From the IMG/VR virus record IMGVR_UViG_3300044732_000293, positions 36,842 through 100,841 of that record: a stretch of DNA of 64,000 bases, one strand, 5' to 3'. Of the stretch, positions 1 through 64,000 are shown one piece after another; the first letter of the stretch is position 1, and each line of letters opens with the position of its first letter. The notes below the pieces were generated by a model. The model was given only the letters and a program-made list of their open reading frames with translations, made no database searches and had not been told where the DNA came from. Source of the DNA: a virus. The position numbers were made by a program, and so were the translations under genes.

Positions 1-17
1 TGGGTGAACCAGATGAA

Positions 18-1835
18 ATGGAATATGATTATAGAAACTATGGTAACGTAGCATACCCTAGATTCTGGGTAGATAGTAATAAAACTACATTTAGATTATT
101 TAATGCTGCTAGTAATAATAGACATTTAGATGAAAGAGAAAGTGATCTTTTCTATGTAAAGAAAGGATATTTCTATTTATTCTTTAACGGGGTAAAAGAT
201 TTCTTCTGTGAGTCTGAGGTTAATACAGCTAATAGAGATTGGGAAGATGTAATGAACAAGCGTCATTATGATCCGCATAGATTTACAGATTATAGAGCTT
301 TATTTAGATCCGACTTTATTAAAGATGGTAACTATTATAAGTATGACTATTCTTTAAGTGTATCTAAATTATACTCTAACTATATTTCTTGGGGTAATAT
401 ATTACCAAGAGACTATGATCCTAAAGTGGCTGAGACATGTTATGTGTACAGACCTAATAGAGTTATTTATTCTTTACCACAGGAATCAGAACTTAAAAAA
501 GATAATTGGAGAATATTCTTAGCTAATAACTATAAATCATTCCAATCTAAAGTTACAGCTATTAAACCTATAAATAAAACAGGTGCTTTGTTCATGATGA
601 ACTACATGAGTCCTATGCAGTTTGTAGGTGTAGATACGGTACAGACAGATGTTGGTACTAAACTTACTGTAGGAGATGGTGGTTTATTTAATCAAGCTCT
701 TCAAAATTTAGTTAACACAGATGACTCTTATGAGTATGGTTCTAACCAAAGTAAGTTTTCATCTGTATCAACTCCTTACGGTGTAACATGGGTTAGTCAG
801 AATCAAGGAAAGATATTTAACTATGCTGGCGGACTAGAAGAGATTTCTAAGAATGGGATGAAATGGTGGTTTGCTAAATACTTACCTAGTGATTTATTAA
901 AGGTGTATCCAAATTATCCTTTACATGATAATCCTGTAAAAGGTGTAGGTGTTCAAGTGATCTATGATAATACTAATGAGATTATATACATTACTAAAAA
1001 AGACTTTAAGCCTAAACGTAGTGATTACGTATATGATAGCGATGGTTGTTTTTATATATCATCTAATAATGTAAAGACTGAAATACATCTTACAAATAAG
1101 GAATACTTTGAAGATGCTAGCTGGACTATATCATATGATCCTAAAGCTAAGAGTTGGTTAAGTTTCCATGACTGGGAACCCACTTTTATGTTACCAGGTA
1201 AGTCTCATTTCATGTCTGTTAACAAGGATACTATATGGAAGCATAATATGAAAACAGATGAATTCTGTAACTTCTACGATATAGACTATCCATTTGAGGT
1301 TGAGTTTATTTCTGCAACAGGTCAGCAGGTTAATAGCCTTAGAAGTGTTGAATATATGTTAGAGGCTTATAAGTATTCTAATGATGGTAAAGATAAGTTC
1401 CATGTATTAGATGAAAACTTTGATCAGGCTATTATATATAATTCTGAGCAAGTATCTGGTCTTCTTGAATTAGAAATTAAACCTAAAGGAAATCCTTTCT
1501 TAGCATTAAGCTATCCTATAGTTAATAGTGATTATATTAAGATCTTATTTGCTAAAGAAGAAAATAAATATAGATTTAACCAATTTTTTGATATTACAAA
1601 AGACCGTGGTGAATTTGATACATCTGGTTTAGTTCATCCTTCTATGTTTAATACAAAGGCTAATGGTTATGAATTTAATATTAATCCTGCATATGTAAAC
1701 TATAAGAAGGCTGTAACAGAACGTAAGAAATTCCGTCATAATGTAAACAGAGTGTTTTTAAAGAAACATGTGAGTGGTGATGTTAAATTACTATTTAAAT
1801 TATCTAATCAGAAATTACAAAGTTCTTTACGATGA
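18..1835 (+). CDS. Tail stabilisation/muzzle-like virion protein, C-terminal part (5'-truncated by window)
   Basis: Frame is open back to the window edge. Beta-rich sequence with motifs typical of crAss-like stabilisation proteins (YGSNQSKFS..TPYG, EISKNGMKWWF, WTISYD..W.SFHDW.P). Lies directly before the cargo genes. Confidence 0.7.
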   Translation: MEYDYRNYGNVAYPRFWVDSNKTTFRLFNAASNNRHLDERESDLFYVKKGYFYLFFNGVKDFFCESEVNTANRDWEDVMNKRHYDPHRFTDYRALFRSDFIKDGNYYKYDYSLSVSKLYSNYISWGNILPRDYDPKVAETCYVYRPNRVIYSLPQESELKKDNWRIFLANNYKSFQSKVTAIKPINKTGALFMMNYMSPMQFVGVDTVQTDVGTKLTVGDGGLFNQALQNLVNTDDSYEYGSNQSKFSSVSTPYGVTWVSQNQGKIFNYAGGLEEISKNGMKWWFAKYLPSDLLKVYPNYPLHDNPVKGVGVQVIYDNTNEIIYITKKDFKPKRSDYVYDSDGCFYISSNNVKTEIHLTNKEYFEDASWTISYDPKAKSWLSFHDWEPTFMLPGKSHFMSVNKDTIWKHNMKTDEFCNFYDIDYPFEVEFISATGQQVNSLRSVEYMLEAYKYSNDGKDKFHVLDENFDQAIIYNSEQVSGLLELEIKPKGNPFLALSYPIVNSDYIKILFAKEENKYRFNQFFDITKDRGEFDTSGLVHPSMFNTKANGYEFNINPAYVNYKKAVTERKKFRHNVNRVFLKKHVSGDVKLLFKLSNQKLQSSLR

Positions 1836-4336
1836 CCTATAATAAAACATTATTAAATAGTATACATAAACCTTTGAAAAAATCTCAGGGTGGTGGTACT
1901 TTTAATGGTAAACCTACTGTTAAACAAATCATGCAGATGCCTGATAAAAGGTATGCACCTAGTCCTGCAGTTATGAATACTAAAGCAGGTTTAGCAGCCG
2001 CTAGTATAATGAGTGGTCCTTTTTCATTTATACCTGGTACAGCATCTGCTGTATACGATCTTGGTACTTCAGCTCGTTATGCAATGGATGGTCAATGGGA
2101 TAATGCAAAAGAAGATTTAATATCTGCAGGTTTAAATGCAATTCCTACTGCTGGTGTATATGCTGCTTTAGCAGGTATGGGAAAGTTACAAAAAGCTGCT
2201 AGAGCCAGAGCTGCTATAAGAAGTGCAAAAGGTGCTATGAATGCAAAAGACATTGCAGGATCAAGTACTATCAGAAACAATATTACAGGTCTTGTCCAAG
2301 AGTTTGATAAAACTGGTAAAGAAATTAGTTCTATGAGACCTAGGTCAGCAGCTGAGGTTAAAGCTTATAATCAAAATTTAAAGAGTCAGTATAGAACAGG
2401 AGCTACTCCTGAAGGACCTGCTGAGCTTATGCCTTTTAGATCTCCTGATTTTGCAGGTGGCGGAATGATTGTAGATCCTATGGGACAGTGGGCTCATCCT
2501 GGAAAAAACACTCGTATACCTGGTGATGATGAAAATAATAAAACTAATATAACTATGAAAGGCGTTAACTATCCTGTACTTGGTATAGGTTCTAATGGTA
2601 AAAGTATGATGATGTATCCTGAACAAGATTATGAATTTGGTGGTGCCTCTTATGTAGATGAATATCCTATGATGGGTAAAGGTGGAGAAATGATACGTAG
2701 AGCTGATGGTTCATATTCTAAAAGAGGTTTATGGGATAATATTCGTGCCAATAAGGGTAGTGGTAAAAAGCCTACTAAACAAATGTTAGAACAAGAAAAG
2801 AAAATTAAAGCTAAAAATATGGCAAACGGTGGTACCAACAATCCTGGTTTTGAAGCCCTGCCTGAATATGTACAGGCTAAAATATTAAGTCAAATGGGTT
2901 ACGGTGGTTATTATAATCCTTATATGGAAGAGGGTGGTGAACCAAATGGTGGTATGGCATTAGGTCAGATTATGGCTGTAGCTGATAAGATGAATAAGTT
3001 ACGTGAGTTTGTTTCTCCTGAAGAAAACTTAGATCCATGGATTGCTTCTAAGTTAGCTGTAATGGATGATAGTGCAGCTGCTATTGCTGACTATATGATG
3101 TATAATCCTGAAGCTCAAGGAGAGGGTACTGAAGAAGAAATGGGAGAAGAGTATGAACAAGAGGGTGAAGAAGAAACAATGGCTAATGGTGGATACGTTG
3201 TAACTAGAAGTAATGATAGAAAAGGTAAGACACATAAAGTGACAGGTCCTGATGGAACTGTTAAATACTTTGGGGATTCTAAATTAGGACAACACCCTAA
3301 AGATCCTGAACGTAAAAAAGCTTTCTATGCTCGTCATAAAAAGAACTTAGAAAATAATCCTTTCTTTAGAGCATTTGCTAGAAAGACTTGGAAAGAAGGT
3401 GGTTCTACATTTAGTGGTAATGCATGGTATGGTAATGGCGGAACTAATAATGCAGGTTTTAAAGCTCTTCCTGATTATGTACAACATCAAATCTTATCTA
3501 ATATGGCCTACGGTGGACAACCTTGCTACGAATGTGGTGGTATGTACGCTGATGGCGGATACTACGATTGTCCTGATCAAGAAAAAGATCCTGTAACAGG
3601 TAAGTGTAGTGCTGAAGTAGCTCGTGGTAAACAAGCAGCGGCTGCTAATAAAGCAGCTAATGCTGATATGAATGCATGGGCTAAACAAGTAGCTGCTATA
3701 GATAAAGAAAATGCTAGACAAGATGCTGCTCAGTATGCTGGACAATTAGGATTTGATTATGATTGGATGCAGTCTCCTGTAGATAAAGCAGAGAAAAAAG
3801 CTGCTATGGCTCAATATAAACAATTCTTTCAGCAGAATCCTAAAACATTTGTAGCTGATGATACATCTGGATTTAGTCCTGAACAGAAATATATTATTGC
3901 TAGTAAGTTAAAACAGAAATCATCAACTCCTATGGGATCTAAAGCTTTTCAACAAAAGTTTAATCAAGATCCTAGGTTTATGGATTTAGGACGTTTACAG
4001 TCTGATATTGTACCAATGATGGGCGGATGGGATGCTACTAGAAATTATTTATTTGGTAATAAAGAATATGGTGGTATTCATATTAACCCAGCTAATAAAG
4101 GTAAGTTTACTGCATCAGCTAAAAGAGCAGGCATGGGTGTACAGGAATTTGCATCTCAAGTGCTAGCTAATAAGGAAGATTATTCTTCTACTCAAGTAAA
4201 AAGAGCTAACTTTGCACGTAATGCTGCAGGTTGGAATAAGGCTGATGGTGGTCCGATAGCTGGACAAGAAATGGATGTCACTCCAGAAGAGTTAGAAATG
4301 CTTCGTCAACAAGGTTATCAATTTGAAATATTATAA
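1832..4336 (+). CDS. Modular virion cargo protein/polyprotein with repeated x-x-x-G-G motifs
   Basis: 834 aa; about 14 [M/Y/W/F/K]xxGG motifs separate short modules, one module is duplicated; ATGA overlap with the upstream gene. Confidence 0.6.
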   Translation: MTYNKTLLNSIHKPLKKSQGGGTFNGKPTVKQIMQMPDKRYAPSPAVMNTKAGLAAASIMSGPFSFIPGTASAVYDLGTSARYAMDGQWDNAKEDLISAGLNAIPTAGVYAALAGMGKLQKAARARAAIRSAKGAMNAKDIAGSSTIRNNITGLVQEFDKTGKEISSMRPRSAAEVKAYNQNLKSQYRTGATPEGPAELMPFRSPDFAGGGMIVDPMGQWAHPGKNTRIPGDDENNKTNITMKGVNYPVLGIGSNGKSMMMYPEQDYEFGGASYVDEYPMMGKGGEMIRRADGSYSKRGLWDNIRANKGSGKKPTKQMLEQEKKIKAKNMANGGTNNPGFEALPEYVQAKILSQMGYGGYYNPYMEEGGEPNGGMALGQIMAVADKMNKLREFVSPEENLDPWIASKLAVMDDSAAAIADYMMYNPEAQGEGTEEEMGEEYEQEGEEETMANGGYVVTRSNDRKGKTHKVTGPDGTVKYFGDSKLGQHPKDPERKKAFYARHKKNLENNPFFRAFARKTWKEGGSTFSGNAWYGNGGTNNAGFKALPDYVQHQILSNMAYGGQPCYECGGMYADGGYYDCPDQEKDPVTGKCSAEVARGKQAAAANKAANADMNAWAKQVAAIDKENARQDAAQYAGQLGFDYDWMQSPVDKAEKKAAMAQYKQFFQQNPKTFVADDTSGFSPEQKYIIASKLKQKSSTPMGSKAFQQKFNQDPRFMDLGRLQSDIVPMMGGWDATRNYLFGNKEYGGIHINPANKGKFTASAKRAGMGVQEFASQVLANKEDYSSTQVKRANFARNAAGWNKADGGPIAGQEMDVTPEELEMLRQQGYQFEIL
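2819..3517 (+). repeat. Duplicated protein module (copies at ~2819-2908 and ~3428-3517)
   Basis: MANGGTNNPGFEALPEYVQAKILSQMGYGG versus YGNGGTNNAGFKALPDYVQHQILSNMAYGG. Confidence 0.85.
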
Positions 4337-4341
4337 GCATA

Positions 4342-7300
4342 ATGAAAATACGTATTACAGGAAAATCTTTACCTAAAGCTCAAAATGGAAAACCAATTAA
4401 TTATAAAAATTGGGTTGAGATTAATGGGACAAAAGTTTATGAGGGTGAAGCAGGATATGAAGAAGCTAGTAAAAAAGCTCAAGATGAATTTGCTCCAGCA
4501 AGAGCTCAGATAGCTGCGTGGAAAGCTAGTAAAGGTAAACCACCTGCTACAGTTACTGCACAAAGCAATCCACAAGCTGCAGGAACTTCTACACTTCAGA
4601 ATAATAATCCTTTTCAGGGAGTTACTAACTTTTTTAATAAGTCTGTTAAACCGTTATTCCAAAGAAATTCACAACAACCTACTGCTCCAGTTCAACAAAA
4701 TGTAAATACTGGTTTTAGTTTAGGTAATCCTGGTAACCAGACTTTTTTTACTCCAACGGGTAATAGTAGTAATCCTTATACATGGATGCCAACTGGTCAA
4801 AGTTTAGCTGCTCAACCTACACCACAAGCTTCACAGCCTGCTGCTCCTAGCAATCCATTACTAACCTGGAACAATCTTGGTTTACCTACAGATCCTGCTT
4901 ATATTAACAATGGTCTTATAGATAGTAAAAAAGGTTATGTAACAAAACAAGATACAGAGAAGTTGTTTAATGACATGAGATCACAAGGAAAGAATCTTCA
5001 GAACACTTTTGATACTGGATCTGCTAAAGATGTTAGACAAGCTATTGCTAATTATAATTCTCAATTTGGTACAGAGTTAAAAGATCCTAGATTGATTAAA
5101 CTAGGAGCTAAAGGTAGAAAAACTGTAGGACTTCTTGGAAAAGGAGCAGATGCTCTTCAACAAGGTATAGCTGTAACTAGTGCTCTTACTGACTTTATTG
5201 ATAATAAGAATCAGCAGAATAGATTTAACTCTTATATGAGAGATCAACAGATGTCTGATAATTTATATCCTGCTGTGCAAGGTTCTCGTGGAGATTATGT
5301 TCAGACAGGTACATCTTATGGTGCATTTAGACCAGATCAAATGGTTGTTAACAAAGGTATGTTTGCTCAAATGGGTGGAGAATTAAATATAGATAATATG
5401 AAAATACGTATAACATCTGGACCAAACAAAATGGAATATGGTGGTCAAGCTAAAAATGGCTATGGATTAGATCTAGGAAGTGGTCGTATCTATGAAGATA
5501 TGAATCAAAGTTCTTTTGATAATGCTAGCAATACTATGTCAGAAATTAAGAATCCTAATGAGCCGTATGTATTAGAAACAGAAGGTGATGAGGAAGTACT
5601 TCGTCCTGATGGAACTAAGTTTAGACTTAAAGGAAAGAGTCATGCTGAAGGTGGTATTAAAAATACTGCATCTCAGATACCAACAGGATCTTTTGTATAT
5701 TCTAAAAAACTTAAAGAAACTAATCCAGAAATCTTAGGAGCGTTTAATAAAACTTATAAGCGTGGTGGAGTATCTTATTCAGATATATCTAAGCAGTATG
5801 ATTTAAATAAGTTTAAAGCAATCTTAGATGATCCTAACGCAGATCCTTTAGCTAAGTCTACAGCTCAAATGATGAGTGATAATTATAAGAAGAAACTTGG
5901 TCAGTTAGCTTTAGCTCAAGAAAGTAAAAAAGGTTTTAAAGATGGTGTACCACAAGTGTATACAAACTCAGTTGAACAAGCTGCTTATGGTGGTTATATA
6001 GATACATTTGCATTAGGAGGTGCTTCTTATTTATTAGGAGCAGAACAAATAAATCCATATGCTGGTGGTAAAGAAAAAACTCCAACAGGAAAAAGTAATA
6101 AGTATGATCGTGGTAAAGAATATTTAGAAAACTGGGAGAAGTTTATTCCTGGTGTTAGTAAGTTATCTAATAAAGAAGCTCAGAGTAAAATCTATGATCT
6201 TATTTATGAACAGAATCCAGATGCTATTAATGAGATGTGGACAAAGTATGGTTTAACTAATGAGGGTAAGAAATATAAAGATTTAAGTGGTTTAACTAAA
6301 AATGGTAGATTTACTAAGCAACTTAGTGCAGATCAGTTAAAAAGTTTAAAGAAAGCTTATGTAGATGGATACTTTGGAGCTCGTCAATTAGATCCTAGTG
6401 CTATTCCACCTCCACCACCTCCTCCTCCGCCACCCCCTCCACCGCCTCCTCCACCACCACCGCCCCCTCCTCCTCCTCCATTGATTCCTCCTCCAATAGA
6501 GAGAGGTAAGATTCCTCCTGTTCCTTATGATTTTCTTGCTCCTGATAAGATGAGTATGTTGGCGGCTGGATTAAATCCTCCTAAGAAATACTTACCTTAT
6601 TATGCAAATTATAAGGCTAATTTACCTACTCCTACATTCTATAGTCCAGAACGTGAGCTAGCGGCTAATGCTGAACAAGCTAATATTATGACTCAGAGTC
6701 TTGCAAATTTTGCAAATCCTCAAGCATTTATGAGCAATGCATCTGCTGTACAAGGTAAGGCTGCTGAACAAGCTGCTAACACATTAGGTAAGTATAATAA
6801 CTTAAATGTTGGTGTAGCTAATCAGTTTTCTCCAATGATAGCTGAGACTTTGAATAAACAAGCTATGTATGCTGCTGAAAGAGCTAATGAGTTGTTTAAA
6901 GGTAATGTTATTGCTAATCAACAATATGATAACTCTAAACGAGCTTATGTTAATAATCTTGCTAAATCTTATGCTAATGCATGGAACAATCGTATGAACT
7001 TAGGAGATATTAATGATAGCATGGCTTATTATTATAAAGATCCTGCTACAGGAAGAAATGTATTTAAAGGTCCTGTTGGAAGTATAAAAGATTTAGGAAT
7101 GTATGGAAGTTCTTCAAACATGATGGGTATGAATCAACCAGCTCCTGTAGGTAATTTAGGTAATGCTTATAATAGTTTATATAAAGACTATTTAGCTCAG
7201 TTACAAGATTCTGACATGACTGCTGAGGAAAAAAAGAAACAAGCATCTAAATTAGCTAATTTAGGTATACAAAGTATGAGATCAACCAGAACAGTTAATT

Positions 7301-7392
7301 CAAGAAACCCTTTTCAATTTAATCAAAGAAACACACAGTATACTGGTTTAGAAAACTTCTCTGATGAAGATTTCATGGATGACCAAGAATAA
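4342..7392 (+). CDS. Virion cargo/ejection protein with GG motifs and polyproline tract
   Basis: 1016 aa, no Cys; E.EGDE..PDG..SHAEGG segment typical of crAss-like cargo proteins; MKIRIT occurs twice; 25-Pro run. Confidence 0.6.
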   Translation: MKIRITGKSLPKAQNGKPINYKNWVEINGTKVYEGEAGYEEASKKAQDEFAPARAQIAAWKASKGKPPATVTAQSNPQAAGTSTLQNNNPFQGVTNFFNKSVKPLFQRNSQQPTAPVQQNVNTGFSLGNPGNQTFFTPTGNSSNPYTWMPTGQSLAAQPTPQASQPAAPSNPLLTWNNLGLPTDPAYINNGLIDSKKGYVTKQDTEKLFNDMRSQGKNLQNTFDTGSAKDVRQAIANYNSQFGTELKDPRLIKLGAKGRKTVGLLGKGADALQQGIAVTSALTDFIDNKNQQNRFNSYMRDQQMSDNLYPAVQGSRGDYVQTGTSYGAFRPDQMVVNKGMFAQMGGELNIDNMKIRITSGPNKMEYGGQAKNGYGLDLGSGRIYEDMNQSSFDNASNTMSEIKNPNEPYVLETEGDEEVLRPDGTKFRLKGKSHAEGGIKNTASQIPTGSFVYSKKLKETNPEILGAFNKTYKRGGVSYSDISKQYDLNKFKAILDDPNADPLAKSTAQMMSDNYKKKLGQLALAQESKKGFKDGVPQVYTNSVEQAAYGGYIDTFALGGASYLLGAEQINPYAGGKEKTPTGKSNKYDRGKEYLENWEKFIPGVSKLSNKEAQSKIYDLIYEQNPDAINEMWTKYGLTNEGKKYKDLSGLTKNGRFTKQLSADQLKSLKKAYVDGYFGARQLDPSAIPPPPPPPPPPPPPPPPPPPPPPPPPLIPPPIERGKIPPVPYDFLAPDKMSMLAAGLNPPKKYLPYYANYKANLPTPTFYSPERELAANAEQANIMTQSLANFANPQAFMSNASAVQGKAAEQAANTLGKYNNLNVGVANQFSPMIAETLNKQAMYAAERANELFKGNVIANQQYDNSKRAYVNNLAKSYANAWNNRMNLGDINDSMAYYYKDPATGRNVFKGPVGSIKDLGMYGSSSNMMGMNQPAPVGNLGNAYNSLYKDYLAQLQDSDMTAEEKKKQASKLANLGIQSMRSTRTVNSRNPFQFNQRNTQYTGLENFSDEDFMDDQE
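6406..6480 (+). repeat. Polyproline-coding tract (25 consecutive CCN codons)
   Basis: Mixed cca/cct/ccg/ccc codons; a GC-rich island in an AT-rich genome. Confidence 0.95.
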
Positions 7393-7430
7393 ACCTATTA
7401 AGTTTAGTTTTAAACTTTAAAGATTTTATA

Positions 7431-7445
7431 GTATATTATTATGTA
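7431..7445 (+). promoter_or_regulatory. Candidate phage late promoter GTATATTATTATGTA
   Basis: 14/15 identical to 48734-48748; both are intergenic and upstream of + strand late genes. Confidence 0.55.
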
Positions 7446-7451
7446 AACAAT

Positions 7452-8831
7452 ATGGCAAGTTATATCCCAAATATTACAGACGTCTTTCCAGAACCAGTGC
7501 TTTACAGTCCTGATTTTAATAGGATTGAAAGAATGCTGCAGCAGAGAGAAGGTATGTACAAGCAAGGAGCTCAACGAGTAAAAAACTTGTATGAGTCAGT
7601 TTTTAATTCCAGTATGTTAAGAAGTGATAACATCCAAAGAAGAGATGCTTATCTTAAAGCAATTGATGAAGGTCTTAAAACTGTCTCTGCTCTTGACTTA
7701 TCTCTTCCTCAAAATCAGGAAATAGCTAGTAAGTTATTTGAACCTGTTACTACAGATCAAAGTATAGTAAAAGATATTCAATTTACTAAACAGTATCAGA
7801 GTGAATCAGCTAAAGCTGAACAACTTAGATCTTCTCAAGATCCTGCTATTAGAAAACAATACTGGGATACAGGTATGAAAGCTTTGCAATATCAAGCAGA
7901 AGAGTTTAAGAATGCAAATAGTAATGAAGCATTAAGTATGGGTAGTCCTAGTTATACACCTAACGTAGATCTATTTGAGCTATCTCAGAAAATGTATAAA
8001 GATGCAGGTATTAGTATAACTCAGGATAGTGTAAATGGTGGTTATATAATTACTCAAAAGAATGGAGATAATGCTATGCCTCTTACTCAATCCATGGTTA
8101 ACATGATGTTTGATCAAGATCCAGCTATTAAGTCTATGATTCAAACTCAAGCTTATGTAAATCGTAAAGATGAGATAGGTGCTAGAGCTCCTAAGTATAA
8201 AGGTAATACTGCTTTAGCAGAACAAGAATATACTAATGAAATAATAACTGACCTAGCTTCTCAACAAAATGCTCAATTAGATATTGATACAGCTTCTTTA
8301 GGTATACTTAGATCTAATGTAGAAAAGTGGGAAAAAATGATTAAGTCTAAAGGTATTGTTCCAGGAAGTAAAGATCATGAAGAGTATATGATGGCAGTGG
8401 GCAAATTAGATATGATGGAGAAGACCGTTACTCATGGTAGAAATAATTTATTACAGATGCAGAATATTGATAAAACTAACTTAGCTGATTTAAGAACAGC
8501 TGCTGATGGTGCAATATCTTCTGTATTATATCAAAAGTTAACAGGTCAACTTTCTAAATTCTTGGCATTTAAAGATGCAAGTGTAAAAATAAAAGCTGAT
8601 CCTTTTGCTTTATCTAGTCATAATTCTAACTTATCTTTGGGAAGAGCTCAAATAATGGAATCTATTAGACAAGGTAATAGAATTAAAACATTAGAAAAGA
8701 GAAAAGAATTAGGACTTGGTAGTGGTAGTGGTGGTTCTGGTAAAACTGGACCTATTGTTATAGATGAAAAAGGAAATTCTACTGGACCTATTAATCCACA
8801 AGATATAATAGACGGACTAAAAAAAGATTAA
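7452..8831 (+). CDS. Putative virion ejection/cargo protein
   Basis: 459 aa, helical, no Cys, in the virion block. Confidence 0.55.
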   Translation: MASYIPNITDVFPEPVLYSPDFNRIERMLQQREGMYKQGAQRVKNLYESVFNSSMLRSDNIQRRDAYLKAIDEGLKTVSALDLSLPQNQEIASKLFEPVTTDQSIVKDIQFTKQYQSESAKAEQLRSSQDPAIRKQYWDTGMKALQYQAEEFKNANSNEALSMGSPSYTPNVDLFELSQKMYKDAGISITQDSVNGGYIITQKNGDNAMPLTQSMVNMMFDQDPAIKSMIQTQAYVNRKDEIGARAPKYKGNTALAEQEYTNEIITDLASQQNAQLDIDTASLGILRSNVEKWEKMIKSKGIVPGSKDHEEYMMAVGKLDMMEKTVTHGRNNLLQMQNIDKTNLADLRTAADGAISSVLYQKLTGQLSKFLAFKDASVKIKADPFALSSHNSNLSLGRAQIMESIRQGNRIKTLEKRKELGLGSGSGGSGKTGPIVIDEKGNSTGPINPQDIIDGLKKD

Positions 8832-8835
8832 TATT

Positions 8836-10698
8836 ATGGCTGATATTATAGAAAACAATAGTTTTATGGAAACACCTCCATTGGAAAATCTTGATGAAAC
8901 AATGATTGACCAACCTACTATTGAAACAGAGGGTGGGGAAGGTGATCCTATCAAGAAAGGTGCTACTTCTGTAAAGAAGAATACCACTCCAAAGTATGAT
9001 AATGATTTTGGTCAATTAAATACCACTGCAGCTGAAACTAGTAAAAAACTAGCTGAGTTTGCTCAGATGGTGTTTAAAACTGCAGGAGTAACTCCTACAC
9101 ATAAAGGTAAACCTATTACAGATTTATCTACAATCTCTACTGTAGTATCAGATAGTAAAGCTGCTCAAGAATTATATACACAAGCCTTAAGTGCTTTAGA
9201 GTCTCCAGATTTAGATGAAGATTCTATAGCTAAATTCTATACACAAGTATTTGAAATAGAAAGTGGATTTAATCGTTCTGCTGCTATTAAGCAACAGATT
9301 AATAAAAATCAAAAGCTTGTTGCTAGTTCTTTAGATGCAAAACGTAAAAATGCAAGTCCTTATTATTCTTTACTTCTTGATGCTAATGGTGATTTTGTAT
9401 CTAAAGAACAATATAAGCGTAATGTAAGAAAGTATTATGAGGATGACCAAGCTCAGTTTCTTAAAAATAATCCTAGAGAAGCCACTTTTGATTATCGTGG
9501 AAATCCTACACAATGGATGAGAACTGATATGCCTAACCCAATGGCAGGTAAAATGTATAAAGATAAGTCTGGTAGATGGATACAACTAGATTCAAGACCT
9601 AAATTGCAAGGAACTACTGAAGGTTGGGATTTAACTTTCCAAGCCCGTATGATGAATAATGCTAAAGCAATGAGAGAAAGGATTGAAAGTTATGATGATG
9701 CTATACAGCAGATTAAAGATGATTATAATGTAAATAATCAAATTACTACAGTAAAAACTACAGAGGAAGGTGTATTTAAAGAGGGAGGTTCTGATGCTAC
9801 AACATCATTAAGTTCATCATTTAGTTTTGATGGTGATGATTTTTTAAATAGAGATGCTAAAGGAAATATTCTTAAAGTAGAAGATGCAAGTTCTAAAAGT
9901 AAAGAAGCTAATATATTTAAACCTGAATTTAAAAACTTATACAATCTAGTAGATAGAACTAAATCTATGGAAGGAGCTATTATTGTATCGGGATCTCCTG
10001 AAGATTATGCTAGTGGTGTACCTGATAAGACAGATGATAAAGTAAAAGCAAGTTTAAATCAGTTTAATATTGATTTAGATGAACATATTAAAACCTTTTT
10101 TTCTCATAGTAAGAAATTAACTGCTACTAAGTTAAAAGGAAGACCAGCTGGAAATGTAAGTTTTCAACCAATTGCTTCTGGAAATGAAAACTATCAAGCA
10201 TATCATATTACATTTGGTTCAGGTTATGCTGAAAAACATGCGGGTAGTGAAAAGAAAAAGAAGGAACATCCTGAGTATCAAAAAGGTATTACAATATTTG
10301 TTCCTAAAGATAAGGCAGGAGCAACTAGAATTGGTGCTGCATCTTTAAGAGGAAGTACTATTTCTAATACAGAAGCTGCTATAAACATGAGTAGTGATAA
10401 TACTTATAGATTTACTATACCTGGAGCAGGAACTATTGAAGCTTCTAAAATAGGTGATAGTGCATATACAGTTAGTGGTAATTTTGTAAACTACAATAGA
10501 AATACTGGTAAGTATGATACTATTGCCATTAATCCTAAAAAATTTGAAATAGGTGCAAGTATGGCACTTGATATGGACGGTCATATAAAAGAAAATGTAG
10601 ATAGTCTTATAAGTAATCTAATAAAAAATAGAACTATAAAAAACTTTCATAATTCTCAGAAAGGTGTTACTGATCCTAACTTATTAAAACGTAACTAA
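8836..10698 (+). CDS. Putative virion ejection/cargo protein
   Basis: 620 aa, no Cys, in the virion block. Confidence 0.55.
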   Translation: MADIIENNSFMETPPLENLDETMIDQPTIETEGGEGDPIKKGATSVKKNTTPKYDNDFGQLNTTAAETSKKLAEFAQMVFKTAGVTPTHKGKPITDLSTISTVVSDSKAAQELYTQALSALESPDLDEDSIAKFYTQVFEIESGFNRSAAIKQQINKNQKLVASSLDAKRKNASPYYSLLLDANGDFVSKEQYKRNVRKYYEDDQAQFLKNNPREATFDYRGNPTQWMRTDMPNPMAGKMYKDKSGRWIQLDSRPKLQGTTEGWDLTFQARMMNNAKAMRERIESYDDAIQQIKDDYNVNNQITTVKTTEEGVFKEGGSDATTSLSSSFSFDGDDFLNRDAKGNILKVEDASSKSKEANIFKPEFKNLYNLVDRTKSMEGAIIVSGSPEDYASGVPDKTDDKVKASLNQFNIDLDEHIKTFFSHSKKLTATKLKGRPAGNVSFQPIASGNENYQAYHITFGSGYAEKHAGSEKKKKEHPEYQKGITIFVPKDKAGATRIGAASLRGSTISNTEAAINMSSDNTYRFTIPGAGTIEASKIGDSAYTVSGNFVNYNRNTGKYDTIAINPKKFEIGASMALDMDGHIKENVDSLISNLIKNRTIKNFHNSQKGVTDPNLLKRN

Positions 10699-10701
10699 TT
10701 T

Positions 10702-13700
10702 ATGGCAGCATTAGAAAATAATAACTTAGGAATGTCTAGTTCTGAAGATCAAGCTGTCACAGAAAATCAAGTGGATCTATCATTAGATTTATCTACAGCT
10801 GATAGTCCTATTGATCCTTTGAATGATTATAATTTAGATAACATTCAAGCTCAGAATAATAGTGTAGAGCAAGGAACTCCTGCTGTTAATAATACTCCTC
10901 AAGATCCTCCTACTAAAAAGAAAGTATATACAGAAGCTGACATTGTAGCTTTAGAAAATCAACAGAGAAAGTCTACTAAAGAGTGGGCTGAGTATGGTTC
11001 AATGATGGCTACAAAAAAATATGTAGATCCTAATCAGGCTGCTAGAAAGATATCATTTGATTCTAAAAAAACAAGATTAGATAGATATTTAGGATATGGT
11101 ACAGAAACTTTTAACAAAGTAGGCTTTAGTCCATTTGCTAATAATGAAGAAGTATTTAATAAGAATACTACAATGTGGCAGGACTATAAAAGAATGTCAG
11201 GCAACGCTGCTGCTTTAACATGGTTAGGGTTTAAACAGAACTTTGCTTTTGGTGCATTAGATTTTAATACTGAAGAAGAAAATACTAGAAAATATCAAGA
11301 GCTTAGTGATATAGGTATGTCTAGTAAAGGTGGTGTAGGTGCCTTTGGTAATAATTTAATTCTTAATGGTGGATATGGTATTGGTGTTGGGTATAGCATA
11401 TTAACAGAAGAACTTCTTATGTTAGGAGCAGAAGGTTTAACTTTTGGTGGAGCAACTCCATTGGTTGCCGCTCGTACTGCTCAAAACTTAACTAAACTTG
11501 GAAAGCTTCGTGCAATGTTTAGTGGTGCTGCTAGTAGTGGTTTTAAAAGTGTTGAACTAGCTAGAACCGGTCTTAATGTATTTAAGTCATTGAAAGGTGC
11601 AGATAAAGCTAAAGATTTTTATACATCAATAAAAACTTTTGGTAAAGCTACAGGTAACTTTCTTAATCCTTTAGCTAGAGTTACTGATGATATTATGACA
11701 GGAAGTAATGTTGTTAGAAATGCTAGCAATATGGCTAAAATGTCTAAAACATTTGGTTCTTTCTATAGAGACGTAAGAGATATTAATGTAGCTCTTGGAG
11801 AATCTAAATTAGAAGGAGGTACTAAGAAACAAGAAGTTATTGACTTTGAAATTAATAAGTATAAGGAAGCTAATGGTAAAATGCCAGAGGGCAAAGACTT
11901 ACAAAACATATATGCTAAAGCTGAAGATGTATATCAAGGTGTTGTAGGTTTAAACTTACCTATTATATATTATACAAACCGTATTACGTTTGATGGTCTA
12001 TTTAAATTTAGAGGTTTTAAAACTTTAGAACAAGCTGGTAAAACTGTAGATCTTTCTAGCAAAGGTATTAAGTTTACAGCTGGTAAAGGATTTAGTGTTG
12101 AAGCAGCTAAGAAATGGTCACAAGTTAGTCTTAGAAAGTATCCAGGTATGATGTGGAACTATTCTAAACGTAATATATCTGAAGGTTTACAGGAGAACTT
12201 ACAGAATGTAATCTCTGACGGTGTTGGGGATTATTATGATGCTGTATATAAAGATCCTACATTAGGTGGATTTAACTTTGCAGCAGCAACTGCAGCTACC
12301 AATCTTAAAAAAGAATTTACTTCTGCTCGTGGTGCTGAAACTTTTCTTACAGGTTTCTTAATGGGAGCTGTAGCAGGTCCAGCACAAAGTGTATTCCTTA
12401 CTGAAACTCCAGGACTTTACTATAGAGGTAAAGATCTTGTAATGAAGACTAATGACTTTAAAGCTTATAAAGCTAAGAAGGCTGAACAAATTAAAGAGAA
12501 GGTAACTACACTTAATGAATTATACAAGAACCCATTAGATTTCTTTAGTGCTACTCAAGAGAATGCTGCTTCTCAGAATGCTGCATACACTACAATGATG
12601 CAGGCTGAGGATAATGGTGATGCTAAAACATACCAAGATACTAAAGATATTAGTTTATTTAATCATGTATTTACATCTATTAATAATGGAACATTTGATG
12701 ATCTTATAGATGGTTATAAGCAAATGGCTAAGTTAGATCCTAAGGAGCTAGCTGACTATCTTAAAGTGGAAGATGTAACTAAAGCTAAAGATAAGATACA
12801 AGAGGTTATTACAAGAGCTGAGCAGATTCAATCTACTTATAATAAGGTTAACTCTAAGTTTCAAAATCCATTTAATCCTTCTCAGTACAAGCCTGGTGAC
12901 CCAGAGCATGAAAGAGAAGCTATTGCTTATACAGCTTTTGAAAGAGCTAAAAGAAGTTTAGCTGTAGCTGAGCATGGCTTTGAACGTAGTATAGAAAGAA
13001 TGGAAAGTCTTTACCAAGATATTTCTACTAATCGTCCTATAGAGAAATCTAGTAATTCTGATTATAGTATATTGCTAAATGCTGAGTCTATTAAGAATGA
13101 GATATATACTCTTAGAAAAGAGATTGCATCATTTGGTCCGGAGTCTCAACAGAATCCTGAACAAAAGAAGTTAGCTAAACAAAAGCTTCAAAAGTTAGAA
13201 GACCTTCAAGAGTACAGAGATAATCTTGATAGTCATTTGGCAGCTATTAAAAGCCAAGAAAGCATTCAGAATGGTGAGTTTGTAATTCAACCTATTGCTG
13301 AATCATATGAGTCTTTAAGAAATAGTTATAAGAAGTATTTAAAAAATATTGCTAAGTTATCTGGTGATTATGTATTTGATAATAAAATAGATGATTCATT
13401 TGATAAGCTTGCAGATTACTATTCTTTAAATAATGATGCTAAGAATCTTAGTAATGTTATTAATACATTGTTAGATCCAACTAACTTATATGCTCATGCC
13501 GAGACTATAAATGACAAGCTTAATAAAATTTTTGAGGATAGAGGAAGAAGCTTTGAAGAGCAAATGGAAAGCTATTCTAGAATGGCAGAGATGAATGCTT
13601 TAATAGAAGAGTTGGCTAAAGCAGGAGTGGTAATTGATCAAGATGAATTTGTAGAATATATTAAAAGTGGTAAGCGTCCTACTAAGTTTTTAGATAAGGA

Positions 13701-15288
13701 TACAGGTAAACCTGTAGACCCAGAATCTGAAAAAGCTAAAGATGCTCAGCATGCATTTGATGTAGATGACCAAATCAAGAATAGACCTAGTCCTACTACT
13801 CCTAATGTAACTACAGAAGCTGCGGCTACTCCAACAGAAGCAGAACCTACTATAGAAGAAGAGTTAGTAGCTGCAGGAGTGTCAGAAGAAGAACAAGCTT
13901 TGCGTAAGGCTTACCGTGATTACTTATCTGAAAATCCAGATGCTGACGTTAGTTATGAAGACTTTGTAACTCAATCTGCTAAAGCTGCTAGAATTAAGAA
14001 AGACTTTGCTCAAAAGAAAGTTGAGCCAGTTGCTGTTGAACCAATAGAAGAAGCTCCAGCTGAACCTACTTCTGTAGCAGAAGCTCCGGTTGTAAAAGAA
14101 GAAGTTGCAGAAGCCGCTTCTGTAGTAGACTTAAATGCAGAACTAGAAAAACAGTTTACTGAAGAAAGAGATCAAAAGCTTTCAGATTTGATGCCTCTCT
14201 ACGCTACAGCTAGAAAGACTATGATGCAATTAGGGGATGAAGCGTTAGATCCAGAAGACCGTAATATTTTAGCAGATCCTGTTAAGTATTTAGAAGGTCG
14301 CATTGCACAAGGGGAATATAGTTTACAGCTAGATATAGATAAGTTAAAAGCACTTGATACTAATAATCCTGATAATGCTAAGAAAGCTGAAAACTTACAA
14401 CGTGATATTGATACAGAAAAAATTGTTTTAGAAAAGACAAACGTTAAACTTGAGCAGATAAAGGCTGTAATAGCTGAGTATAATGATAAGATGAGTAGAA
14501 TAGGAGAAACTGTTGTTACGTCTGCTCCAGATACGTTTAATTTAGATATTCGTACAACTGTTGCAGAGAATCTATACAAACAATTGCTAGCTGGTAAAGC
14601 TTATGCAGACTTTACTCCTAATGAGTTAAATCTTATAAATACTTTATCATTTGAAAGAAGAGAAGAAATTAAATCGGAGTATGAAGAAACGCAGAGATCG
14701 GCAGAAAAAACCGGTACCCAAAAAGCTCAGGATCTAATAAATTCCGTATCTTCTATTAGGGACTTGCCTAATCTTAACTCTAGTGTAGCTAATGGGGTAA
14801 CTGTCAAGATTATAGCTCTTATGAGAGATAATCCAGATATCAAAGCTTCAGATGTTACTACTATGATAGATGTTAAACGCAAGGAATTTATAGAAAATCT
14901 ACAAACTTCTGACTTAAAACCAGGGGATATTATTACCTTTGCTGATGGTAAAAAGGGTATGGTTAAAAAGTCATCTAACCAAGAGGTAAGTATTAAACTA
15001 CCTAGGGTTGCAGATGTTTTAGTCTTAAACCAAGAAGACCTATCAAAAAGAATAACTATGGTAGAAGCAGGAACAGTAGCAAAAGCTAAAGCAGAACCTC
15101 CAGTAGAGATTGCTGAAAGTGATAAGAAAGAAGTAGAAGCATCTAGAGATGCTGTAGATGGGTTTACGTCTAATGCTGCTAAAGTACAAGAGCTTAATAA
15201 AGAAATACTTGCTAACACTGGTAAGGATAATAGTGCTAATGTAAATAACTTAATTGACAAACTTGGTTGTAAGACCAATGCTAAATAA
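10702..15288 (+). CDS. Giant virion (ejected) protein 1, with hydrophobic/Gly-rich membrane-insertion-like segments
   Basis: 1528 aa; SEGLQENLQ and GFLMGAVAG segments; first of the three-giant-gene block; single Cys near the C-terminus. Confidence 0.7.
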   Translation: MAALENNNLGMSSSEDQAVTENQVDLSLDLSTADSPIDPLNDYNLDNIQAQNNSVEQGTPAVNNTPQDPPTKKKVYTEADIVALENQQRKSTKEWAEYGSMMATKKYVDPNQAARKISFDSKKTRLDRYLGYGTETFNKVGFSPFANNEEVFNKNTTMWQDYKRMSGNAAALTWLGFKQNFAFGALDFNTEEENTRKYQELSDIGMSSKGGVGAFGNNLILNGGYGIGVGYSILTEELLMLGAEGLTFGGATPLVAARTAQNLTKLGKLRAMFSGAASSGFKSVELARTGLNVFKSLKGADKAKDFYTSIKTFGKATGNFLNPLARVTDDIMTGSNVVRNASNMAKMSKTFGSFYRDVRDINVALGESKLEGGTKKQEVIDFEINKYKEANGKMPEGKDLQNIYAKAEDVYQGVVGLNLPIIYYTNRITFDGLFKFRGFKTLEQAGKTVDLSSKGIKFTAGKGFSVEAAKKWSQVSLRKYPGMMWNYSKRNISEGLQENLQNVISDGVGDYYDAVYKDPTLGGFNFAAATAATNLKKEFTSARGAETFLTGFLMGAVAGPAQSVFLTETPGLYYRGKDLVMKTNDFKAYKAKKAEQIKEKVTTLNELYKNPLDFFSATQENAASQNAAYTTMMQAEDNGDAKTYQDTKDISLFNHVFTSINNGTFDDLIDGYKQMAKLDPKELADYLKVEDVTKAKDKIQEVITRAEQIQSTYNKVNSKFQNPFNPSQYKPGDPEHEREAIAYTAFERAKRSLAVAEHGFERSIERMESLYQDISTNRPIEKSSNSDYSILLNAESIKNEIYTLRKEIASFGPESQQNPEQKKLAKQKLQKLEDLQEYRDNLDSHLAAIKSQESIQNGEFVIQPIAESYESLRNSYKKYLKNIAKLSGDYVFDNKIDDSFDKLADYYSLNNDAKNLSNVINTLLDPTNLYAHAETINDKLNKIFEDRGRSFEEQMESYSRMAEMNALIEELAKAGVVIDQDEFVEYIKSGKRPTKFLDKDTGKPVDPESEKAKDAQHAFDVDDQIKNRPSPTTPNVTTEAAATPTEAEPTIEEELVAAGVSEEEQALRKAYRDYLSENPDADVSYEDFVTQSAKAARIKKDFAQKKVEPVAVEPIEEAPAEPTSVAEAPVVKEEVAEAASVVDLNAELEKQFTEERDQKLSDLMPLYATARKTMMQLGDEALDPEDRNILADPVKYLEGRIAQGEYSLQLDIDKLKALDTNNPDNAKKAENLQRDIDTEKIVLEKTNVKLEQIKAVIAEYNDKMSRIGETVVTSAPDTFNLDIRTTVAENLYKQLLAGKAYADFTPNELNLINTLSFERREEIKSEYEETQRSAEKTGTQKAQDLINSVSSIRDLPNLNSSVANGVTVKIIALMRDNPDIKASDVTTMIDVKRKEFIENLQTSDLKPGDIITFADGKKGMVKKSSNQEVSIKLPRVADVLVLNQEDLSKRITMVEAGTVAKAKAEPPVEIAESDKKEVEASRDAVDGFTSNAAKVQELNKEILANTGKDNSANVNNLIDKLGCKTNAK

Positions 15289-15293
15289 TAATT

Positions 15294-18200
15294 ATGGCTT
15301 GTAGATTATCAGATGAACAGGTAGAAGCGTTATATACAACAGTTCTTGGTGATATAGTTGCTACTAAGAATAGTGGTGGAATATATAATCCAGATACTGC
15401 TATACGTACATTATATCAAACTTTAATGGCAGCGGGTGCTGACCAGACAAATGCTCTTGACTATATTCAGCATGTTCCAAGAATGATCAATGCTGCTTAT
15501 GGTAGTTTAGAAGAGATAGCTGATTACTTACAGGATAGTAATGTAAGTATTGATAATCTAAATAAAATGAGAAGAGACTTTAAGGACATTAATAATGTTA
15601 TGTCTTTTCTTGATTTAAATAATAACACTATAGAGATTATAGAAGAGATTGTAGAAGATAGCAATCCTTCCACTCCTGTAGTTCCTACTGATGTATACAC
15701 TGAGATTGAGAACTCAGATGTTGAAAAGAAACAGAAGTTATATAATAATCGTTCCTTTATAGCTGCTCCTGAAACGGCATTAGCTGTTTTTAATCAGGAA
15801 GCTCAAGACTACGATGGTGCTGTAGCAGAAGATAACATTGCAGATCCTGATCCTAAGAAGAAAACTTACTATGCTGTAGTAAGAAAGATCAATGCTTTAA
15901 TGAACTTATTAAATGCTAGTACTGCTAACAATCTTAAAATGGGTACCACAACTGGTATCTTTATGAATTTAGTAAAGGCTTCATCTATTGATGAGGCTGA
16001 CTTATATGTTTCAGACACAAAATTTATTAACCAGAGTGAAGAAAACAGAGCATATCATAATGATTCTGCTTTGGCACTCGTATATACAGACAAAAATGGT
16101 AAAGTATTATATTTTGATGAAGAAGGTAATATCACAAGTAAAGAAGCTGGCGGTAAACTTGTTTACGGCAAAATAAGAAATGTTTACTCTGATGCTAGAA
16201 CAGGAAACAAGTATGTGCCTAGAGTACAAACTGTAGAGAGAAAGGTTGAGAAAGGTATGGGAACTCAAGAAGAGTTACAAGCTGAAAGACAAAAAGAGAT
16301 TGATGTTTTAGAAGGTGCTCGTAAATTTCTTAAAGAAAATCCTACAGGATCTTTAATGTTTTCTATTACTCCTGGTAGAAATGGATATGTTAATGAAGAC
16401 TTTAGTACTATTAATACTATTGGTTCTATACAATTACCTGATGGATTTAAACCTACAGTGGCTAAAGAAGATACTGGTATCTATAAGTCTGGTGGTGTAT
16501 ACTTTCATGTTCCAGGTTATTCTCTTCCTATTCTTGTACGTAGACCTAAGTTTAGCCAATTAAATAATAATCTAGCTGAGAACTTAGCTGACTTGTTATT
16601 TGATAATACTAATAATAAACAGTCTAATGCTGAAAAGATTGCTATTGTAAAACAGTTTACATATAGTAATGACACTAAAGTATTTGACCGTGACGGTAAG
16701 ATTTTTGTAAAGCAAGGAGAGCAAGAGTTAGATACCACTGTTGCTGCTAATCGTGAAGCATTCTTACAGAACTTAAATGGTCAAGTAGTAAACATTAATA
16801 AAGACTTAGTTAATGGTTACGTAGATATGCCTGTAAATCTAGATGGTAGTGTACAAGTTCAAAAGGAGTTATACAATAACTTTTTAACTAGTAACTTCTA
16901 TACTCACTTAGCTAAAAATGCTGAGGGTAAGGTGGTAAGCATGAATGCTTATAACAATATCTTTCCTACAGTAGAATCTCAAACTAAGTTATTTGGAGAA
17001 ACTAAGACTACTAAAACTGCTCCTGTTAGTTTAACGGAAGCTACTCCTACAGATAATAAGATTAGTCCTTTAGCTGAATTGCTAAAGAATACTGACTTCT
17101 CTTTAAAGAAATCTATATTAGAGAACAGTGATGCTACAGAAGAGCAGATTGAAAAAGCAAGAGCTTGGTATACTAGTAGCCCATTAGCTAAAGTGGTTCC
17201 TTTTGAAACTATGTTTCATGTAGTGAACTCAAATGCATTAGCTACATTTACTTTATCTGGTATTACTCTATTCCAAGGATCTAACTACACTGACTTATAC
17301 CATGAGGGATGGCATGCTTTCTCTCAATTGTTTTTAACTAGAGATCAGAAAGTTGATTTATATAATGAAACTAGAAAGCTTACAGGATCTTTTAAAACTG
17401 CTGATGGTAGAACTATAAAGTTCAGTGCAGCTAGTGATATTCAATTAGAAGAATTCTTAGCAGAAGACTACCGTAAATACGGTATGGCTGATGGTAAGTA
17501 TATAGTTGCTGGTAGAGGAACTCGTAATACATTATTTAGACGTATACTAAACTTCTTAAAGGCTGTATTTAAAGGATACAGTATTAAAGATGCTATTAGT
17601 GAAGCTACAGCTATTCCTAAGATAGGAGAGCTTTATGAAAAGCTTTACATAGGAAATATTAATGACTATAGTGCATCATTAAACAATGTACAGTTTAAGA
17701 TATTAAACAAAGGTGCTCAACCTTTAGATGATAAGAATATTGACGGTGGATTAAACTACCAAGATTCTATGACTCTTGTAGAAACTATTGATTCATTGAT
17801 GGCTTCTACATTACAAGACTATGGAGTTAATCTTGGTGTACTATTTACTAATCCAGAATTTACTGCTCCATTATATGCAGAGATTAAGAATAAATTAGAG
17901 AACATGTTAAATGCTCCTGATCTTTCTGAAAGCTCTAAAAGAATATTAAACTTTGCTTTAAATGAGTGGGGTGATTATACAGCTGTTAGCAAAGGAGAAC
18001 AGGAGTTAGGTGTTATTGCATTTCATAAGAAGAGATCTTCTTATTTAACTTTTGATGAAAAGTATTCAGATCTAACTGGAGCTGAACAAGATATTAATGA
18101 AAATGCAGCTGATGTAGTTAAAGATGAAGACAACCAATTATCTATTACAGAAAATGAAGCTCGTGAAAGTTTTGGAGCTAATGCTTTTGAACGCAAGGGT

Positions 18201-21200
18201 AATGAGTTATCAGTTAGAGAACTAGCTAGTAACCAAACTGTATATTTAATTAAGAGTCTTCCAGCTTTAGATAAGAACGGTAAGGTGGAAATGAATGCTT
18301 TAGGTGTTCCTAAATTAACTGACTTTAATAGAACCTGGGGAGTTGTTATAAATACTGTACAGGGAGCTATTGATGAGGTGGATATGTATAGAAAGCTTAG
18401 TGAAGCATCTACTAGATTTCCTGAATTAAAGGCTTTAGTTGAACGTCTAGGTGATCCTATGGAAAAGACTCAGACTTCAGACTGGCCGGCTATGAACATG
18501 TGGATTAACTTCCATCGTGATTTTAGTGTGTACCGTGTACCTGTTAGAGAAGTTCGTATAGTTAAAAGTGAAATTCCAGGAGAAGAAGGATCTACATTTA
18601 GTGTAGAGTTCACTGAAACTAACCCTACATTTAAGCAAGTTGAGAATACCTTTAAGTCTCAGTTTGATGCTGTAAGAAACAATAAGTATGTACGAAATAC
18701 TCCTCAAGGTAATCAATTAAATATAGAGTCTATACTTAATGATTTTCCTAAGAGCACTCTTATGAGTGGTACATCTAAACTTAACTCTGAGCAAGCTATT
18801 AAGTTTTTAAAAGCTATTGGTTTATACATGACTGATAACCAAGCAGTTAGAGAAAGTTTAAATGAAAATTATACAGCAGTTACTTATTTACATTCTGCTC
18901 TATCTAGAATTAACTATTTTAATTCTTCTAAAGAGGCTGGTAGTAAAATAACTATCAATAGTCCAATAGACTTTTTACGTAATGAATTAAAGAACGTTAC
19001 TACTAAAGATAGTAAGGGTAACACTACTCTTTTACATAAAGGGGAGTCTTCTAATATAGAAAAGCTTCTTAATATAGAAGGAACTAACTCTGGTAAGTAT
19101 AGTAATAATTCTGTAGAAAACGTTAATGGAGATTCTATATTTGATCTATCATTAAACAATACAGTTACTAAACAGTTTGCTGAGTTGAATGCTGCAGGAA
19201 AGAACTATAATGATGTAGTTGGAAAGCCTCACATGGCTCATTTAAATTTTAGAAATAATCCAGCTGCTAAATACAGCATTTGGATGAACAGTATGTTCCA
19301 TATTCCTACAGGTAACTTTGAGACAGCTAACATGAATCAAAGAAGAGTGGGTAAGACTAATGCTGAAACTGTTACTATTGATATAGTAAACTTAGATGGT
19401 ATTAAAGAAGTGGTTAGCAATGAGGCTAAAGCTCAATTTAGAGTGAATGGTATTAAGACTACTTCTGCTGACCCAGCTACTAAGTTTATAATGGACTTAC
19501 ATACTATGTTGATGAGAGGTGTGATTGAAGCCCCTAGACATGCTTCTAAATCTACAGCATATGGTTACTCAGTATCTTTACTCAATACACCATTTAATGC
19601 CAAATCTCGTCACTTATACATCAGTAGTGAGTACTTTGCAGATGATGCTGTAGCTAACAATGCTACGGTAGCTATGCTTAAGCCAAAGATTGCTGCTGAG
19701 ATGGAACGTATAGCTATGCTTAGGGCAGGTATGCTTCCTAATATTCCTGGGTTTAATGAAAGAGGTCAAACCTTTACAATGTTTGATGACATTCTTTCTG
19801 ATGGATTAAAGGCAGACTTAATAGAAATGGCTAATGCTGATGACTCATTAGTGCTTCTAGAAGATGCTGAGTTATCAAAAAGAATATCTAATGATATATC
19901 TAAGTATATAAATAGATTAACTCAAGAGAATCTAGATGTGTTTGGTGAAATGCCATTCATTTCTAAAGATATCTTAAGAGGTGGAGCTAGAGGATCTGCT
20001 AAAAGTATTGTGAGTTTAATAGGTGCCGGGGCTAATTTAACTGATGCTCAACTTAAGACAATAGCTCTTAAGTCATTCACTGTAAATGCTCTTATCCATA
20101 ATATGGAAAGCATGGCTATGGTCTATGGAGACTTAGCTATGTATAATCATAATAAAGAAGAGTTTCATAAGCGTAATGCTTCTATAGGATCTACTGGTAG
20201 AATTTTTGCTTCTGGTCAAGCTACTACTAACTTTGTAAATAACCTTGGTAGAGCCTATGCTAAAAAGATAGGAGCTACTGAAAGAACCTTTGATGGCAGT
20301 ATTAACTCAGTGATATTTAAAGATAATAACGTTGAATCAGTATATTATAATGAATATCTTGATGCTCTTGTTGCTAAAGGATATACTAAAGAACAAGCTG
20401 CTTCTGTATTAAAACCTTATTCAGAAATGAATGAAGGTGATGCTCAAGGATGGGTAACTTTTGATTCTTACCGTATGTTCTCTATTTTAGAAGGAGCATG
20501 GTCTGAGAAGCAGAATGATCTTTATAACAAGATTATTAATGAAGAAGAGGTTGATCCTAAAGAAATTAGTGAATTCTTCCCTACAAAGAAGTTTCAGTAT
20601 GCTGGTCCTGTTAAGAGTGACAAGTTACATTTACAAGCTTTTCATAAGTTCTCATTAGTACCGTTAATCCCTAGTTTAATTAAAGGGACTAATATGCAAA
20701 CCGTGCATGATAACTTAGTTAAACAACAAGTGGATTATGCTCTATTTGAATCTGGAAGTAAGTTAGCTACTATTACTAAAGATGGTCAGTATGATGATCT
20801 ATATGATAATAAAGAAGAGAGAACTACTAAGCCTTGGAATCAAGGAGATGCTGAGTACACTACTAATAAAGTGTTTATTCAGTATTTAAAAGATCAAGTG
20901 GATATTCAATCTACTTGGAAAAACAAAACTGTATTCTCCACTCAGCTTAGAAAGTTGATTATCAATGACTTATTTAAACAAGGTATAGCTACATCTAAAG
21001 ACTTTAACAAGTTAGTAACTGACTTTGAGGGTTTACTTGATGATCTTCAGACTAAAAAGAAGAATGAGTTACTTGCTGAAGCTGGTTGGACACAAGATAA
21101 AAAAGGAAACTATAACGGTAGTGTAAAAAGTCTAATGGACTTTGTTGAAAGAGAGTTAGCTCGTCAAGAACTACCTGAGCATGATGTAGACTTTGTAAGA

Positions 21201-24200
21201 GAGAGTTCTGATATTAATAGTATTAAGAGAGACTTAAGCTTTAGCCTTAACGCTGAGAAGATTGAAAAGTTGTTAAACTCTATCGTAATTAAACGATTAG
21301 TTCGTCAGAAGATGAACGGTGAGCAGTTAGTACAAGTTTCTGGAGCTGGCTTTGAGTCTAGTACTAAGTTAACTAACCCTACAGAAGAAGATATTAAGAA
21401 CTATCGTGGTACTAATGACTTACCTACATACCGTCCTGGTAAAGGAAAGAACGGTAAGACTAGTGCAATGAAAGTTAAGATTGCAATGAAAGGGGACTAT
21501 TATAAGTTACTTGAGCTTAAACATACTGACGGAGAAAAGATTGGTACAAGAGAGCGTTTGAATGAAGTGCTTAAAAATGATGAGTGGTTAGATAAAAACG
21601 ATAACCGTAAGCTTATTACTATGGTAGGTGTACGTATTCCTGTGCAAGGATTAAACTCTATGGAGTTTATGGAAGTGTATGAGTTCCTTCCTGAAGAAGC
21701 AGGGTCTATTGTTATACCTCCAGCTGAGATTGTGGCTAAATCTGGATCTGACTTTGATATTGATAAGTTAACTATATTCCAACCTAACTATTCTAAGAAT
21801 AGCAAGCAGGCTAAGTATAGTACAAATGATAATGTTAAAGGTACAGAGAATAAGATTATTGAAAAGATCCGTGAGATTTTAGAGCATCCTGATAACTTTG
21901 AAGCTCTTATTCGTCCAAACAATACTGATATTGTTAAAGGAGTAGCAGATAACTTAGCTAGTAAGAATGTTCAAGGATACAATCCTTTGGCTAATAAAAC
22001 TAGAGAAACTGCTAATAAGATTAGTCCTACTCGTACTTTAGAACCTAGATATAATCTATATAAGCATGAGTCTAATAACATTGGGAAAAAGACTTTAGGT
22101 ATTGGTGCTGTAGATAATGCCTACTCATCTATCTTTAAAAGAATAGGTGCTAGATTAGAGACTCAGTATACTCATTATCCAATTGATTTTGAAACTGGAG
22201 AATATAAGAGAGATAAAAAAACCGGTAAGATTGTACAACAAGTTCGTCCTATTAACATTAGAATGAAGCATAACAGTATGACTGTAGGTGGTAAATCTTA
22301 TATTTCTTTATCTGATATTAATACAGTTAGTGGTGAAAAGATTTCTGACTTAATCTCTCAATTGATGAACGGTTGGGTGGATATTGAAAAAGATGCTTGG
22401 ATCTTTAATATCAATGGTAACAATGTAGCTGGTCCAGTATTGTTATTCATGATTGAATCAGGTGTTGATTTTAAGACAGCTGCTCATTTTATATCTCAAC
22501 CTTTAATTGTTGATTATATCAAACAAAGAGCTGCTTCCAATAGTCCTTTCTTTGAAGCAAGTGGCAAAGGAGAGAATAAGGGTAAAGGACTTAATAAATT
22601 TAATATTAAGAAGCAGTTTATACTAGACAACTTTGAGGATGATTTACCTATTAATAAAAGTACAGGAGAACCTATTGTAAGCAATGATGGTATATATAAA
22701 ATCATTAATAAGTACAATGAGGGTGTTGAATATACTAGTGATAATCTATTAGGTGTTATTGAGAATAAAGACACTACTTCTTCTATGGCTAAAGCGGCTT
22801 TATTACATTTCTTTGAATTAGAAGACTTAATGAGTCAATTGACCAATATTAAACTAACGGTTAACTTAGATACAGCTCCTTCTAAATCATTGTTTTCTGC
22901 TCAAGAAAGACTTAGTAAAATATCTAAGTTAAATATTGTAGATGCTGTGCCAGCTGACATGGTTAGAAAGATATTGAATGAGTCTCCTATTAAGTCATTC
23001 CTTGTACAAGACTTTCAGTTAAAACTATGGGAGCCTTTAATGAAGCTTAGAGGAGATGCTAACATAAATAGCTTCTTAATAAATAAGATTGCTACTAAGT
23101 CTTATACAAATAGTTTTGATGATGCTGAGAAATATGTAGCTACATTTAAAAATGACCTTCCTTTATATCTTTTACAGAATCATTTAAAGGGGATGGACAT
23201 TACTAAGATTACTGAATACAAAGGCTTACTTATAGATAACGCTATTCCTGTACAAAATGTTCAGATTAAGAACGGTGCTTATGTAAAAGAAGGCGTAATG
23301 TATGTAGATATAGATCAGATAAAGTCTGACTTTGCAAGCATGGCTTATACAGATAAGGGTACTTATAAAGAATCAGGATTGGCTACTCTTCCTGCTCAAG
23401 CTTTTAAGATGGGTGAGACAAGTGCTAACTTCCAAGAGTATTCTAACTATGTACTAGAGCGTGAGTATTTAAGATCTATCCTTCCAGTAAGAGATAAAGA
23501 AAGCAGAGAAAGCTATGAGAATAGACTTAGAGATAGAGCTTTGGAAAGAACATTTAACTTCTATACTATGCTTAAGTCTGATAATAGTATTGCAGATGAG
23601 TTTAATAGAATTAAATCTAAGTATCCTGAGTTAGAAAAAGACTACATGATCTTTGATCAATTAGGTTATAGTCCAGGTAGCAAGTTTGATATGAACAAAC
23701 TTAAGACTCTTAAGTTAAAGTCAAGTAAGCTTGATGCTGATATGGCTAATGTTCTTCATGAAAATCTTCAGAGACTTGCTGACCCAGCAACAATTAAAGT
23801 AACTAATCCTGTAGCTAACGCTGAGATATCTAAGTTCTTTAGTAGAATGATTATATCAGAATACTTGAGAGCAGGTATTAGCAAGACTAATGATAGTATT
23901 GCAATGATTTTACCTTCAGAATCTTTAATGAAGCTTTTGGAAGAGCCTATGAGTAAGTTGACTAAAGAAGGATTGACTGATGAGTTTTTAGAAAAGTATT
24001 CTAATTTGTTTGATTCAAACTGGTCTAAGTCTGCTACAGCAGTTCGTAATAGATTCAGAAACTATATCCAAACTACTAAACCTACAATACAAGAACCTAT
24101 TACAGAAGCTACTGCGGTAACTCCTATCACTCCTTCTATAGCTAGTTTTAAAAATAAGTTTGCAAAGAGTGAGCTTGAGCCTATATTAAACGCTAATAAA

Positions 24201-24653
24201 AACACTATATTTGTATACCCTGTAAATGAAAACGGTACAGGTGATAACATTGCTAAAGTGTACAGTGACGCTGGAAATAGTGCGGGTGTAGTTTTAAAAG
24301 CTGTAGGAAAGAACTGGACAGATGCCACTTATGATTCTAACATTAGTTTTATAAACCAATCATTAGATGTTATTGGTGCTCATTTAAGTAATGGTTTCCA
24401 AGTAGCATTCCCTGAGTTTGGTTTAAACTTAACTAAGGTTAAAGAGGAATCAGTAGATTTTTTAACTAAGTCTGCTCCTAAAACGTTTGACTATTTGGCT
24501 ACAGAGTTATATAAAAGATTTGGATACGTTCATCCTGGAGCTGAGCAAATGCTAGGCTTTAGAAAAGAGTTCCAATCCAATCAACCTATATCAGACCAAG
24601 AGATTGATGCTGCTATTAATAAGAAATTTGAAGATTCTAAAAACTGTAATTAA
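15294..24653 (+). CDS. Virion-packaged double-psi-barrel RNA polymerase with N-terminal zincin-like motif
   Basis: 3119 aa; catalytic KSGSDFDIDK (DFDIDK at 21750-21767) preceded by RIPVQG; HEGWH at 17301-17315 with downstream EEFLAE; layout matches the crAss-like vRNAP. Confidence 0.92.
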   Translation: MACRLSDEQVEALYTTVLGDIVATKNSGGIYNPDTAIRTLYQTLMAAGADQTNALDYIQHVPRMINAAYGSLEEIADYLQDSNVSIDNLNKMRRDFKDINNVMSFLDLNNNTIEIIEEIVEDSNPSTPVVPTDVYTEIENSDVEKKQKLYNNRSFIAAPETALAVFNQEAQDYDGAVAEDNIADPDPKKKTYYAVVRKINALMNLLNASTANNLKMGTTTGIFMNLVKASSIDEADLYVSDTKFINQSEENRAYHNDSALALVYTDKNGKVLYFDEEGNITSKEAGGKLVYGKIRNVYSDARTGNKYVPRVQTVERKVEKGMGTQEELQAERQKEIDVLEGARKFLKENPTGSLMFSITPGRNGYVNEDFSTINTIGSIQLPDGFKPTVAKEDTGIYKSGGVYFHVPGYSLPILVRRPKFSQLNNNLAENLADLLFDNTNNKQSNAEKIAIVKQFTYSNDTKVFDRDGKIFVKQGEQELDTTVAANREAFLQNLNGQVVNINKDLVNGYVDMPVNLDGSVQVQKELYNNFLTSNFYTHLAKNAEGKVVSMNAYNNIFPTVESQTKLFGETKTTKTAPVSLTEATPTDNKISPLAELLKNTDFSLKKSILENSDATEEQIEKARAWYTSSPLAKVVPFETMFHVVNSNALATFTLSGITLFQGSNYTDLYHEGWHAFSQLFLTRDQKVDLYNETRKLTGSFKTADGRTIKFSAASDIQLEEFLAEDYRKYGMADGKYIVAGRGTRNTLFRRILNFLKAVFKGYSIKDAISEATAIPKIGELYEKLYIGNINDYSASLNNVQFKILNKGAQPLDDKNIDGGLNYQDSMTLVETIDSLMASTLQDYGVNLGVLFTNPEFTAPLYAEIKNKLENMLNAPDLSESSKRILNFALNEWGDYTAVSKGEQELGVIAFHKKRSSYLTFDEKYSDLTGAEQDINENAADVVKDEDNQLSITENEARESFGANAFERKGNELSVRELASNQTVYLIKSLPALDKNGKVEMNALGVPKLTDFNRTWGVVINTVQGAIDEVDMYRKLSEASTRFPELKALVERLGDPMEKTQTSDWPAMNMWINFHRDFSVYRVPVREVRIVKSEIPGEEGSTFSVEFTETNPTFKQVENTFKSQFDAVRNNKYVRNTPQGNQLNIESILNDFPKSTLMSGTSKLNSEQAIKFLKAIGLYMTDNQAVRESLNENYTAVTYLHSALSRINYFNSSKEAGSKITINSPIDFLRNELKNVTTKDSKGNTTLLHKGESSNIEKLLNIEGTNSGKYSNNSVENVNGDSIFDLSLNNTVTKQFAELNAAGKNYNDVVGKPHMAHLNFRNNPAAKYSIWMNSMFHIPTGNFETANMNQRRVGKTNAETVTIDIVNLDGIKEVVSNEAKAQFRVNGIKTTSADPATKFIMDLHTMLMRGVIEAPRHASKSTAYGYSVSLLNTPFNAKSRHLYISSEYFADDAVANNATVAMLKPKIAAEMERIAMLRAGMLPNIPGFNERGQTFTMFDDILSDGLKADLIEMANADDSLVLLEDAELSKRISNDISKYINRLTQENLDVFGEMPFISKDILRGGARGSAKSIVSLIGAGANLTDAQLKTIALKSFTVNALIHNMESMAMVYGDLAMYNHNKEEFHKRNASIGSTGRIFASGQATTNFVNNLGRAYAKKIGATERTFDGSINSVIFKDNNVESVYYNEYLDALVAKGYTKEQAASVLKPYSEMNEGDAQGWVTFDSYRMFSILEGAWSEKQNDLYNKIINEEEVDPKEISEFFPTKKFQYAGPVKSDKLHLQAFHKFSLVPLIPSLIKGTNMQTVHDNLVKQQVDYALFESGSKLATITKDGQYDDLYDNKEERTTKPWNQGDAEYTTNKVFIQYLKDQVDIQSTWKNKTVFSTQLRKLIINDLFKQGIATSKDFNKLVTDFEGLLDDLQTKKKNELLAEAGWTQDKKGNYNGSVKSLMDFVERELARQELPEHDVDFVRESSDINSIKRDLSFSLNAEKIEKLLNSIVIKRLVRQKMNGEQLVQVSGAGFESSTKLTNPTEEDIKNYRGTNDLPTYRPGKGKNGKTSAMKVKIAMKGDYYKLLELKHTDGEKIGTRERLNEVLKNDEWLDKNDNRKLITMVGVRIPVQGLNSMEFMEVYEFLPEEAGSIVIPPAEIVAKSGSDFDIDKLTIFQPNYSKNSKQAKYSTNDNVKGTENKIIEKIREILEHPDNFEALIRPNNTDIVKGVADNLASKNVQGYNPLANKTRETANKISPTRTLEPRYNLYKHESNNIGKKTLGIGAVDNAYSSIFKRIGARLETQYTHYPIDFETGEYKRDKKTGKIVQQVRPINIRMKHNSMTVGGKSYISLSDINTVSGEKISDLISQLMNGWVDIEKDAWIFNINGNNVAGPVLLFMIESGVDFKTAAHFISQPLIVDYIKQRAASNSPFFEASGKGENKGKGLNKFNIKKQFILDNFEDDLPINKSTGEPIVSNDGIYKIINKYNEGVEYTSDNLLGVIENKDTTSSMAKAALLHFFELEDLMSQLTNIKLTVNLDTAPSKSLFSAQERLSKISKLNIVDAVPADMVRKILNESPIKSFLVQDFQLKLWEPLMKLRGDANINSFLINKIATKSYTNSFDDAEKYVATFKNDLPLYLLQNHLKGMDITKITEYKGLLIDNAIPVQNVQIKNGAYVKEGVMYVDIDQIKSDFASMAYTDKGTYKESGLATLPAQAFKMGETSANFQEYSNYVLEREYLRSILPVRDKESRESYENRLRDRALERTFNFYTMLKSDNSIADEFNRIKSKYPELEKDYMIFDQLGYSPGSKFDMNKLKTLKLKSSKLDADMANVLHENLQRLADPATIKVTNPVANAEISKFFSRMIISEYLRAGISKTNDSIAMILPSESLMKLLEEPMSKLTKEGLTDEFLEKYSNLFDSNWSKSATAVRNRFRNYIQTTKPTIQEPITEATAVTPITPSIASFKNKFAKSELEPILNANKNTIFVYPVNENGTGDNIAKVYSDAGNSAGVVLKAVGKNWTDATYDSNISFINQSLDVIGAHLSNGFQVAFPEFGLNLTKVKEESVDFLTKSAPKTFDYLATELYKRFGYVHPGAEQMLGFRKEFQSNQPISDQEIDAAINKKFEDSKNCN

Positions 24654-24659
24654 TAAAAT

Positions 24660-27600
24660 ATGGCTTGTAGTATAATCCGTAATAAAGAAACTAATCAACT
24701 TGAACAAGTATTGGCTCCTAATGGTAAGGAGTCTTTACTATTTAACGGTATTTTAGATATTCAATATGATCCTGAGCAATCTTTAAGATTGTGGGCTCAA
24801 GTGTATACTGATTCTTTTAAGAAAGAAAAAGGTGATTGGGAAACAAACAAGGAAGAGTCAGGTGTACAGTTAGATCAAAATGGTGAACCTCTTATCCAAT
24901 ATATCACTGGACTAAATGAGGTGCCCCCTACAGATACAGAAGATTTTAATAAAGCTCCAAGTATTGAGAGTCAAAAGAAGACCATTGGTAATAACATTGC
25001 AGCTGAACTTGCCTTTACAATATCTAATAACTTAAATATTCCTTATAGTAATATTACTGCTAATGAAGCACGTGAAATAACTGAAGCTGCTAAAAACCCA
25101 TGGAATGGTGAACCAGCTTTCTTCTTTGGAGGTAAAGTGTTCTTTGTACAAGATGGCTTTACAACTGATAGTGTATTACATGAATTCTCTCACCCACTAA
25201 TAGCTGCAGTGTTTACTCAGAATAAAGACTTGTTTAATAAGTTATATTCTGACATCTTAATGACTGAAGAGGGTAAAGCTATTTTAGAACAAGTTAAAGC
25301 TCTATATCCTGAGCTAGTAGAAGACGATACTCACTTTCAGCAAGAGATTCTTACTAGAGGATTGGCTAAAGAAGCTGAGAATGAAACTAATCAGATCAAG
25401 AACTCTAAGTCTTTTACAGACTTTATCAATAAGATGATCTTTGCTTTTAAACAAGCTTTACGTAAGATCTTTGGAAAAGATGTAAAGATTGAAAAGCTTT
25501 CTACCAAAACCAATCTTTCTGAGTTAGCAGATATGCTAAGAAATGATCAGTTCAATATAAACACTGAGATATTTACAGAAGAAGATATGGTGGACTACCT
25601 GCGTGATATCTCTAACTTTACTAAAGAGTTGATGGCCGTAGAACAAAGTGAAATGGCTATGGCTTCTAAAAGATTCTATAGCGTAGTTAGTAGTCAGATA
25701 AGACGTATTAGAGAAAATGGCAACTATAGTGAAGCCCGCAAGTTTTTAGTAGATGAGTACACTAAACGTGGTGATCTTCAAGAACTTAAAGACACTCTTT
25801 CTAGTGCAGATATTGATAAATTACTAGATGAAATGTATGAAGATGTGCAAGCTCGTGAAAAAGCTGTACAAAGTTTTGTACATGCAACTCATCAATTAGA
25901 TAAAGTTGCAAATAAAATTTATAGTCATATACAAGAGTTAGCTACTAAAGGTGATTCTCAAGAAGTTATTAAAGATATTTTTTATTATGACTTGTTAATG
26001 AGAAACTGGAGTACATTTATAGATCAAACTATAGATGGTCTTAGTGATGCTGGACTTCCTCCTAGTTCTGACTTTTCAAAATTAGCTTCAAGTATTAAAA
26101 ATACAATTGATCAAAGTAGTAGAGCTATTAGTAAGATCTATGCTAATGCTCTTGATGGTGTAATGCTTGAGCACTTAAAACCGCTAGCTGAGGAAATAGA
26201 TAGATACTATTCAGATATTATTAAACAGCTTACCGATACTAATCAGAAACAATCTGAGATTGATAGAGTCCAAAAGAAGTGGGATGCTCATAAGTTAACT
26301 AAAGAAAGAGTTAATGATTTACTTACAGGTAATGCTAAAGATACTAATATTTTTTCCGCTTTTCTTGAATCATATACTAATAGTCCTGACCCTATAGTTG
26401 GTGGATTTGCTATGTTCTTAAAATCTTCTTACAATGATGTGGATGCTGAAATGCTTCGTTTAAGTAATGAAATGTCTACGGAGTTAGGTCCTTTATTAGA
26501 TGCTGCTGGTTATAGTAATACAAACTTTGCTAAACTAATGAAAGAATTAGTTTATGAAGAAAATAAACCTTATCTAGATTCAAAAGATGGTTTAATGAAG
26601 ACTAGAAAAGTTTTTGCTTTTAAGTCTCAATTTAAAGATCATTTAGTACAAGTTGCTAATTTGCAACATGATTATAATTTAGCAGTAGCATCTGGTGATC
26701 AAGCTTTAGCTGATCAAAAGATTAAAGAAATTAGACAGCATAAAAGAGATTACTTCCACCAAGAATACCTTGATGAGTATTATAACCGTGAGCAAATATA
26801 TGATTCTGAAGAAGGTAAAGAAGCTTATAGAAGAAAACATGAGCTTTTAAATGAGATTAAAAATCTTACAGACCAAGAATATGACGTTGAGCATCTTCAA
26901 GAAATCTTATCTCAGAAGAAAATTTTATGGAGACAGTATTCTCAATTAGCTTCTTTAACAGATGAGAACGGTAATCCTAAAGTTGGACGTGATCTTGAGA
27001 TAGCTAAAATAGAACGTCAATATAGAAAAGAATCTAAAAAGTTCTTTGAATGGCTTCCTACTAATAAGTTTGAATCCACATTAAGAAGAATGGAACAAGA
27101 CTTGGTAGACCAAGGTATTGCTCCAGATAGTCAAGAGTTTAAGATAGCTAGAGATAAATGGATTAAAGAGAATACAGTTATTGCGTATACTCCTGAGTTC
27201 TTTGAAGAAAGAAATCAGATTATTGCTGACTTAAGAGCTTTTATGGAAAAGCTTCCTAAATCTACACAGGACCTAGTAGATTCATCTGAAGAGATGGAAA
27301 ACATGTTAGATCTTGCTGTTGGGTTTAGAGACCAAGATGGTCAGATTATTGGGGGAGATTTTAGTCAAACCTCTAAGGATAAAGTAAAAGCGTATCAGAA
27401 ATCTATACAAGATAAAAGAAAGAGTTTATATAACGGGCTTACAGATGATGAGCAATCAGAACTTGATTCTCTATTTACTAGAAAGGATTTTGCAGTAGGT
27501 AAAAGACTGTCTCCAGAAGATGACGCTAGACTAAGCGAGCTTATTGATAAGGGTATTAGTCTTAGAATCAACGTTCTTCAGAAAGCAGAGTTGGCTACTT

Positions 27601-30125
27601 TATATCAAAGATTATCTGAAATTCAATCTAAAGAGGCTACTGACTACTATAAAGACATAGTTAATAACTATTTAGACAAGATGGGTGAAACTCCTTTTGA
27701 TGAGAATAACGAGATTAGTATTGATACTTTATTAGATCCTAGTAACTACGTAAGATTATTTAGTAAAAGCCCTGAGTTTGAAAAGTGGTTTAAAGAAAAT
27801 CATATTACTAAAGAAGTATATGATAGAGAGTCTGGTGAAATTATAACCAAGTATGAACGTTTATTTATATGGAATCGTAACCGTCCTAATAATGAAGAGC
27901 ATTATGAAAAGATTACTCTTTCAGATGGTGAGCAAATTTTAGGTAAACCTAGCTTATCCTACTTCTTTAGATCTGTTAAAAAAGAATATAGAACTAAGAA
28001 AGTAGTTGGAGAAACTGTAGACAATAAAGGTAACTTTTTACCTAAGACAATTGAGCAAGGAGCCAGAGATGATAGGTATTATAATCCTGAGTATATTAAA
28101 CTACAGAGAGAAAATCCTAATGCTTTTGCTTTAATGGAAAAGATGAAAGAACTTCATCTTAAACATCAAGCTAATTTACCTAGAGAAAGTCGTCTGTATT
28201 TAGAAATTCCTAGGTATGGTAAAGAGAATTTGGAATATTTACAAGATACCTCTGTAGGTAAAGAGACTAATAAATTTAAAGAATGGTTTAAAGGTTTAAA
28301 AGAATCTGTATTAGGTGCTGCTGATGATGCTGAATCTACAGGCTTTAACTTTGATACTAGTAAGTTAATGTATACTGATGTATTTGGAGAAGATATTCAA
28401 AGAGTTCCTATTACGGGTATGTATTCATTAGACACTGATCAAGTAAGTTTAAATATACTTGACGGTATGAGAAGATATATGCAGTCTGGATTAAAGCAGA
28501 AAAAGCTTATTGAGTTAAATCCTTTTGCTCAAGCTTTACAAAACGTTACAGCTCAACGTATTGTAAAACGTAATAAAGTTGCTGCCGCAGCTGCCGCTGC
28601 TATGGGTAAGTTCTTTAATGTTGATGAAAGAACTACTAGAGGAAAAGCTATTGCAAATCTTATACAAAGAGAGTTTCAAGGAATTCATACTAATAGCTGG
28701 GTTGGTCATAGTAAGTTTAATGCAGTAAATGCGGTAACTCCTCTTATTAAAAAAACATTAAGTAAAGCAGGAAGTATTTCTAGCTTTGGTATGTTTGCCG
28801 CTAATATTCTTCCTTCTGCTGTTAAAAACAGAATGGGAGCACTAGTACAGAATCTTATAGAATCCTCTGGAGGTAGATTTATATCTTTAGAAAGCTATAA
28901 CAGGGCTAAGTTGAGGGCTTTAGGTATGTTAAGAGCTCATACTATGTCTATATATCAGACAGGTAATAAATCTTTAGATGGTCAATTAATGTTATTATTT
29001 GATCCAGGACAAGGTATATTTGAAAAGTTTTTAAAACAACAGTTTGGTAGAAGCTTGGCAGGTGATGCTGCAGGACTTAGTTTCTTTACATCTCCAAGAC
29101 AGTTCTTAGATCTTGAAGTACAAACTGAATTACTTGCTGGTATGCTATATCATCAAAGAGTAACACAAACTATAGATGGTGTACCAACCGAAATTAAATA
29201 CATAAACGCTTGGGAAATACGTAATGGACAAATAGAACTTAAAGAAGGTATTGATAAAGAGTGGGCTCAAGGAGGTGCTAAATTTAATCAGTTTAAGAAT
29301 AGATCTCATGAGTTAAATAATAGACTAGTTGGTACTTATGCTAAAATGGACCAACCAGAGGTAATGAGGTATGCTTTGGGCAGACTCTTCTTCTTCTTAA
29401 AAAGATATTTTATATCTATGGCAGCAAATAGATTTGCTACAACAAGAACTAGTAATGCTTTAGGTACTGTTAGTACGGGTTATTATGTTAGTACTCTTCA
29501 AGCTGCTGCTAAGCTAGCAAGAACTAGAAGTTTTGGATCAATTACTAGTGAAGAAAAAACTAATGCTAAAAAGTTTGCTGCAGATGCTGCCTTACAGATG
29601 TTTATGTCATTCTTATTAGTAAATCTATTTAAATGGTATGGAGCGGAAGATCCTGATAAGTATGATAGAATGAAAGAGCGTAGTGGTGCACTTAATGAAG
29701 ATGACTTTGATCTGCAAGGTTGGCTGTTTAATCATTCATTAGTAGCTACCTTAGCAACTTTAAGTGAAACAGAAACTTTTGGAATATTAAATCCTGTAGA
29801 ATATAATGCTAAAAAAGGAGAATGGAATCTTAGCTTTGGTCGTAGAACAGTAAAACAAGGAACTAGTACCGTAGTAAATATGGGAGATCCATCTGCTTTA
29901 TTTAAAACTACAGCTGTAAGAATAGGTGATGCTTATAGTAACTTTGCTCTATATTTAGAAGATAAGCCTAATGCTTATTGGAAAAAAGATACAGGTCCCT
30001 ATTGGTTCCAGAAAGCAGATCAACCTAAGTTTTGGAAAGATATATTTGCCATCTTTGGCATCACTGGAACTCAAGTGAGTCCAGTGGAAGCCGCAGAAAA
30101 GGAGGCATATAAACAAAGAAAGTAA
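24660..30125 (+). CDS. Giant virion (ejected) protein 3 with zincin-like HEFSH motif
   Basis: 1821 aa; VLHEFSH (HEFSH at 25179-25193); C-terminal hydrophobic segments; single Cys at residue 3. Confidence 0.7.
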   Translation: MACSIIRNKETNQLEQVLAPNGKESLLFNGILDIQYDPEQSLRLWAQVYTDSFKKEKGDWETNKEESGVQLDQNGEPLIQYITGLNEVPPTDTEDFNKAPSIESQKKTIGNNIAAELAFTISNNLNIPYSNITANEAREITEAAKNPWNGEPAFFFGGKVFFVQDGFTTDSVLHEFSHPLIAAVFTQNKDLFNKLYSDILMTEEGKAILEQVKALYPELVEDDTHFQQEILTRGLAKEAENETNQIKNSKSFTDFINKMIFAFKQALRKIFGKDVKIEKLSTKTNLSELADMLRNDQFNINTEIFTEEDMVDYLRDISNFTKELMAVEQSEMAMASKRFYSVVSSQIRRIRENGNYSEARKFLVDEYTKRGDLQELKDTLSSADIDKLLDEMYEDVQAREKAVQSFVHATHQLDKVANKIYSHIQELATKGDSQEVIKDIFYYDLLMRNWSTFIDQTIDGLSDAGLPPSSDFSKLASSIKNTIDQSSRAISKIYANALDGVMLEHLKPLAEEIDRYYSDIIKQLTDTNQKQSEIDRVQKKWDAHKLTKERVNDLLTGNAKDTNIFSAFLESYTNSPDPIVGGFAMFLKSSYNDVDAEMLRLSNEMSTELGPLLDAAGYSNTNFAKLMKELVYEENKPYLDSKDGLMKTRKVFAFKSQFKDHLVQVANLQHDYNLAVASGDQALADQKIKEIRQHKRDYFHQEYLDEYYNREQIYDSEEGKEAYRRKHELLNEIKNLTDQEYDVEHLQEILSQKKILWRQYSQLASLTDENGNPKVGRDLEIAKIERQYRKESKKFFEWLPTNKFESTLRRMEQDLVDQGIAPDSQEFKIARDKWIKENTVIAYTPEFFEERNQIIADLRAFMEKLPKSTQDLVDSSEEMENMLDLAVGFRDQDGQIIGGDFSQTSKDKVKAYQKSIQDKRKSLYNGLTDDEQSELDSLFTRKDFAVGKRLSPEDDARLSELIDKGISLRINVLQKAELATLYQRLSEIQSKEATDYYKDIVNNYLDKMGETPFDENNEISIDTLLDPSNYVRLFSKSPEFEKWFKENHITKEVYDRESGEIITKYERLFIWNRNRPNNEEHYEKITLSDGEQILGKPSLSYFFRSVKKEYRTKKVVGETVDNKGNFLPKTIEQGARDDRYYNPEYIKLQRENPNAFALMEKMKELHLKHQANLPRESRLYLEIPRYGKENLEYLQDTSVGKETNKFKEWFKGLKESVLGAADDAESTGFNFDTSKLMYTDVFGEDIQRVPITGMYSLDTDQVSLNILDGMRRYMQSGLKQKKLIELNPFAQALQNVTAQRIVKRNKVAAAAAAAMGKFFNVDERTTRGKAIANLIQREFQGIHTNSWVGHSKFNAVNAVTPLIKKTLSKAGSISSFGMFAANILPSAVKNRMGALVQNLIESSGGRFISLESYNRAKLRALGMLRAHTMSIYQTGNKSLDGQLMLLFDPGQGIFEKFLKQQFGRSLAGDAAGLSFFTSPRQFLDLEVQTELLAGMLYHQRVTQTIDGVPTEIKYINAWEIRNGQIELKEGIDKEWAQGGAKFNQFKNRSHELNNRLVGTYAKMDQPEVMRYALGRLFFFLKRYFISMAANRFATTRTSNALGTVSTGYYVSTLQAAAKLARTRSFGSITSEEKTNAKKFAADAALQMFMSFLLVNLFKWYGAEDPDKYDRMKERSGALNEDDFDLQGWLFNHSLVATLATLSETETFGILNPVEYNAKKGEWNLSFGRRTVKQGTSTVVNMGDPSALFKTTAVRIGDAYSNFALYLEDKPNAYWKKDTGPYWFQKADQPKFWKDIFAIFGITGTQVSPVEAAEKEAYKQRK

Positions 30126-30128
30126 TAA

Positions 30129-30299
30129 TTACTTTTTAGTTTTATGATACCACATTAAGTCTAAGGTTAGGAATATCAATCCTAACCTTAGTCGTGTAAA
30201 AGGTACCCATACTTCTTTTGTTCTTTCATACTCTCCTTGGTCCATCATTAGACCAAGTAGTGTTTCATTTTTACTTAATAGTGCTAAGCTTATTTGCAT
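30129..30299 (-). CDS. Small hypothetical protein (56 aa, below the ORF-track cutoff)
   Basis: MQISLALLSKNETLLG...WYHKTKK; fills the gap, starting 2 nt after the stop of the gene at 30302. Confidence 0.55.
   Translation of the reverse strand: MQISLALLSKNETLLGLMMDQGEYERTKEVWVPFTRLRLGLIFLTLDLMWYHKTKK
30161..30191. other. Perfect 12-bp inverted repeat at the convergence of the + and - gene blocks
   Basis: ctaaggttagga-atatcaa-tcctaaccttag; no U-tract on either strand. Confidence 0.6.
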
Positions 30300-30301
30300 G
30301 T

Positions 30302-30736
30302 TTATTTATTTTCTGTAGTGAATGGTACTCTGCCTATATAACAATCTTCATCCCAGCCCATATGGCGTTTAAAACCATTCAGTAGGCTATGTAAATTTGC
30401 TGCTCCTACTGGATTATGAGAATGTACTGCACAGCGTCCTAACTTAATGTTATTCATCTGACAGTATTCTACTAACCAATTAGCACAGTCTATACCTGTT
30501 TTCTCTTTATACTCTGTATACTTAGGATGTTGATATCCCTGCTGAGCAAGCTGACTAAAATAGTCATTAGTATGCTCATCAGCTAAGTCATGATCAAAGC
30601 TTATAAAGTCTGGCATTCCATTTTTAGTTATCCATTTTACAAACTCATCGTAGTTTCTTACTACATACCATGGTTTATACCCCGGAAGAGTTTCTGTAGG
30701 TGTTCTTACATCATCAAGATATAATGCTTTTTTCAT
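30302..30736 (-). CDS. Cyclic-phosphate-processing receiver-like (cREC) domain protein
   Basis: LYLDDVR, ISFDHDL, TG.DCA.WL and VHSHNP.G motifs; start placed at MKKAL (ATGA overlap). Confidence 0.75.
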   Translation of the reverse strand: MKKALYLDDVRTPTETLPGYKPWYVVRNYDEFVKWITKNGMPDFISFDHDLADEHTNDYFSQLAQQGYQHPKYTEYKEKTGIDCANWLVEYCQMNNIKLGRCAVHSHNPVGAANLHSLLNGFKRHMGWDEDCYIGRVPFTTENK

Positions 30737-30894
30737 AACCAATCTATATTAAGTAGTGATTCTTTAGTTTGTCTTATAACCAATCTAATACCTTTACATC
30801 TAAGTCTTCTAACAGCTCTTTTAAGAATTCTTTTTATGTAAAGATCTTCTATATGCGTAGATGAAAGTCTATTGATTATCTGTTCCTTTTTCAT
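30733..30894 (-). CDS. Small basic hypothetical protein (53 aa)
   Basis: MKKEQIINRLSSTH...NIDWL; its TGA overlaps the next ATG. Confidence 0.5.
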   Translation of the reverse strand: MKKEQIINRLSSTHIEDLYIKRILKRAVRRLRCKGIRLVIRQTKESLLNIDWL

Positions 30895-31327
30895 TTAATT
30901 TACTTTTAAGTTCTACAAGTTCATTCTGCATAACTACTTGGTTATTAACTAGTTGAGCTATTTCTGAACCTATCTTTTGGTTATTAATTTTCATAGCTTC
31001 TTCTAACCAATTGACTCTAGTAATTAAGCTCTGAATAACTTTAGTATGATTTGTTAAATCTATATAAGAAGAAGTAGATGGACCTATCTGTTTTCCTTCT
31101 ATTAAACATTTATTGTCTACAATAAAATGAGTTGGTATTTCTATATACTCAGTTGAATATGTTTGTCCATAAGCATCTATATATGGTAGAGTTATTCCTT
31201 GTCTACCTTCTGGACGTATACTAGTAGTAAAATAACAAGTATCAGATAACCAACTTATCATTTCATCATGTAAAAAGAATCTAGGTTTTTGATCTACTTC
31301 TCTTTCTTTTAATATATCAGTTATCAT
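30869..31327 (-). CDS. Hypothetical protein, C-terminal coiled coil
   Basis: 152-aa ORF in a tightly packed operon. Confidence 0.55.
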   Translation of the reverse strand: MITDILKEREVDQKPRFFLHDEMISWLSDTCYFTTSIRPEGRQGITLPYIDAYGQTYSTEYIEIPTHFIVDNKCLIEGKQIGPSTSSYIDLTNHTKVIQSLITRVNWLEEAMKINNQKIGSEIAQLVNNQVVMQNELVELKSKLNEKGTDNQ

Positions 31328-31328
31328 A

Positions 31329-31862
31329 TTAAAAGTTTTTATGCATTAAACTCTCTTGTACACCAGTTTGATTATGGTATTTAGATCCAGCTTTTTGATC
31401 GTAAGTCTCACCAATCTCTCCTTCTACTCTAGCAAACTCTACTTGACATATCTTCATATTAGGATATATCATGATAGGTCTAGTAGCTACTAACTCTAAT
31501 ACCAAGCTTCCTTCAAAGCCTGTATCAATAAAGCCTGCTGTAACGTGTATAAATAGACCTAAACGTCCTAAGCTAGACTTTCCTTCAACCTTGCCTCTAA
31601 TATTATTTTTGACTCCAATACGTTCATTACAAGCGTATAGATAAACTTCTCCTGGTTCTAATAAGAAACCATGTTCGGGTATTACTAAGTCAATAGTTGG
31701 ATTAGGTTTGCGTGGGTCAAGTATACCTTGTTGGTACACTTTAAACTCTGGAGCTAATGTAAGGTCTACACTGTTTGGGTTAACATGTTTCTCTACTAAA
31801 GGAGAAATAACAATGTTACCATTCTCAATCTCTTTTAGGATTGTCTTGTCTGATAGTATCAT
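31329..31862 (-). CDS. dcd: dCTP deaminase
   Basis: MILSD, NPNSVDLTL, EGKSSLGRLGL, TAGFIDTGFEG, KICQ, SKY.NQ. Confidence 0.93.
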   Translation of the reverse strand: MILSDKTILKEIENGNIVISPLVEKHVNPNSVDLTLAPEFKVYQQGILDPRKPNPTIDLVIPEHGFLLEPGEVYLYACNERIGVKNNIRGKVEGKSSLGRLGLFIHVTAGFIDTGFEGSLVLELVATRPIMIYPNMKICQVEFARVEGEIGETYDQKAGSKYHNQTGVQESLMHKNF

Positions 31863-32013
31863 ACTGTTGTTGTTTTATTGTGTTGTTTTTTATATGTTTA
31901 GGCTCATAAGGACAATGTCTACAGCCATTACCACAACAGCTTCCCCTTTTTACGTGGAAAGCTGCAGTGAATATGACTCTATCATTTTCTGTATAGAAAT
32001 ACTCTGGTTTCAT
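31825..32013 (-). CDS. Small Cys-rich Zn-binding protein (DUF5522-like)
   Basis: RGSCCGNGCRHCPY. Confidence 0.75.
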   Translation of the reverse strand: MKPEYFYTENDRVIFTAAFHVKRGSCCGNGCRHCPYEPKHIKNNTIKQQQYDTIRQDNPKRD

Positions 32014-32270
32014 TACCACTTTTTTCCTATTCCAATATTATGAATAATACGGTCAGTTGTACGCCATCCAATTACTCTCATACCGTCTCGGTAACCTGGT
32101 GCACAGGCAGTCCATTTCATATACTCTTGTTTACGTATATAAATAGATAACCAGATTATATACTCTTGATTATTCTCATCTACGTTTATAACCGAAGTAG
32201 GAAGCCAAGCAAAACGTATCTGCTCTCTTTTATCTCCTACATTTGGATCACTATTAATTTTCCATCTCAT
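32013..32270 (-). CDS. Hypothetical protein
   Basis: 85 aa, overlapping start/stop junctions. Confidence 0.55.
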   Translation of the reverse strand: MRWKINSDPNVGDKREQIRFAWLPTSVINVDENNQEYIIWLSIYIRKQEYMKWTACAPGYRDGMRVIGWRTTDRIIHNIGIGKKW

Positions 32271-32701
32271 AATAAATCTTTATTTTCTTCTGTTTTATTA
32301 GCTTCTATTTCTTTAGCTTTAACTTTAAGTAATCTTTCACATTTATCTTCCCAGCCATTACCAAAAACGTCAATCATAGGAACACTGCAACCTTCTGTTT
32401 TTTTACATACTGAAAATTCTTGATCATTATCATCTAAGTGCCAAACAAATTTTGTTCCTTTTAGATAAGTAGCTTTCCATTCCATACATGTAAATCTTAC
32501 ACGCCATCTAGGTATACCTAATCTATCTACTACTTCCCATAAATCATCTAGCGTAGCATTCATAGGATATTTATGTTTATGATTTTCATCCCAGCGTGTA
32601 GTTACTACCCATACTTCTATACCACGTTTTATAAGTTTAGCGGCATATTCTTGTACAATAGCTTGTTCTAGTGTACCATCAAAGTCAAAACTTACTTTCA
32701 T
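32267..32701 (-). CDS. HAD-superfamily phosphatase-like protein
   Basis: VSFDFDGTL (motif I), VVTTR, HLDD. Confidence 0.75.
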   Translation of the reverse strand: MKVSFDFDGTLEQAIVQEYAAKLIKRGIEVWVVTTRWDENHKHKYPMNATLDDLWEVVDRLGIPRWRVRFTCMEWKATYLKGTKFVWHLDDNDQEFSVCKKTEGCSVPMIDVFGNGWEDKCERLLKVKAKEIEANKTEENKDLL

Positions 32702-32958
32702 AGATATTTTTTTATTGAGTCTTCATAGACAATGCGGGGACGTTCTCCAACCATTCTATCTACTTCAACTCCATTTTTTAAAAAAATTACAGTGGGTACT
32801 GATGATACTTGTAACTGAGGGCCATCTGTATCTACATTTAAATTTTCCCAATCTACTATATTTCTATATACGCTTTCTAGATTAACCAAGTCTGGCTTTA
32901 CTTTTTGACAAGTGTGACACCAGTCTTCTAAAAAGACTTTTACATTTACATTACTCAT
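32698..32958 (-). CDS. Thioredoxin-like protein
   Basis: WCHTC, NVD, VSSVPT, FLKNG..V.R.VG. Confidence 0.85.
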   Translation of the reverse strand: MSNVNVKVFLEDWCHTCQKVKPDLVNLESVYRNIVDWENLNVDTDGPQLQVSSVPTVIFLKNGVEVDRMVGERPRIVYEDSIKKYL

Positions 32959-33079
32959 AAATTGCTTTTATAAAATTAATTATTACATTCCATAATAAAT
33001 AAGATACCATTAATATTGTTGTCCATACCACAAGGAATGTCCAATTATATTTCTTTATTTTCTTAAACCACTGTTTCAT
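32951..33079 (-). CDS. Small single-TM protein (42 aa)
   Basis: MKQWFKKIKKYNWTFLVVWTTILMVSYLLWNVIINFIKAIYE; fills the gap exactly. Confidence 0.5.
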   Translation of the reverse strand: MKQWFKKIKKYNWTFLVVWTTILMVSYLLWNVIINFIKAIYE

Positions 33080-33080
33080 A

Positions 33081-33350
33081 TTATTCAGTTTGAGTGTTTA
33101 AAAAGTTTTCAAAATCTTTAGCAGCTTTGGGATTAACTTCTTTTAAATGCTCTAGACTTAATTCATATCTACCATTTTCTACCTCATTTATGAAATTAAC
33201 TTCGTATAAACTATCTTTTATAATACTTACACTATCTAATTGATGTTCCAACATCGGTATCTGTTTTACTTGATTCTTTAAATCAAATAAAGTATAGAAC
33301 AGTATTGCTACTGTTCCTATACTTAAAATTGCTCCAATATACTTTTTCAT
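33081..33350 (-). CDS. Membrane-anchored hypothetical protein
   Basis: N-terminal TM helix followed by coiled coil. Confidence 0.55.
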   Translation of the reverse strand: MKKYIGAILSIGTVAILFYTLFDLKNQVKQIPMLEHQLDSVSIIKDSLYEVNFINEVENGRYELSLEHLKEVNPKAAKDFENFLNTQTE

Positions 33351-33631
33351 TTTTTTAACTGTTTCGTTGTTAAGTACTTTTCAGTTTGTTCTATTAACTC
33401 TTTGTCACCGGGTTTCATAACACCTATTCTACAAGCTACCTCTCTATTTAAAATAGGAGAGAACATTCTACGCTTAGATTCACACTTATGTTGAACTGTT
33501 GAATGTCCTACTCCTAATTTATTGGATGCTTTAGAAAATGTTTTAAATACTGCTATTAACTCTTTCTTTTCTGGATCATACACTCTAATGCATGTATCCT
33601 CATATAAAACTTCTGCTTTGTACATACGCAA
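33347..33631 (-). CDS. NUMOD1-like HTH DNA-binding protein (ATG start probably 33625)
   Basis: VYD...LIAVFKTFSKASNKLGV..STV..KC pattern. Confidence 0.55.
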   Translation of the reverse strand: MRMYKAEVLYEDTCIRVYDPEKKELIAVFKTFSKASNKLGVGHSTVQHKCESKRRMFSPILNREVACRIGVMKPGDKELIEQTEKYLTTKQLKK

Positions 33632-33640
33632 ATTTACTAA

Positions 33641-33871
33641 TTAATCTGTTATATTATAATACAATTCTCTCACTTTAGCACCTAACTCAGCATCGTTAGA
33701 TGTATTATATACTAAACTATGTGGTACTAAGAAATGTCTTCTATCTGTACCTTTCATCCAGCATGCATGACATAACTGTCCTGCACCTTCTATATAACCA
33801 ACTCTCATGTCTACATGGGTGGTATTATCATATGCTGTTTCAGCATCACATAAAATACATCTGTCTTTCAT
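33641..33871 (-). CDS. Hypothetical Zn-finger protein
   Basis: CILC...YIEGAGQLCHAC. Confidence 0.6.
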   Translation of the reverse strand: MKDRCILCDAETAYDNTTHVDMRVGYIEGAGQLCHACWMKGTDRRHFLVPHSLVYNTSNDAELGAKVRELYYNITD

Positions 33872-33874
33872 ATG

Positions 33875-34567
33875 TTAGATTTTAAATTTATTACCAAATG
33901 ATACAAGACCTAAATCAAAACGTCCATCATATACACAAGCTGCATTAGAAAATGCTGTATTAGTATGTGCAAAACGAGATATACCTTGATTAGTTGGTAC
34001 ACCATCCATATTATGAATATGTCCAAAACATACTAACTTAAGAGTATCTTTTAACTGCATGCATCTTTTATAAAGAGCCATATCTCCACAGAACTCTAGT
34101 TGACCATGTCTATCAAATGATAAATCACGTATACCTTTTGGAGGACCGTGTACTATAAGTACATCAGTATCTTCTGGTACAGCCTGCCATACATTATGCA
34201 TCTTATCACGAGCTTTCATAAATGCCCACTGACCAAATGTTGGTGTATAAGGAGAACCATAAAACTTAATACCATCTATATTTGTAAATCCATCTTCTAA
34301 ATAGATGATACCACGTTTTTCAAAGTCTTCCTTAGTTATTCTCTTTCTTTCTATACAGGTATCATGGTTACCCGCTACGTATATTTTATACTTTACGGGC
34401 ACAAGTTCATACCAGTTGAGGAAGTTAGTTACTTCCTGCTCGTTTCTAAATACATCATAGTAGTTAGAACAGTCTCCACTATGGACTACTACATCAATAC
34501 CCTCCCAGGTTGTTTCTGGGAAGGCATTGTGGAATCCATGGGTATCTGAAATATGTAGTATTTTCAT
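33875..34567 (-). CDS. Calcineurin-like metallophosphoesterase
   Basis: ISDTH, HSGD, AGNHD, HGPP, FGHIH; start placed at MKILH. Confidence 0.9.
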   Translation of the reverse strand: MKILHISDTHGFHNAFPETTWEGIDVVVHSGDCSNYYDVFRNEQEVTNFLNWYELVPVKYKIYVAGNHDTCIERKRITKEDFEKRGIIYLEDGFTNIDGIKFYGSPYTPTFGQWAFMKARDKMHNVWQAVPEDTDVLIVHGPPKGIRDLSFDRHGQLEFCGDMALYKRCMQLKDTLKLVCFGHIHNMDGVPTNQGISRFAHTNTAFSNAACVYDGRFDLGLVSFGNKFKI

Positions 34568-34568
34568 A

Positions 34569-35423
34569 TTAAAATATATATCTAATGTTACTTGGGTTAA
34601 AAAATTCTGAGTATAAAGATACAAAATCTTTTACCATTTCTTTCTTTAGTATGTGTTTATATCTAATGTTATCAGGAGCATATTGGGAGTCTTTAGACTC
34701 TTGAATATCTGGTCTCCATATTAGATCTTGTACAATCTCAGAGTTACGCTGATGCTGCTGTATATTATGTGTAAGGAATATACATTCACATTTAACATCT
34801 ACACCTGCGTCTTTAAGCTGTTGGAATAACTTACGGTATTCACCTAGCCAACCATCTGTATAGATAATAGGACTAAAGTTAATATGTACTTCCATGTATT
34901 GCTGTAATCTAGGAATTTCAGCTATACGACGAGCTATACTATCTGTACCTGGTTCTAATATATCAGAATATATCTGAGGCATTAAGCTTACCCGGATACG
35001 GTGTTTATCAGGATGGAATACAAACTTTTCATTAGGACGGAACATACTAGGATACTTAGTAGCAAAAGTAGACTTAGCCATTGCATGACAGTCAAACCAG
35101 TCAAATACATTTTGCCAATTATAATGTTTACTCATTAAAGCTACATCAGTACTGCAGCCTATATCTATAGTATAATACTTTTCATCACACTGATTAGGAA
35201 CTTTAGGCCATGGTTTATCTACTAGCCAATCATAAACAGAGTGTAGAATGGCATCAGTATTCTTATTAACATATACCTTATCATGGTTGTATCTTCCTAC
35301 ATAACAGTAGGACTTCATACAGCCACCTAGACATCCATAAATGAAGTTTGGGCTTACAGCATCAGAGCTTCTGCCATTATCTCTTGTCTTTAGAGTCTTC
35401 GTAGACTGTTCTATTATTTGCAT
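34569..35423 (-). CDS. Spore photoproduct lyase-like radical SAM protein
   Basis: GCLGGCMKSYCY (Cx3Cx4C), IGCSTD (SplB CTSD equivalent), FATKY, RIRVSL, LEPGT, FSPII..GW..EY. Confidence 0.8.
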   Translation of the reverse strand: MQIIEQSTKTLKTRDNGRSSDAVSPNFIYGCLGGCMKSYCYVGRYNHDKVYVNKNTDAILHSVYDWLVDKPWPKVPNQCDEKYYTIDIGCSTDVALMSKHYNWQNVFDWFDCHAMAKSTFATKYPSMFRPNEKFVFHPDKHRIRVSLMPQIYSDILEPGTDSIARRIAEIPRLQQYMEVHINFSPIIYTDGWLGEYRKLFQQLKDAGVDVKCECIFLTHNIQQHQRNSEIVQDLIWRPDIQESKDSQYAPDNIRYKHILKKEMVKDFVSLYSEFFNPSNIRYIF

Positions 35424-35467
35424 AGACCACTTTATTATCTTTAATACTCACCTTTACATAAGGTATT

Positions 35468-35863
35468 TTAAATCTCTTTCTTTTCTTCGGAGACGTATCC
35501 TGCGTCAAGAAATTCTTGTCTAAGTTCTTCATCATTATCTATTATAAATTTTACTATTTGAGCATCATGGTCATCCATAGGATAATCATATTGACATTCT
35601 CTATTTTCAATAAGACTTTCTAAAGTGAGTTCACCCTTTATTACCATAAGAGCATGATCATGACATGGTATAAAACCATGATTATCAAGTACTTGTTCTT
35701 GTGCTGGTGTAAGATTAAGATCTACTCTATTACAAAAAGCATCTATACAGCATTGAGGATATCCATAGTACTTACCTTTTTCTTTCCAATGATCAATATC
35801 TTCTTGAGTAACTTCAAGAAATTCATTATCATCTAGTTCATAGTTTACGCATTGTTCACACAT
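35468..35863 (-). CDS. Hypothetical Cys-containing protein
   Basis: GKYYGYPQCCIDAFC...GFIPC. Confidence 0.6.
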   Translation of the reverse strand: MCEQCVNYELDDNEFLEVTQEDIDHWKEKGKYYGYPQCCIDAFCNRVDLNLTPAQEQVLDNHGFIPCHDHALMVIKGELTLESLIENRECQYDYPMDDHDAQIVKFIIDNDEELRQEFLDAGYVSEEKKEI

Positions 35864-36549
35864 TATAGTATATTTTCTTTTAATAATATTGTCTCTACTG
35901 TTCCAGTAAGAGCTCTAAGATCAGATACGTTAGCTATCTTATAATCAAAATCCCAGTTATCTAATCCAACTTCTGAAGGATGATTATTGATAGGTTTAAC
36001 ACCTGGTCTATCTACACGGATAACTAAACCTCCTACATCTTTGATAGCTTGAGCTTCATTAGGAAATCTAGTATCTGTTATAATCCAAGTAGGATATAAA
36101 GGATGACCAGGTAATGTTCTTAAATCAAAAAGAGTACCGTCTTCTAATACGTATGATTTATCTGATATAGGTTGATAATCAACCATAAGAGCATTTACCC
36201 ATGCGTTACCATGTAATCCATCTCTAATAGCATCAGTACCTAACTTTTGTAAAAAGTCTCTTACTGACATATTCCATTCAGAACCAAGCATAGTTTTCTT
36301 AAACTCTTGGTCTTCAAACTTTTCTACAGGTATACCTGTTAACATACTTGCAATAACTTTAAGTTTGCCTGCCCATTTTTTAATCTTCCAACCAGACTGT
36401 TCTTCTAACCATCGTTGATGAGTAAGAGGAAATTCTAATACATCTTCTAAAGATACAATTGTATCAGAAATATTTGTCTTTAAATACTGTATGATAGTAC
36501 CGACAGTGTCTTTTCCACTGCCGGCATATCCGTTAATTCCTATAATCAT
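35863..36549 (-). CDS. Deoxynucleoside monophosphate kinase
   Basis: GYAGSGKDT, R..LQ.LGTD..R, ITDTRFPNE, H.SE. Confidence 0.88.
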   Translation of the reverse strand: MIIGINGYAGSGKDTVGTIIQYLKTNISDTIVSLEDVLEFPLTHQRWLEEQSGWKIKKWAGKLKVIASMLTGIPVEKFEDQEFKKTMLGSEWNMSVRDFLQKLGTDAIRDGLHGNAWVNALMVDYQPISDKSYVLEDGTLFDLRTLPGHPLYPTWIITDTRFPNEAQAIKDVGGLVIRVDRPGVKPINNHPSEVGLDNWDFDYKIANVSDLRALTGTVETILLKENIL

Positions 36550-36866
36550 ATTTCTTCAGTTGGGTTTATACCTTGTTCAAGGCAGTTAACAATTCTGTCA
36601 TGTCCAGCTTTAGCTTCTTCCCATGTACAGTATCTCCACATTTCTTCATCGTACTCTCCACCAAAGATCATGGTTTCAAATAATACCGGTTTACCACCTG
36701 GGTCCCAGTTATGATCTAAATGTAAAAACACTGTAGATATTCTTTGGTCATTTACAACATTATCTCCTATGTGTTTAATAGGACTACGTAAATCTCCATT
36801 CAAAGGATACTCTCCTTCAGGTAGCATTTCTGTAGTGTGGTCTTCATTTAACTTATACCATCTCAT
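36546..36866 (-). CDS. Conserved-looking phage hypothetical protein
   Basis: ISTVFL.LDH...PVLFETMIFGG...RY.TWEEA..GH. Confidence 0.6.
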   Translation of the reverse strand: MRWYKLNEDHTTEMLPEGEYPLNGDLRSPIKHIGDNVVNDQRISTVFLHLDHNWDPGGKPVLFETMIFGGEYDEEMWRYCTWEEAKAGHDRIVNCLEQGINPTEEI

Positions 36867-37209
36867 TGTTATTAGTTTTAGTTTCAGGAAATGGCAAAGA
36901 GTCTTTTCTCCACTCTTCTGCCTCTTGCTTATTTTTTACCAGAGTCTTAGTTGACTCTATTCTTTCTTTAAATATCTTTTCTCTTTTCTTTTGACCTAAA
37001 GGAGCATCATTACTAGTCATATGATAACCATTACAATGACAACAGTAGTAGTATCTACATTGCTTTACTTTACCTACTCTTCTATTTACTCTTTTACCTG
37101 TTGTATCATAATATCTTACGGCTGTCTTGAGACTGTTCATAGCTTCTTTAGCATCTCCAGGTGTTGGAAACCTGGATTTACCCGTTGCTTTACACTTCTC
37201 CCTTACCAT
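36853..37209 (-). CDS. Hypothetical Zn-binding protein
   Basis: C..TGK.RF ... YYCCHCNGYHMTS. Confidence 0.6.
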   Translation of the reverse strand: MVREKCKATGKSRFPTPGDAKEAMNSLKTAVRYYDTTGKRVNRRVGKVKQCRYYYCCHCNGYHMTSNDAPLGQKKREKIFKERIESTKTLVKNKQEAEEWRKDSLPFPETKTNNNEMV

Positions 37210-37528
37210 ATTTTTTATTAAGATGATTATCTATTAATTCTACTACTTCTTCTATGTCTTCACTACCAAGATCATATAGTTGCTCTGTTAGTAACATTAT
37301 ATAAACTAGATGTTCACTATCTAATTCTTTCTTTACTTCCATTGCACCAGATGAACTTGGTAATAAATCACATAAATGATTGATAGCTATCTTTACTTTT
37401 TGTACAGCATTACCTAAAGCGTATTTTTGTTTCTGACTAGTCAGAGCTTTTGCAAAGTCTAGTCTCACTTCAATACACTTTAGATGTTGCAGCACTGCTT
37501 TAAATACTGAACCAATACTATCTTCCAT
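37190..37528 (-). CDS. Hypothetical protein
   Basis: 112-aa helical ORF in operon. Confidence 0.55.
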   Translation of the reverse strand: MEDSIGSVFKAVLQHLKCIEVRLDFAKALTSQKQKYALGNAVQKVKIAINHLCDLLPSSSGAMEVKKELDSEHLVYIMLLTEQLYDLGSEDIEEVVELIDNHLNKKYGKGEV

Positions 37529-37534
37529 AGATTA

Positions 37535-38338
37535 TTATAAAAAGATTACACCATTAGCTGCTTCAAAACTTGTTACTTGTTTTTCTTCAGTAAAGTCTAA
37601 TTCAGGTTGCACATACTTCTTAATGTTACCAAACTGGTCTATAAAGAAGCTGTGTAATTTTTGGTGATCTGTCAAATAACTCATAGGATGTGAATCCTTT
37701 AGAGCTAATGTAACATGATTGTATAATGTCCACGCTGAATCAGCTGTAGCATTATATGTATGTGTAGGAGTTTCTATCTCACGCTTAACAATACCCACTT
37801 GACTAAGTGTTAGGATTTCTTGCTCTATTAATAACTGACCCACTATTGCAGCTTGCTCACTTTTTGTAAGAGTGATGTTTTTTAATAGTTCTTTGTCTTT
37901 AACTAACTGATCATAGAATGTTCTAGCATTAGCAATTTGATGTCTAATAGTATCTGTAGCTTCCTGTAAAGCATTTCCTGTATGTTTTCTAGCATAGTTG
38001 GATAAGTCTCCAGATACTACACCATTCATACAAATAAATACTTGGGCTCCTACAGCACATTTAAACTTCATCATTTTATTATAGCTGTTAGACCATGCAA
38101 ACATAAGTCCCATGTCTGAATCAGTTCCATGATTTAAATGATAGATACCTTGTGCCACTTCACCGTTAAGGTTAGTTTTATATAATTCTTTAACCACTTC
38201 AAACCCTGCAGCTTGAAGTTCTTTTCTTGTTTCATCTATAACATATCCGTGTGGAATAACTGTATATGTCTTACCGTGATTAGGCAAACTAGCTGCTCTA
38301 ATTCTCTGTTCTGTTGTAAATTCTGTTTTAACTGGCAT
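37535..38338 (-). CDS. DUF932/DUF945-like protein
   Basis: NSYN....K..VGAQVFICMNG, RKHTG, SAWTLYN.VT..LK. Confidence 0.65.
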   Translation of the reverse strand: MPVKTEFTTEQRIRAASLPNHGKTYTVIPHGYVIDETRKELQAAGFEVVKELYKTNLNGEVAQGIYHLNHGTDSDMGLMFAWSNSYNKMMKFKCAVGAQVFICMNGVVSGDLSNYARKHTGNALQEATDTIRHQIANARTFYDQLVKDKELLKNITLTKSEQAAIVGQLLIEQEILTLSQVGIVKREIETPTHTYNATADSAWTLYNHVTLALKDSHPMSYLTDHQKLHSFFIDQFGNIKKYVQPELDFTEEKQVTSFEAANGVIFL

Positions 38339-38349
38339 GTCATTTTGTT

Positions 38350-40290
38350 TTAAAATAATGATAATTGTGTGAAAGATGCATGACTAACTTTATTAATCTG
38401 CTCTATTTGCTTATATATGTTTTCTAAATAATATTCTGTATCTACATCATATACTTCATAAGAAACATTAGGATCAATTTCATTTACAGTTTTCTGCATC
38501 CATTGTCCTGCTTCTACTTGCATTTCTCTACCGTCTGGGTGACGTTTTAATATCTTGTTACCGGACTTAGTAATATAATATCTTACTATCTTTTGTAGTT
38601 TATTTGTTACTAGCTCTCCTTTTACAAGACTTCTTTCTTCATAATACCAACCACCTTTAGCTTTTACGCCTGCACAGTAATCATAAAATGATCTGTTTTG
38701 AGCTAAAAACTCTTCTGGAGGAATACCATTTACAAAGTATGCATAGATAGCTTTAGGAATAATTAAGAAACTTTTATTCTTATGTAGCATTGCTACTTTT
38801 TTCTTTTCAAGGTCTTCCCATTCAAACTTACCCTTACACTTTACTTTACCATTCTTATAGACAGCTATGTAGTTATTTACGTCTGCAATAACCATCTTAG
38901 AATATTCATCATGCTCTAACTGGAGCTGTGTTAACAGACACCACTTATCACATACTTCCATATACTTACTAACTGCAGATGTAGGAATCATCATCTCTAA
39001 ACCATCTGTATTTTGCATAAGGGGAATACCTTCAGGAATTTCTAGACATAACATCTCATACAGCATTGATAACAATAGCTGACCATTAATAGTAATCTGC
39101 ATAGTCATTTGCGGATCGTACAAGAAACTGTTTTCATCACCAGTTAGACCATATGTACTATTAAGAATAATCTTGTATACATAGTTTTTTGGATCTGTCT
39201 TAGGAATCTTTTTACGCTCTTCAAAGAACCATTCATACAGGTCCCCAAATTCTTTTTGTGGTAAATGAGCAGGATGAAACTTGTTCTTAATAGCTAGATT
39301 AGGATAGAATGATGTAACATCTGAAGTCATGATAGTCCACCCTGGGTGAGCTTCATATACACCAGAGTCTTTAGCACCATGGATACCACCAAGACCGTAG
39401 TCAGTTTTTACGCCTTTATAATCAAGCGTAAACTTTAACTTGTCTTTAGTAGATGTAACTACCTTAGTTCTAAAATAGTCATGTATTTTTTGAAATTCAG
39501 GAGTCTGAAATTTTACATATGGAAGTATACATTGACCAAGATAAATTTCGTCACGTTTAGTTCTAAGTCTTTTGATCTCTGCTTTATCCCATCCTAACTT
39601 TTGTTCAAGGAAAAATAAGAATAGCTCTTTAGATATTCTAGGCTCAGATGCTGAGTAAAGATCTATACCATATTCGTTGGTAAGAGTCTTTCTTAACTCT
39701 ATTTGCTCTTTAGAATGCTCTAATATCTTTTTAGTAGATAATACGTCATTGATACAATACTGGATTATATCCTGCAATTGTTCAGCACTTTCAACAGGTT
39801 TACTATGATGATGGGGCATCTCTTCTACATTTTCCCAATCCATAGAATACTGTATCCATTTTAGAGAAGACATCTTAGCTTTATTATCCCAGTGATTCAT
39901 TTTAAATAAATCAATCTGTCTAATTTTAAGTTGTCTTGGAGCAAATTCTTGGAACTCACCACGATCACTACGGGTGATAATATCTTGAGCTAGTTTATGA
40001 ATATACTGAGCTACTTCTAATCCTGTAAGGGATAATAATTTACGTTGATTCTTAATAATATGTTGACTAATCTGAGCATCAAATGCTAGACCATTATAAG
40101 ATATGTGCCACTGATTTAGCTGAACACACTTGTTTAAGAACTCAATAAACTTAGGAAGATCGTTTTGATCCTGATTAATAACAAATATCTCACTGATACT
40201 GTCATCTTTATAATGTTGGAATACGCCTACAAAACAGTTTACAAGTGTTTCATAGTCCATTACCCAATGTGTAGGCATGTCTTTCTTCAT
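38350..40290 (-). CDS. DNA polymerase family B with 3'-5' exonuclease
   Basis: DYET (ExoI), YNG..FD (ExoII), YCINDV (ExoIII), SDVTSFYP (A), KIILNSTYG (B), QNTDG (C). Confidence 0.93.
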   Translation of the reverse strand: MKKDMPTHWVMDYETLVNCFVGVFQHYKDDSISEIFVINQDQNDLPKFIEFLNKCVQLNQWHISYNGLAFDAQISQHIIKNQRKLLSLTGLEVAQYIHKLAQDIITRSDRGEFQEFAPRQLKIRQIDLFKMNHWDNKAKMSSLKWIQYSMDWENVEEMPHHHSKPVESAEQLQDIIQYCINDVLSTKKILEHSKEQIELRKTLTNEYGIDLYSASEPRISKELFLFFLEQKLGWDKAEIKRLRTKRDEIYLGQCILPYVKFQTPEFQKIHDYFRTKVVTSTKDKLKFTLDYKGVKTDYGLGGIHGAKDSGVYEAHPGWTIMTSDVTSFYPNLAIKNKFHPAHLPQKEFGDLYEWFFEERKKIPKTDPKNYVYKIILNSTYGLTGDENSFLYDPQMTMQITINGQLLLSMLYEMLCLEIPEGIPLMQNTDGLEMMIPTSAVSKYMEVCDKWCLLTQLQLEHDEYSKMVIADVNNYIAVYKNGKVKCKGKFEWEDLEKKKVAMLHKNKSFLIIPKAIYAYFVNGIPPEEFLAQNRSFYDYCAGVKAKGGWYYEERSLVKGELVTNKLQKIVRYYITKSGNKILKRHPDGREMQVEAGQWMQKTVNEIDPNVSYEVYDVDTEYYLENIYKQIEQINKVSHASFTQLSLF

Positions 40291-40331
40291 ATACGGTTCA
40301 GTTAAGCTGTTCCCCCTGATTTGTAAAGCTG

Positions 40332-40356
40332 AAAAAAGGGAAGATTTCTCTTCCCT
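40332..40356 (-). terminator. Intrinsic terminator upstream of the polymerase gene
   Basis: Minus strand agggaaga-gaaa-tcttccct followed by a U-run. Confidence 0.75.
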
Positions 40357-40381
40357 ATTCCAGTCTTTGTTTTGGGTTAGA

Positions 40382-40783
40382 TTATACGGTCACAATGCTA
40401 CTTGGCGTAGCTGGTTTTTCTACTACAAAATATTGCTTGTAATCAAAGCTGTCTGCATTAATTGCAAACATATTGATAAAGTTTTCTACTTCAGAAACGT
40501 TCTCTACATAATATTCATAGAATGTTTCTAGTGTTTTACGCTCTTCTGCATAGTCTTTACCATTAGATCTCTTACCAATTTTCATTGTTTGAGGATCTCC
40601 AAACTCATTTAGCTTGGCAAGCATGTGTAATGACTCTTTCTTTTCTTTAGAGATAACAGCTAACACTTTATTATCTGCATCAAAAATAGCCTCATTATAA
40701 GGGCATTCTATTGTTACAGGTATTAACTTAAATGTTTTCTTACTTCCCCATGTTGAAGTAACTAACATCATTGATTTATTCAT
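40382..40783 (-). CDS. Hypothetical protein
   Basis: 133-aa ORF flanked by its own promoter and terminator. Confidence 0.65.
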   Translation of the reverse strand: MNKSMMLVTSTWGSKKTFKLIPVTIECPYNEAIFDADNKVLAVISKEKKESLHMLAKLNEFGDPQTMKIGKRSNGKDYAEERKTLETFYEYYVENVSEVENFINMFAINADSFDYKQYFVVEKPATPSSIVTV

Positions 40784-40798
40784 ATTGTTGGTTTTTTA

Positions 40799-40806
40799 CA
40801 AAGTTA
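40799..40806 (-). promoter_or_regulatory. Bacteroidetes sigmaA-type -7 element (TAACTTTG)
   Basis: TAnnTTTG 15 nt upstream of the ATG at 40783. Confidence 0.55.
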
Positions 40807-41364
40807 ATTAGTCTTTTCCAATAATTCCAAATCTTCTATTGGAATTTTTAAAGTTTCTTTTTCTATATCACATGGATCACATAGTTCCTTTATAGACTTT
40901 AAAGTATCTATATCTACATCTAGTAATTTAGAATAGACTCCGTGATATTTTTCAGGATATAGGTATGTATCCATATATTTATACTCTGAGGAACTTTCCC
41001 CGTAGTAAGTTTTAATAGCTCTTTTAAGAACTACGGAAAGCTTAGAGTATTTACCTAATAGAAAGTTAAACCAATCATCTTTATACATTTCAAAGTTAAA
41101 TATATAAAGTGTATATTCTTTAACATCTATTTTACTTTCAAACAAAGGATTAGTCGTAAGCATTTGATTCTCAAACGTTTTAAATCCCTCATCTTCTGTT
41201 GCTTTGAACGCTACTATTAATTTCATGTCCTCAGGATCTACCTTTCCTTCTAAAGAAAGGTAGGTTCCTGTTGGACTAATATTACTAGTACGTCTAATCC
41301 CAAGAGCTGGATACAGAAATGATCGTGATTTTTGAAAATACTTTCCATAAAGGCTCTCTATCAT
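40804..41364 (-). CDS. Hypothetical protein
   Basis: 186 aa; next to the nuclease gene. Confidence 0.6.
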   Translation of the reverse strand: MIESLYGKYFQKSRSFLYPALGIRRTSNISPTGTYLSLEGKVDPEDMKLIVAFKATEDEGFKTFENQMLTTNPLFESKIDVKEYTLYIFNFEMYKDDWFNFLLGKYSKLSVVLKRAIKTYYGESSSEYKYMDTYLYPEKYHGVYSKLLDVDIDTLKSIKELCDPCDIEKETLKIPIEDLELLEKTN

Positions 41365-41375
41365 AGTGTTTTTAT

Positions 41376-42404
41376 TTATAAAACTATACTACCTGTTGCA
41401 AATTCATAAGGTAACTCATAGTTCTTATTATCATAATGCCATTTAGCTTTATCTAGCACTTCAAAGAATCTGTTTGCCCAGTTACTTAGTGTTGAATTAG
41501 ACACCGGGAAAGCATATGTTTGAAATGATCTATCTATAACTACAAAGTGGAACTTAACAGTATATCCTTTCTCTATCAATTCTTTATAGACTGTAGCTAC
41601 CATTGTTACATAAACTGCAGCTTGCATCCAATAAGAGTAGAATTCAATAGTTTCTGGAAAGTCTTTTAACTCTTTACTTGTGGTCTTGATATCGTTAACA
41701 AATATAGTCTTTTTATCATGATCTATTACTAGATTGTCTATAATTCCTTTTAAGCCAAATGGATGATTAGAAAGTTCTACATCTAGTGGTAACTCGTTAC
41801 TAACTTCTATATTACTAAAATCATTAATACTACACCCAATTAGATCACAAACAGATTTATTAGTCTTAATTAAATCTACAGCATTTTTACAATAATCATA
41901 CGTTTCTTGGTCAATTAATGTTTTACTACCTTTTGTCTTAAGAAAGGCCCAGTAATTAATAGCATCTGCTGTAATTACTTTATCAAGACGTTGTTGGTCT
42001 GTCTTTAAAGATTGGTGATAGTTCATATCTTTCATTACGTCAAGAATAGCTTGATCAAACTCTTGTAGCTCAGTTCTTTGATCACCGTTTTGAGCTAGCT
42101 CTACGTGATGACTATATATTCTGTCTACAATAATTTTAATACTATCACCTGGAAGTTTACCAGGGCTAACTATAAATTCTTGATTAAACTTTTCTTCTTC
42201 TAAAAGAAGACAGTGTATAATCTTACCCTGTACTAAGTGTGCATCTGTACGCTCTTCTTTATTACCTAAAACATACATCTGGTAGAACACTGCAGGGTTC
42301 CACATAAGCTTATTCAAGCTACTATAAGAGAAGTTAAACTTCTTACTATAAAAGTCATCTTGTAATTTGATGACTGTCTCTTCCATTAACGCTTCTAATT
42401 CCAT
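41376..42404 (-). CDS. PD-(D/E)XK exonuclease (RecB/ExoVIII-like)
   Basis: FSYSSL, G.IIH..LLE, E.P...KGIIDNL..NDIKTT, Y..QAAVY. Confidence 0.82.
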   Translation of the reverse strand: MELEALMEETVIKLQDDFYSKKFNFSYSSLNKLMWNPAVFYQMYVLGNKEERTDAHLVQGKIIHCLLLEEEKFNQEFIVSPGKLPGDSIKIIVDRIYSHHVELAQNGDQRTELQEFDQAILDVMKDMNYHQSLKTDQQRLDKVITADAINYWAFLKTKGSKTLIDQETYDYCKNAVDLIKTNKSVCDLIGCSINDFSNIEVSNELPLDVELSNHPFGLKGIIDNLVIDHDKKTIFVNDIKTTSKELKDFPETIEFYSYWMQAAVYVTMVATVYKELIEKGYTVKFHFVVIDRSFQTYAFPVSNSTLSNWANRFFEVLDKAKWHYDNKNYELPYEFATGSIVL

Positions 42405-42730
42405 CCTTCTGAGTTTTCTTGTTTTAATAATTTCTGAGCTGTTTCACAGATCATCATACCTGAAATTTGATTACCACTGTCAAGTCCTTGTTCTATACAG
42501 AATTCAGGGTACTTTTCATAGAAAGAATGTGCTACAGCCCTCCATGTATAATCATCATCACATCTCCACTGTCTAACGTCTGACGCCATATCAGCTGTCA
42601 TGTTATCTTCTATTTTTTGCATAGCCACATCCCAGCGTTTTTTAAATTGTACTCTTGCTGCAGCCAATTCAGGATCATTCCATATTGTTTTAAAGTTAGG
42701 AGTGTTATCCAGTTCTTGATTATCTTCCAT
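42395..42730 (-). CDS. Hypothetical protein
   Basis: 111-aa ORF in operon. Confidence 0.55.
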   Translation of the reverse strand: MEDNQELDNTPNFKTIWNDPELAAARVQFKKRWDVAMQKIEDNMTADMASDVRQWRCDDDYTWRAVAHSFYEKYPEFCIEQGLDSGNQISGMMICETAQKLLKQENSEGWN

Positions 42731-42742
42731 ATTATTAATTTA

Positions 42743-42949
42743 TTATTTTGAAGGCCATAATCCTAGCTCTATAAGTTTTTCACTCATACGTTGCTGAGAT
42801 CTAGTATCTACTGTCATAGCTTCCTCATATTCAAGAAAGTGAACTAATTCTCTAATTAGGTCATTACAGTTTTTAAGTTTTTGAGCTACACTAGTTAACT
42901 CGGCTTGACAGTCTTCAGCTTTGAAACTATCTTTATGTAAATCATCCAT
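42743..42949 (-). CDS. Hypothetical protein
   Basis: 68-aa ORF in operon. Confidence 0.5.
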   Translation of the reverse strand: MDDLHKDSFKAEDCQAELTSVAQKLKNCNDLIRELVHFLEYEEAMTVDTRSQQRMSEKLIELGLWPSK

Positions 42950-42950
42950 A

Positions 42951-43349
42951 TTACTTTTGTTTTTCTAGTTTTGTTTTATAATCATGACAGTCTGTACACA
43001 AGACTTGTAAATTACCCACTTCACAAAATAGTACAGATACAAATCCAGGAAGGTCTCCTGCACAATTTAAAGATCCTGCTGGTACAATATGATCTACATT
43101 TATTTTCTTTTCAGGAAACCAGTTTTTACAGTTATTACATTGATACTCAAACTTTTGTCTTTTTAGTGGACCTTTATATGCTCTACGAGCTTTCATTTTA
43201 CATTCTGTAATAGGTTTCCACCATCTAGACTTCTGTCTGAGTGCACTGCGTATAAAGCTCCAGAAAGCTGATTCAGTCATAGTACCAGAGTTTCTAGTTT
43301 TGGGTGCTCCTCTACTTACTGTTTTAGTAGATTTCTTTTTAGTTGCCAT
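42951..43349 (-). CDS. HNH endonuclease
   Basis: CNNC, VDHIVP, NLQVLCTDCH..KT. Confidence 0.85.
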   Translation of the reverse strand: MATKKKSTKTVSRGAPKTRNSGTMTESAFWSFIRSALRQKSRWWKPITECKMKARRAYKGPLKRQKFEYQCNNCKNWFPEKKINVDHIVPAGSLNCAGDLPGFVSVLFCEVGNLQVLCTDCHDYKTKLEKQK

Positions 43350-44317
43350 TATAATTTTTTATTTATTAATGGAACTAGTCTGTCTCTAACAGCTTTAGCT
43401 CCATGGTCTTTAATTGAGTCAGATAAATCTTTACTCATAGGAAGAAGAAGTACTTCTACTGCTGGATAAGTAGCTTTATACTTTTCCATAGCTTTAATAC
43501 CTGCTTCATCATTATCAAACATCACTATTACTTTCTTATACTCTTCAATAAACTCTTCCATAGTGTCTTTCTTAATCATAGAATTCTCACTATCTGGAGC
43601 TACAATATTTATATTAGATAACTTAAGGGACCTAAGAGACATCATATCTTTTAGACTAGATAATATCATTAGATAATCATTATCTTCAAGATGCTGCTCA
43701 CCCTGCAAATAGTCTCTAATTTTTAAGAATTTCTTATCAAAAGTTTTAGGCTGATATATTTTATAAAGCTCACCACCTTTAGTAAAATAACCATATATAT
43801 AGTTACCACTAATGACTAGTTCTTTATTATCTTTTACCATTGTATAGTATGCTAAAGGTCTTACACAATACTCTTCTAATATTCTAGATCCAATATTAAA
43901 CTGTGTCCAGAAATACTGATCTTGTGTAGTCCATTGTCTAAAAGCATATTTATCTACTTTGTATTTAGACTGCTCCTTGAATTCTTTTACGTCGTATCCT
44001 CCATTATTATGAAGGACATAATCATTATATTGCTCTACAATTACATTGCAGGCTTTATGATAAGATAAATTATTTAAATCTTTTACAAGATCTATGGCTG
44101 ATCCGCCTTTACCTGTAGAGAAATCTTTGTATTTGTATAATTTAACTTTGGTGTCAAAGTATATACACATACTTGGAGTGCGTTCTTTACTATTAAACAA
44201 GCTTTTAATCTTTATATCTTCACCCTGTAATTTTTCTTTTAGCTTGCAAAAATGTTCAAATATCCAAGGTGTTGGTACATCTTTTACATCATGTACCAGA
44301 TTTTTAGTTTTAAACAT
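43349..44317 (-). CDS. DnaG-type (TOPRIM) DNA primase
   Basis: ERTPS..KDFSTGKGG N-terminal domain (ZBD-like but lacking the Cys set); SLKD and FDNDEAG...KDLSD TOPRIM motifs. Confidence 0.82.
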   Translation of the reverse strand: MFKTKNLVHDVKDVPTPWIFEHFCKLKEKLQGEDIKIKSLFNSKERTPSMCIYFDTKVKLYKYKDFSTGKGGSAIDLVKDLNNLSYHKACNVIVEQYNDYVLHNNGGYDVKEFKEQSKYKVDKYAFRQWTTQDQYFWTQFNIGSRILEEYCVRPLAYYTMVKDNKELVISGNYIYGYFTKGGELYKIYQPKTFDKKFLKIRDYLQGEQHLEDNDYLMILSSLKDMMSLRSLKLSNINIVAPDSENSMIKKDTMEEFIEEYKKVIVMFDNDEAGIKAMEKYKATYPAVEVLLLPMSKDLSDSIKDHGAKAVRDRLVPLINKKL

Positions 44318-44330
44318 ATTTATTAATTTA

Positions 44331-44360
44331 AAAAAATTGGGGAGAGTAGAAACCCTCCCC
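44331..44360 (-). terminator. Probable intrinsic terminator after the SSB-like gene
   Basis: Minus strand ggggagggt-ttct-actctcccc followed by aattttttt. Confidence 0.65.
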
Positions 44361-44389
44361 GCTTGTTTGTATGTATATGAAAGAAAAGC

Positions 44390-45001
44390 TTACATATTAA
44401 AATCATCATTTACAGGTTCAAAACCAGCTACTGGCTTATTCTGTAAAGCTTTGTAATGATATTGATTGTTTTTGTCAAACTTATCTAATTTAGTTTCATC
44501 TGCATTAGCAAATTTAAACTTAGGAAGTGATAATTTAACAATAGTTTTACCATTGTATTCTTCTTCTTGTCCTTTAAGGAAGAAATATAAATCTTTTCCT
44601 TGTAACAATTTAGATACTTGAGCAACCCAATCTTCAATACTAGATGCACTGATAGCGTCTAACTCATCTTTTAAACCTAATTCTACAGCAATAATGCTTA
44701 GCTTGTTCATGATCTCATTCTTAGACGGACTTGTCTCGTTATAAGTGTCAATCCACATACTTGCAGATACTCTTGCTGATTGGCCCTTAAATTTAGGGCC
44801 ATTCTCGTTGCCTTTCTCAATAGTCCATCCCTCAAAGTTTTCTAATGCAGGGCCCTCTAAAACTAATTCTAGAGCTTTCTTTCCTGTATTTTTAGATTCT
44901 CTTACTGATGCACTAAAGATGTGTGCATAATTTACTCCTGGTTGTAGAGACTTCTGTACTCCACCACCTTGTTTTACTTCTTGTCCTTTTGTACTAAACA
45001 T
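44390..45001 (-). CDS. Putative single-stranded DNA-binding protein
   Basis: Adjacent to a Sak4-like ATPase; OB-like beta strands; acidic/hydrophobic tail FEPVNDDFNM. Confidence 0.55.
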   Translation of the reverse strand: MFSTKGQEVKQGGGVQKSLQPGVNYAHIFSASVRESKNTGKKALELVLEGPALENFEGWTIEKGNENGPKFKGQSARVSASMWIDTYNETSPSKNEIMNKLSIIAVELGLKDELDAISASSIEDWVAQVSKLLQGKDLYFFLKGQEEEYNGKTIVKLSLPKFKFANADETKLDKFDKNNQYHYKALQNKPVAGFEPVNDDFNM

Positions 45002-45032
45002 ACGTGTTGTTTTATAAATGTTAAACGTTTAA

Positions 45033-45716
45033 CTAATTTTCAAAATCTGTGATTGCTTTCTTTACTAAACCTAAATCGTTTGGTATCTCAAAGGTATCAA
45101 ACATTCCTTTAGGTGACTTACATGTGTTATCACCTGTAGTCTGAGTTTCAAAAACATATCTAATTACATCATCTTTACCTTTCTTTACTTTACCATAAAG
45201 TACAATAGAGAATAGACCTTCTAAAGTAAGCTTTTCATCAACCATTTTACCAATAGTCTTTGCTTTTAACTTACGCTTACCGTCCATGTCTGTAGATTCT
45301 TCAGCATGAGTTAAAAAGAATACAGTTAAGTCTTCTCTCAAGTCTTTAGGCATTCTAGCTATACGAGCTAAACCTGCACCAATCTGAGTAAATTTCTCAT
45401 AACCTTTTTCGTCTACTCTTTCAAAGAACTCAAATGAGCTCATATACTGAAAATCATCTATTACTATAGTTTTGATTTCAGGACGTTTGTCACTAACATA
45501 CTGTAATGCAGCATAGATTTGTGCCGTACCAGATTTATCATACATATTACCAGTTGGGTTATCTTTAGACCAAACTGAATACTTTGATTTCCAGCCTTTA
45601 AATGGTAGTGGTTTATTAGCTACATTAATAATAAATGTTTCCTTTGGGTTCAGTGTCTCAATAGCTGTAGACTTACCTGCACCACTTTCTGCAATAATTA
45701 ATACTCCTTGTGCCAT
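45033..45716 (-). CDS. Sak4-like (AAA_24) recombination ATPase
   Basis: AESGAGKST, IVIDD.QY, FLTH, KTIGKM.D, EGLF..VL, KSP.GMF. Confidence 0.85.
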   Translation of the reverse strand: MAQGVLIIAESGAGKSTAIETLNPKETFIINVANKPLPFKGWKSKYSVWSKDNPTGNMYDKSGTAQIYAALQYVSDKRPEIKTIVIDDFQYMSSFEFFERVDEKGYEKFTQIGAGLARIARMPKDLREDLTVFFLTHAEESTDMDGKRKLKAKTIGKMVDEKLTLEGLFSIVLYGKVKKGKDDVIRYVFETQTTGDNTCKSPKGMFDTFEIPNDLGLVKKAITDFEN

Positions 45717-45733
45717 GTGATTGTTATTATGTG

Positions 45734-46336
45734 TTATTTAGATTTTATAAGTTCATTTAACCAAGTTTTGGCACTTACAGCTTTACCTGTATGGATAGCA
45801 TAGTAATCTCTTATAGTCATCTCACTATATGGAGCATCTGACATATCCATAGAAGCTGGGGCATTATAAACTGGAACATTTTTTAAATTAGGATTGGTGT
45901 TAGTTGTAAATACTATTGGCTCTGTGTTTTCTGTACTTTCAACTGATGCATACTTAGTAACAGCAATTGACTGAGGATCTATAGATCTAAGCTCTTCAAT
46001 AGGAACTAAGTAAGATCCTTTTTCATTTAACTCATACTCTTCTTCAAAAGCTGCGTTATATGGTATTCTATACACTGTGCGTTTTACATCAACTGGATCT
46101 AGTTCTCTAGTTACCAGTTCAAAGTAGAAACCTTTTTCTTTTTTAAACTCTGATGAAAAGATACCTACTACTAGTTTACCAGATTTATTATGAAAAGGCA
46201 TTTTCATATTAAAATCAGTAACGCTAATACCAAGGTCTTTTATCAATTCTATATGGTAGGTTCGTATAGCTTCTAGCTTACTACGCTTCCATTCTTTCTT
46301 CTGCTCTTCTGCAGACTGTAAATTGAAACTTGTCAT
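45734..46336 (-). CDS. Hypothetical protein
   Basis: 200 aa with C-terminal MTIRDYYA motif. Confidence 0.6.
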   Translation of the reverse strand: MTSFNLQSAEEQKKEWKRSKLEAIRTYHIELIKDLGISVTDFNMKMPFHNKSGKLVVGIFSSEFKKEKGFYFELVTRELDPVDVKRTVYRIPYNAAFEEEYELNEKGSYLVPIEELRSIDPQSIAVTKYASVESTENTEPIVFTTNTNPNLKNVPVYNAPASMDMSDAPYSEMTIRDYYAIHTGKAVSAKTWLNELIKSK

Positions 46337-46347
46337 TTGTATTATTG

Positions 46348-47409
46348 TTAGGGTTGAAATGTATTTAAACTACTAAAAGTTTGTGGTTGCTGTTGTTGAT
46401 TTCTAGCTGAACGTCTTTGATATCCACCAGTAGGATTTTGAGAGTTAAACTCTGCTACTTCTATTAGCTTTTGTCTATCAAAGTTTGCTTCCATGAATAA
46501 TATATTATTATCATCAGATCCGTTTCTCACCTTAAGTAAGTGCATAAAAATATGATTCTTTTTAACATCATATTCCTTAGGACCATATAGAGGTATGTTA
46601 GCTTTAAATGGATTATTTAATGCTAATAACATATCTGATCCTTGCATAAGGGCGTCACCACCAAATACATCTGATGACACTGGATAGTTACCAATTTTAC
46701 CTGGCTCCTTTCTAGAAGGTTCATCAATTGTACGGTTTAACTGAGTAATCATAAAAATAATAACAGGAAGTTCTTTCTTGATCTGCATTAAAGCTTCTAC
46801 AGTGTTGTATAATGTGGCAATCTTCTCTTTCTCATCTGGAGCTTTTTTAATTAACCAGCTGTGATCAATTGTTATAATTAAAGGTTTATTACCAAGAGTA
46901 ACATAAACTTGTTTAATTGCATCTATAATCTCTCTATTGTTAATTGGAGTGTTTATCTGCAGTCTATGAATACCTACCGCTTCTAATGCCTCAACTTCTT
47001 TAGTATATTGTAGTAACAAATCATAATTATAATCATCAAGAGCTTTATCAGTACTTAATATTTGATTATAGTCAAGAGCAGTTTCAGCAGCAAAGGCTCT
47101 AGAACCTGACTGTTTAGCTCCCATCTCAAATTGGAACTCTAAAATATTAAAATCTTGTGTAGGATTTAATTTACGAGCTTCTCTTAAAATCTGACTTACA
47201 ATTAAAGTTTTACCTGCACCAGGTCTTGCTCCAATTGTAACAAGAGAGCCCCATTCTATACCATTAACACCTGCTTTATTAAGTCCAGGCCATGGAGTAA
47301 GTAAGGATTTAATTTTACCTTTACGTCTATCATCAACGTATTGAATAGTTTCTCTCAGAATTTCTGAGTATCTTCTAGTACCGTAAGGTCTTTCTGGTGA
47401 TGTAGACAT
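46348..47409 (-). CDS. DnaB-like replicative helicase
   Basis: GARPGAGKT, FEM, IDH, ITQLNR, P..SD..GG.AL.Q.SD, LKVRNG. Confidence 0.88.
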   Translation of the reverse strand: MSTSPERPYGTRRYSEILRETIQYVDDRRKGKIKSLLTPWPGLNKAGVNGIEWGSLVTIGARPGAGKTLIVSQILREARKLNPTQDFNILEFQFEMGAKQSGSRAFAAETALDYNQILSTDKALDDYNYDLLLQYTKEVEALEAVGIHRLQINTPINNREIIDAIKQVYVTLGNKPLIITIDHSWLIKKAPDEKEKIATLYNTVEALMQIKKELPVIIFMITQLNRTIDEPSRKEPGKIGNYPVSSDVFGGDALMQGSDMLLALNNPFKANIPLYGPKEYDVKKNHIFMHLLKVRNGSDDNNILFMEANFDRQKLIEVAEFNSQNPTGGYQRRSARNQQQQPQTFSSLNTFQP

Positions 47410-47612
47410 TATATAGAAGTTATAAGGTTTTTAAGATCCGTTCTAACTTCTTCTAAAGCTTCTACCTTACCTTGTAAATAAGCTTTATTTAATAATTTTT
47501 CAGCTGCTAGTTTAAAACCATCTAGACTAATACCGTAAATTGTTTTCTTCTCATTAAGAGGAAGAGTAATTTGATAGAATAGGCTTTCTATCTCTTGTTC
47601 TTGTTCTGACAT
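47409..47612 (-). CDS. Hypothetical protein
   Basis: 67 aa; TAATG overlap with the helicase gene. Confidence 0.55.
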   Translation of the reverse strand: MSEQEQEIESLFYQITLPLNEKKTIYGISLDGFKLAAEKLLNKAYLQGKVEALEEVRTDLKNLITSI

Positions 47613-47681
47613 ACACTGTTATTTTTGTAATTTTGAGGGATGTGAAGTTACTAAAACTATTATTTTAATCCAAATATTTTT

Positions 47682-48239
47682 TTAAATATTTAATAATTTT
47701 GGATTGTCTATAATAGCTTGGCAAGTATCAGCTAATTTAGATGTGTCATTTTTCATTATAAAATAACTACTACAAGCCATGTATTTAAAGTCTGTCTTCT
47801 TATAATAATTTACGTAATAATCTGCTGCATCCAAAACTAATTCCCAGTCATACTGAGGATATTGTTTAAAGAACAGTACAAACTTTTTACATAGTTCAAC
47901 AGTACTTTGCCTACCTAACTCCTTGGAAGGCAATCTAATATCAGGGAAAATTTCCCTATATTCATTAACGTATTTCATAAAATCTTCACCTAAAATTTCT
48001 TTTGTAACTCTAGATTTAGTTTTCTTTAAAAACGTTTCAAACTCATCTAAAATGAATAAAGCTCCTGAAGTTAAGTTTCCTTCAGTGTCTACCCATCCTC
48101 TTTGCTGACATATAACTCTTTGTGCATCAGCATTTATTACATTACTAGGTACAATCTTTTCTCTACAACTGTCTAGGAAGTAAAGCTGATTGGGACTAAT
48201 ATTGTACTTCCTGCAAACGTTCCATAATTGGTGACCCAT
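47682..48239 (-). CDS. Hypothetical protein (possible replication initiator or helicase loader)
   Basis: 185 aa between the DnaA-CTD-like and helicase genes; function inferred from position only. Confidence 0.45.
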   Translation of the reverse strand: MGHQLWNVCRKYNISPNQLYFLDSCREKIVPSNVINADAQRVICQQRGWVDTEGNLTSGALFILDEFETFLKKTKSRVTKEILGEDFMKYVNEYREIFPDIRLPSKELGRQSTVELCKKFVLFFKQYPQYDWELVLDAADYYVNYYKKTDFKYMACSSYFIMKNDTSKLADTCQAIIDNPKLLNI

Positions 48240-48687
48240 CTTCTATATTATTTATTTGTTTAATATGATCTAATACTTTGTAATATTTTTCTCTGAAAGT
48301 GCCACAAGTTTCAATTAAGTCTTTAAAACTGTTAACCGAATGAATAACTGTAGTATGATCTCTGCCATTAAGGTATTCACCTATAGTTTTAAGAGAGTAT
48401 CTCATATTTCTAGCTAAATAGCAGAAAATAGATCTTAATTCAGTAATCTCTCTTATTCTAATCTTATTCTTTAAAGGTACTATTTTACCATGTTTTGTAG
48501 GTAAAAACGGGTTAAAATAAGATTCTAACTGCTCTAAAGTCATTAGAGGAGATTTGTCTTCTTCACCCATAACTAAGTTGATTTTGGTTAAAACTACAGG
48601 ATAATACTCAAATTTTTGAAAGAATTCCTCTTTAAACTGATCAATAAGTTTCTTTTCTAGGCGGCTTGCATAATCTTGTTGGTTCAT
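48196..48687 (-). CDS. DnaA C-terminal (domain IV) HTH-like DNA-binding protein
   Basis: R.I..YLAR...SLKTIG..L.GRDHTTVIHSV. Confidence 0.8.
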   Translation of the reverse strand: MNQQDYASRLEKKLIDQFKEEFFQKFEYYPVVLTKINLVMGEEDKSPLMTLEQLESYFNPFLPTKHGKIVPLKNKIRIREITELRSIFCYLARNMRYSLKTIGEYLNGRDHTTVIHSVNSFKDLIETCGTFREKYYKVLDHIKQINNIEDGSPIMERLQEVQY

Positions 48688-48705
48688 ATTTCTATTTTAT
48701 GTTCA

Positions 48706-48713
48706 CAAATGTA
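48706..48713 (-). promoter_or_regulatory. Bacteroidetes sigmaA-type -7 element (TACATTTG) heading the replication operon
   Basis: TAnnTTTG 18 nt upstream of the ATG at 48687. Confidence 0.6.
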
Positions 48714-48733
48714 GATAATTTCAGGGATATTTT

Positions 48734-48748
48734 GTATATTATAATGTA
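48734..48748 (+). promoter_or_regulatory. Candidate phage late promoter GTATATTATAATGTA
   Basis: Near-identical to 7431-7445; heads the lysis operon. Confidence 0.55.
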
Positions 48749-48801
48749 GGGTTTACTAAAATTCTACATATCCTAAGTTTATATTTTAAATTATTTATAC
48801 A

Positions 48802-49077
48802 ATGGCTAAAAAATTTTATGCCCAAAAAGACGCTTTAGGATTTCCGGTTCCGGGAACTATGATGTCTGTTGCTAGTACAGCTAAAACTCCTGTTGACACT
48901 ATTGTTATTCCTGCAACAAATGTAGCTCCAGGAGCAGGTCAATCAGTGGTAGCTCAACCTTCAGGTTTACGTTATTTTGTACGTAAAGACTTAAAAGGAA
49001 ATATTGTGCCTAACACATTGACTGTCAGTCTAAAGAAACCAGCAGGTTCTGTTTATGAGTTCAAACTTTTAAAATAG
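48802..49077 (+). CDS. Hypothetical late protein
   Basis: 91 aa with an internal repeat (FYAQKDALGFPVPGT / YFVRKDLKGNIVPNT). Confidence 0.6.
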   Translation: MAKKFYAQKDALGFPVPGTMMSVASTAKTPVDTIVIPATNVAPGAGQSVVAQPSGLRYFVRKDLKGNIVPNTLTVSLKKPAGSVYEFKLLK

Positions 49078-49085
49078 AACACTAA

Positions 49086-49364
49086 ATGATTAAAGAGAAT
49101 CCTTCTATAGCTGCTTTTAAAGTGTGGATATTCCCATCTTTAGTATCACTAGTTAGTCTTTTGATATGGAATGATGTCAATGAGATAAAAGCTGATGTTA
49201 AGCTTCTTATGGCTCAGTCTAATATAGACAAAACAAGGATTGATAATATAGAAAGACAGCTATATAAAGCTGCTCCTGTAGCTTCTTTTCCAAGCATTCC
49301 TCAAAAGGAACATGAGGTTATGTATGCTGTTTTACCTGATAACAAGATAAAATACATAAAATGA
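49086..49364 (+). CDS. Single-TM coiled-coil protein (holin/antiholin-like)
   Basis: TM helix WIFPSLVSLVSLLIW plus coiled coil; in the lysis cassette. Confidence 0.5.
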   Translation: MIKENPSIAAFKVWIFPSLVSLVSLLIWNDVNEIKADVKLLMAQSNIDKTRIDNIERQLYKAAPVASFPSIPQKEHEVMYAVLPDNKIKYIK

Positions 49365-49609
49365 ATTTTAAAGACTGGGTTTTAGATCTTTTTAAAGATG
49401 AGCGTGGTTCTACCTCTATTAAACCTGTAGTAGGTTTTATGTGTGCATTATTCTTATGTGTAACATTAACTGCTAACAGTTTTAGTCATGGAGATATTAA
49501 ACCTTCAGATGCTTTGGTAGAGTCTGTAATGTATATCTGTATAGCAGCTTTACTTGGTGATACCGGTGATAAGTTTTCATTAAAAAAGAAGTCAGATGAA
49601 ATATCTTAG
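49361..49609 (+). CDS. Putative holin (two TM helices)
   Basis: Two hydrophobic segments and a basic C-terminus; upstream of the endolysin. Confidence 0.55.
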   Translation: MNFKDWVLDLFKDERGSTSIKPVVGFMCALFLCVTLTANSFSHGDIKPSDALVESVMYICIAALLGDTGDKFSLKKKSDEIS

Positions 49610-50216
49610 TATAATTATCGTAATATTAATTGTAGTGGTATTCTTTCAGCAAGGAGGATGCGGTTATGTTAATTTTGATGGTAAGAAGTCAGATACTACA
49701 GTTGTCCATGATACTACATGGTCTGTACATGATACTACCATTTATAAAACACTAACTTTAAAAGGTAAAGTGTTACATGATACAATTGCTACTCCTCCAG
49801 AGTATATAGCTGATACAAACTATCCTAAGCTTTTAGCTCAATATAATGATTTGTTAAGTAAATATATGGCTCTTGTAGAGTTTAAAGATACAATTAGAAT
49901 AGATACTCTTGGTTATGTGGCTATTACAGATACAGTAAACCAAAATAGTCTTAAAGGTAGATCGGTTAGAACTAACTATAAGATTCCTACAATAACTAAT
50001 ACTGTTACTATACAGCATTATGAAAAGCCTAAAACTCAAATGTTTTTTGGTGGTGGTATAAACGGTAATCAAACTCTTGGAATTACAGGAGCAAGTGCCG
50101 GGGTGTTATTAAAGAATAAAAAAGATCATATATATGGATTGAATATAGGTACTGAAATTAACGGTCCTATTACTTATGGTATTCAATCTTATTGGAAGAT
50201 AAAACTAAAAAAATAG
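49596..50216 (+). CDS. Putative spanin-like lysis protein
   Basis: N-terminal TM/lipobox-like GGC, DTT repeats and C-terminal beta strands; in the lysis cassette. Confidence 0.5.
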   Translation: MKYLSIIIVILIVVVFFQQGGCGYVNFDGKKSDTTVVHDTTWSVHDTTIYKTLTLKGKVLHDTIATPPEYIADTNYPKLLAQYNDLLSKYMALVEFKDTIRIDTLGYVAITDTVNQNSLKGRSVRTNYKIPTITNTVTIQHYEKPKTQMFFGGGINGNQTLGITGASAGVLLKNKKDHIYGLNIGTEINGPITYGIQSYWKIKLKK

Positions 50217-50217
50217 T

Positions 50218-50391
50218 ATGAAAAAAGTAATTGCATTTTTTAAGAGCTTATTTTCTACACCTGTAGAACCAGTTGTGGCTCCTGCTCCAGTGGTAGTAGA
50301 AGAAGCTCCTAAAGTTAAAGAAGTAGTTGTTGCTGAAGAAGCAGCTCCTAAAAAGAAGAAAAGATATTATAAACCTAAAAATAAGGCTTAG
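50218..50391 (+). CDS. Small protein (57 aa), amphipathic N-terminus and basic tail
   Basis: MKKVIAFFKSLFSTPVEPVVAPAP...KKKKRYYKPKNKA; fills the gap exactly. Confidence 0.65.
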   Translation: MKKVIAFFKSLFSTPVEPVVAPAPVVVEEAPKVKEVVVAEEAAPKKKKRYYKPKNKA

Positions 50392-50393
50392 TT

Positions 50394-51011
50394 ATGGACT
50401 TATCTCGTTTAAAAGGACATGTTCCTGACACAGTTATTGCTCAGATTCCTTCTATACAAGAAAAGTTTGGTATCAACACTGCATTAAGACTTGCACATTT
50501 TTTAGCTCAAGCTGGACATGAATCTGCTGGATTTAGAGTTACACAAGAAAACCTTAACTATTCAGGTAAAGGTCTTAAAGGAATCTTTGGTAAGTATTTT
50601 AAAAGACCTGATAAGACTTTTGATGAACCAAAGGTACTAGCTTATGCTAAAAAACCTGAGAAGATTGCAAATCTTGTTTATGGTGGTAGAATGGGTAACG
50701 GTCCTGAGGCATCAGGTGATGGTTATAAGTTCAGAGGCCGTGGTTATATCCAGTTAACTGGTAAAGATAACTATACAGCGTTTGGTAAATCAATTGGTGT
50801 AGATATGGCTGCTAATCCTGATTCAGTAGCTACAACTCATGCTTTATCTTCTGCAGCTTGGTTCTGGAGTAAAAATGGTTTAAATGCCATTGCTGATCAA
50901 GGAGCTACAGATGAAGTAGTTACTAAGATTACAAAAAGAGTTAACGGTGGTACAATTGGTTTAGCTGATCGTATCAAACACTTTAAAGAGTATCATACAC
51001 TACTTGTTTAA
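50394..51011 (+). CDS. Endolysin, glycoside hydrolase family 19
   Basis: AHFLAQ.GHES, ENLNYS, GN...GDGYKFRGRGYIQLTGK.NY, SAAWFW, TKRVNGG..GL.DR. Confidence 0.93.
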   Translation: MDLSRLKGHVPDTVIAQIPSIQEKFGINTALRLAHFLAQAGHESAGFRVTQENLNYSGKGLKGIFGKYFKRPDKTFDEPKVLAYAKKPEKIANLVYGGRMGNGPEASGDGYKFRGRGYIQLTGKDNYTAFGKSIGVDMAANPDSVATTHALSSAAWFWSKNGLNAIADQGATDEVVTKITKRVNGGTIGLADRIKHFKEYHTLLV

Positions 51012-51027
51012 TTCTAAATAAATCAAA

Positions 51028-51159
51028 ATGGCTGTAAAGAAAGGTTCTAAATCTGACAACAGAAAAGTCTCTTTTGGTAAACGCAAAGGAGGAAAGGCTT
51101 CAAAAACATCTGGCCCTAAAGCTAAGAAAGTTAGTAAGTACAGAGGTCAGGGTAGATAA
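51028..51159 (+). CDS. Small Lys-rich protein ending YRGQGR (43 aa)
   Basis: MAVKKGSKSDNRKVSFGKRKGGKASKTSGPKAKKVSKYRGQGR; A-rich start context. Confidence 0.7.
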   Translation: MAVKKGSKSDNRKVSFGKRKGGKASKTSGPKAKKVSKYRGQGR

Positions 51160-51179
51160 TTTCTACCCTTTCTTTTTTT
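51149..51179 (+). terminator. Intrinsic terminator closing the lysis cassette
   Basis: agggtaga-taatt-tctaccct followed by ttcttttttt. Confidence 0.8.
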
Positions 51180-51192
51180 AAAAATTTATACT

Positions 51193-51822
51193 ATGTTAAT
51201 ATTAACTAAATTCCGAGAGTATATACTCTACGGTTTTATGACCTTTGTAGGTGCTTGGCTAATTTTTGCTTTAAGTTTTATGCTCTACTGTTTATTTTTA
51301 GAATTTACAGGAGGTCAAGAAAAACTTCAGCAAATGTCTAATGAGTTTTCCTGGAAGTTTGATGGTACATTTAAAAATCATCCAGGTAATATTTGGTATG
51401 AAGAGCCTAAGACAATTGCTATAGGAATGATTACTAACAAGATTCAAATTGGAAACTTAGCTGGTAATAGAAAACTAGAATTTGGTATAAAGAATGTCTT
51501 AGAAGAAGTGTATCAAGCTGAAGGCTACGATTTAGATCATGCTTCTGACAATGTTTTAAAAGTTGATATAGTATATCTAGACGTATTAAAGACACAATCT
51601 AGTTTTTCTATAGTGCATAATAACAAAGAATCTGTAGTTATTAGACTGCAAGGTTTCTTGTATAAAGGTGATAAGCTCGTTAAAAAGATTCTTGTAGAAG
51701 AATCTGCAGATGAGATATCAATGTCCACTCTTCTTATAGATGAGGGAGGTAAATTTAACAATCAAAATTTATCTACTGCTATTAAAAAAGCATGTAGTTC
51801 ACTTGTAAAGAAACTTAATTAA
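51193..51822 (+). CDS. Membrane-anchored CsgG-fold-like protein
   Basis: N-terminal TM; C-terminus KFNNQNLSTAIKKAC parallels KFNQSTISISTKKAL of the protein at 55479. Confidence 0.5.
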   Translation: MLILTKFREYILYGFMTFVGAWLIFALSFMLYCLFLEFTGGQEKLQQMSNEFSWKFDGTFKNHPGNIWYEEPKTIAIGMITNKIQIGNLAGNRKLEFGIKNVLEEVYQAEGYDLDHASDNVLKVDIVYLDVLKTQSSFSIVHNNKESVVIRLQGFLYKGDKLVKKILVEESADEISMSTLLIDEGGKFNNQNLSTAIKKACSSLVKKLN

Positions 51823-53927
51823 TGAAGAAACTGTTATTTTTTCTTACTCTTTTATTTGTTATTCAAGCCTCAGCTCAACAAAAGTTTAAAGCTGCTGCAT
51901 CAGTAGGTGGTCCATCTCTTAATAGAGGTGGTGAGTTTGACTATGTAATTTATGGTAATGGTATGAACAATGCTACTACTCGTCAGTTACTATTTGATTT
52001 ACAATATGATAGAAACAATTTTGAGATTGTATCTGTAAATCATACTGGTACAGGTGGTAATGGTGGCATTCTCCCTCAAGGTTCTACTATTAATCTTTCT
52101 TATTATGATTATCCTGGATATAACTTTCTTACAGTGAGCTCAGGATCTAGTGCTAATAATACAACTAATGGTACTACTAACTATCAATATGCACAGTATA
52201 ATTATAGCAATACCAATCCATATGCTATATTAAGAGTTACTCTTACTTGGTCTACTAATTCAGCAATGCCCTATAGTGGTTATAGTGACTTTATAAAAAT
52301 TAAATATAGACTTAAAGCTACATCTACTGCTTATACATTTAATCCTATTAAACTAAACTTTGTAGCTGGTTGGACTGCTGCTGGTGCCTATGACGCTACA
52401 GTAATGGAAGCTCCATTAACTACAGCTGTAGCCATGAACCAAAACTTTGGTAAATATGTAACAGCTAAGGTAGATTTAAATTCTAACTTATTTAATCTTT
52501 CTAATCTTAAAGTATCTTTTAGAGATACTATTACAAATACTGGAGTGATGTTTCCTGTAACTTCTACAGGAGATGTAGATGTAAATCAATCTCAGTTAGC
52601 TGCAAATAAAGTTTATGAAGTTAGTTTAATGCATGACATGGATAAATTATATGATATCTATGGTAATGCAATCACTATATCTGATTTTACTACAGCTCAG
52701 AATGAATTTACTTCAATGGGACTGGATGGATCTAACGGTCAAAACTTAAAGACTGGACAATCTTTATATGCTGCTGACATTAATAGAAACCAAAAGATAG
52801 ATGGAGGTGACTTACCTAGATTACTAGGTCAAGTAGCTAATATAGATACACTAACAAAACTTCCTAGTACTTATGTTGCAGGTAGTGCTGGATATATGAG
52901 TATTCCTACTTGGAATGCAGCTGAAATACGTACACTTGCTGGTCAAGTTGAATGGGTGTATGTCAATGTTGGAACATCAAATAGTACTCTGTATATTGAT
53001 ATGAGAAAGTTTCCTAGTGGAACTGTAGCTAGTACTTTAAAAAGTATACAATTATTTGATGTATACACAGGACCTATAGAATATATAACAGAAGATGCTG
53101 CTTGGGCTCAGTATAAAATTCCTACTACTATACCAAAAGCTGTAGATGGTAGTTCATTATACTCTGTATATATAAGAAAGAATAATAATGATTATATGTT
53201 CCAAGCTGAACCTAGTTTTAATACTTCTGTAAATAGTTCATGGGGAGCTATAAGTACTACTAACTGGAAGAATATAACATATCCTAGAACTTATTTAACT
53301 ACAGGAACTCTTGGTACAAATGCTGTGTTGGATCTTAAATATCTTTTATGGGGTGACGTAAATAGATCTCACTCTTCTCAAGTTGTGACTGTTTCAGGTG
53401 GATCTTCTACTGTACAAACAAATGCCGTTAATAGTTTACAAACTAACACTGCGTTTAGAAATATGTCTACATTCTCTACAGGAGGATTTATTAACACTCC
53501 ATATGATGTAAGTTCTGTAGATATAAACTTAACAAATCTAACTGTTACAAGCAATACTATAGAAATACCTGTAGGTTTAGACACTAAAGGTTTAAATGTA
53601 TCTGGTTTACAGTTTGAGTTCACATACGATCCTAAAAAGATTAAGTTTGAAGAGCTTATCCCTACACTTCCTGCTACTTGGTATATTTTTGCAAATGATA
53701 ACAATGGTAGAGTTAAATTCGGAGCATTAGATCAAAATAAATCAGTTGCTTTATCTGGTATAAGCACACCATTTAAACTTAAGTTTAGTACAATTGGTGA
53801 AGGTGTAAATATTATTACATCTGTAAAAGTATCAACTCTTATGGATGCTAGTGACGCTAAAGGTAATCAATTAGGTATCAATCTAAATTCTACACAAATT
53901 AAATTAACCGGTTATAACAACTTTTAG
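51822..53927 (+). CDS. Exported cohesin/dockerin-like protein
   Basis: Signal peptide ending ASA/Q; cohesin-like N- and C-terminal beta domains (FDLQYD; IEIPV...SGLQFEFTYDP); dockerin-like AADINRNQKIDGGDL and GDVN. Confidence 0.65.
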   Translation: MKKLLFFLTLLFVIQASAQQKFKAAASVGGPSLNRGGEFDYVIYGNGMNNATTRQLLFDLQYDRNNFEIVSVNHTGTGGNGGILPQGSTINLSYYDYPGYNFLTVSSGSSANNTTNGTTNYQYAQYNYSNTNPYAILRVTLTWSTNSAMPYSGYSDFIKIKYRLKATSTAYTFNPIKLNFVAGWTAAGAYDATVMEAPLTTAVAMNQNFGKYVTAKVDLNSNLFNLSNLKVSFRDTITNTGVMFPVTSTGDVDVNQSQLAANKVYEVSLMHDMDKLYDIYGNAITISDFTTAQNEFTSMGLDGSNGQNLKTGQSLYAADINRNQKIDGGDLPRLLGQVANIDTLTKLPSTYVAGSAGYMSIPTWNAAEIRTLAGQVEWVYVNVGTSNSTLYIDMRKFPSGTVASTLKSIQLFDVYTGPIEYITEDAAWAQYKIPTTIPKAVDGSSLYSVYIRKNNNDYMFQAEPSFNTSVNSSWGAISTTNWKNITYPRTYLTTGTLGTNAVLDLKYLLWGDVNRSHSSQVVTVSGGSSTVQTNAVNSLQTNTAFRNMSTFSTGGFINTPYDVSSVDINLTNLTVTSNTIEIPVGLDTKGLNVSGLQFEFTYDPKKIKFEELIPTLPATWYIFANDNNGRVKFGALDQNKSVALSGISTPFKLKFSTIGEGVNIITSVKVSTLMDASDAKGNQLGINLNSTQIKLTGYNNF

Positions 53928-53928
53928 A

Positions 53929-54300
53929 ATGAATAAATTAGAAAAATTATTAAACTTAGGCTTTTTACTAACTCTTGTAGTTGCAAGTTGTAGAAAAGTA
54001 GAACCTGTACCGTTTCAAGTAATTGATTTAGGTAAACAGTCTACATCTACAAGTATTAAGTCTATTGTACAGAATGGTACTACAGTAACTGCAGAGTTTG
54101 TAACAACTCCGGGAGCCAAATATTCTGTACAGATAATTCCATTTGGCTCAGAAGAGCCTGCTAAGAAAGATGGATTTACAGCTAAAGATAGTTTAACTGT
54201 TAAATCTTATAGCTTAGTTGATTTACCTAAAAAGCACTATGATTTCATATTTATAGACATTAGCGGTAAAGAAGTAAAGTTTCCTATATTAATTAAATAA
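53929..54300 (+). CDS. Lipoprotein with Ig-like/T9SS-CTD-like domain
   Basis: Lipobox VASC; C-terminus L.DLPKKHY.F.F.D.SG..VK..ILIK. Confidence 0.6.
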   Translation: MNKLEKLLNLGFLLTLVVASCRKVEPVPFQVIDLGKQSTSTSIKSIVQNGTTVTAEFVTTPGAKYSVQIIPFGSEEPAKKDGFTAKDSLTVKSYSLVDLPKKHYDFIFIDISGKEVKFPILIK

Positions 54301-54318
54301 ACTATAAAAACATACATT

Positions 54319-54624
54319 ATGTCAGAAGAAGTAGAACAAGAATCAACCGGTAAGTCCTTTAAAGGAATTCTTATCACTTTAGTAAGCACCGTTACACTAG
54401 GTGTAGGCGGATTTGTTACTAACAAATTAACAGGTGGTGGTGATGAGAAAGAAACTCCTGCTGCTGCAGCCCCAGTTATTAACATTACCAACTCTAACCA
54501 GCAAGCTGCTGCTAGTGGTGGTAAAACTGTTATTATTAAGGAGAAAGAAGTTGCAGCTAAACCTGCTGCTCCTGTTAAAAAGAAAGAAGGAGACGAGTTT
54601 AAAGAAGAAGCTCCTAAATGGTAA
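54319..54624 (+). CDS. Single-TM protein with low-complexity tail
   Basis: 101 aa; TM segment GILITLVSTVTLGVGGFV. Confidence 0.6.
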   Translation: MSEEVEQESTGKSFKGILITLVSTVTLGVGGFVTNKLTGGGDEKETPAAAAPVINITNSNQQAAASGGKTVIIKEKEVAAKPAAPVKKKEGDEFKEEAPKW

Positions 54625-54651
54625 TATATTATTAAGAATTAAAAAGTTTTC

Positions 54652-55239
54652 ATGGAAGATAAAAAACAACCAGAAGCTGGTGGGTTCAAGGAACTCTTAG
54701 GCTCAATGATGAGAAGACGCTGGTTTATTACAGCGTTAGTATTAGGATCATTTATGATGATCATTGTAGCTATTTTTATAGCTGTATCTAATAATGCCTC
54801 TATGGCTGGAGAATGGAAAGAGTTATTAATGTTATTATTAGGAGCTTTTATTGGCTCTTATGGTAAGATTATAGATTACTGGTTCTCTGATACAGATAAA
54901 GATAAAATGCTTGTACAGAAGATGGATGAAGAAGATGGTACTACTCTTTCTCATACTAATGATATGAAAGAGTCTAACAAGCCATATGCTCCAACTATTC
55001 CTGATGCATTTGTTCAAGCTGCTATAAAGACTGCAGATAGAACTCATGAGTATAATAGAGATGAACAAGAACATCGTCAAGTTTTAGAAGCTGATCAACA
55101 AGAGCATAAACAAGAGATGGAAAAGTTAGAATTCTTGCATCATGAGCACAAACAGTGTGTGCATGAGTGGGGTGATACTGACGGTGATGGAGACTTAGAG
55201 TGTATCCATTGTGGCAGAATCAAGGATGAACATTGTTAA
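54652..55239 (+). CDS. Two-TM membrane protein with His/Cys-rich C-terminus
   Basis: Two TM helices; EH heptads; CVHEWGDTDGDGDLECIHC. Confidence 0.65.
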   Translation: MEDKKQPEAGGFKELLGSMMRRRWFITALVLGSFMMIIVAIFIAVSNNASMAGEWKELLMLLLGAFIGSYGKIIDYWFSDTDKDKMLVQKMDEEDGTTLSHTNDMKESNKPYAPTIPDAFVQAAIKTADRTHEYNRDEQEHRQVLEADQQEHKQEMEKLEFLHHEHKQCVHEWGDTDGDGDLECIHCGRIKDEHC

Positions 55240-55263
55240 CTTAACTAAACACTATGGATTCTG

Positions 55264-55482
55264 ATGACCAAAAGACAGAGACTAAAAATACTTCGTTCCT
55301 CACGGGATGCCAGCTTAATGGCAGCCATGTTCTTCCTGCCATTAGGATACGATCTCTTGTTCAAGACGCTCTTAGATTACACTGGGAGCTTTTGGGCTAC
55401 AGATATCATATTTTATTGTCTATCAGGAGTATTTTGGCTCTCATACTTCTTGCTGTCCAAATCTTTAAAGACTAAAACATGA
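55264..55482 (+). CDS. Small two-TM protein
   Basis: 72 aa; two hydrophobic segments; ATGA overlap with the next gene. Confidence 0.55.
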   Translation: MTKRQRLKILRSSRDASLMAAMFFLPLGYDLLFKTLLDYTGSFWATDIIFYCLSGVFWLSYFLLSKSLKTKT

Positions 55483-56192
55483 AATATTTTGTAATACTAG
55501 CTTGTTTACTATTTACTATTGGTAGTAAAGCACAAATTGCATCTACTAAAACAGAAAACTATAAAGCTTCTTTTGAAAAAGCTATAGATATTTCTGATTT
55601 CTTAGACTATGATGGCCCACAAATACCTATACAGATATTAAAGTGTGGCATATCAGACGAAATGTATGAGATGTATCCTGAGCTTAAAGAAAAGCGTGTA
55701 GGTCTTGGCGTAGCCAACATCTCTATGGAATATTTAGAGAATCTTAATAGATTCAAGTTTACAGAGGATAAAACTGAGATCAAGAACAGGATGGTTAAAC
55801 AATTCCAAGCATCGGCTGCTGGAATATCTGAGAACAAACTGGATGGTCGTGGTAAGATCAATCTTGCCAAATACTTTGTAACAATTGAATGTTATGATTA
55901 TAGTATATCAGAAGATGAAAGTGTTAGCCTTAAAGATGGTACAAAACAGCTTATGGTTACGAGGATTGGTTTACAGGTTAGATTCACTGATGCTGAAACT
56001 GGTGTGGTTTTTAGTGGTTCTGGACTTGGAGAAGCAAAGACTACTAAAGAGACTTCAGGATTATCAGATGCAGCCTTAGATCCTGTTAAATTTAATCAAT
56101 CTACTATCAGTATTTCTACTAAAAAGGCATTGGATATAGCTTGTGCTCGTATCCTAGATCGTATGATTAAGAAAGGTATATTTACTAAATAA
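55479..56192 (+). CDS. CsgG/HfaB-like exported protein
   Basis: Signal peptide ending SKA/Q; G..NI..EYL....RF, LQVRFTDAETGVV..GSG.GEA, terminal helix KKALD.A. Confidence 0.7.
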   Translation: MKYFVILACLLFTIGSKAQIASTKTENYKASFEKAIDISDFLDYDGPQIPIQILKCGISDEMYEMYPELKEKRVGLGVANISMEYLENLNRFKFTEDKTEIKNRMVKQFQASAAGISENKLDGRGKINLAKYFVTIECYDYSISEDESVSLKDGTKQLMVTRIGLQVRFTDAETGVVFSGSGLGEAKTTKETSGLSDAALDPVKFNQSTISISTKKALDIACARILDRMIKKGIFTK

Positions 56193-56200
56193 TTACTATT

Positions 56201-56308
56201 ATGGCAAACGCTAAGAAAAAGAAAAGAGCTATGAGATCAGTTAAATCTGGAGTTAAAACTGCAGCTTTAATCAAATCTAATTTAGTCATCTTAAATAAGT
56301 TAAAGTGA
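56201..56308 (+). CDS. Small basic peptide (35 aa)
   Basis: MANAKKKKRAMRSVKSGVKTAALIKSNLVILNKLK; abuts the next start. Confidence 0.5.
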   Translation: MANAKKKKRAMRSVKSGVKTAALIKSNLVILNKLK

Positions 56309-57565
56309 TTGAAACAGTTTATATTTGTTCTATTTTTAGTAGTATTACTACCGTTTTATGCGTATAGCCAAACTCTTATACAGACGTTTCAAGACCCTTG
56401 TACTAAAGTTATTAGTACGTTTAGCATTCCTATTAGTGGTAGCACTGTTATTGTGTTTTATAATAAGTCTAGGACTTTTACTGCCGCTGATATATCTTCT
56501 GGTGCATTTCAGACTTGGATTAATCAGGTATATGAAGATTATCGTAGATTATCTCCCTGCTCTGTGGCTCAGACTGCACAAACTAGCACTACAGTTACAG
56601 CCAATGCTGTCTCTGCTGCAGTAGGTGCTGCTGTAAGCTCTGCAACATCATCTGCTGCCTCTAGTGCGGCTTCTTCTGCTGCTTCTGCAGCTGCAGCATC
56701 TTCTGCTCCTCCACCTACTAGTAGCTCTGCTCCTAGTTCAAGCAATTCTCAAGGATCGAGCTCGGAGTCTAGTAGCAGCAGCTCTAGTAGTTCATCAGAA
56801 TCTAAATCTGAATCTAAGAGTGAAAGTAGTTCTGAATCTAAATCAGAAGAAAAATCAGAGTCTAAGTCTGAATCTAAATCTGAAAAGAAGTCTGAGTCTA
56901 AAAAGGATTCTAAATCCTCTAATAAGTCTCAGGCTAGGATGAATCCTATATTATTTAATTCTGATCTCACTGCAGGTCAAAATGTTGATGCTAGTGTAGC
57001 ATTAGTGCTTACAGGAGGTATATCACAGTCTTCTATGACTGGAGCTAGCTCATGGGGCGTCACTGGTATGGTATGGAGTAATCTAAAACAGTTTGTTGTC
57101 TCTTCTAGATATACTAAAATGAATTTCAATGGAGGGAAGTTAGAGTCTATATCTAACTATGGTTTTACTACAGCAGTGATGTTTGGAAACGTTTCTAGTT
57201 TCTTAACATATGCTTACATCTACCCTTTGGGTAAATGGGGTGTTACGGGTGCTAACTACACATTGGCTTTTAGTAAGGACAATGTAATGCACAATCTTCT
57301 ACTCTTCTACACTAAGCCTTTTTCTGTTAATAGAAGGCTAAATCTATCTCCTGAGCTTTATATCTCAGGGAGTCCTGTTATGTACATGTTTGATACTAAG
57401 GACTTTGTTATATCCGAGGATATGGGTTTTATCACAGGTGTGTCCGGTGATTATTCTTTTACTAAACGTTTTAAATTAAATGTAGGATTGAGGACTAGTC
57501 TTTCAACTAATCCTCAAATTCCTATATTATTATTTATGGTGGTAGGTTCTAAAATTAATCTTTAG
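56309..57565 (+). CDS. Exported protein with Ser/Glu/Lys linker and C-terminal outer-membrane beta-barrel-like domain
   Basis: TTG start; signal peptide ending AYS/Q; SESK repeats; alternating amphipathic strands to the C-terminus. Confidence 0.65.
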   Translation: MKQFIFVLFLVVLLPFYAYSQTLIQTFQDPCTKVISTFSIPISGSTVIVFYNKSRTFTAADISSGAFQTWINQVYEDYRRLSPCSVAQTAQTSTTVTANAVSAAVGAAVSSATSSAASSAASSAASAAAASSAPPPTSSSAPSSSNSQGSSSESSSSSSSSSSESKSESKSESSSESKSEEKSESKSESKSEKKSESKKDSKSSNKSQARMNPILFNSDLTAGQNVDASVALVLTGGISQSSMTGASSWGVTGMVWSNLKQFVVSSRYTKMNFNGGKLESISNYGFTTAVMFGNVSSFLTYAYIYPLGKWGVTGANYTLAFSKDNVMHNLLLFYTKPFSVNRRLNLSPELYISGSPVMYMFDTKDFVISEDMGFITGVSGDYSFTKRFKLNVGLRTSLSTNPQIPILLFMVVGSKINL

Positions 57566-59073
57566 TATTTACCTTTTGAATCTACATTAAATATTCTTGC
57601 ACCATCAAATACTACTGCTTGACCAGCTTCAGAATACTTTTTCATAGTTTCTTTGTTAAAGTGATCAAATCTTGCTCCTTTAACACCTATAAAGAAAGCT
57701 TTTTCTGAATAACTATGACAGCTATCTTCAGCATCTGTAATAACTAATGCATTATCAGGATGTCTCTTGATATGATCTACTACTACATTAATTGATGTTC
57801 CACCACTAGTTCCTAGATTTGCTATTGAAAATAAGTCTGTTTTAAGTTCTCTTACCGAGTTGTTAAATATGTAAATCTTATTTAACATACCTAAATCTTG
57901 CATCTTAAGAGCAAATGCTTTACAGAAGTCTAGCTTATCTATTCTTGTTCCATCAACAGCTCCTACGCCACAACTATCAGACATTGAACCAGATACGTCT
58001 ATATAGATATTAATCTTACCTATAGACTTAGTATCTTTAATCATAATGTCTTCAATCATGAACTTTCTTAGTTTTGGATGTAAAAATACAAATTCATCTA
58101 ATCCTGCTATATTATCAGAGTTAAATAAGTCTTCATGGATTGTTTCTTTCTTAGCAGAAAAATAGTTTTTGGACTTATCCATTAACTTCTTAATCTTGTC
58201 TTTAAGAGAGCCCATAGACATGTTTATTCTTCTAATATCTGCAGCAACTTCTTTAATATATTCAGGACTTAGTTTACCTGCACCACCACCTTCTTTAACG
58301 TTATTAAACATTTCATCTTGAAGGTCTTGTGGAATAGACTCATCCATTGCTTTACACGTATCTTGAGCGTCTTGTATAGCGTCATCCATCATATTTTTAG
58401 ATAATCTATTGTCAAGCATTTTGTTTATAAGGTCATCCATACCTTGATTATCAAAGTCTGAATCACCGTTAAGACCGCTCATTAATTGCTTAGCTGCATC
58501 TGGATCTATATATTCTAACATAGTCATCTGCATAATATAATAATGCATCAGATTTCTAGTAAAGACTGCTGACTTAAGGCTGCTTGTTTCTGTCATAATT
58601 TTACCTACTGGATTATTAGAACGTTCTAAAAACTTATACTGTGTATAGTTTTTATCTGTACGCTCTTCAAACTCTAGTTTGTCCATTTTATGATAGAACA
58701 TTTTAAAGATATCATTCTTTACATGAGTTGGAAACTTTTTATAAGTCTCTGACATCTTTTTGTGAAATGCTTGCCAGTCAGGCTTTTGATCATCTTGTAA
58801 ACTACTAAATCCTGCACTTTTTGCAAATCTTTGATAGTATTTACTAGTATTATTAGGGTCATTTACATGAGTATCAACTACTGTCTTTAATCTTTTCTCA
58901 TCTATATAATGCATGTGAGGTTTGATAAGATCCATCTTTTTATAAAAGTTTAACTTACCAAATAAACCTTCACTATCTTTATAATGAGATTGTATTTCTC
59001 CCTTTTTTACTTTCTCTAGGATGGTATAAACATTCTTATACTGCTTTCCTGTACTGAGACTTCTTAGTGCCAT
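57562..59073 (-). CDS. VWA-domain protein (MoxR/RavA partner, ViaA-like)
   Basis: MIDAS DVSGSMS, SGGT, VITD; adjacent to the MoxR ATPase. Confidence 0.8.
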   Translation of the reverse strand: MALRSLSTGKQYKNVYTILEKVKKGEIQSHYKDSEGLFGKLNFYKKMDLIKPHMHYIDEKRLKTVVDTHVNDPNNTSKYYQRFAKSAGFSSLQDDQKPDWQAFHKKMSETYKKFPTHVKNDIFKMFYHKMDKLEFEERTDKNYTQYKFLERSNNPVGKIMTETSSLKSAVFTRNLMHYYIMQMTMLEYIDPDAAKQLMSGLNGDSDFDNQGMDDLINKMLDNRLSKNMMDDAIQDAQDTCKAMDESIPQDLQDEMFNNVKEGGGAGKLSPEYIKEVAADIRRINMSMGSLKDKIKKLMDKSKNYFSAKKETIHEDLFNSDNIAGLDEFVFLHPKLRKFMIEDIMIKDTKSIGKINIYIDVSGSMSDSCGVGAVDGTRIDKLDFCKAFALKMQDLGMLNKIYIFNNSVRELKTDLFSIANLGTSGGTSINVVVDHIKRHPDNALVITDAEDSCHSYSEKAFFIGVKGARFDHFNKETMKKYSEAGQAVVFDGARIFNVDSKGKY

Positions 59074-59217
59074 TTTATTAATTTTTAGGGTTATTATTTA
59101 GAGTGGGCTCACCAGCCATAGAAAATACTTCTTTCATTTGACCAGTGAGCTCATCTAAACGATATACTATTCCGTCCTTTAAATAGACGTAACCTCTTAT
59201 ATGTATATAACCCTGTT

Positions 59218-60873
59218 CTAAAAAGGGATAGTAATATTTGTTTGCATCATAGCATCAGTTACTACTTCAGATGCTACTTCTCCTTCAGCCATCATAGCTT
59301 CAAAGTCTTCAGTCACTTGATTTTCTCTAGCAGGATGACTTTGTAAAATATACTGCATTGATAATTCAATTTCTTCTACTTGACCTTCATCCATGATACC
59401 ACGAGAAGTGTATGTATTGATTAAACCTTCAATCTCAGCAATAGCTAGTTCTAATTGCTCATTAGAGCTATGAGAATGTAACATCTCTACCTTAGACATA
59501 ACTGCTTTAATTTCTGGACTCATCAACTTATTTTGTAACTCTGAACCTGCGGCTTGAGAAATCATAATCTGAGCTGTCTTTACAAGAGCTTTATCAAGAC
59601 TAATATCCCAGATGTAACTAACAGCCTTAGTTAAACTAGGTACAAATGTTAATGTACGATCTGAGCTATTTTGATAACCTACTTCTAGATACTTCTCTAA
59701 TTTGTTTGGTGGTACTTCTAAGCTTTCAATTTCTTGCTTATTAGGTACACCAATAGAGAATTTCTCTTTATAGTTACGAGCTCCCTTGCTAAAGTATTTA
59801 GCTAATTCACCTGCAGATACACGGTTAACAGTCATCTTCAACATGAAACGGTCCCAGAATGGAGATCCAATCTCATCTTTAGGAATTTCATTACATGTAG
59901 CTACAAATAATTTCCACTTACATGGAATCTTGTGCTTACCGTTAAATAAGAACTTCTCGTTCATTACACCTAACATAGCATTTCTAATACCAGAGCTAGC
60001 TTTATCTACCTCATTGATGATAACAATCTCTGCATCAGCAATTGGTGTATTAAGATCATACTCATTATTAGTAAATAACTTACCTAAATCAGGCATACCC
60101 TTGATCTCTGAAGCCTTAGTACCTTCGTCTGTCTCAAGAATATAAATCTTGTTTGCAAAGTCTTCTGGAGACATATTACCGTCTCTGTTTAACCATGCTT
60201 TGGCATAGTCAATAATTGTTTTAGTTTTAGCTACTCCCGGTTGACCTACAAGAAGACATGGTAATCCTGTAGCTTCTGCTAGTGCTAGCATTTTAAACAC
60301 TTCTTCTTTATTGATTAATGAAGTGTCAATTGTTCTTACTTCCTGAGTAGTTTTCTTTGTAATAGATTTTACTTTAGACATGTTATTTTGTTTGTATTTG
60401 AAATTTTGTGGAGCATTGGGATCAACGCTAATATCTGATATTTGTGATTCTATAGTAGGTGTACTAAAAACTATATTAGGAGAAACAGTTCCTGATATAA
60501 CATATTTAGCTTTAACCCAACGTTGTACACCTGTAGAGGAAGATCTAACTTCCCATGTATTACCATCATTACCTGTCATTTGTGTACCTACTGGATACAT
60601 TGTAGCACTAGCCGTAGGACTAGGTCTACTTTGTAAAGGAGGATTTATCTTTACAGGAGTTCTTAATGCCGGATTAGAGGCTTGCAAAAGCTGAGAGGTC
60701 TGAGGTTGCTCCTGCATGGACTTCTGCTTTTCCTCGTTCAGCATTTGTGTTACTGTCTCTAGATAAGCTTGTACTTCCTTGGTTCCCATCATCAAATCTT
60801 TCGTCAATCTTAGGTAAGCTTTCCATATTGAATGCATCTGAGGAGTTGTTAGCTCCATTGGCGGTTGTTCCAT
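59218..60873 (-). CDS. MoxR/RavA-like AAA+ ATPase (551 aa; alternative start at 60381 gives 387 aa)
   Basis: LLVGQPGVAKT, IINEVDKA, RNAML..MNEK, ATCNE.P, PFWDRF, SDR. Confidence 0.85.
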   Translation of the reverse strand: MEQPPMELTTPQMHSIWKAYLRLTKDLMMGTKEVQAYLETVTQMLNEEKQKSMQEQPQTSQLLQASNPALRTPVKINPPLQSRPSPTASATMYPVGTQMTGNDGNTWEVRSSSTGVQRWVKAKYVISGTVSPNIVFSTPTIESQISDISVDPNAPQNFKYKQNNMSKVKSITKKTTQEVRTIDTSLINKEEVFKMLALAEATGLPCLLVGQPGVAKTKTIIDYAKAWLNRDGNMSPEDFANKIYILETDEGTKASEIKGMPDLGKLFTNNEYDLNTPIADAEIVIINEVDKASSGIRNAMLGVMNEKFLFNGKHKIPCKWKLFVATCNEIPKDEIGSPFWDRFMLKMTVNRVSAGELAKYFSKGARNYKEKFSIGVPNKQEIESLEVPPNKLEKYLEVGYQNSSDRTLTFVPSLTKAVSYIWDISLDKALVKTAQIMISQAAGSELQNKLMSPEIKAVMSKVEMLHSHSSNEQLELAIAEIEGLINTYTSRGIMDEGQVEEIELSMQYILQSHPARENQVTEDFEAMMAEGEVASEVVTDAMMQTNITIPF

Positions 60874-61099
60874 TAGTTTGTTTGTTTCTATTAGTAATTA
60901 CAAATACTTTAGCTATTGTATCTACATCTTTTAAATCAGGATGTTTTTGAATAGTTTTGATATGAATATCTAGAGCATTAAATTTCTCTTGGATAGAACC
61001 ATATCCTAAATCGTCTTTCTTAAACCAAGTGTAACCACTGTGTAATAGTTCAATAATGTCTTGTACATCTACTGAAACGTTTTCTTTTTGAATAGCCAT
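60674..61099 (-). CDS. Hypothetical protein with disordered C-terminal half
   Basis: 141 aa; A-rich start; overlaps the long ATPase ORF by 200 nt in another frame. Confidence 0.6.
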   Translation of the reverse strand: MAIQKENVSVDVQDIIELLHSGYTWFKKDDLGYGSIQEKFNALDIHIKTIQKHPDLKDVDTIAKVFVITNRNKQTNGTTANGANNSSDAFNMESLPKIDERFDDGNQGSTSLSRDSNTNAERGKAEVHAGATSDLSAFASL

Positions 61100-61117
61100 A
61101 AATTTGTTTTTAATTGA

Positions 61118-61834
61118 TTACCAATTGATTGTAAATTGTGGACCATTACATTTTGTAATAATCTCATTAACCTTATTGAAAAGATCATTGCATTCCCATA
61201 CTGTTTTAGTATAGGCAGCTGATGCTGGATGGCTAGCTTTAATTATGTAATGATTAGGACCTATAAAGTTTTCAAACTCTTGTGAAGGTTTTCCTAATAA
61301 TACAAATATCAAACCACTATCTGTAAAATTTAGCATGTCTAATACATACATTACAAAGTCATTCCATACATCATAATGAGAACCTATCTTATCTACCTCA
61401 CAAGTGAGAGCTTTATTTAATAAAAGCACACCTTGATTGGCCCAACGTGTAAGATTTGGATCTTGATAAGTTGGAAACTCTTGATATACAGTCTTTTCAA
61501 TGGCCTCAAACATGTTTCGTAGACTAGGCTGAGGTTTATCTGTGTTACCACATGAAAAAGCTAGTCCGTCTGCTACACCTAGTTGAGGGTAAGGATCTTG
61601 TCCTATTATAATTACACGCAATTTGTCTACAGGGCATTCTTCAAATGCTCTAAAGACTTGTTTAAGAGGAGGAGTAAATCTTTTACCTGACTCTCTTAAA
61701 TCATATAAATTTTGAAGTATTTTATCAAAATCAGAGGACTGTATAAAACCTTTAAGTTTATCTGCCCAACCTGATTCTTTTAACTTTTCTATAAGTTTGC
61801 ACTTTATATCTGCTAGATCTACTGTTTGTAACAT
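61118..61834 (-). CDS. ung: Uracil-DNA glycosylase family 1
   Basis: IIGQDPY, ADGLAFS, PSLRN, WANQGVLLLN, SHPAS. Confidence 0.93.
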   Translation of the reverse strand: MLQTVDLADIKCKLIEKLKESGWADKLKGFIQSSDFDKILQNLYDLRESGKRFTPPLKQVFRAFEECPVDKLRVIIIGQDPYPQLGVADGLAFSCGNTDKPQPSLRNMFEAIEKTVYQEFPTYQDPNLTRWANQGVLLLNKALTCEVDKIGSHYDVWNDFVMYVLDMLNFTDSGLIFVLLGKPSQEFENFIGPNHYIIKASHPASAAYTKTVWECNDLFNKVNEIITKCNGPQFTINW

Positions 61835-61842
61835 AAATTAGT

Positions 61843-61850
61843 TATTTTTG
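61843..61850 (+). promoter_or_regulatory. Bacteroidetes sigmaA-type -7 element (TATTTTTG)
   Basis: TAnnTTTG 15 nt upstream of the ATG at 61866. Confidence 0.5.
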
Positions 61851-61865
61851 TATAAATACACCCAT

Positions 61866-62162
61866 ATGGCTACATACACCGCAATTAAAAGAGATACTAC
61901 GTTTCCAATTGAAGTTGGAGGTAACACTTTAGTCAATCTTCAGAAACTTTTACTATATGTTATAGAAGGAAAGACTGAAGAACAGATTCTTAAAGCACAA
62001 GAGCTTATAATGAAGAATCAGTATCCTGAAGAATGGATTGAACATTTTGCTTTCTTATCTTTTTTTGTAAGACACTTAGAAGTAGTTGCTCAAACTAAAG
62101 GATTAACTGTTCAAGAAGATCTTGATAAATCTACATCAACGGGTGATTTACCTCTTGACTAA
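61866..62162 (+). CDS. Hypothetical protein, lone + strand gene
   Basis: 98 aa from MATYT; occupies the gap between two - strand genes; has its own -7 element. Confidence 0.65.
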   Translation: MATYTAIKRDTTFPIEVGGNTLVNLQKLLLYVIEGKTEEQILKAQELIMKNQYPEEWIEHFAFLSFFVRHLEVVAQTKGLTVQEDLDKSTSTGDLPLD

Positions 62163-62526
62163 TTTCTATTGCTGCTTGTATAGCTAGTGATAGCTCATCT
62201 TTAGAACATTCTGCAAAGCTTTTGGCTAAGAAGTATTCTTTGCCTGCTACTTCTCTGGCTATACATAATCCAGCTCTATCTTTTACTAAGATCTTCATAT
62301 TTTCTACAGTCTCACCAATGTGTGTTGCTAACTGTTTTAACATTACATGTAACTTAGCAAGCTGAGGAAGTGTACCATCATCGTGTGTCACTTCATAAAA
62401 GAATTCTACTATACTATTCTCAGGTACATTTGATACAAATAGCTCAAACTGTTTAGATGTTGCAAGACTACTAAAATCTAAACGTCCACCTTTTTTAATA
62501 AATTTACCTGTTAAATGATTACTCAT
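62131..62526 (-). CDS. Hypothetical protein (NinB-like, weak)
   Basis: T..Q...LH.ML..LA..IG....MK..VK ... KSFA.CSK.EL...I. Confidence 0.45.
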   Translation of the reverse strand: MSNHLTGKFIKKGGRLDFSSLATSKQFELFVSNVPENSIVEFFYEVTHDDGTLPQLAKLHVMLKQLATHIGETVENMKILVKDRAGLCIAREVAGKEYFLAKSFAECSKDELSLAIQAAIEISQEVNHPLM

Positions 62527-63625
62527 ACTCTTCTGTATTTATATCAAAGTATTTAATTTTTCTATCATCCAAATCTTTTAAAGCTTCCATTACCCATCTT
62601 TCATCTACAGTACCACTATAACATAGTATGTGTATATATGCAGTGTCATTTGGGTTAAGTCTCAATAATCTACCAATTCTTTGTGAAGATTTTCTTTCGT
62701 TACCATAAGCATGCATAATTATACCTGCTCTAAGATTAGGAATATTAACACCTTCATTAAGTTGCATCACACAAGATAGTTCTTCAATGTTTCCATCTTT
62801 AAACTGCTGTAAATTATTTTCAGACTCTGGATTAGTAGAATGATAAGAATATTTACATATTCTATCTGCTTGGTCTTGTGTATTGCAAAAGACAATACAC
62901 TTGTCTTCTATATCTTGTAAAAGCTTTTTAGCATAATCTTCCTTGGTTCTAAATTCCATTAAAGCTCTCATTCTCATTACAGAAGCAATCTGCTCTTGTT
63001 TTTTGGATTGAGAGTCCATAATTCTTTTAGTCCAGTATTCATAGTTCTTACGTTCTGATGTATAAAATCTGCTGGCTTTTGTTTCTACAAGCATGTTATT
63101 TCTTGTAGATATAGGCATCTTATGTACTATAATTCTATAGTCATTAAGAATATCATCATCTACAGCATCATCAGTAATATATTTATATTGCACAGGACAG
63201 TATTTAGACACCATCTCACCTTTTTCAGATTTTGCATATCTAGGAGGTGTGCCGGTAAGGCCTAATATTCTACCTGTAAAATTAGCTAAGAATATTTCAT
63301 GAGTGTATAGTAAACTATGACATTCATCTAATACAAGCATATCGTAGTCATTAGGATTGAACTTGTTTAAAGATAGATACGTAGTAAATTCTACATTAGC
63401 TATACTAATATTAAACTTAACAGCATCATCTTTCCATGATTCAAAAATAGATAGCTTAGGAGCTACCACTAACACTTTTAAATGTAAGTTGGTAGCTCTA
63501 AAATTATCTATATATTTTAATCCTATGAGAGTTTTACCAACACCCATAGATATACCTAAACCACAGCGTTTATGCTTGATAGCCATATCTAAAGCTTCTT
63601 GTTGGATACTTTCTCTTTTAGACAT
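62519..63625 (-). CDS. Superfamily 2 helicase
   Basis: MGVGKT, DECH, LGLTGTP, LNEGVNIP, QRIGRLLR. Confidence 0.9.
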   Translation of the reverse strand: MSKRESIQQEALDMAIKHKRCGLGISMGVGKTLIGLKYIDNFRATNLHLKVLVVAPKLSIFESWKDDAVKFNISIANVEFTTYLSLNKFNPNDYDMLVLDECHSLLYTHEIFLANFTGRILGLTGTPPRYAKSEKGEMVSKYCPVQYKYITDDAVDDDILNDYRIIVHKMPISTRNNMLVETKASRFYTSERKNYEYWTKRIMDSQSKKQEQIASVMRMRALMEFRTKEDYAKKLLQDIEDKCIVFCNTQDQADRICKYSYHSTNPESENNLQQFKDGNIEELSCVMQLNEGVNIPNLRAGIIMHAYGNERKSSQRIGRLLRLNPNDTAYIHILCYSGTVDERWVMEALKDLDDRKIKYFDINTEEYE

Positions 63626-63942
63626 TATAACGTTGTTTGATTTTGTTTTTCTAACTCGTCTTTAAACGCTTTAGCTTGATAATAAGTATCTATATTCTGA
63701 TAAGCTTGATAGATAATTCTTAAGTTATCCATTACTTGATTATCAGCATATCTAATTACATCATGTAGATTATTTTTCATAAAAGCTTGTACAAAGCTTC
63801 CACCATGATCAATAATCTTATCTCTATGTAATAAGATGTTAATGATTATAAACTGTACATGATCTGAGATTGTATACTGATTTCTTGAAGCCCAATCAAT
63901 TACTAGATGAGCATACGTCTCTTTTAATTTTTCAAATGTCAT
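63625..63942 (-). CDS. Hypothetical protein
   Basis: 105 aa; GGSFVQA...NNL....AD motif. Confidence 0.6.
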   Translation of the reverse strand: MTFEKLKETYAHLVIDWASRNQYTISDHVQFIIINILLHRDKIIDHGGSFVQAFMKNNLHDVIRYADNQVMDNLRIIYQAYQNIDTYYQAKAFKDELEKQNQTTL

Positions 63943-63944
63943 AT

Positions 63945-64000
63945 TTAATTGTTTAAACGTGATTCAGATAGTCCTAGTTCTTTAGCTTCATTTGGATTTT
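63945..64000 (-). CDS. C-terminal end of a gene truncated by the window edge
   Basis: ...NPNEAKELGLSESRLNN*; stop is 2 nt before the next start. Confidence 0.4.
   Translation of the reverse strand, partial: NPNEAKELGLSESRLNN

Follow-up and report, generated by a model that had tools for sequence, protein, structure and literature searches.

The protein encoded at positions 1832-4336 of the window (the whole stretch of viral DNA analysed here, 64,000 nucleotides) is very probably a C1-type cargo (ejection) protein of an uncultured crAss-like phage. It is parsed here as a chain of about 14 small units: a header, the hydrophobic N1, a beta domain, alternating basic and acidic modules, the three-helix module H and a conserved C-terminal tail, all linked by one junction peptide, [M/Y/F/W]-[A/Q/K/E]-x-G-G. 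We propose that the protein is a late product that is packaged in the particle and leaves it before the DNA does, and that a single chain with one set of packaging and anchoring elements could carry many payloads into the capsid. During evolution, cassettes are gained, dropped and moved exactly at the junctions. The junction itself would most likely be a processing signal at the protein level, with the zincin-like metalloprotease domain of a co-packaged giant protein, encoded 11 kb downstream, cutting the canonical copies either within the particle or at ejection. Taken whole, from cargo chain to cutting by that domain, the proposal is tentative, and we place it a little short of an even chance.

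The gene and its modules

The genes of this region run CrAss_Ring_2, CrAss_Ring_1, a small ORF, a 1674-residue virion structural protein, the gene under study, more cargo genes and the RNA polymerase giant. The gene stands directly 3' of the muzzle-position gene in the tail-cargo block, which is the slot of C1 (gp45) in crAss001; from this position and the homology described below, its product is probably packed in the particle and then injected. By BLAST, the 1674-residue protein has no significant match to crAss001 gp44.

3-1835, plus strand: muzzle-position gene, C-terminal 610 of 1674 residues; PHROG virion structural protein, downstream of CrAss_Ring_2 and CrAss_Ring_1
1832-4336, plus strand: very probable C1-type modular cargo protein gene; ORF of 834 residues, 91.0 kDa; syntenic with the crAss001 gp44-gp45 position
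1832-1897, plus strand: N0 header, residues 1-22; predicted helix 5-18, then K-K-S-Q-G-G-G; the GG-ending header is conserved in relatives
1898-2464, plus strand: N1, residues 23-211; Ala/Gly-rich, moderately hydrophobic; ends FAGGG
2465-2686, plus strand: P+p beta domain, residues 212-285; one fold, pLDDT about 80-87; internal YEFGG is no joint; ends MGKGG
2687-2833, plus strand: B1 basic module, residues 286-334; pI 10.4; ends MANGG
2834-2908, plus strand: T module, copy 1, residues 335-359; ends MGYGG
2909-2938, plus strand: y mini-module, residues 360-369; ends MEEGG
2939-3193, plus strand: A acidic module, residues 370-454; pI 4.1; ends MANGG; EPNGG at its start is no conserved joint
3194-3403, plus strand: K basic module, residues 455-524; pI 10.3; mobile cassette; ends WKEGG
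3404-3442, plus strand: s mini-module, residues 525-537; ends YGNGG
3443-3517, plus strand: T module, copy 2, residues 538-562; ends MAYGG
3518-4075, plus strand: C cassette, residues 563-748; 4-Cys knuckle, long helix 593-636 (model), short tail; mobile; ends KEYGG
4076-4252, plus strand: H module, residues 749-807; basic, three-helix, pLDDT about 80; ends KADGG
4253-4333, plus strand: Z C-terminal tail, residues 808-834; last without exception; in 84 of 121 relatives
4342-7392, plus strand: next cargo gene, 1016 residues; S-L-P-K-A-Q-N-G header and a GG-rich stretch at residues 345-576

A Pfam search of the protein gave no match even at E<=1, and all modules of this copy are uncharacterised, with no enzymatic domain recognised in the domain searches. 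The sequence-only reading had described basic, acidic and Cys-containing modules, and the compositions agree: the basic ones have pI 10.4, 10.3 and 10.1, the acidic one pI 4.1, and all 4 Cys lie inside residues 565-592. The duplicated module that it had seen is T, whose copies are identical at 18 of 25 positions, each ending M-x-Y-G-G; T is also the commonest module, with 94 copies in 121 proteins. H has 2026 cluster representatives, the Z tail shows weak DUF7210 matches in relatives, and a fold search with the P+p domain returned weak cupin-like matches (Z 5.4-5.7).

The protein resembles crAss001 gp45 (PMC10172136; PF25725, crAss_CARG1) in its slot after the ring and muzzle-position genes, in length (834 versus 842 residues) and in an Ala/Gly-rich hydrophobic N-terminal part, the Kyte-Doolittle maximum of N1 (1.4) being below that of gp45 (1.7). 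gp45 likewise holds 20 GG sites, including FDTGG, FAEGG and FAYGG. Module H is homologous to gp45 376-428 (BLAST 1e-5, residues 744-817 against gp45 371-438; HMM 1.7e-7) and is the only module whose HMM or alignment matched gp45 significantly, the P HMM missing it. The two proteins differ in that the portal-binding domain PF25725 (gp45 424-555, 2.3e-66 in gp45) was undetected in the present protein, and in that the motif is far denser and more regular here.

The junction peptide and the module boundaries

All the motifs listed by the sequence-only reading are present in the translation, and their number is far above expectation: [MYWFK]xxGG occurs 15 times against 2.3 ± 1.5 expected (0 of 5000 shuffles reach 15), and GG alone 19 times against 10.2 (reached in 20 of 5000). 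The other 35 ORFs of the window are all at background, the next gene (4342-7392) having 3 motifs. In a logo of 1057 distinct joints, position -4 is M (31%), Y (20%), F (9%) or W (5%) and position -3 is A/Q/K/E; a variable residue and GG come next. We found no published description of a [M/Y/F/W]-x-x-G-G junction peptide.

The earlier view that such motifs bracket modules stands for most GG sites, about 12 of 17 being true conserved joints; four motifs are no joints. YEFGG (267-271) lies inside the confidently folded beta domain, and its GG (270/271) is variable, being replaced in about 40% of aligned relatives; EPNGG has a second G that is not conserved; YECGG and YADGG both fall within the CxxC...C-x11-C knuckle, YECGG being the knuckle itself.

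At the true joints, GG is kept while the x positions vary (37/37, 33/33, 61/61, 32/32, 21/21, 19/19 and 17/17 distinct contexts), and in alignment it is present in 32-34 of 34 sequences. K is preceded by GG in 37/37 contexts and followed by it in 32/32, s is flanked by it on both sides (33/33 and 61/61), and the two glycines ending B1 (333/334) are kept in 34 and 32 of 34 sequences. Judged from these alignments, the joint GG is stricter than a plain flexible linker would predict. Gly codons are used at the joints as they are elsewhere (GGT 65% versus 59%), and selection therefore acts at the protein level. In the structure model, the joints fall in low-confidence, probably disordered stretches. 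Pro after GG is mildly depleted overall (3.6% versus 5.6%) and is present at some widespread joints.

The relatives number more than 2000 and are mosaics of shared modules, with 70-96% identity across only 20-45% of the query. Their module boundaries coincide with GG: 64% of BLAST segment ends lie <=5 residues from a GG, versus 21% for random positions. Among 121 relatives there are 44 distinct backbone architectures, and the module strings show insertion, loss and relocation. The idea of swappable cassettes is borne out in so far as modules are exchanged among relatives, but their order is nearly fixed. Reversals of the backbone N1<P<B1<T<A<s<H<Z are almost absent, N1 comes first in 17 of the 18 architectures that also have P, and only two modules move, the rest being inserted or lost: C is found directly behind N1 or, in other relatives, ahead of H, and K before B1 or after A. 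Cassettes of relatives include ART-PolyVal, YkuD and lysozyme-like domains, as well as DUF5872, DUF5754 and DUF3597. One module, H, also occurs as a separate gene, in phage cr10_1 between the portal and capsid genes. Stand-alone or split-off modules often retain a short N-terminal leader with the motif, ending YKNGG in cr10_1 and reading MYYQQGG, M..[YF]KKGG, MAEGG or MGRGG in others. In some relatives the chain is split into two genes at a joint; genes ending at a joint lose the GG, and one split-off module begins without any motif.

Possible cleavage or threading, and a candidate protease

The sequence-only reading had likened the joints to the GG sites of adenovirus and ASFV precursors. In these clan CE systems (adenain, ASFV pS273R), too, an invariant GG at virion-component boundaries is preceded at a short distance by a hydrophobic residue, but the analogy does not carry over in detail. 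The adenain consensus is (M/I/L)-X-G-G↓X, with the hydrophobic residue at P4 and GG at P2-P1, whereas at the present joints this residue is fifth back from the last G, one position further away. In the phage genome and four relatives that are 92-100% complete, Ulp1/clan CE (PF02902, the family searched for this clan), C39 peptidase (PF03412, searched in the phage genomes) and JAB (PF14464 and PF00899) are all absent; crAss001 gp77 matches Prok-JAB weakly, below the cut-off (4.9e-4). In a complete relative, 38 late ORFs gave no peptidase family, and there is none among the 25 families listed for 49 further ORFs of the phage genome. C39 double-glycine leaders (15-30 residues) are similar in form only to the 22-residue N0 header and the 17-20-residue leaders of stand-alone H proteins.

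The internal proteins of phage T4 and the inner-body proteins of phiKZ are small, often basic, head-packaged and co-injected with the DNA, and their leaders or precursors are trimmed by the prohead serine protease at L/I-x-E or S/A/G-x-E. The present system differs: the motif ends in GG, a prohead protease was not recognised and the modules are concatenated in one gene. Polyvalent proteins, known from phages and conjugative elements (Iyer, Burroughs, Anand, de Souza and Aravind 2017, PMC5512222), are virion-associated polypeptides of many unrelated modules with rampant shuffling, as in the relatives with ART-PolyVal, YkuD and lysozyme-like cassettes; unlike them, the present copy has no recognised enzymatic domain. 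That paper proposes processing by a zincin-like MPTase, and its text describes no junction motif, the words 'glycine' and 'linker' both being absent.

A zincin-like motif is present in the neighbouring giant cargo protein.

17301-17369, plus strand: HExxH...E (H670, E671, H674, E692) in the 3119-residue giant cargo protein, ORF 15294-24653; candidate processing protease

Its pattern, Y-H-E-x-x-H-x-F-x-Q...Y-x-E, is invariant in 23 diverse homologues of 35-65% identity, and the region aligns with the HEAFH region of crAss001 gp47 (E 3e-5). This invariance makes the domain a candidate protease, which may act on the GG joints. Drobysheva et al. 2020 (doi 10.1101/2020.03.07.982082) cite Yutin 2018 for a zincin-like protease domain in phi14:2 gp65 orthologues, which by that account likewise carry, within the RNA-polymerase gene block, an HExxH domain that is packaged in the virion; in ORF 15294-24653 the domain is fused to the polymerase in one protein. 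The domain model has a mean pLDDT of 61 (core 80-94). Foldseek with this model returned zero matches; for the putative zincin fold, the best Z in the fold search was 4.4, with the M34 proteases PPEP-3, lethal factor and PPEP-2 at 4.0, 3.7 and 3.5 over the HExxH helices.

Cleavage at the joints is possible, at not quite an even chance. In its favour are the enrichment particular to this ORF, the strict GG, the motif-bearing leaders, the disordered joints and the co-packaged zincin-like domain. In cryo-EM, gp45 is ordered at 214-245 (tail) and 425-552 (portal) (Bayfield et al. 2023, PMC10172136), and both pieces sit between the canonical motifs FDTGG21, FAEGG264, KAFGG333 and FAYGG563, which also suits cutting. 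In our re-analysis of published MALDI peak lists, bands 11-13 apart, the gel bands of 70-270 kDa gave no signal of intact gp45, although the portal, equal in copy number, is seen there; this is weak evidence, further weakened by gp46, which lacks the motif and is likewise unreported from that gel. On the other side, the 425-552 model is continuous over three GG sites, one of them homologous to the KADGG joint, and these sites are therefore uncut; none has an aromatic residue or Met at -4 (N, N, I). Cutting every joint would free peptides of 10-25 residues (T, s, y) that are themselves highly conserved, and Pro after GG at some widespread joints, the missing GG in genes that stop at a joint and the motif-free split-off module fit cleavage poorly.

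The alternative is an uncut chain. Here, the whole protein would span tail and capsid, GG would let modules unfold and refold singly during N-to-C threading via portal and tail, and the aromatic residue or Met would cap the preceding module. This is a serious contender, though in our estimate less likely than not. The continuous gp45 model agrees with it, as does the authors' own reading of gp45 as a single chain bridging tail and capsid (PMC10172136); the nearly fixed module order suits a threaded chain, the disordered joints separate small units that fold on their own, upstream genes have no GG at their end, and a dedicated GG protease was not recognised in the phage genomes searched. However, an invariant dipeptide with a hydrophobic residue at fixed offset over hundreds of unrelated junctions is rare in plain linkers, the motif is kept at the extreme N-terminus of stand-alone proteins, where a hinge is needless, and the relatives with the chain split at a joint indicate that continuity there is dispensable. 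The unseen intact gp45 speaks weakly in the same direction.

Two further readings concern the motif as a tag or as a trace of exchange. Each short linear motif might bind a repeated site in the procapsid, portal or tail barrel, many tags giving avidity to load and order the cargo. The strict conservation of five residues and the motif-bearing leaders on stand-alone head-module genes, such as that of cr10_1, fit such docking, which recalls the capsid-targeting sequence of phage T4 internal proteins. We consider it unlikely, since the motif is not enriched in the giant cargo proteins that share the particle, it is confined to module boundaries, and in gp45 SAYGG (206-210), beside the tail-bound segment, is outside the ordered 214-245. 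Still less probable, and already disfavoured, is that the motif has no function in the protein and is a by-product of short conserved DNA that guides in-frame cassette exchange at the joints. Extreme mosaicism and breakpoints at the joints would be expected from it, but Gly codons are the same there as elsewhere, the three preceding codons vary freely and leave at most about 6 bases in common, and the longer conserved modules (T, s, B1) would be far better substrates for homologous recombination.

Implications for crAss-like phages

No viruses of the human gut are commoner than the crAss-like phages, which are widespread in other places too and whose particles carry and deliver internal protein amounting to several megadaltons. 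The junction peptide provides a simple sequence rule to parse thousands of unannotated cargo proteins into their functional modules, among which relatives have cassettes of the ADP-ribosyltransferase, L,D-transpeptidase and lysozyme-like kinds. Cutting at the junctions, if it occurs, would amount to a phage maturation system of a new type and supply the conserved virion zincin domain with a substrate, and it would alter the view, held in print, of gp45 as a single chain passing through the portal. If the junctions are uncut, the motif would still be unusual, as an invariant hinge setting the legal recombination points in an ejected protein. We regard it as possible, at somewhat less than even, that Crassvirales share a junction code, in which payloads strung via [M/Y/F/W]-x-x-G-G are co-loaded into the capsid and freed, inside the particle or once in the host, by a virion zincin-like protease. 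The small proteins and peptides injected by each phage would then form a cocktail specific to its lineage, evolving by cassette exchange at the junctions.

Module structure and genomic setting of the cargo gene

The cargo gene lies on a viral contig (G000) of 100.8 kb, part of which is the window, with an estimated completeness of 78%. This contig carries no terminase, portal or capsid gene; relatives of about 128-130 kb have them, together with CrAss_Ring_1 and CrAss_Ring_2. The gene order is Ring_2, Ring_1, a small ORF, a 1674-aa virion structural protein and then the cargo gene, which is followed by four further large genes and a 3119-aa giant with the RNA-polymerase motif D-F-D-I-D. The cargo gene thus corresponds in position to the C1 cargo gene (gp45, 842 aa) of crAss001. 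Crassvirales of the epsilon group reportedly have neither gp45 nor the polymerase block (PMC10172136, PMC7886860).

Features of the window discussed here
1832-4336 (+): single ORF, 834 aa, 91.0 kDa, modular cargo protein
3518-3607: residues 563-592 of that protein, with its only four Cys, CxxC-GG-x4-GG-x3-C-x11-C, a zinc-knuckle-like unit
4342-7392: next cargo gene; K-S-L-P-K-A-Q-N-G header like the headers in relatives of ORF 1832-4336, and 7 GG sites in residues 345-576
15294-24653: 3119-aa giant combining HExxH...E (residues 670-692), D-F-D-I-D and a C-terminal DUF7831
24660-30125: 1821-aa protein with a second HExxH, H-E-F-S-H, at residue 174
30302-30742 (-): 146-aa protein matching cREC_REC, a cyclic-phosphate processing receiver domain (2.6e-21)

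The sequence-only reading had described the product as a chain of small modules delimited by [MYWFK]-x-x-G-G, and every motif it listed is found in the translation. The enrichment is confirmed: 15 such motifs occur where 2.3 +/- 1.5 are expected, a number reached by 0 of 5000 shuffles, and for GG itself the count is 19 where chance predicts about 10, while the motif stays at background in the 35 other ORFs of the window. A consensus built on 1057 distinct joints reads [M 31%, Y 20%, F 9%, W 5%, K 9%]-[A/Q/K/E]-x-G-G. At true joints the GG is invariant in all the distinct contexts examined (37/37, 33/33, 61/61, 32/32, 21/21, 19/19 and 17/17), and it is kept in 32-34 of 34 aligned sequences. Four GG sites of the query were rejected as joints: YEFGG is variable and sits inside a confidently folded beta domain (211-281), EPNGG is variable, and YECGG and YADGG lie inside the CxxC...C-x11-C knuckle, of which some relatives retain the second Cys pair alone. 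Our literature searches on Crassvirales, cargo proteins and polyvalent proteins turned up no published description of this junction motif.

A protein search returned more than 2000 relatives, typically 70-96% identical across only 20-45% of the query. As the modular reading had anticipated, boundaries in homologues concentrate at GG: 64% of internal BLAST segment ends (n=428) fall within 5 residues of one, as against 21% of random positions. When 121 relatives were split at GG and the pieces clustered, a small dictionary of modules was seen to recur in 44 distinct backbone architectures. The backbone order N1<P<B1<T<A<s<H<Z is almost never reversed, and only two cassettes change position: the Cys-containing C is seen either ahead of P or behind s, and the basic K either ahead of B1 or behind A; the remaining differences are insertions or losses. 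The inserted cassettes include ART-PolyVal, YkuD, DUF5872, DUF5754, DUF3597 and lysozyme-like N-termini. The proposal of swappable cassettes is therefore right as to exchange, on a fixed backbone and not in free order. The modular reading of the protein is supported. In its AlphaFold model (mean pLDDT 45) only the P and H modules fold confidently, and the joints fall in low-confidence stretches; fold searches with the full-length model gave nothing beyond weak matches, to cupin-like folds (Z 5.4-5.7) and to single helices.

Homology to gp45 is confined to the H module, residues 749-807 (BLAST 1e-5; HMM 1.7e-7). The gp45 portal-binding domain, PF25725, was not detected in the query, and HMMs of nine modules other than H gave no significant match to gp45, the T module being marginal (0.011). 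No phage record was matched by 20 kb in megablast, and no PDB entry by the sequence of the full protein. In the late region of one relative (G001, loci L045-L047) the structural genes stand alongside a GNAT acetyltransferase (6.4e-12), and the C-terminal domain of arginyl-tRNA-protein transferase is also matched there (4.2e-6).

Gene splits and stand-alone modules

The loci in IMG/VR show that in most relatives the chain is split between two genes with a gap of 4-12 nt. The upstream product stops at K-K or N-K, exactly where x-x-G-G would come next. The downstream gene may open with a leader that keeps the motif, either M-Y-Y-Q-Q-G-G or 30 residues ending in N-K-Q-N-G-G; other downstream genes start straight at the module, M-A-N-K-P-N-N-P. 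The H module, with 2026 cluster representatives in proteins of 87 to 1865 aa, also answers the question, raised for each module, of stand-alone occurrence: it forms its own gene in phage cr10_1, lying between those for portal and capsid, and in others. Stand-alone H often has a leader of 17-20 residues ending in [Y/F/M]-K-K-G-G, which is absent in some. From these splits and motif-ending leaders it follows that the motif travels with the module downstream of it, and that continuity of the chain is not necessary at every joint.

Search for a processing protease

The analogy with the adenovirus and ASFV proteases, which cut virion precursors at GG motifs, fails on the offset of the motif and on the protease family: clan CE (PF02902), like C39 (PF03412), Prok-JAB (PF14464) and ThiF (PF00899), was not found in any of five genomes, this one and four near-complete relatives. 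Pfam scans gave no peptidase family in the 38 late ORFs examined in a complete relative of 129.8 kb; for 49 further ORFs of this genome, 25 of the 35 families matched were listed, and none of these is a peptidase. The 'peptidase' annotated beside the stand-alone H gene of cr10_1 was rejected, as it has only an atypical Rib domain and matches no PHROG or PDB entry.

The candidate is in the giant, where Y-H-E-x-x-H-x-F-x-Q...Y-x-E (H670, E671, H674, E692) is invariant in 23 homologues at 35-65% identity. Its HExxH aligns with H-E-A-F-H of gp47, a virion protein of crAss001; in that phage gp47 is separate from gp49 and gp50, whereas here there is one fused giant. A model of the region gives weak fold matches only, among them M34 zincins (Z 3.5-4.0). 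A later text (doi 10.1101/2020.03.07.982082) credits Yutin 2018 with assigning a zincin-like protease domain to this gene block, and suggests cleavage of the fused giants. The H-E-F-S-H of the 1821-aa protein may be due to chance or be lineage-specific, because HExxH is missing from its 1270-aa counterpart in the complete relative.

Other protease-related genes are seen in crAss001. JAB enzymes cleave after Gly-Gly, and at gp76-gp77 (crAss001 locus L051, 24395-26793) an E1-like ThiF gene adjoins one whose product resembles Prok-JAB only weakly (4.9e-4, short of the cut-off); this pair is absent from the phage group studied here. crAss001 also encodes a retropepsin-like aspartyl protease, gp66 (PF13650, 8.8e-7).

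crAss001 virion data and the fate of the joints

The portal-bound segment of gp45 that has been modelled, 425-552, begins A-F-G-G-W and holds two more GG sites (PMC10172136); thus, these three are uncut. In place of the aromatic residue or Met of canonical joints, they carry N, N and I. The canonical motifs FDTGG21, FAEGG264, KAFGG333 and FAYGG563 are all outside the ordered pieces, 214-245 (tail) and 425-552 (head), each of which is flanked by canonical motifs.

MALDI peak lists of SDS-PAGE bands were deposited with the 2018 description of crAss001 (PMC6235969), and we reanalysed bands 1-10 by peptide-mass fingerprinting against shuffled controls. On this basis band 3 is assigned to gp50 with gp47, band 4 to gp49 with gp44, band 5 to the portal (12 peptides), and bands 6-9 to gp26/gp22, gp22/gp25, gp25 and gp23. 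The two top bands, above 300 kDa (supplementary file 14), fit gp44 and gp34 by peptide mass, a hint of tail complexes that resist SDS. gp45 (90.7 kDa, 25 limit peptides) scored no better than shuffled controls in any band analysed (p 0.28-1.0) and is not among the proteins named for the 13 bands in the 2018 text (PMC6235969); by cryo-EM there are 12 copies per virion, equal to the portal (PMC10172136). No peptide table was found in the Bayfield 2023 supplement. The missing gel signal fits fragmentation weakly, since gp46, which lacks the motif, is also unreported and minor co-migrating proteins can be missed.

What, then, is the junction? It is very improbable that it is a recombination joint at the DNA level: glycine codon use at the joints is the same as elsewhere (65% versus 59% GGT) and adjacent codons are variable, which places the constraint on the protein. 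A docking tag is unlikely. An uncut hinge is a reading to be taken seriously, though we consider it doubtful. Our tentative preference, held a little short of even confidence, is that the joints are cleaved, with the co-packaged zincin-like domain as the candidate enzyme.

What the first reader, a model, noticed from the sequence alone, without database searches (positions are those of the whole stretch)
15268..24668. Only four cysteines in 6468 aa, all at the junctions of the three giant virion proteins: a head-to-tail disulfide chain?
Seen (by-eye scan of the translations): protein 1 (1528 aa) has one Cys, 6th from its C-terminus (KLGCKTNAK, 15268). The vRNAP (3119 aa) has two, at residue 3 (MACRL, 15300) and the penultimate residue (KNCN, 24645). 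Protein 3 (1821 aa) has one, at residue 3 (MACSI, 24666). The outer ends of the trio have none, and the three upstream cargo proteins (2095 aa) have no Cys. Known: ejected phage proteins such as the N4 vRNAP avoid Cys. Inference: the C-terminus of each protein is disulfide-bonded to the N-terminus of the next, giving a ~6500-aa chain in gene order. This could fix 1:1:1 packaging and ordered threading through the tail, with release by reduction in the cytoplasm.
Basis: partly seen in the sequence, partly recalled or inferred. Interest (0 to 1): 0.88.

Follow-up and report, generated by a model that had tools for sequence, protein, structure and literature searches.

The report
Terminal cysteines chain crAss cargo proteins
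Three giant proteins that this crAss-like phage probably packs and injects, with its RNA polymerase in the middle, have no cysteine except one at each end that faces the next protein; relatives gain such a pair wherever a gene is split and lack it wherever genes are fused, which points to untested end-to-end disulfide links.

Summary
P1 (10702-15288) has one Cys at -6. The RNA polymerase (15294-24653) has Cys 3 and -2. P3 (24660-30125) has Cys 3. The three upstream ORFs have none, while the rest of the genome has 1.14% Cys.

The pattern is not chance (placement P about 2e-11). It is conserved in 250 homologues, 77 IMG/VR loci and cultured phages (phi14:2, crAss001, Fpv1, p-crAssphage type). 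In the 77 loci, 132 of 134 junctions carry a Cys on both sides, and the two exceptions sit at homopolymer runs and look like frameshifts. The outer ends of the trio never carry one.

At least seven apparently independent gene splits and fusions obey one rule: a split shows a new facing pair, a fusion lacks it, and an extra ORF inside the chain has a Cys at both ends. In crAss001 the first gene lies on the other strand, which excludes a DNA-level signal.

A solved analogue exists. In cyanopodophage A4, gp27 (sole Cys at -3) and gp26 (sole Cys 5) are disulfide-bonded in the cryo-EM map.

A head-to-tail tether is therefore well supported by comparison. The bond itself and its role in ordered ejection are untested in crAss-like phages. 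I found no paper describing the rule. This scan noted it before in at least 78 other genomes.

The parts
4342..7392 (+). Cargo-like ORF C1, 1016 aa, no Cys
   Evidence: homologues lie upstream of P1 in related loci
7452..8831 (+). Cargo-like ORF C2, 459 aa, no Cys
8836..10698 (+). Cargo-like ORF C3, 620 aa, no Cys
10702..15288 (+). P1, 1528 aa, first chain member; free N-terminus without Cys
   Evidence: Of 81 homologues, 76 have a Cys in the last 10 residues and none in the first 8
15268..15270 (+). TGT, Cys1523 of P1 (6th from the C-terminus, motif LGCKTNAK)
15286..15296 (+). Junction 1: tandem stops TAA TAA, then TT, then ATG of the RNAP gene
15294..24653 (+). Virion RNA polymerase, 3119 aa, middle chain member
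   Evidence: PDB 6VR4 hit at E 4.5e-27. Of 120 homologues, 113 have an N-terminal Cys and 119 a C-terminal Cys
15300..15302 (+). TGT, Cys3 of the RNAP (MACRLS); invariant column in the 33-sequence alignment A1
17301..17315 (+). HEGWH (residues 670-674), invariant H-E-x-x-H, zincin-like motif
21750..21764 (+). DFDID catalytic motif (residues 2153-2157)
   Evidence: phi14:2 has DFDID at 1361-1365
24186..24500 (+). DUF7831 (PF25176) near the RNAP C-terminus
   Evidence: E 3.7e-6
24645..24647 (+). TGT, Cys3118 of the RNAP (penultimate residue, SKNCN)
24651..24662 (+). Junction 2: TAA TAA AAT ATG; RNAP and P3 are in the same frame but separated by two stops
24660..30125 (+). P3, 1821 aa, last chain member; free C-terminus without Cys
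   Evidence: Of 49 homologues, 48 have a Cys at residues 2-4 and none in the last 10 residues
24666..24668 (+). TGT, Cys3 of P3 (MACSIIRN); invariant in alignment A2
25179..25193 (+). HEFSH (P3 residues 174-178), invariant H-E-x-x-H

Best explanation
P1, the virion RNA polymerase and P3 are cysteine-free cargo proteins. Their only cysteines lie 1-10 residues from the ends that face each other. Shown here: this rule holds across the family and follows every change of gene architecture. Inferred: in the virion, Cys1523 of P1 pairs with Cys3 of the RNAP, and Cys3118 of the RNAP pairs with Cys3 of P3, most likely as disulfides that form once the particle leaves the reducing cytoplasm. The result would be one nearly linear thread of about 6,470 residues, with a free P1 N-terminus and a free P3 C-terminus. 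Because the links sit at the very tips, the joined proteins could still pass a narrow tail channel one after the other, each pulling the next. The absence of all other Cys would prevent wrong cross-links in the particle and in the oxidising periplasm. Thiol reductants in the host cytoplasm would then free the three proteins. The ejection and release steps are inference only.
For: (1) The counts are exact and far from chance. (2) Conservation down to 24-31% identity. RNAP homologues: 113/120 have an N-terminal and 119/120 a C-terminal Cys, with 37 internal Cys in 398,860 aa. P1: 76/81 C-terminal, 0/81 N-terminal. P3: 48/49 N-terminal, 0/49 C-terminal. (3) In 77 IMG/VR loci, 132 of 134 junctions have a Cys on both sides. 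The two exceptions sit at A10 and A5 homopolymer runs and look like frameshifts. (4) Splits show a new pair. In L017 the RNAP is split into 602 aa (Cys 3, -2) and 2440 aa (Cys 4, -3). The ORFs of 242-261 aa in L051, L057, L058 and L060 match the C-terminal module of the unsplit RNAPs of L044 and L045. The ORFs of 574 and 583 aa in L038 and L075 match the N-terminal module of long P3s. Each of these extra ORFs has exactly two Cys, one at each end. The unsplit relatives checked (RNAPs of L044 and L045; P3s of L034 and L065) have only their terminal Cys, so no Cys at the split position. (5) Fusions lack the pair. P0116 (4470 aa, P1+RNAP) has one Cys, its last residue. Fpv1 gp33 (4401 aa; the P1 part is inferred from length and position, since only its RNAP core matched) has one Cys at -2, and gp34 starts MAC. 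The RNAP+P3 fusions of p-crAssphage type and cr271_1 keep only the N-terminal Cys, and the upstream protein keeps its Cys at -2. On an RNAP-core tree these are at least 7 apparently independent events. (6) In crAss001, gp47 (only Cys at -3) is on the opposite strand from gp50 (Cys 5, -9) and gp49 (Cys 5), so the signal is in the protein, not the DNA. (7) A solved analogue: A-4L gp27 (1717 aa, sole Cys 1715) and gp26 (1114 aa, sole Cys 5) follow the same rule, and cryo-EM shows that disulfide (PMC12002296). (8) Disulfides are seen in tail and portal-vertex proteins of purified crAss001 virions (PMC10172136).
Against: No experiment shows the bond in any crAss-like phage. The phi14:2 RNAP was purified and crystallised alone in DTT or TCEP. 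Many hosts are strict anaerobes, so oxidation in nature is uncertain. Gut Intestiviridae carry 7-14 internal Cys in the fused RNAP-P3, so Cys avoidance is not absolute. A 775-aa protein of a p-crAssphage-type genome has a single Cys at -2 with no evident partner. Junction motifs co-vary, but the genes are linked, so this is not independent evidence. The P0116 fusion is known from a protein record only; its contig could not be fetched.
Confidence: 0.72

Rival explanations
1. The facing termini dock on each other and the Cys are key contacts or share a metal ion, but no disulfide exists under natural (often anoxic) conditions. The tether would be non-covalent or metal-bridged.
For: Conserved, lineage-specific motifs surround the Cys and co-vary across each junction: SKNCN with MACSIIRN, FMKKCFGE with ML.CPNK, DPFKC with M.C[EQD]VK. 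A His next to the Cys is common (FMxHC, MAQHC). Many hosts are anaerobes.
Against: One Cys per side is too few for a usual metal site. The A4 analogue with the same signature is a disulfide in the cryo-EM map. Disulfides are seen in other proteins of crAss001 virions.
Confidence: 0.13
2. The Cys pair in another way: RNAP N-terminus to its own C-terminus plus P1 to P3, or homodimers through the same Cys.
For: Four Cys allow several pairings; parity alone does not decide.
Against: A split shows new Cys exactly at the two new ends, and a fusion lacks exactly the two facing ones. Extra ORFs inside the chain have two Cys and end members have one. None of this is expected under other pairings.
Confidence: 0.07
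3. Each terminal Cys anchors its protein to another virion part (portal, capsid, tail) or carries a modification such as a lipid.
For: Other virion proteins of this phage are Cys-rich. Tail proteins of crAss001 are disulfide-linked to each other.
Against: The outer ends never carry a Cys (0/59 P1 N-termini, 0/65 P3 C-termini). The Cys always come as facing pairs (132/134).
Confidence: 0.04
4. The TGT codons are a by-product of a DNA or translation signal at the gene junctions (both have TAATAA...ATGGCTTGTAG).
For: The two junctions of the window look alike at the DNA level.
Against: crAss001 gp47 keeps its C-terminal Cys although no chain gene follows it on that strand. The flanking residues and the Cys position vary (3-6 from the start, -1 to -10 from the end) while the Cys stays.
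Confidence: 0.01

Closest known systems
Cyanopodophage A4 (Anabaena phage A-4L) ejection proteins gp27 and gp26 (PNAS 2025, PMC12002296)
   Same: Two large adjacent ejection proteins. The sole Cys of the upstream one is at -3 (Cys1715 of 1717) and the sole Cys of the downstream one is residue 5. Cryo-EM shows these two joined by a disulfide in the pre-ejectosome.
   Different: BLASTP found no similarity to six crAss reference proteins. A4 has one link between two proteins and no RNA polymerase. The paper does not state a rule that follows splits and fusions.
RNA-polymerase cargo block of cultured crassviruses: phi14:2 gp078-gp077-gp076 (RNAP = PDB 6VR4) and crAss001 gp47-gp50-gp49
   Same: Homologous RNAP and the same trio of giant virion proteins. 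I found the same terminal Cys pattern in both phages.
   Different: The papers read here (bioRxiv 10.1101/2020.03.07.982082; PMC10172136) do not mention the terminal Cys or a link between these proteins. They say only that the order of ejection probably depends on packing and on interactions between the proteins.
Cys-free ejection proteins of Schitoviridae (N4 gp50, DEV gp71-73; PMC11445570)
   Same: Giant virion RNA polymerase and co-ejected proteins almost devoid of Cys. The authors explain this by passage through the periplasm.
   Different: Those proteins have no Cys at all, so no terminal pairs. The RNAP belongs to a different family (T7-like single-subunit; from general knowledge, not tested here).
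Fused 'polyprotein' forms of the crAss RNAP block (noted in the phi14:2 paper, citing Yutin 2018)
   Same: Same modules in the same order, joined by peptide bonds instead.
   Different: In this window the genes are separate, each closed by two stop codons. The literature assumed that the fusions are cleaved. The Cys rule suggests instead that linkage itself is what is kept.

Membership tests
crAss-type virion RNA polymerase (phi14:2 gp66 / PDB 6VR4 family) | Sequence similarity to the solved polymerase core | tested here: met
   phmmer E 4.5e-27; query residues 1497-2205 against chain residues 774-1428
crAss-type virion RNA polymerase (phi14:2 gp66 / PDB 6VR4 family) | DFDxD catalytic motif | tested here: met
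   DFDID at residues 2153-2157; D2153, D2155 and D2157 are invariant and F2154 and I2156 nearly invariant in 33 homologues
crAss-type virion RNA polymerase (phi14:2 gp66 / PDB 6VR4 family) | Packed in the virion and ejected into the host | not testable with these tools
   Inferred from homologues detected in phi14:2 and crAss001 virions
Cys-depleted ejection proteins | Cys frequency far below that of the phage's other proteins | tested here: met
   4 Cys in 8563 aa against 1.14% elsewhere in the genome
Head-to-tail disulfide-linked ejection proteins (A4 gp27-gp26 type) | The only Cys lie within a few residues of the facing C- and N-termini | tested here: met
   Window, A-4L, 132/134 junctions in relatives
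Head-to-tail disulfide-linked ejection proteins (A4 gp27-gp26 type) | Physical disulfide in the virion | not testable with these tools
   Seen for A4 by cryo-EM; no data for crAss-like phages
Head-to-tail disulfide-linked ejection proteins (A4 gp27-gp26 type) | Sequence homology to A4 gp26 or gp27 | tested here: not met
   BLASTP of A-4L gp25-gp29 against the window's six cargo ORFs (C1-C3, P1, RNAP, P3) and the phi14:2 and crAss001 trios gave no hit. It works like this system but is not a sequence relative.
Fused RNAP-block polyprotein | Modules in one open reading frame | tested here: not met
   Three separate ORFs, each ending in TAA TAA
Zincin-like metalloprotease domain | HExxH motif plus a family profile match | tested here: inconclusive
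   Invariant HExxH in the RNAP (670-674) and in P3 (174-178), but no Pfam or PHROG match

The most novel reading that the evidence does not exclude
Crassvirales as a whole, and by convergence some other podophages such as A4, stitch their injected proteins into one redox-cleavable thread of about 0.7-1 MDa. Peptide bonds and terminal disulfides would be interchangeable ways of keeping the modules joined in a fixed order. Chain membership and ejection order could then be read from sequence alone: one terminal Cys marks an end member and two mark an inner member.
Probability: 0.5. Interest if true: 0.85.

Novelty: new variant of a known kind. Interest (0 to 1): 0.78.

Why it matters
How crassviruses, the most abundant phages of the human gut, move about a megadalton of protein through a narrow tail, and in what order, is an open question. 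The 2023 crAss001 atlas says so explicitly. The cysteine rule gives a concrete hypothesis that can be tested on cultured phages (phi14:2, crAss001, Fpv1) with a non-reducing gel or disulfide mapping.

It also gives a sequence-only way to tell which proteins belong to the injected chain. It suggests that the 'polyprotein' forms are the same linkage made by peptide bonds, and not simply precursors to be cleaved. The single disulfide seen in phage A4 would then be one case of a wider principle.

Tried and rejected
- Complex prediction on RNAP 2900-3119 with P3 1-450. The window-only job gave 'no answer' (score 0.00, partner poorly folded). This counts neither for nor against binding.
- A scan for close relatives of P0116 found only distant phages. 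L084 (record G001) turned out to be a crAss001-like genome.
- A scan with the split N-terminal module of L017 found only L017 itself, so that split rests on one contig.
- Megablast of the region against GenBank phages found no match.
- PHROGs gave no hit for the three giants. Pfam gave only DUF7831.
- Stop-codon read-through fusing RNAP and P3 (same frame) is rejected because both junctions have tandem TAA TAA.
- The two HExxH regions are not detectably paralogous.
- Literature searches found no description of the terminal-Cys rule in crAss-like phages.
Full report
**Observation.** The + strand of the window carries a run of large ORFs. An exact count gives the following.
- P1 (10702-15288, 1528 aa) has one Cys, the 6th residue from the end.
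- The 3119-aa protein (15294-24653) has Cys 3 and Cys 3118, the penultimate residue.
- P3 (24660-30125, 1821 aa) has Cys 3.
- The three ORFs upstream (4342-10698, 2095 aa) have no Cys.

The window is part of a 100,841-bp IMG/VR virus record. Its other ORFs contain 1.14% Cys, so 73.6 Cys would be expected in the trio (Poisson P of 4 or fewer = 1.4e-26). The chance that four Cys each fall in one of the four facing 6-residue ends is 1.8e-11.

**Identity.** The middle protein matches the solved RNA polymerase of Cellulophaga phage phi14:2 (PDB 6VR4, E 4.5e-27). It has the catalytic DFDID at residues 2153-2157, whose three Asp are invariant in 33 homologues. Calling it the vRNAP is therefore justified. 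The phage is only about 24% identical to GenBank crassviruses over the polymerase core and has no nucleotide-level match there. PHROGs gave nothing for the three giants, and Pfam gave only DUF7831 near the RNAP C-terminus.

**Conservation.** Counts use the first 8 and last 10 residues.

| Protein | Homologues (identity) | N-terminal Cys | C-terminal Cys | Internal Cys |
|---|---|---|---|---|
| RNAP | 120 (31-95%) | 113 | 119 | 37 in 398,860 aa |
| P3 | 49 | 48 (residues 2-4) | 0 | 7 in 98,692 aa |
| P1 | 81 (down to 24%; some from marine (Tara) samples) | 0 | 76 | 1 in 137,140 aa |

In 77 IMG/VR loci fetched with an RNAP alignment, translated and classified by BLAST:
- P1 has a C-terminal Cys in 58/59 and an N-terminal Cys in 0/59.
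- The RNAP has them in 65/66 (N) and 72/72 (C).
- P3 has them in 68/68 (N) and 0/65 (C).

Counted by junction, 132 of 134 have a Cys on both sides. The two exceptions sit at homopolymer runs. In L060 the RNAP starts MVNCSLS and shifts frame at an A10 run. In L068, P1 is broken at an A5 run. The Cys sits at residues 3-6 from the start or -1 to -10 from the end.

**Cultured and reference phages.**
- phi14:2: gp078 has its only Cys as the last residue. The RNAP gp077 has Cys 3 and -2. gp076 has Cys 3.
- crAss001: gp47 has its only Cys at -3. gp50 has Cys 5 and -9 plus one internal Cys. gp49 has Cys 5. gp47 is encoded on the opposite strand, away from gp50, so the pattern cannot come from a DNA or translational-coupling signal at gene junctions.
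- IAS virus and a second crAss001-like genome follow the same terminal pattern with more internal Cys.

**Natural experiments.**
- Fusions lack the pair.
  - P0116 (4470 aa) aligns to P1 and then to the RNAP in one chain. Its single Cys is its last residue.
  - Flavobacterium phage Fpv1 gp33 (4401 aa, RNAP core at residues 2461-3587) has a single Cys at -2, and gp34 starts MAC. That its N-terminal part corresponds to P1 is inferred from length and position, because only the RNAP core matched.
  - In a p-crAssphage-type genome and in cr271_1, the RNAP is fused to the P3-like part. The fusion keeps only the N-terminal Cys, and the upstream zincin-type protein keeps its Cys at -2.
- Splits show a new pair.
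  - In L017 the RNAP is two ORFs, of 602 aa (Cys 3 and -2) and 2440 aa (Cys 4 and -3), with a clean stop-start overlap.
  - In L051, L057, L058 and L060 an ORF of 242-261 aa lies between the RNAP and P3. It is homologous to the C-terminal module of the unsplit RNAPs of L044 and L045, whose only Cys are residue 5 and the last residue. It has exactly two Cys, residue 3 and the last.
  - In L038 and L075 an ORF of 574 or 583 aa is homologous to the N-terminal module of long P3 proteins. It has Cys at 3-4 and at -3. The unsplit P3s of L034 and L065 have only the N-terminal Cys.
- On a FastTree of the RNAP core these are at least seven apparently independent events. The long branches (Fpv1, phi14:2, L017) are uncertain.

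The rule is that an inner chain member has a Cys at both ends, an end member has one, and a peptide bond replaces a pair. A head-to-tail chain predicts this. Other pairings, anchoring to other virion parts, or lipid modification do not.

**Known precedents.**
- Cys avoidance in ejected proteins is documented for Schitoviridae (proteome 0.865% Cys, vRNAP homologues 0.00075%). It is explained there by passage through the periplasm (PMC11445570). Those proteins have no terminal Cys.
I read the paper: cryo-EM shows a disulfide between Cys1715 on the C-terminal helix of ejection protein gp27 and Cys5 of gp26 (PMC12002296).
- I then checked the A-4L genome. gp27 (1717 aa) has only Cys1715 and gp26 (1114 aa) has only Cys5. 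The genes are adjacent and in that order. This is the same sequence signature, with the bond seen experimentally. BLASTP found no similarity to the crAss reference proteins.
- The crAss001 atlas shows disulfides in tail and portal-vertex proteins of purified virions. It lists gp45, 46, 47, 49 and 50 as cargo that must partly unfold to pass the tail. It does not mention terminal Cys (PMC10172136).
- The phi14:2 paper notes that the three proteins are fused in some phages and assumes cleavage. The RNAP was purified in DTT.
- Five literature searches found no description of the rule.

**Mechanism.** The sequence rule and its behaviour under gene rearrangement are shown. The rest is inferred, as follows.
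- The facing termini recognise each other. Lineage-specific motifs co-vary across each junction, although the genes are linked, so this is weak evidence.
- The termini become disulfide-bonded after the particle leaves the reducing cytoplasm.
- The links sit at the tips, so the chain stays nearly linear and can thread through the tail, each protein pulling the next.
- The lack of other Cys prevents wrong cross-links.
- Cytoplasmic reductants release the proteins.
- A disulfide is unlikely to set 1:1:1 packaging by itself, because assembly takes place in the reducing cytoplasm.

**Caveats.**
- No bond has been demonstrated in a crAss-like phage.
- It is unknown whether the Cys oxidise in anoxic habitats.
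- Gut Intestiviridae have 7-14 internal Cys in the fused protein.
- One p-crAssphage-type protein of 775 aa has a lone Cys at -2 without a partner.
- The L017 split and the P0116 fusion each rest on one record.
- The co-folding job gave no answer.

**Earlier notes and verdict.** This scan has noted the same pattern in at least 78 other genomes. I scored on my own tests. The chain reading is well supported by comparison and by a solved analogue, but remains untested by experiment. It is a new variant of a known kind, the A4 inter-protein disulfide. It is highly testable and bears on how crassviruses inject their cargo.

Noticed in passing
window 17301-17315 and 25179-25193: Invariant HExxH motifs in the RNAP N-terminal part (HEGWH, residues 670-674) and in P3 (HEFSH, residues 174-178). 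They look like two zincin-type metalloprotease sites in the chain. The two regions are not detectably similar to each other, and neither matches a Pfam or PHROG family.
   Followed up: partly
window 15286-15304 and 24651-24670: Both junctions read TAATAA, then 2-3 bases, then ATGGCTTGTAG. Each has tandem stop codons and an identical start context. The RNAP and P3 are in the same reading frame.
   Followed up: partly
window 1832-4336 (residues 565-592): The 834-aa ORF just upstream of the Cys-free block has only four Cys, clustered as C-x2-C-x11-C-x11-C. This may be a small metal-binding knuckle.
   Followed up: no
L013, L018, L020, L072, L080 and others, C2 homologues: In several lineages the homologue of cargo ORF C2 has a conserved internal pair, Cys128 and Cys133/134. 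The window's C2 has none.
   Followed up: no
L092:16825-17114 (cr108_1, NC_055878): The RNAP gene is interrupted exactly inside the catalytic motif (..AKAGSD | about 290 nt | .YDIDK..). It looks like an intron. The upstream part has no N-terminal Cys, which is consistent with a fused P1-like part.
   Followed up: no
L060:9229-9421; L068:7629-7632: Apparent frameshifts at an A10 run (60 codons into the RNAP) and at an A5 run (inside P1). These may be sequencing errors or slippage sites. They are the only two junction exceptions.
   Followed up: partly
L087:6482-8809 (CrAssphage ZA, MK238400): A 775-aa protein upstream of the chain has a single Cys at -2 and no evident partner. The same record and cr108_1 encode thioredoxin-like genes near the cargo block.
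   Followed up: no
L090 (A-4L gp26) against P0054-P0057, P0045, P0049: The N-terminus of A4 gp26 (MSKHCGLEA) resembles one variant of the crAss RNAP N-terminus (MAQHCALS, MAKHCNLS). This could be convergence or very distant kinship.
   Followed up: no
L087:17379-29591; L091:11158-25020: Gut Intestiviridae RNAP-P3 fusions carry 7-14 internal Cys. Cys avoidance is much weaker there than in the window's clade (about 0.01%).
   Followed up: no

Follow-up and report, generated by a model that had tools for sequence, protein, structure and literature searches.

Eight adjoining genes of a lake phage, whose hosts are Flavobacterium-type bacteria, form a block that recurs as a unit in hundreds of other, unrelated phages. 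With about even confidence, we read it as a mobile phage-borne envelope cassette whose products go to every layer of the Bacteroidota host envelope, most likely as one complex that re-dresses the outer envelope with exchangeable binding proteins. No description of this eight-gene cassette was found in the literature searched.

Organization of the block and targeting signals

The sequence analysed (the window) is a stretch of 64,000 nucleotides of IMG/VR record IMGVR_UViG_3300044732_000293. In the program-made list of its open reading frames, g1 to g8 adjoin one another on the + strand from 51193 to 57565. A terminator-like hairpin separates them from the lysis cassette, in agreement with the first-pass annotation of eight contiguous genes after a lysis terminator. 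The features are as follows.

49596-50216, lysis-cassette lipoprotein
50394-51011, GH19 endolysin, upstream of the hairpin
51149..51179, + strand, terminator-like hairpin and T run (hairpin 51149-51169, 8-pair stem with 4 G-C pairs, then TTCTTTTTTT)
51193..51822, + strand, g1, 209 aa, N-terminal membrane helix 18-36 and periplasmic YajG/CsgG-superfamily domain
51822..53927, + strand, g2, 701 aa, signal peptide (ASA/QQ), N-terminal region of unknown fold, dockerin-like segment, C-terminal cohesin
52653..52835, + strand, g2 dockerin-like motif, residues 278-338, two segments: DIYGNAITISDF... and DINRNQKIDGGDLPRLLGQV
53553..53786, + strand, g2 cohesin, residues 578-655, Pfam PF00963, E 8.4e-5
53929..54300, + strand, g3, 123 aa, lipoprotein, lipobox LVVAS-C
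54319..54624, + strand, g4, 101 aa, bitopic inner-membrane protein, membrane helix 16-34
54652..55239, + strand, g5, 195 aa, membrane protein, strong helix 25-43 (hydropathy scan)
55264..55482, + strand, g6, 72 aa, small hydrophobic protein, accessory
55479..56192, + strand, g7, 237 aa, secreted, non-lipidated CsgG-fold protein, signal peptide SKA/Q
56309..57565, + strand, g8, 418 aa, TTG start, signal peptide AYS/Q; N-domain, helix, linker, barrel
56948-57562, + strand, g8 12-stranded outer-membrane beta-barrel, residues 214-418, predicted structure

By reading and hydropathy scan, each of the eight products bears a targeting feature, be it a signal peptide, a lipobox or a membrane helix; such features had been noted earlier for seven genes, and those of g6 are recognized by eye only. 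Gln at +1, also pointed out before, is present in all three Sec substrates (g2 ASA/Q, g7 SKA/Q and g8 AYS/Q) and is kept in 59 of 61 g2 relatives and in every g7-relative N-terminus among those listed. It is a reasonable reading that g1, g4, g5 and g6 reside in the inner membrane and g7 in the periplasm, with g3 as an outer-membrane lipoprotein and g8 as an outer-membrane barrel; from this predicted spread, the trans-envelope complex suggested in the first-pass annotation is likewise reasonable.

Distribution, synteny and the neighbouring lysis genes

Synteny was examined in the 80 best loci by g7, and counts refer to the 55 well-flanked viral loci among them. The core genes g2, g4, g7 and g8 are found in 55/55. 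The block is no chance grouping, since its genes are colinear on a single strand in 47 of these loci. The expected co-occurrence of the genes as a unit is seen in many phage genomes, with folds as originally proposed. A g7 relative is encoded on 514 IMG/VR contigs. The block lies on contigs of ~100 kb and of 200-335 kb with quite different flanks, and a homologue is present in the cultured Flavobacterium phage immuto. Compared over identical pairs of genomes, g7 is the module's best conserved member, with 81-97% identity against medians of 37-59% for the other module proteins and 75% for g6. Part of this difference is a selection effect, as the 80 loci were picked for their match to g7, and gene exchange could contribute as well.

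The block is often beside lysis genes. It directly follows the lysis cassette in this lineage; in others (L036-type loci, L069) the endolysin gene sits within the block or immediately upstream on the opposite strand, and in L036-type loci a homologue of the lysis-cassette lipoprotein comes after g8. Large-phage versions include a class 3 lipase and a secreted non-specific nuclease. These associations favour a lysis-associated module, in which an inner-outer membrane link would break the outer membrane, or time its rupture, at the end of infection as a functional stand-in for spanins; we know of no spanins for these phages. Nevertheless, no homologue of this phage's lysis genes occurs within the 8-kb block flanks in immuto and the 200-335-kb contigs, it is not obvious what lectin, LCCL and cohesin-dockerin modules would do in lysis, and eight genes far exceed any known outer-membrane disruption device. 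We therefore regard a lytic function as unlikely.

The modular protein g2

The first-pass annotation of g2 as a cohesin-dockerin protein stands for the cohesin and in part for the dockerin. The cohesin of the window g2 is slightly below the Pfam threshold (23.2 vs a cut-off of 24.1 bits), but its relatives clear the cut-off with up to 30.6 bits, and the g2-family profile matches the cellulosomal cohesin structures 3l8q (E 3.2e-6) and 4ums (E 1e-4). The dockerin-like motif is kept across the whole family of 61 sequences and has canonical DxNxDG...D loops in the versions from large phages, although the Pfam dockerin model gives no match to it. In combining a cohesin with a two-segment calcium-loop dockerin-like motif, g2 resembles cellulosomal scaffoldins (ScaB; 3l8q, 4ums). 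Unlike in cohesin-dockerin assemblies, there are no glycoside hydrolases, both elements are on one phage protein, and the heads of the relatives are lectin or LCCL.

Additional domains in g2 relatives are C-type lectin (Lectin_C), LCCL or type IX secretion system (T9SS) sorting domains (Por_Secre_tail), the last in a terminal position as in T9SS type A cargo of Bacteroidota. At least the relatives with a sorting domain would exit by the host type IX system, not a phage pore. The sorting domain is absent from the window g2, which may remain periplasmic.

The lipoprotein and the small membrane proteins

Cys21 of g3 is invariant in 20 relatives. Three of these weakly match Por_Secre_tail (best E 0.0039) and one matches DUF3244, whereas comparison of the g3 profile with a true sorting domain was negative (probability 2%). 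Judged by these matches, g3 is possibly a T9SS-sorting-domain-like beta-sandwich. At locus L071, the g2 homologue bears a sorting domain and no g3 gene follows.

The conserved stretches of g4 are AAPVINITNS and KKKEGDEFKEEAPKW. Its tail, predicted to be periplasmic and rich in Ala, Pro and Lys, ends in an invariant Trp (57/57 relatives). The adjacency of g3, an outer-membrane lipoprotein, to the bitopic g4 is reminiscent of a spanin pair and speaks for the lysis reading, but the periplasmic part of g4 is short and not coiled-coil.

Besides its strong helix, g5 shows another hydrophobic stretch, which is conserved and was read by eye. Its juxtamembrane segment is conserved too, and a Cys/His motif at the C-terminus is probably cytoplasmic and putatively zinc-binding. 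Its look-alike clusters are phage-only and belong to no named family, and the gene is found in 50/55 loci. The sequence of g6 is kept in 24 relatives and the gene is present in 25/55 loci; two hydrophobic stretches are visible by eye, while the hydropathy scan gave none over threshold. A second ORF (55254-55475) overlaps g6, and the conserved frame was chosen.

The CsgG-superfamily pair g7 and g1

CsgG-like folds had been proposed for both proteins. Foldseek top matches of the g7 model (pLDDT 78.5) are CsgG 4uv2, 6l7a and 4uv3 (E 5e-7), and VIA places CsgG 6lqh first (Z 12.6, rmsd 3.1, 179 aligned), followed by Cj1090c, PelC (Z 9.8), LptE (8.3) and TraT (7.3). Of 34 g7-family members, 19 hit Pfam CsgG (best E 1.9e-17) and six hit LpoB; among viral proteins, the top match is a phage product bearing the name CsgG. 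By its predicted structure and the Pfam matches of its relatives, g7 is a CsgG fold, and g1 belongs there more distantly. This fold is common to the E. coli CsgG curli channel (4uv3, 6lqh) and a wider class including PelC, LptE, TraT, LpoB and the TolB N-domain, several members of which are rings at the outer membrane.

The fold brings in a type VIII-like (curli-type) secretion system, in which g7, perhaps with g1, would be an oligomeric outer-membrane pore exporting unfolded g2 or another module protein. The best matches of g7 include membrane-bound CsgG, its model has a long protruding beta-hairpin (residues 132-171), and the window g2, having no sorting domain, needs some exit route. Furthermore, pelagimyophages and phage Melnitz are known to carry csgG/csgF clusters (PMC7029224, PMC9004378). 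However, g7 has a signal-peptidase-I site where its bacterial relatives have a lipobox, and its protruding strands present no hydrophobic face (face means <=0.36 vs 1.54 in the g8 barrel). Because the lipid anchor and the amphipathic membrane hairpins of E. coli CsgG are both missing, g7 is probably not a curli-type membrane-inserted pore, and the outer-membrane secretion ring envisaged in the first-pass annotation finds no support. In addition, g7 has no match to E. coli CsgG at the sequence level, the g7-family profile retrieves no CsgG among solved structures by sequence, the Pfam scan and repeat search of the block found no CsgF, CsgE or curlin-like gene, and T9SS sorting domains are carried by some g2 relatives. 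As remarked earlier, curlin-like repeats are absent from the module, the sole tandem repeats being the Ser/Ala and SESK low-complexity linker of g8. Taken with the points in its favour, curli-type export seems quite improbable.

Of 21 g1-family members, 17 hit Pfam PF03923 Lipoprotein_16 (best E 1.7e-6) and two hit TraT; the look-alikes of g1 in the Atlas are viral PF03923 clusters, and its relatives are membrane-helix-anchored, lipobox-bearing or plain secreted. An alternative start is possible at Met16 (51238), and the Atlas record begins at residue 16. Direct profile comparison of g1 with g7 is weak (probability 6.7%, E 0.005), but a bacterial intermediate family joins the g7 family (99.9%) and the g1 family (89.6%); by this comparison the two are distant paralogues, and the motifs previously seen in the 209-aa and 237-aa proteins reflect true homology. 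On cellular contigs this intermediate family is found next to g7-like lipoproteins, the two paralogues standing in tandem; one such contig also has SecD, SecF and adenylosuccinate synthetase. In 7/55 viral loci g1 immediately precedes g7. A bacterial origin of the pair is demonstrated at the sequence level.

The stalked outer-membrane barrel g8

The protein g8 comprises a two-Cys N-domain (22-82), an Ala/Ser-rich helix (83-125), a disordered Ser/Glu/Lys linker (126-212) and the barrel, an architecture kept in 27 relatives. The model (pLDDT 72.5 overall, barrel 79-91) contains the beta-barrel that was first proposed, with 12 strands bearing a hydrophobic face (mean 1.54, hydropathy scan), and places the helix in the barrel at low confidence (pLDDT 42-67). 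VIA matches are the NalP translocator (Z 23.0), EstA (21.6), AIDA-I (20.6), FapF (18.6), KdgM (17.7) and NanC (16.7), and Foldseek matches are FapF (E 3e-7) and NanC. According to this model, g8 is an autotransporter/FapF-like 12-stranded outer-membrane barrel. As in type Va autotransporter translocators and FapF, the barrel is C-terminal and follows a helix and an N-terminal extension; FapF also has an N-terminal domain and flexible linker, and its barrel is plugged. g8 differs from them in having no sequence similarity, ~88 disordered residues between helix and barrel, and an N-domain of ~60 residues.

The likeness to the small 12-stranded porins KdgM and NanC would suit a device for uptake or permeability, with g8, alone or with g7, as a channel admitting nutrients or bigger molecules to the infected cell, a hypothesis also proposed for pelagimyophage CsgG (PMC7029224). 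Yet the barrel most resembles autotransporter translocators, in which the pore is plugged, and a channel would not account for the proteins with cohesin-dockerin and lectin modules, for those of the inner membrane or for the long g8 linker. Such a device is very improbable.

Proposed role in the infected cell

In the preferred reading, an envelope cassette, the products would be sent during infection to every host envelope layer and join in one complex. g4, g5, g6 and the g1 anchor would lie in the inner membrane, and the CsgG-fold domains of g1 and g7 would assemble in the periplasm, probably as rings like those of CsgG, PelC and TraT. The g8 barrel would sit in the outer membrane, its linker and N-domain spanning the periplasm (FapF-like) or reaching the surface (autotransporter-like). 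g3 would be tethered to the outer membrane, and g2 held or chained via its dockerin-like motif and cohesin, so that the complex would hold cohesin-dockerin binding proteins in the infected cell. Most plausibly, receptors would then be masked against further phages, or infected cells would become sticky. Either is plausible because phage receptors of the host depend on gliding/T9SS surface proteins; phage resistance in Flavobacterium maps to gliding and T9SS genes (bioRxiv 10.1101/2020.10.02.323337; PMC9804748).

Relation to known phage clusters

Pelagimyophages (HTVC008M group) and OM43 phage Melnitz have csgG/csgF clusters ('curli', type VIII secretion; PMC7029224, PMC9004378) that, like the present module, place a CsgG-fold gene among a few exported proteins without curlin subunit genes, and the same functions (uptake, aggregation, lysis timing) are debated for them. 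Whereas those clusters have recognizable CsgG and CsgF and resemble proteobacterial curli operons, the module has no CsgF, its g7 lacks a lipid anchor and is far removed from the CsgG sequence, and its hosts are Bacteroidota. The partners of g7 also differ: they comprise a second member of the CsgG superfamily, a 12-stranded barrel on a stalk, a lipoprotein, the cohesin-dockerin protein and three proteins of the inner membrane.

Flavobacterium phage vB_FspM_immuto_2-6A (MW353175, host Flavobacterium sp. LMO8) is an unrelated 160-kb myophage. By BLASTP, its gp17 corresponds to g7 (54% identity), gp18 to g8 (N-terminal 31%, same architecture), gp19 to g1 (27%, E 3e-6) and gp15, a cohesin protein, to the g2 C-terminus (37%). 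gp16 resembles g4 in architecture only (acidic N-terminus, one membrane helix, low-complexity tail ending in W; BLASTP E 6.3, not significant), and upstream of gp15, gp13 (C-type lectin protein) and gp14 (hypothetical) appear related solely through their annotation and the dockerin-like motifs read in them. By reading of its sequence, gp15 ends in a T9SS-type sorting domain. Unlike in the window, cohesin and lectin are on separate proteins and the g1 homologue is placed after the g8 homologue. The immuto module genes are annotated merely as hypothetical, cohesin or lectin proteins.

Gene block and export signals

The virus record that holds the window is 100,841 bp long (IMG/VR), and the genes designated g1 to g8 form a tightly packed block of eight in it, lying downstream of the lysis cassette and ending at 57565. 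The features of the region are as follows (window coordinates).

50394-51011, +, GH19 endolysin of the lysis cassette, which lies 5' of the block
51149-51169, terminator-like hairpin between the lysis cassette and g1
51193-51822, +, g1, membrane helix
51822-53927, +, g2, signal peptide with cleavage site ASA/Q
53929-54300, +, g3, lipobox
54319-54624, +, g4, one membrane helix
54652-55239, +, g5, one strong membrane helix and a further hydrophobic stretch by eye
55264-55482, +, g6, two hydrophobic stretches by eye, none in a hydropathy scan
55479-56192, +, g7, signal peptide with cleavage site SKA/Q
56309-57565, +, g8, signal peptide with cleavage site AYS/Q
from 57565, convergent with the block, VWA/MoxR pair starting where g8 ends

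An export or membrane feature is thus present in all eight products, and because of this the possibility that the block encodes virion components was rejected. The glutamine noted at position +1 of the g2, g7 and g8 cleavage sites in the first-pass annotation was confirmed and is kept in relatives; it is consistent with a Flavobacterium-type host and with the Q-rule that Bochtler et al. reportedly described in 2018 for signal-peptidase-I substrates of Bacteroidota. Searches of all eight proteins against NCBIfam and PHROGs gave no meaningful match, those of g8 being low-complexity artefacts. In one metatranscriptome, g5, g8 and the endolysin are matched by short contigs of near-identical sequence. 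DNA carry-over may account for these contigs and they do not allow genes to be ranked, so they were given no weight as to timing; the lack of RNA contigs over other parts of the block is uninformative.

Two gene models deserve comment. Between g5 and g7, ORFs of 73 aa (55254-55475, +) and 72 aa (55264-55482, +) overlap in two reading frames, and conserved relatives exist only for the 72-aa frame, g6. For g1 there are two candidate starts, at 51193 (Met1) and 51238 (Met16); the public protein record uses Met16, and the longer N-terminus is conserved among relatives.

CsgG fold of g7

The g7 protein itself has no Pfam match. The CsgG family PF03783 is matched by 19 of 34 aligned g7 relatives (best E 1.9e-17), so that at the level of sequence the membership of g7 in this family is transitive and distant; solved CsgG chains were found neither by the single protein nor by the g7-family profile A1. 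The best viral match of g7 is a phage protein named CsgG. The CsgG-like character proposed earlier for g7 was borne out by the alpha/beta fold of its structural model (pLDDT 78.5), for which Foldseek gave 4uv2, 6l7a and 4uv3 as top matches (E 5e-7, TM 0.5-0.56) and VIA gave CsgG 6lqh_A (Z 12.6, rmsd 3.1, 179 of 206 residues aligned). After CsgG, the model matches PelC, LptE, TraT and LpoB, which together with CsgG constitute one fold class of envelope lipoproteins.

The CsgG channel is a nonameric ring with the partners CsgF and CsgE and curlin substrates. Lipidation of its lipobox cysteine is needed for outer-membrane insertion, and two amphipathic beta-hairpins per subunit form the membrane barrel. 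Signal-peptidase-I sites of the SKA/Q type are found in g7 and its phage relatives, while distant bacterial relatives carry L-x-G-C and are lipoproteins. In a simple hydropathy test of one model, the face means of the protruding g7 strands (141-150, 154-162, 185-192 and 196-205) do not exceed 0.36, compared with 1.54 for the barrel strands of g8. Pfam and repeat searches detected no CsgF-, CsgE- or curlin-like protein. Two defining channel features, the lipobox and the hydrophobic hairpin face, are lacking in g7, which weakens the earlier reading of it as a CsgG-type outer-membrane pore. Despite its fold, g7 is unlikely to be a true curli-type pore, since it lacks the lipid anchor and its hairpins are polar.

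Origin of the g1/g7 pair

The g1 protein approaches PF03923 (YajG/Lipoprotein_16) below threshold (E 5e-4, 20.2 bits, cut-off 25), and this family is matched by 17 of 21 g1 relatives (best E 1.7e-6), two of which also match TraT. Its Atlas neighbours are viral PF03923 clusters. It is anchored by its membrane helix and is not a lipoprotein, with a lipobox appearing in some relatives; comparison of the g1 profile with solved structures gave chance-level matches only. Motifs shared by g1 and g7 had been pointed out from the sequence, and their colinear alignment holds, but direct profile comparison of the two families is weak (6.7% probability). Support comes instead from A6, a bacterial family that matches the g7 family with 99.9% probability and the g1 family with 89.6% probability (E 1.9e-6) in profile comparisons. 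As both are matched by this bridging family, g1 and g7 are, on profile evidence, distant paralogues. Metagenome contigs of cellular origin carry a strong g7-type lipoprotein adjoining a second, divergent paralogue of family A6; one of them, L090 (54% G+C), encodes adenylosuccinate synthetase as well as SecD and SecF. A bacterial tandem of this kind is the probable ancestor of the phage pair. Of the 55 adequately flanked viral loci, 7 still have g1 directly before g7.

Large proteins adjoin the bacterial tandem CsgG-fold lipoprotein pairs on four metagenome contigs (L087, L102, L107 and L111), being a transglutaminase-like protein with TPR (825-842 aa), a caspase with PEGA (606 aa) or a T9SS sorting-domain protein (840 aa).

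Cohesin, dockerin-like and candidate sorting domains in the g2 and g3 families

The cohesin of g2 recognized by the first reading lies at the C-terminus, scores 23.2 bits against PF00963 (cut-off 24.1) and is upheld by relatives reaching 30.6 bits and by family-profile matches to the solved cohesins 3l8q (E 3.2e-6) and 4ums (E 1e-4). Type I-like dockerins consist of two calcium-loop/helix segments of about 22 residues. A two-segment dockerin-like motif at g2 residues 278-338 recurs throughout the family; its loops are canonical in large-phage forms, and the first loop is degenerate in the window's lineage. Pfam Dockerin_1 gave no match in g2 at E up to 1. Additional domains in g2 relatives are C-type lectin and LCCL or, alternatively, a T9SS sorting domain (Por_Secre_tail); the sorting domain is absent from the window's g2 and present in its homologue on L071 (E 1.6e-5). 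The g3 product is a conserved lipoprotein with a faint likeness to T9SS sorting domains; for its being a split-off sorting domain there are weak matches in 3 of 20 and a profile-comparison probability of 2%.

The g8 barrel and the membrane proteins g4 and g5

The g8 model divides into four parts. A small N-domain with two Cys is followed by a helix rich in Ala and Ser, then by a disordered Ser/Glu/Lys stretch of about 88 residues, and lastly by a confidently predicted 12-stranded barrel. The barrel, already suspected from the sequence, is corroborated by the model and by structural matches to the NalP translocator (Z 23.0), FapF (Z 18.6) and the KdgM/NanC porins. In type Va autotransporters an N-terminal passenger is joined to a C-terminal barrel of 12 strands, whose pore is occupied by a linker helix. 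The barrel fold is shared by g8, whereas its helix is separated from the barrel by the disordered residues and is placed in the model with low confidence (pLDDT 42-67). No Pfam autotransporter match was obtained in 27 g8 relatives, which retain the architecture with linkers of varying length. Conserved features of g4 are a periplasmic tail followed by an invariant terminal Trp, and those of g5 are a juxtamembrane segment and a C-terminal Cys/His motif. Relatives of g5 are found in phages only, an Atlas search returning only unnamed phage clusters.

Distribution and synteny

Relatives of g7 fall into 5,395 protein clusters (grouped at 90% identity) and are encoded on 514 IMG/VR contigs, and the window's stretch was found in 19 lake or freshwater DNA runs. 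Synteny was counted in 55 viral loci with enough flank, drawn from the best 80 by g7. There g2, g4, g7 and g8 each occur in 55 of 55, g1 in 51, g5 in 50, g3 in 42 and g6 in 25, and gene order and strand are retained in 47, so that g1 to g8 do recur as a unit in other genomes. The view that they are unrelated morons that happen to be adjacent was rejected, because the order is conserved across lineages.

The block is located on contigs of about 100-130 kb alongside the window phage's lysis and MoxR neighbours and on contigs of 200-335 kb without them, and a more divergent series is present in lake metagenomes (L126-L147). Identity of g7 is 81-97% in genome pairs for which the other module proteins have medians of 37-59% (g6 75%), a contrast that is partly a selection effect of choosing loci by g7. 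Among 185,579 species genomes, close g7 relatives were confined to two MAG contigs, one of which was dismissed as a mis-binned phage contig on account of the window phage's MoxR and VWA neighbours on it. As to a crAss-like affiliation, the 459-aa structural-region protein had no match in cultured phages, and polymerase and MoxR searches were uninformative.

One contig of a lake DNA run (X1) joins window position 47706 to 60008, omitting 12.3 kb that comprise the lysis cassette, the module and the VWA gene. The junction is anchored by 21 bases only and may stem from a repeat or another phage.

Relation to known phage systems

Immuto (vB_FspM_immuto_2-6A), a cultured and unrelated 160-kb Flavobacterium myophage, carries a comparable block: by BLASTP gp15 corresponds to the cohesin end of g2, gp17 to g7, gp18 to g8 and gp19 to g1, and gp16 resembles g4 in architecture only. 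The annotation of the immuto genes goes no further than hypothetical, cohesin or lectin protein. Clusters of csgG and csgF with unknown function have been described in pelagimyophages and phage Melnitz (PMC7029224, PMC9004378), with which the present module shares the CsgG fold as its only feature. A literature search found no paper on the g1-g8 combination. New here are the link through A6, which identifies g1 and g7 as paralogues and leads back to a tandem pair in bacteria, the test results against membrane insertion of g7, and the counts of core and accessory genes. Of the accessory modules encountered in freshwater Bacteroidota phages in this work, the block is one of the most widespread; as it is found intact in different phage lineages, carrying its 6 kb must bring a benefit.

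Possible function

The targeting signals, the folds and domains, the conserved gene order and a probable bacterial descent of g1 and g7 rest on observation. Beyond them, the products of g1 to g8 would form one complex across the envelope layers. Its inner-membrane part would consist of g4, g5, g6 and the g1 anchor, its periplasmic part of the g7 and g1 domains, which may form rings by analogy, and its outer-membrane part of g8 and g3. Such a complex might hold or chain g2-type binding proteins via cohesin-dockerin contacts. The exchangeable lectin/LCCL heads and the T9SS sorting domains of relatives point to the surface as the site of action.

Assistance to lysis would agree with the endolysin genes that recur nearby and with lipase and nuclease inserts in large-phage modules. 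It leaves the lectin and cohesin parts unexplained, however, and other lineages hold the block away from homologues of the window phage's lysis genes; we regard this role as improbable. We know of no outer-membrane disruption genes in these phages, so that a complex supporting only lysis would still fill a gap. For an uptake channel the chance appears very slight.

Resistance of Flavobacterium to phages maps to gliding and T9SS genes (bioRxiv 10.1101/2020.10.02.323337; PMC9804748), which makes the masking of surface receptors, or the production of sticky infected cells, the most plausible purpose. An envelope complex that bears g2-type proteins for either end has, in our estimate, about an even chance of being correct. 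More speculatively, and with rather less confidence, the cassette could be an unrecognised phage machine, that is, a trans-envelope assembly complete in itself, with its origin in a bacterial tandem of CsgG-fold lipoproteins, mounting exchangeable lectin-type heads on infected Bacteroidota by cohesin-dockerin coupling and so controlling attachment by phages, sibling cells or particles; it would then represent a widespread lake strategy without a characterised counterpart. The block bears on the purpose of phage-borne CsgG genes, on the ways in which the surface of a T9SS-bearing host is remodelled by its phages and on whether cohesin-dockerin pairs function outside cellulosomes. Direct testing is possible with the cultured pair of immuto and Flavobacterium sp. 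LMO8.

Additional proteins in and around related modules

Several related modules contain further genes. On the 269-kb contig L029 (6903-7973), a 356-aa acidic protein without signal peptide lies between g5 and g7, with degenerate Ala/Glu/Ser/Val repeats (AEAxASAGVEV-like); it starts with MSEE and ends with RKWF, its last residue being aromatic as in g4. Between g7 and g8 of large-phage modules (L078:9154-9999 and L028:4878-5696) there is a secreted protein of 270-280 aa with a Trp/Asn/Gln/Pro-rich stretch (e.g. NWGWYQPMPYIWYDDFGW) and a beta-rich C-terminus, which may be a second outer-membrane protein. Enzymes are also inserted in large-phage modules (L078:7248-7991; L041:6495-7190, 7258-7989 and 10638-11240; L069 around 7272). 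Among them are a lipase of class 3, a glycosyltransferase of family 2, a phosphoesterase of the calcineurin type that by eye resembles LpxH, and an endolysin immediately ahead of g7. A non-specific nuclease with a signal peptide is a further insert and adjoins the module of immuto as well. In the window's lysis cassette, a 206-aa protein (49596-50216, +) combines a lipobox-like FFQQGG-C with a C-terminus rich in beta structure. A homologue of it (29% identity) directly follows g8 in contigs of the L036 type (L036:10024-10644), and the protein may link the lysis genes to the module or be an outer-membrane lysis factor.
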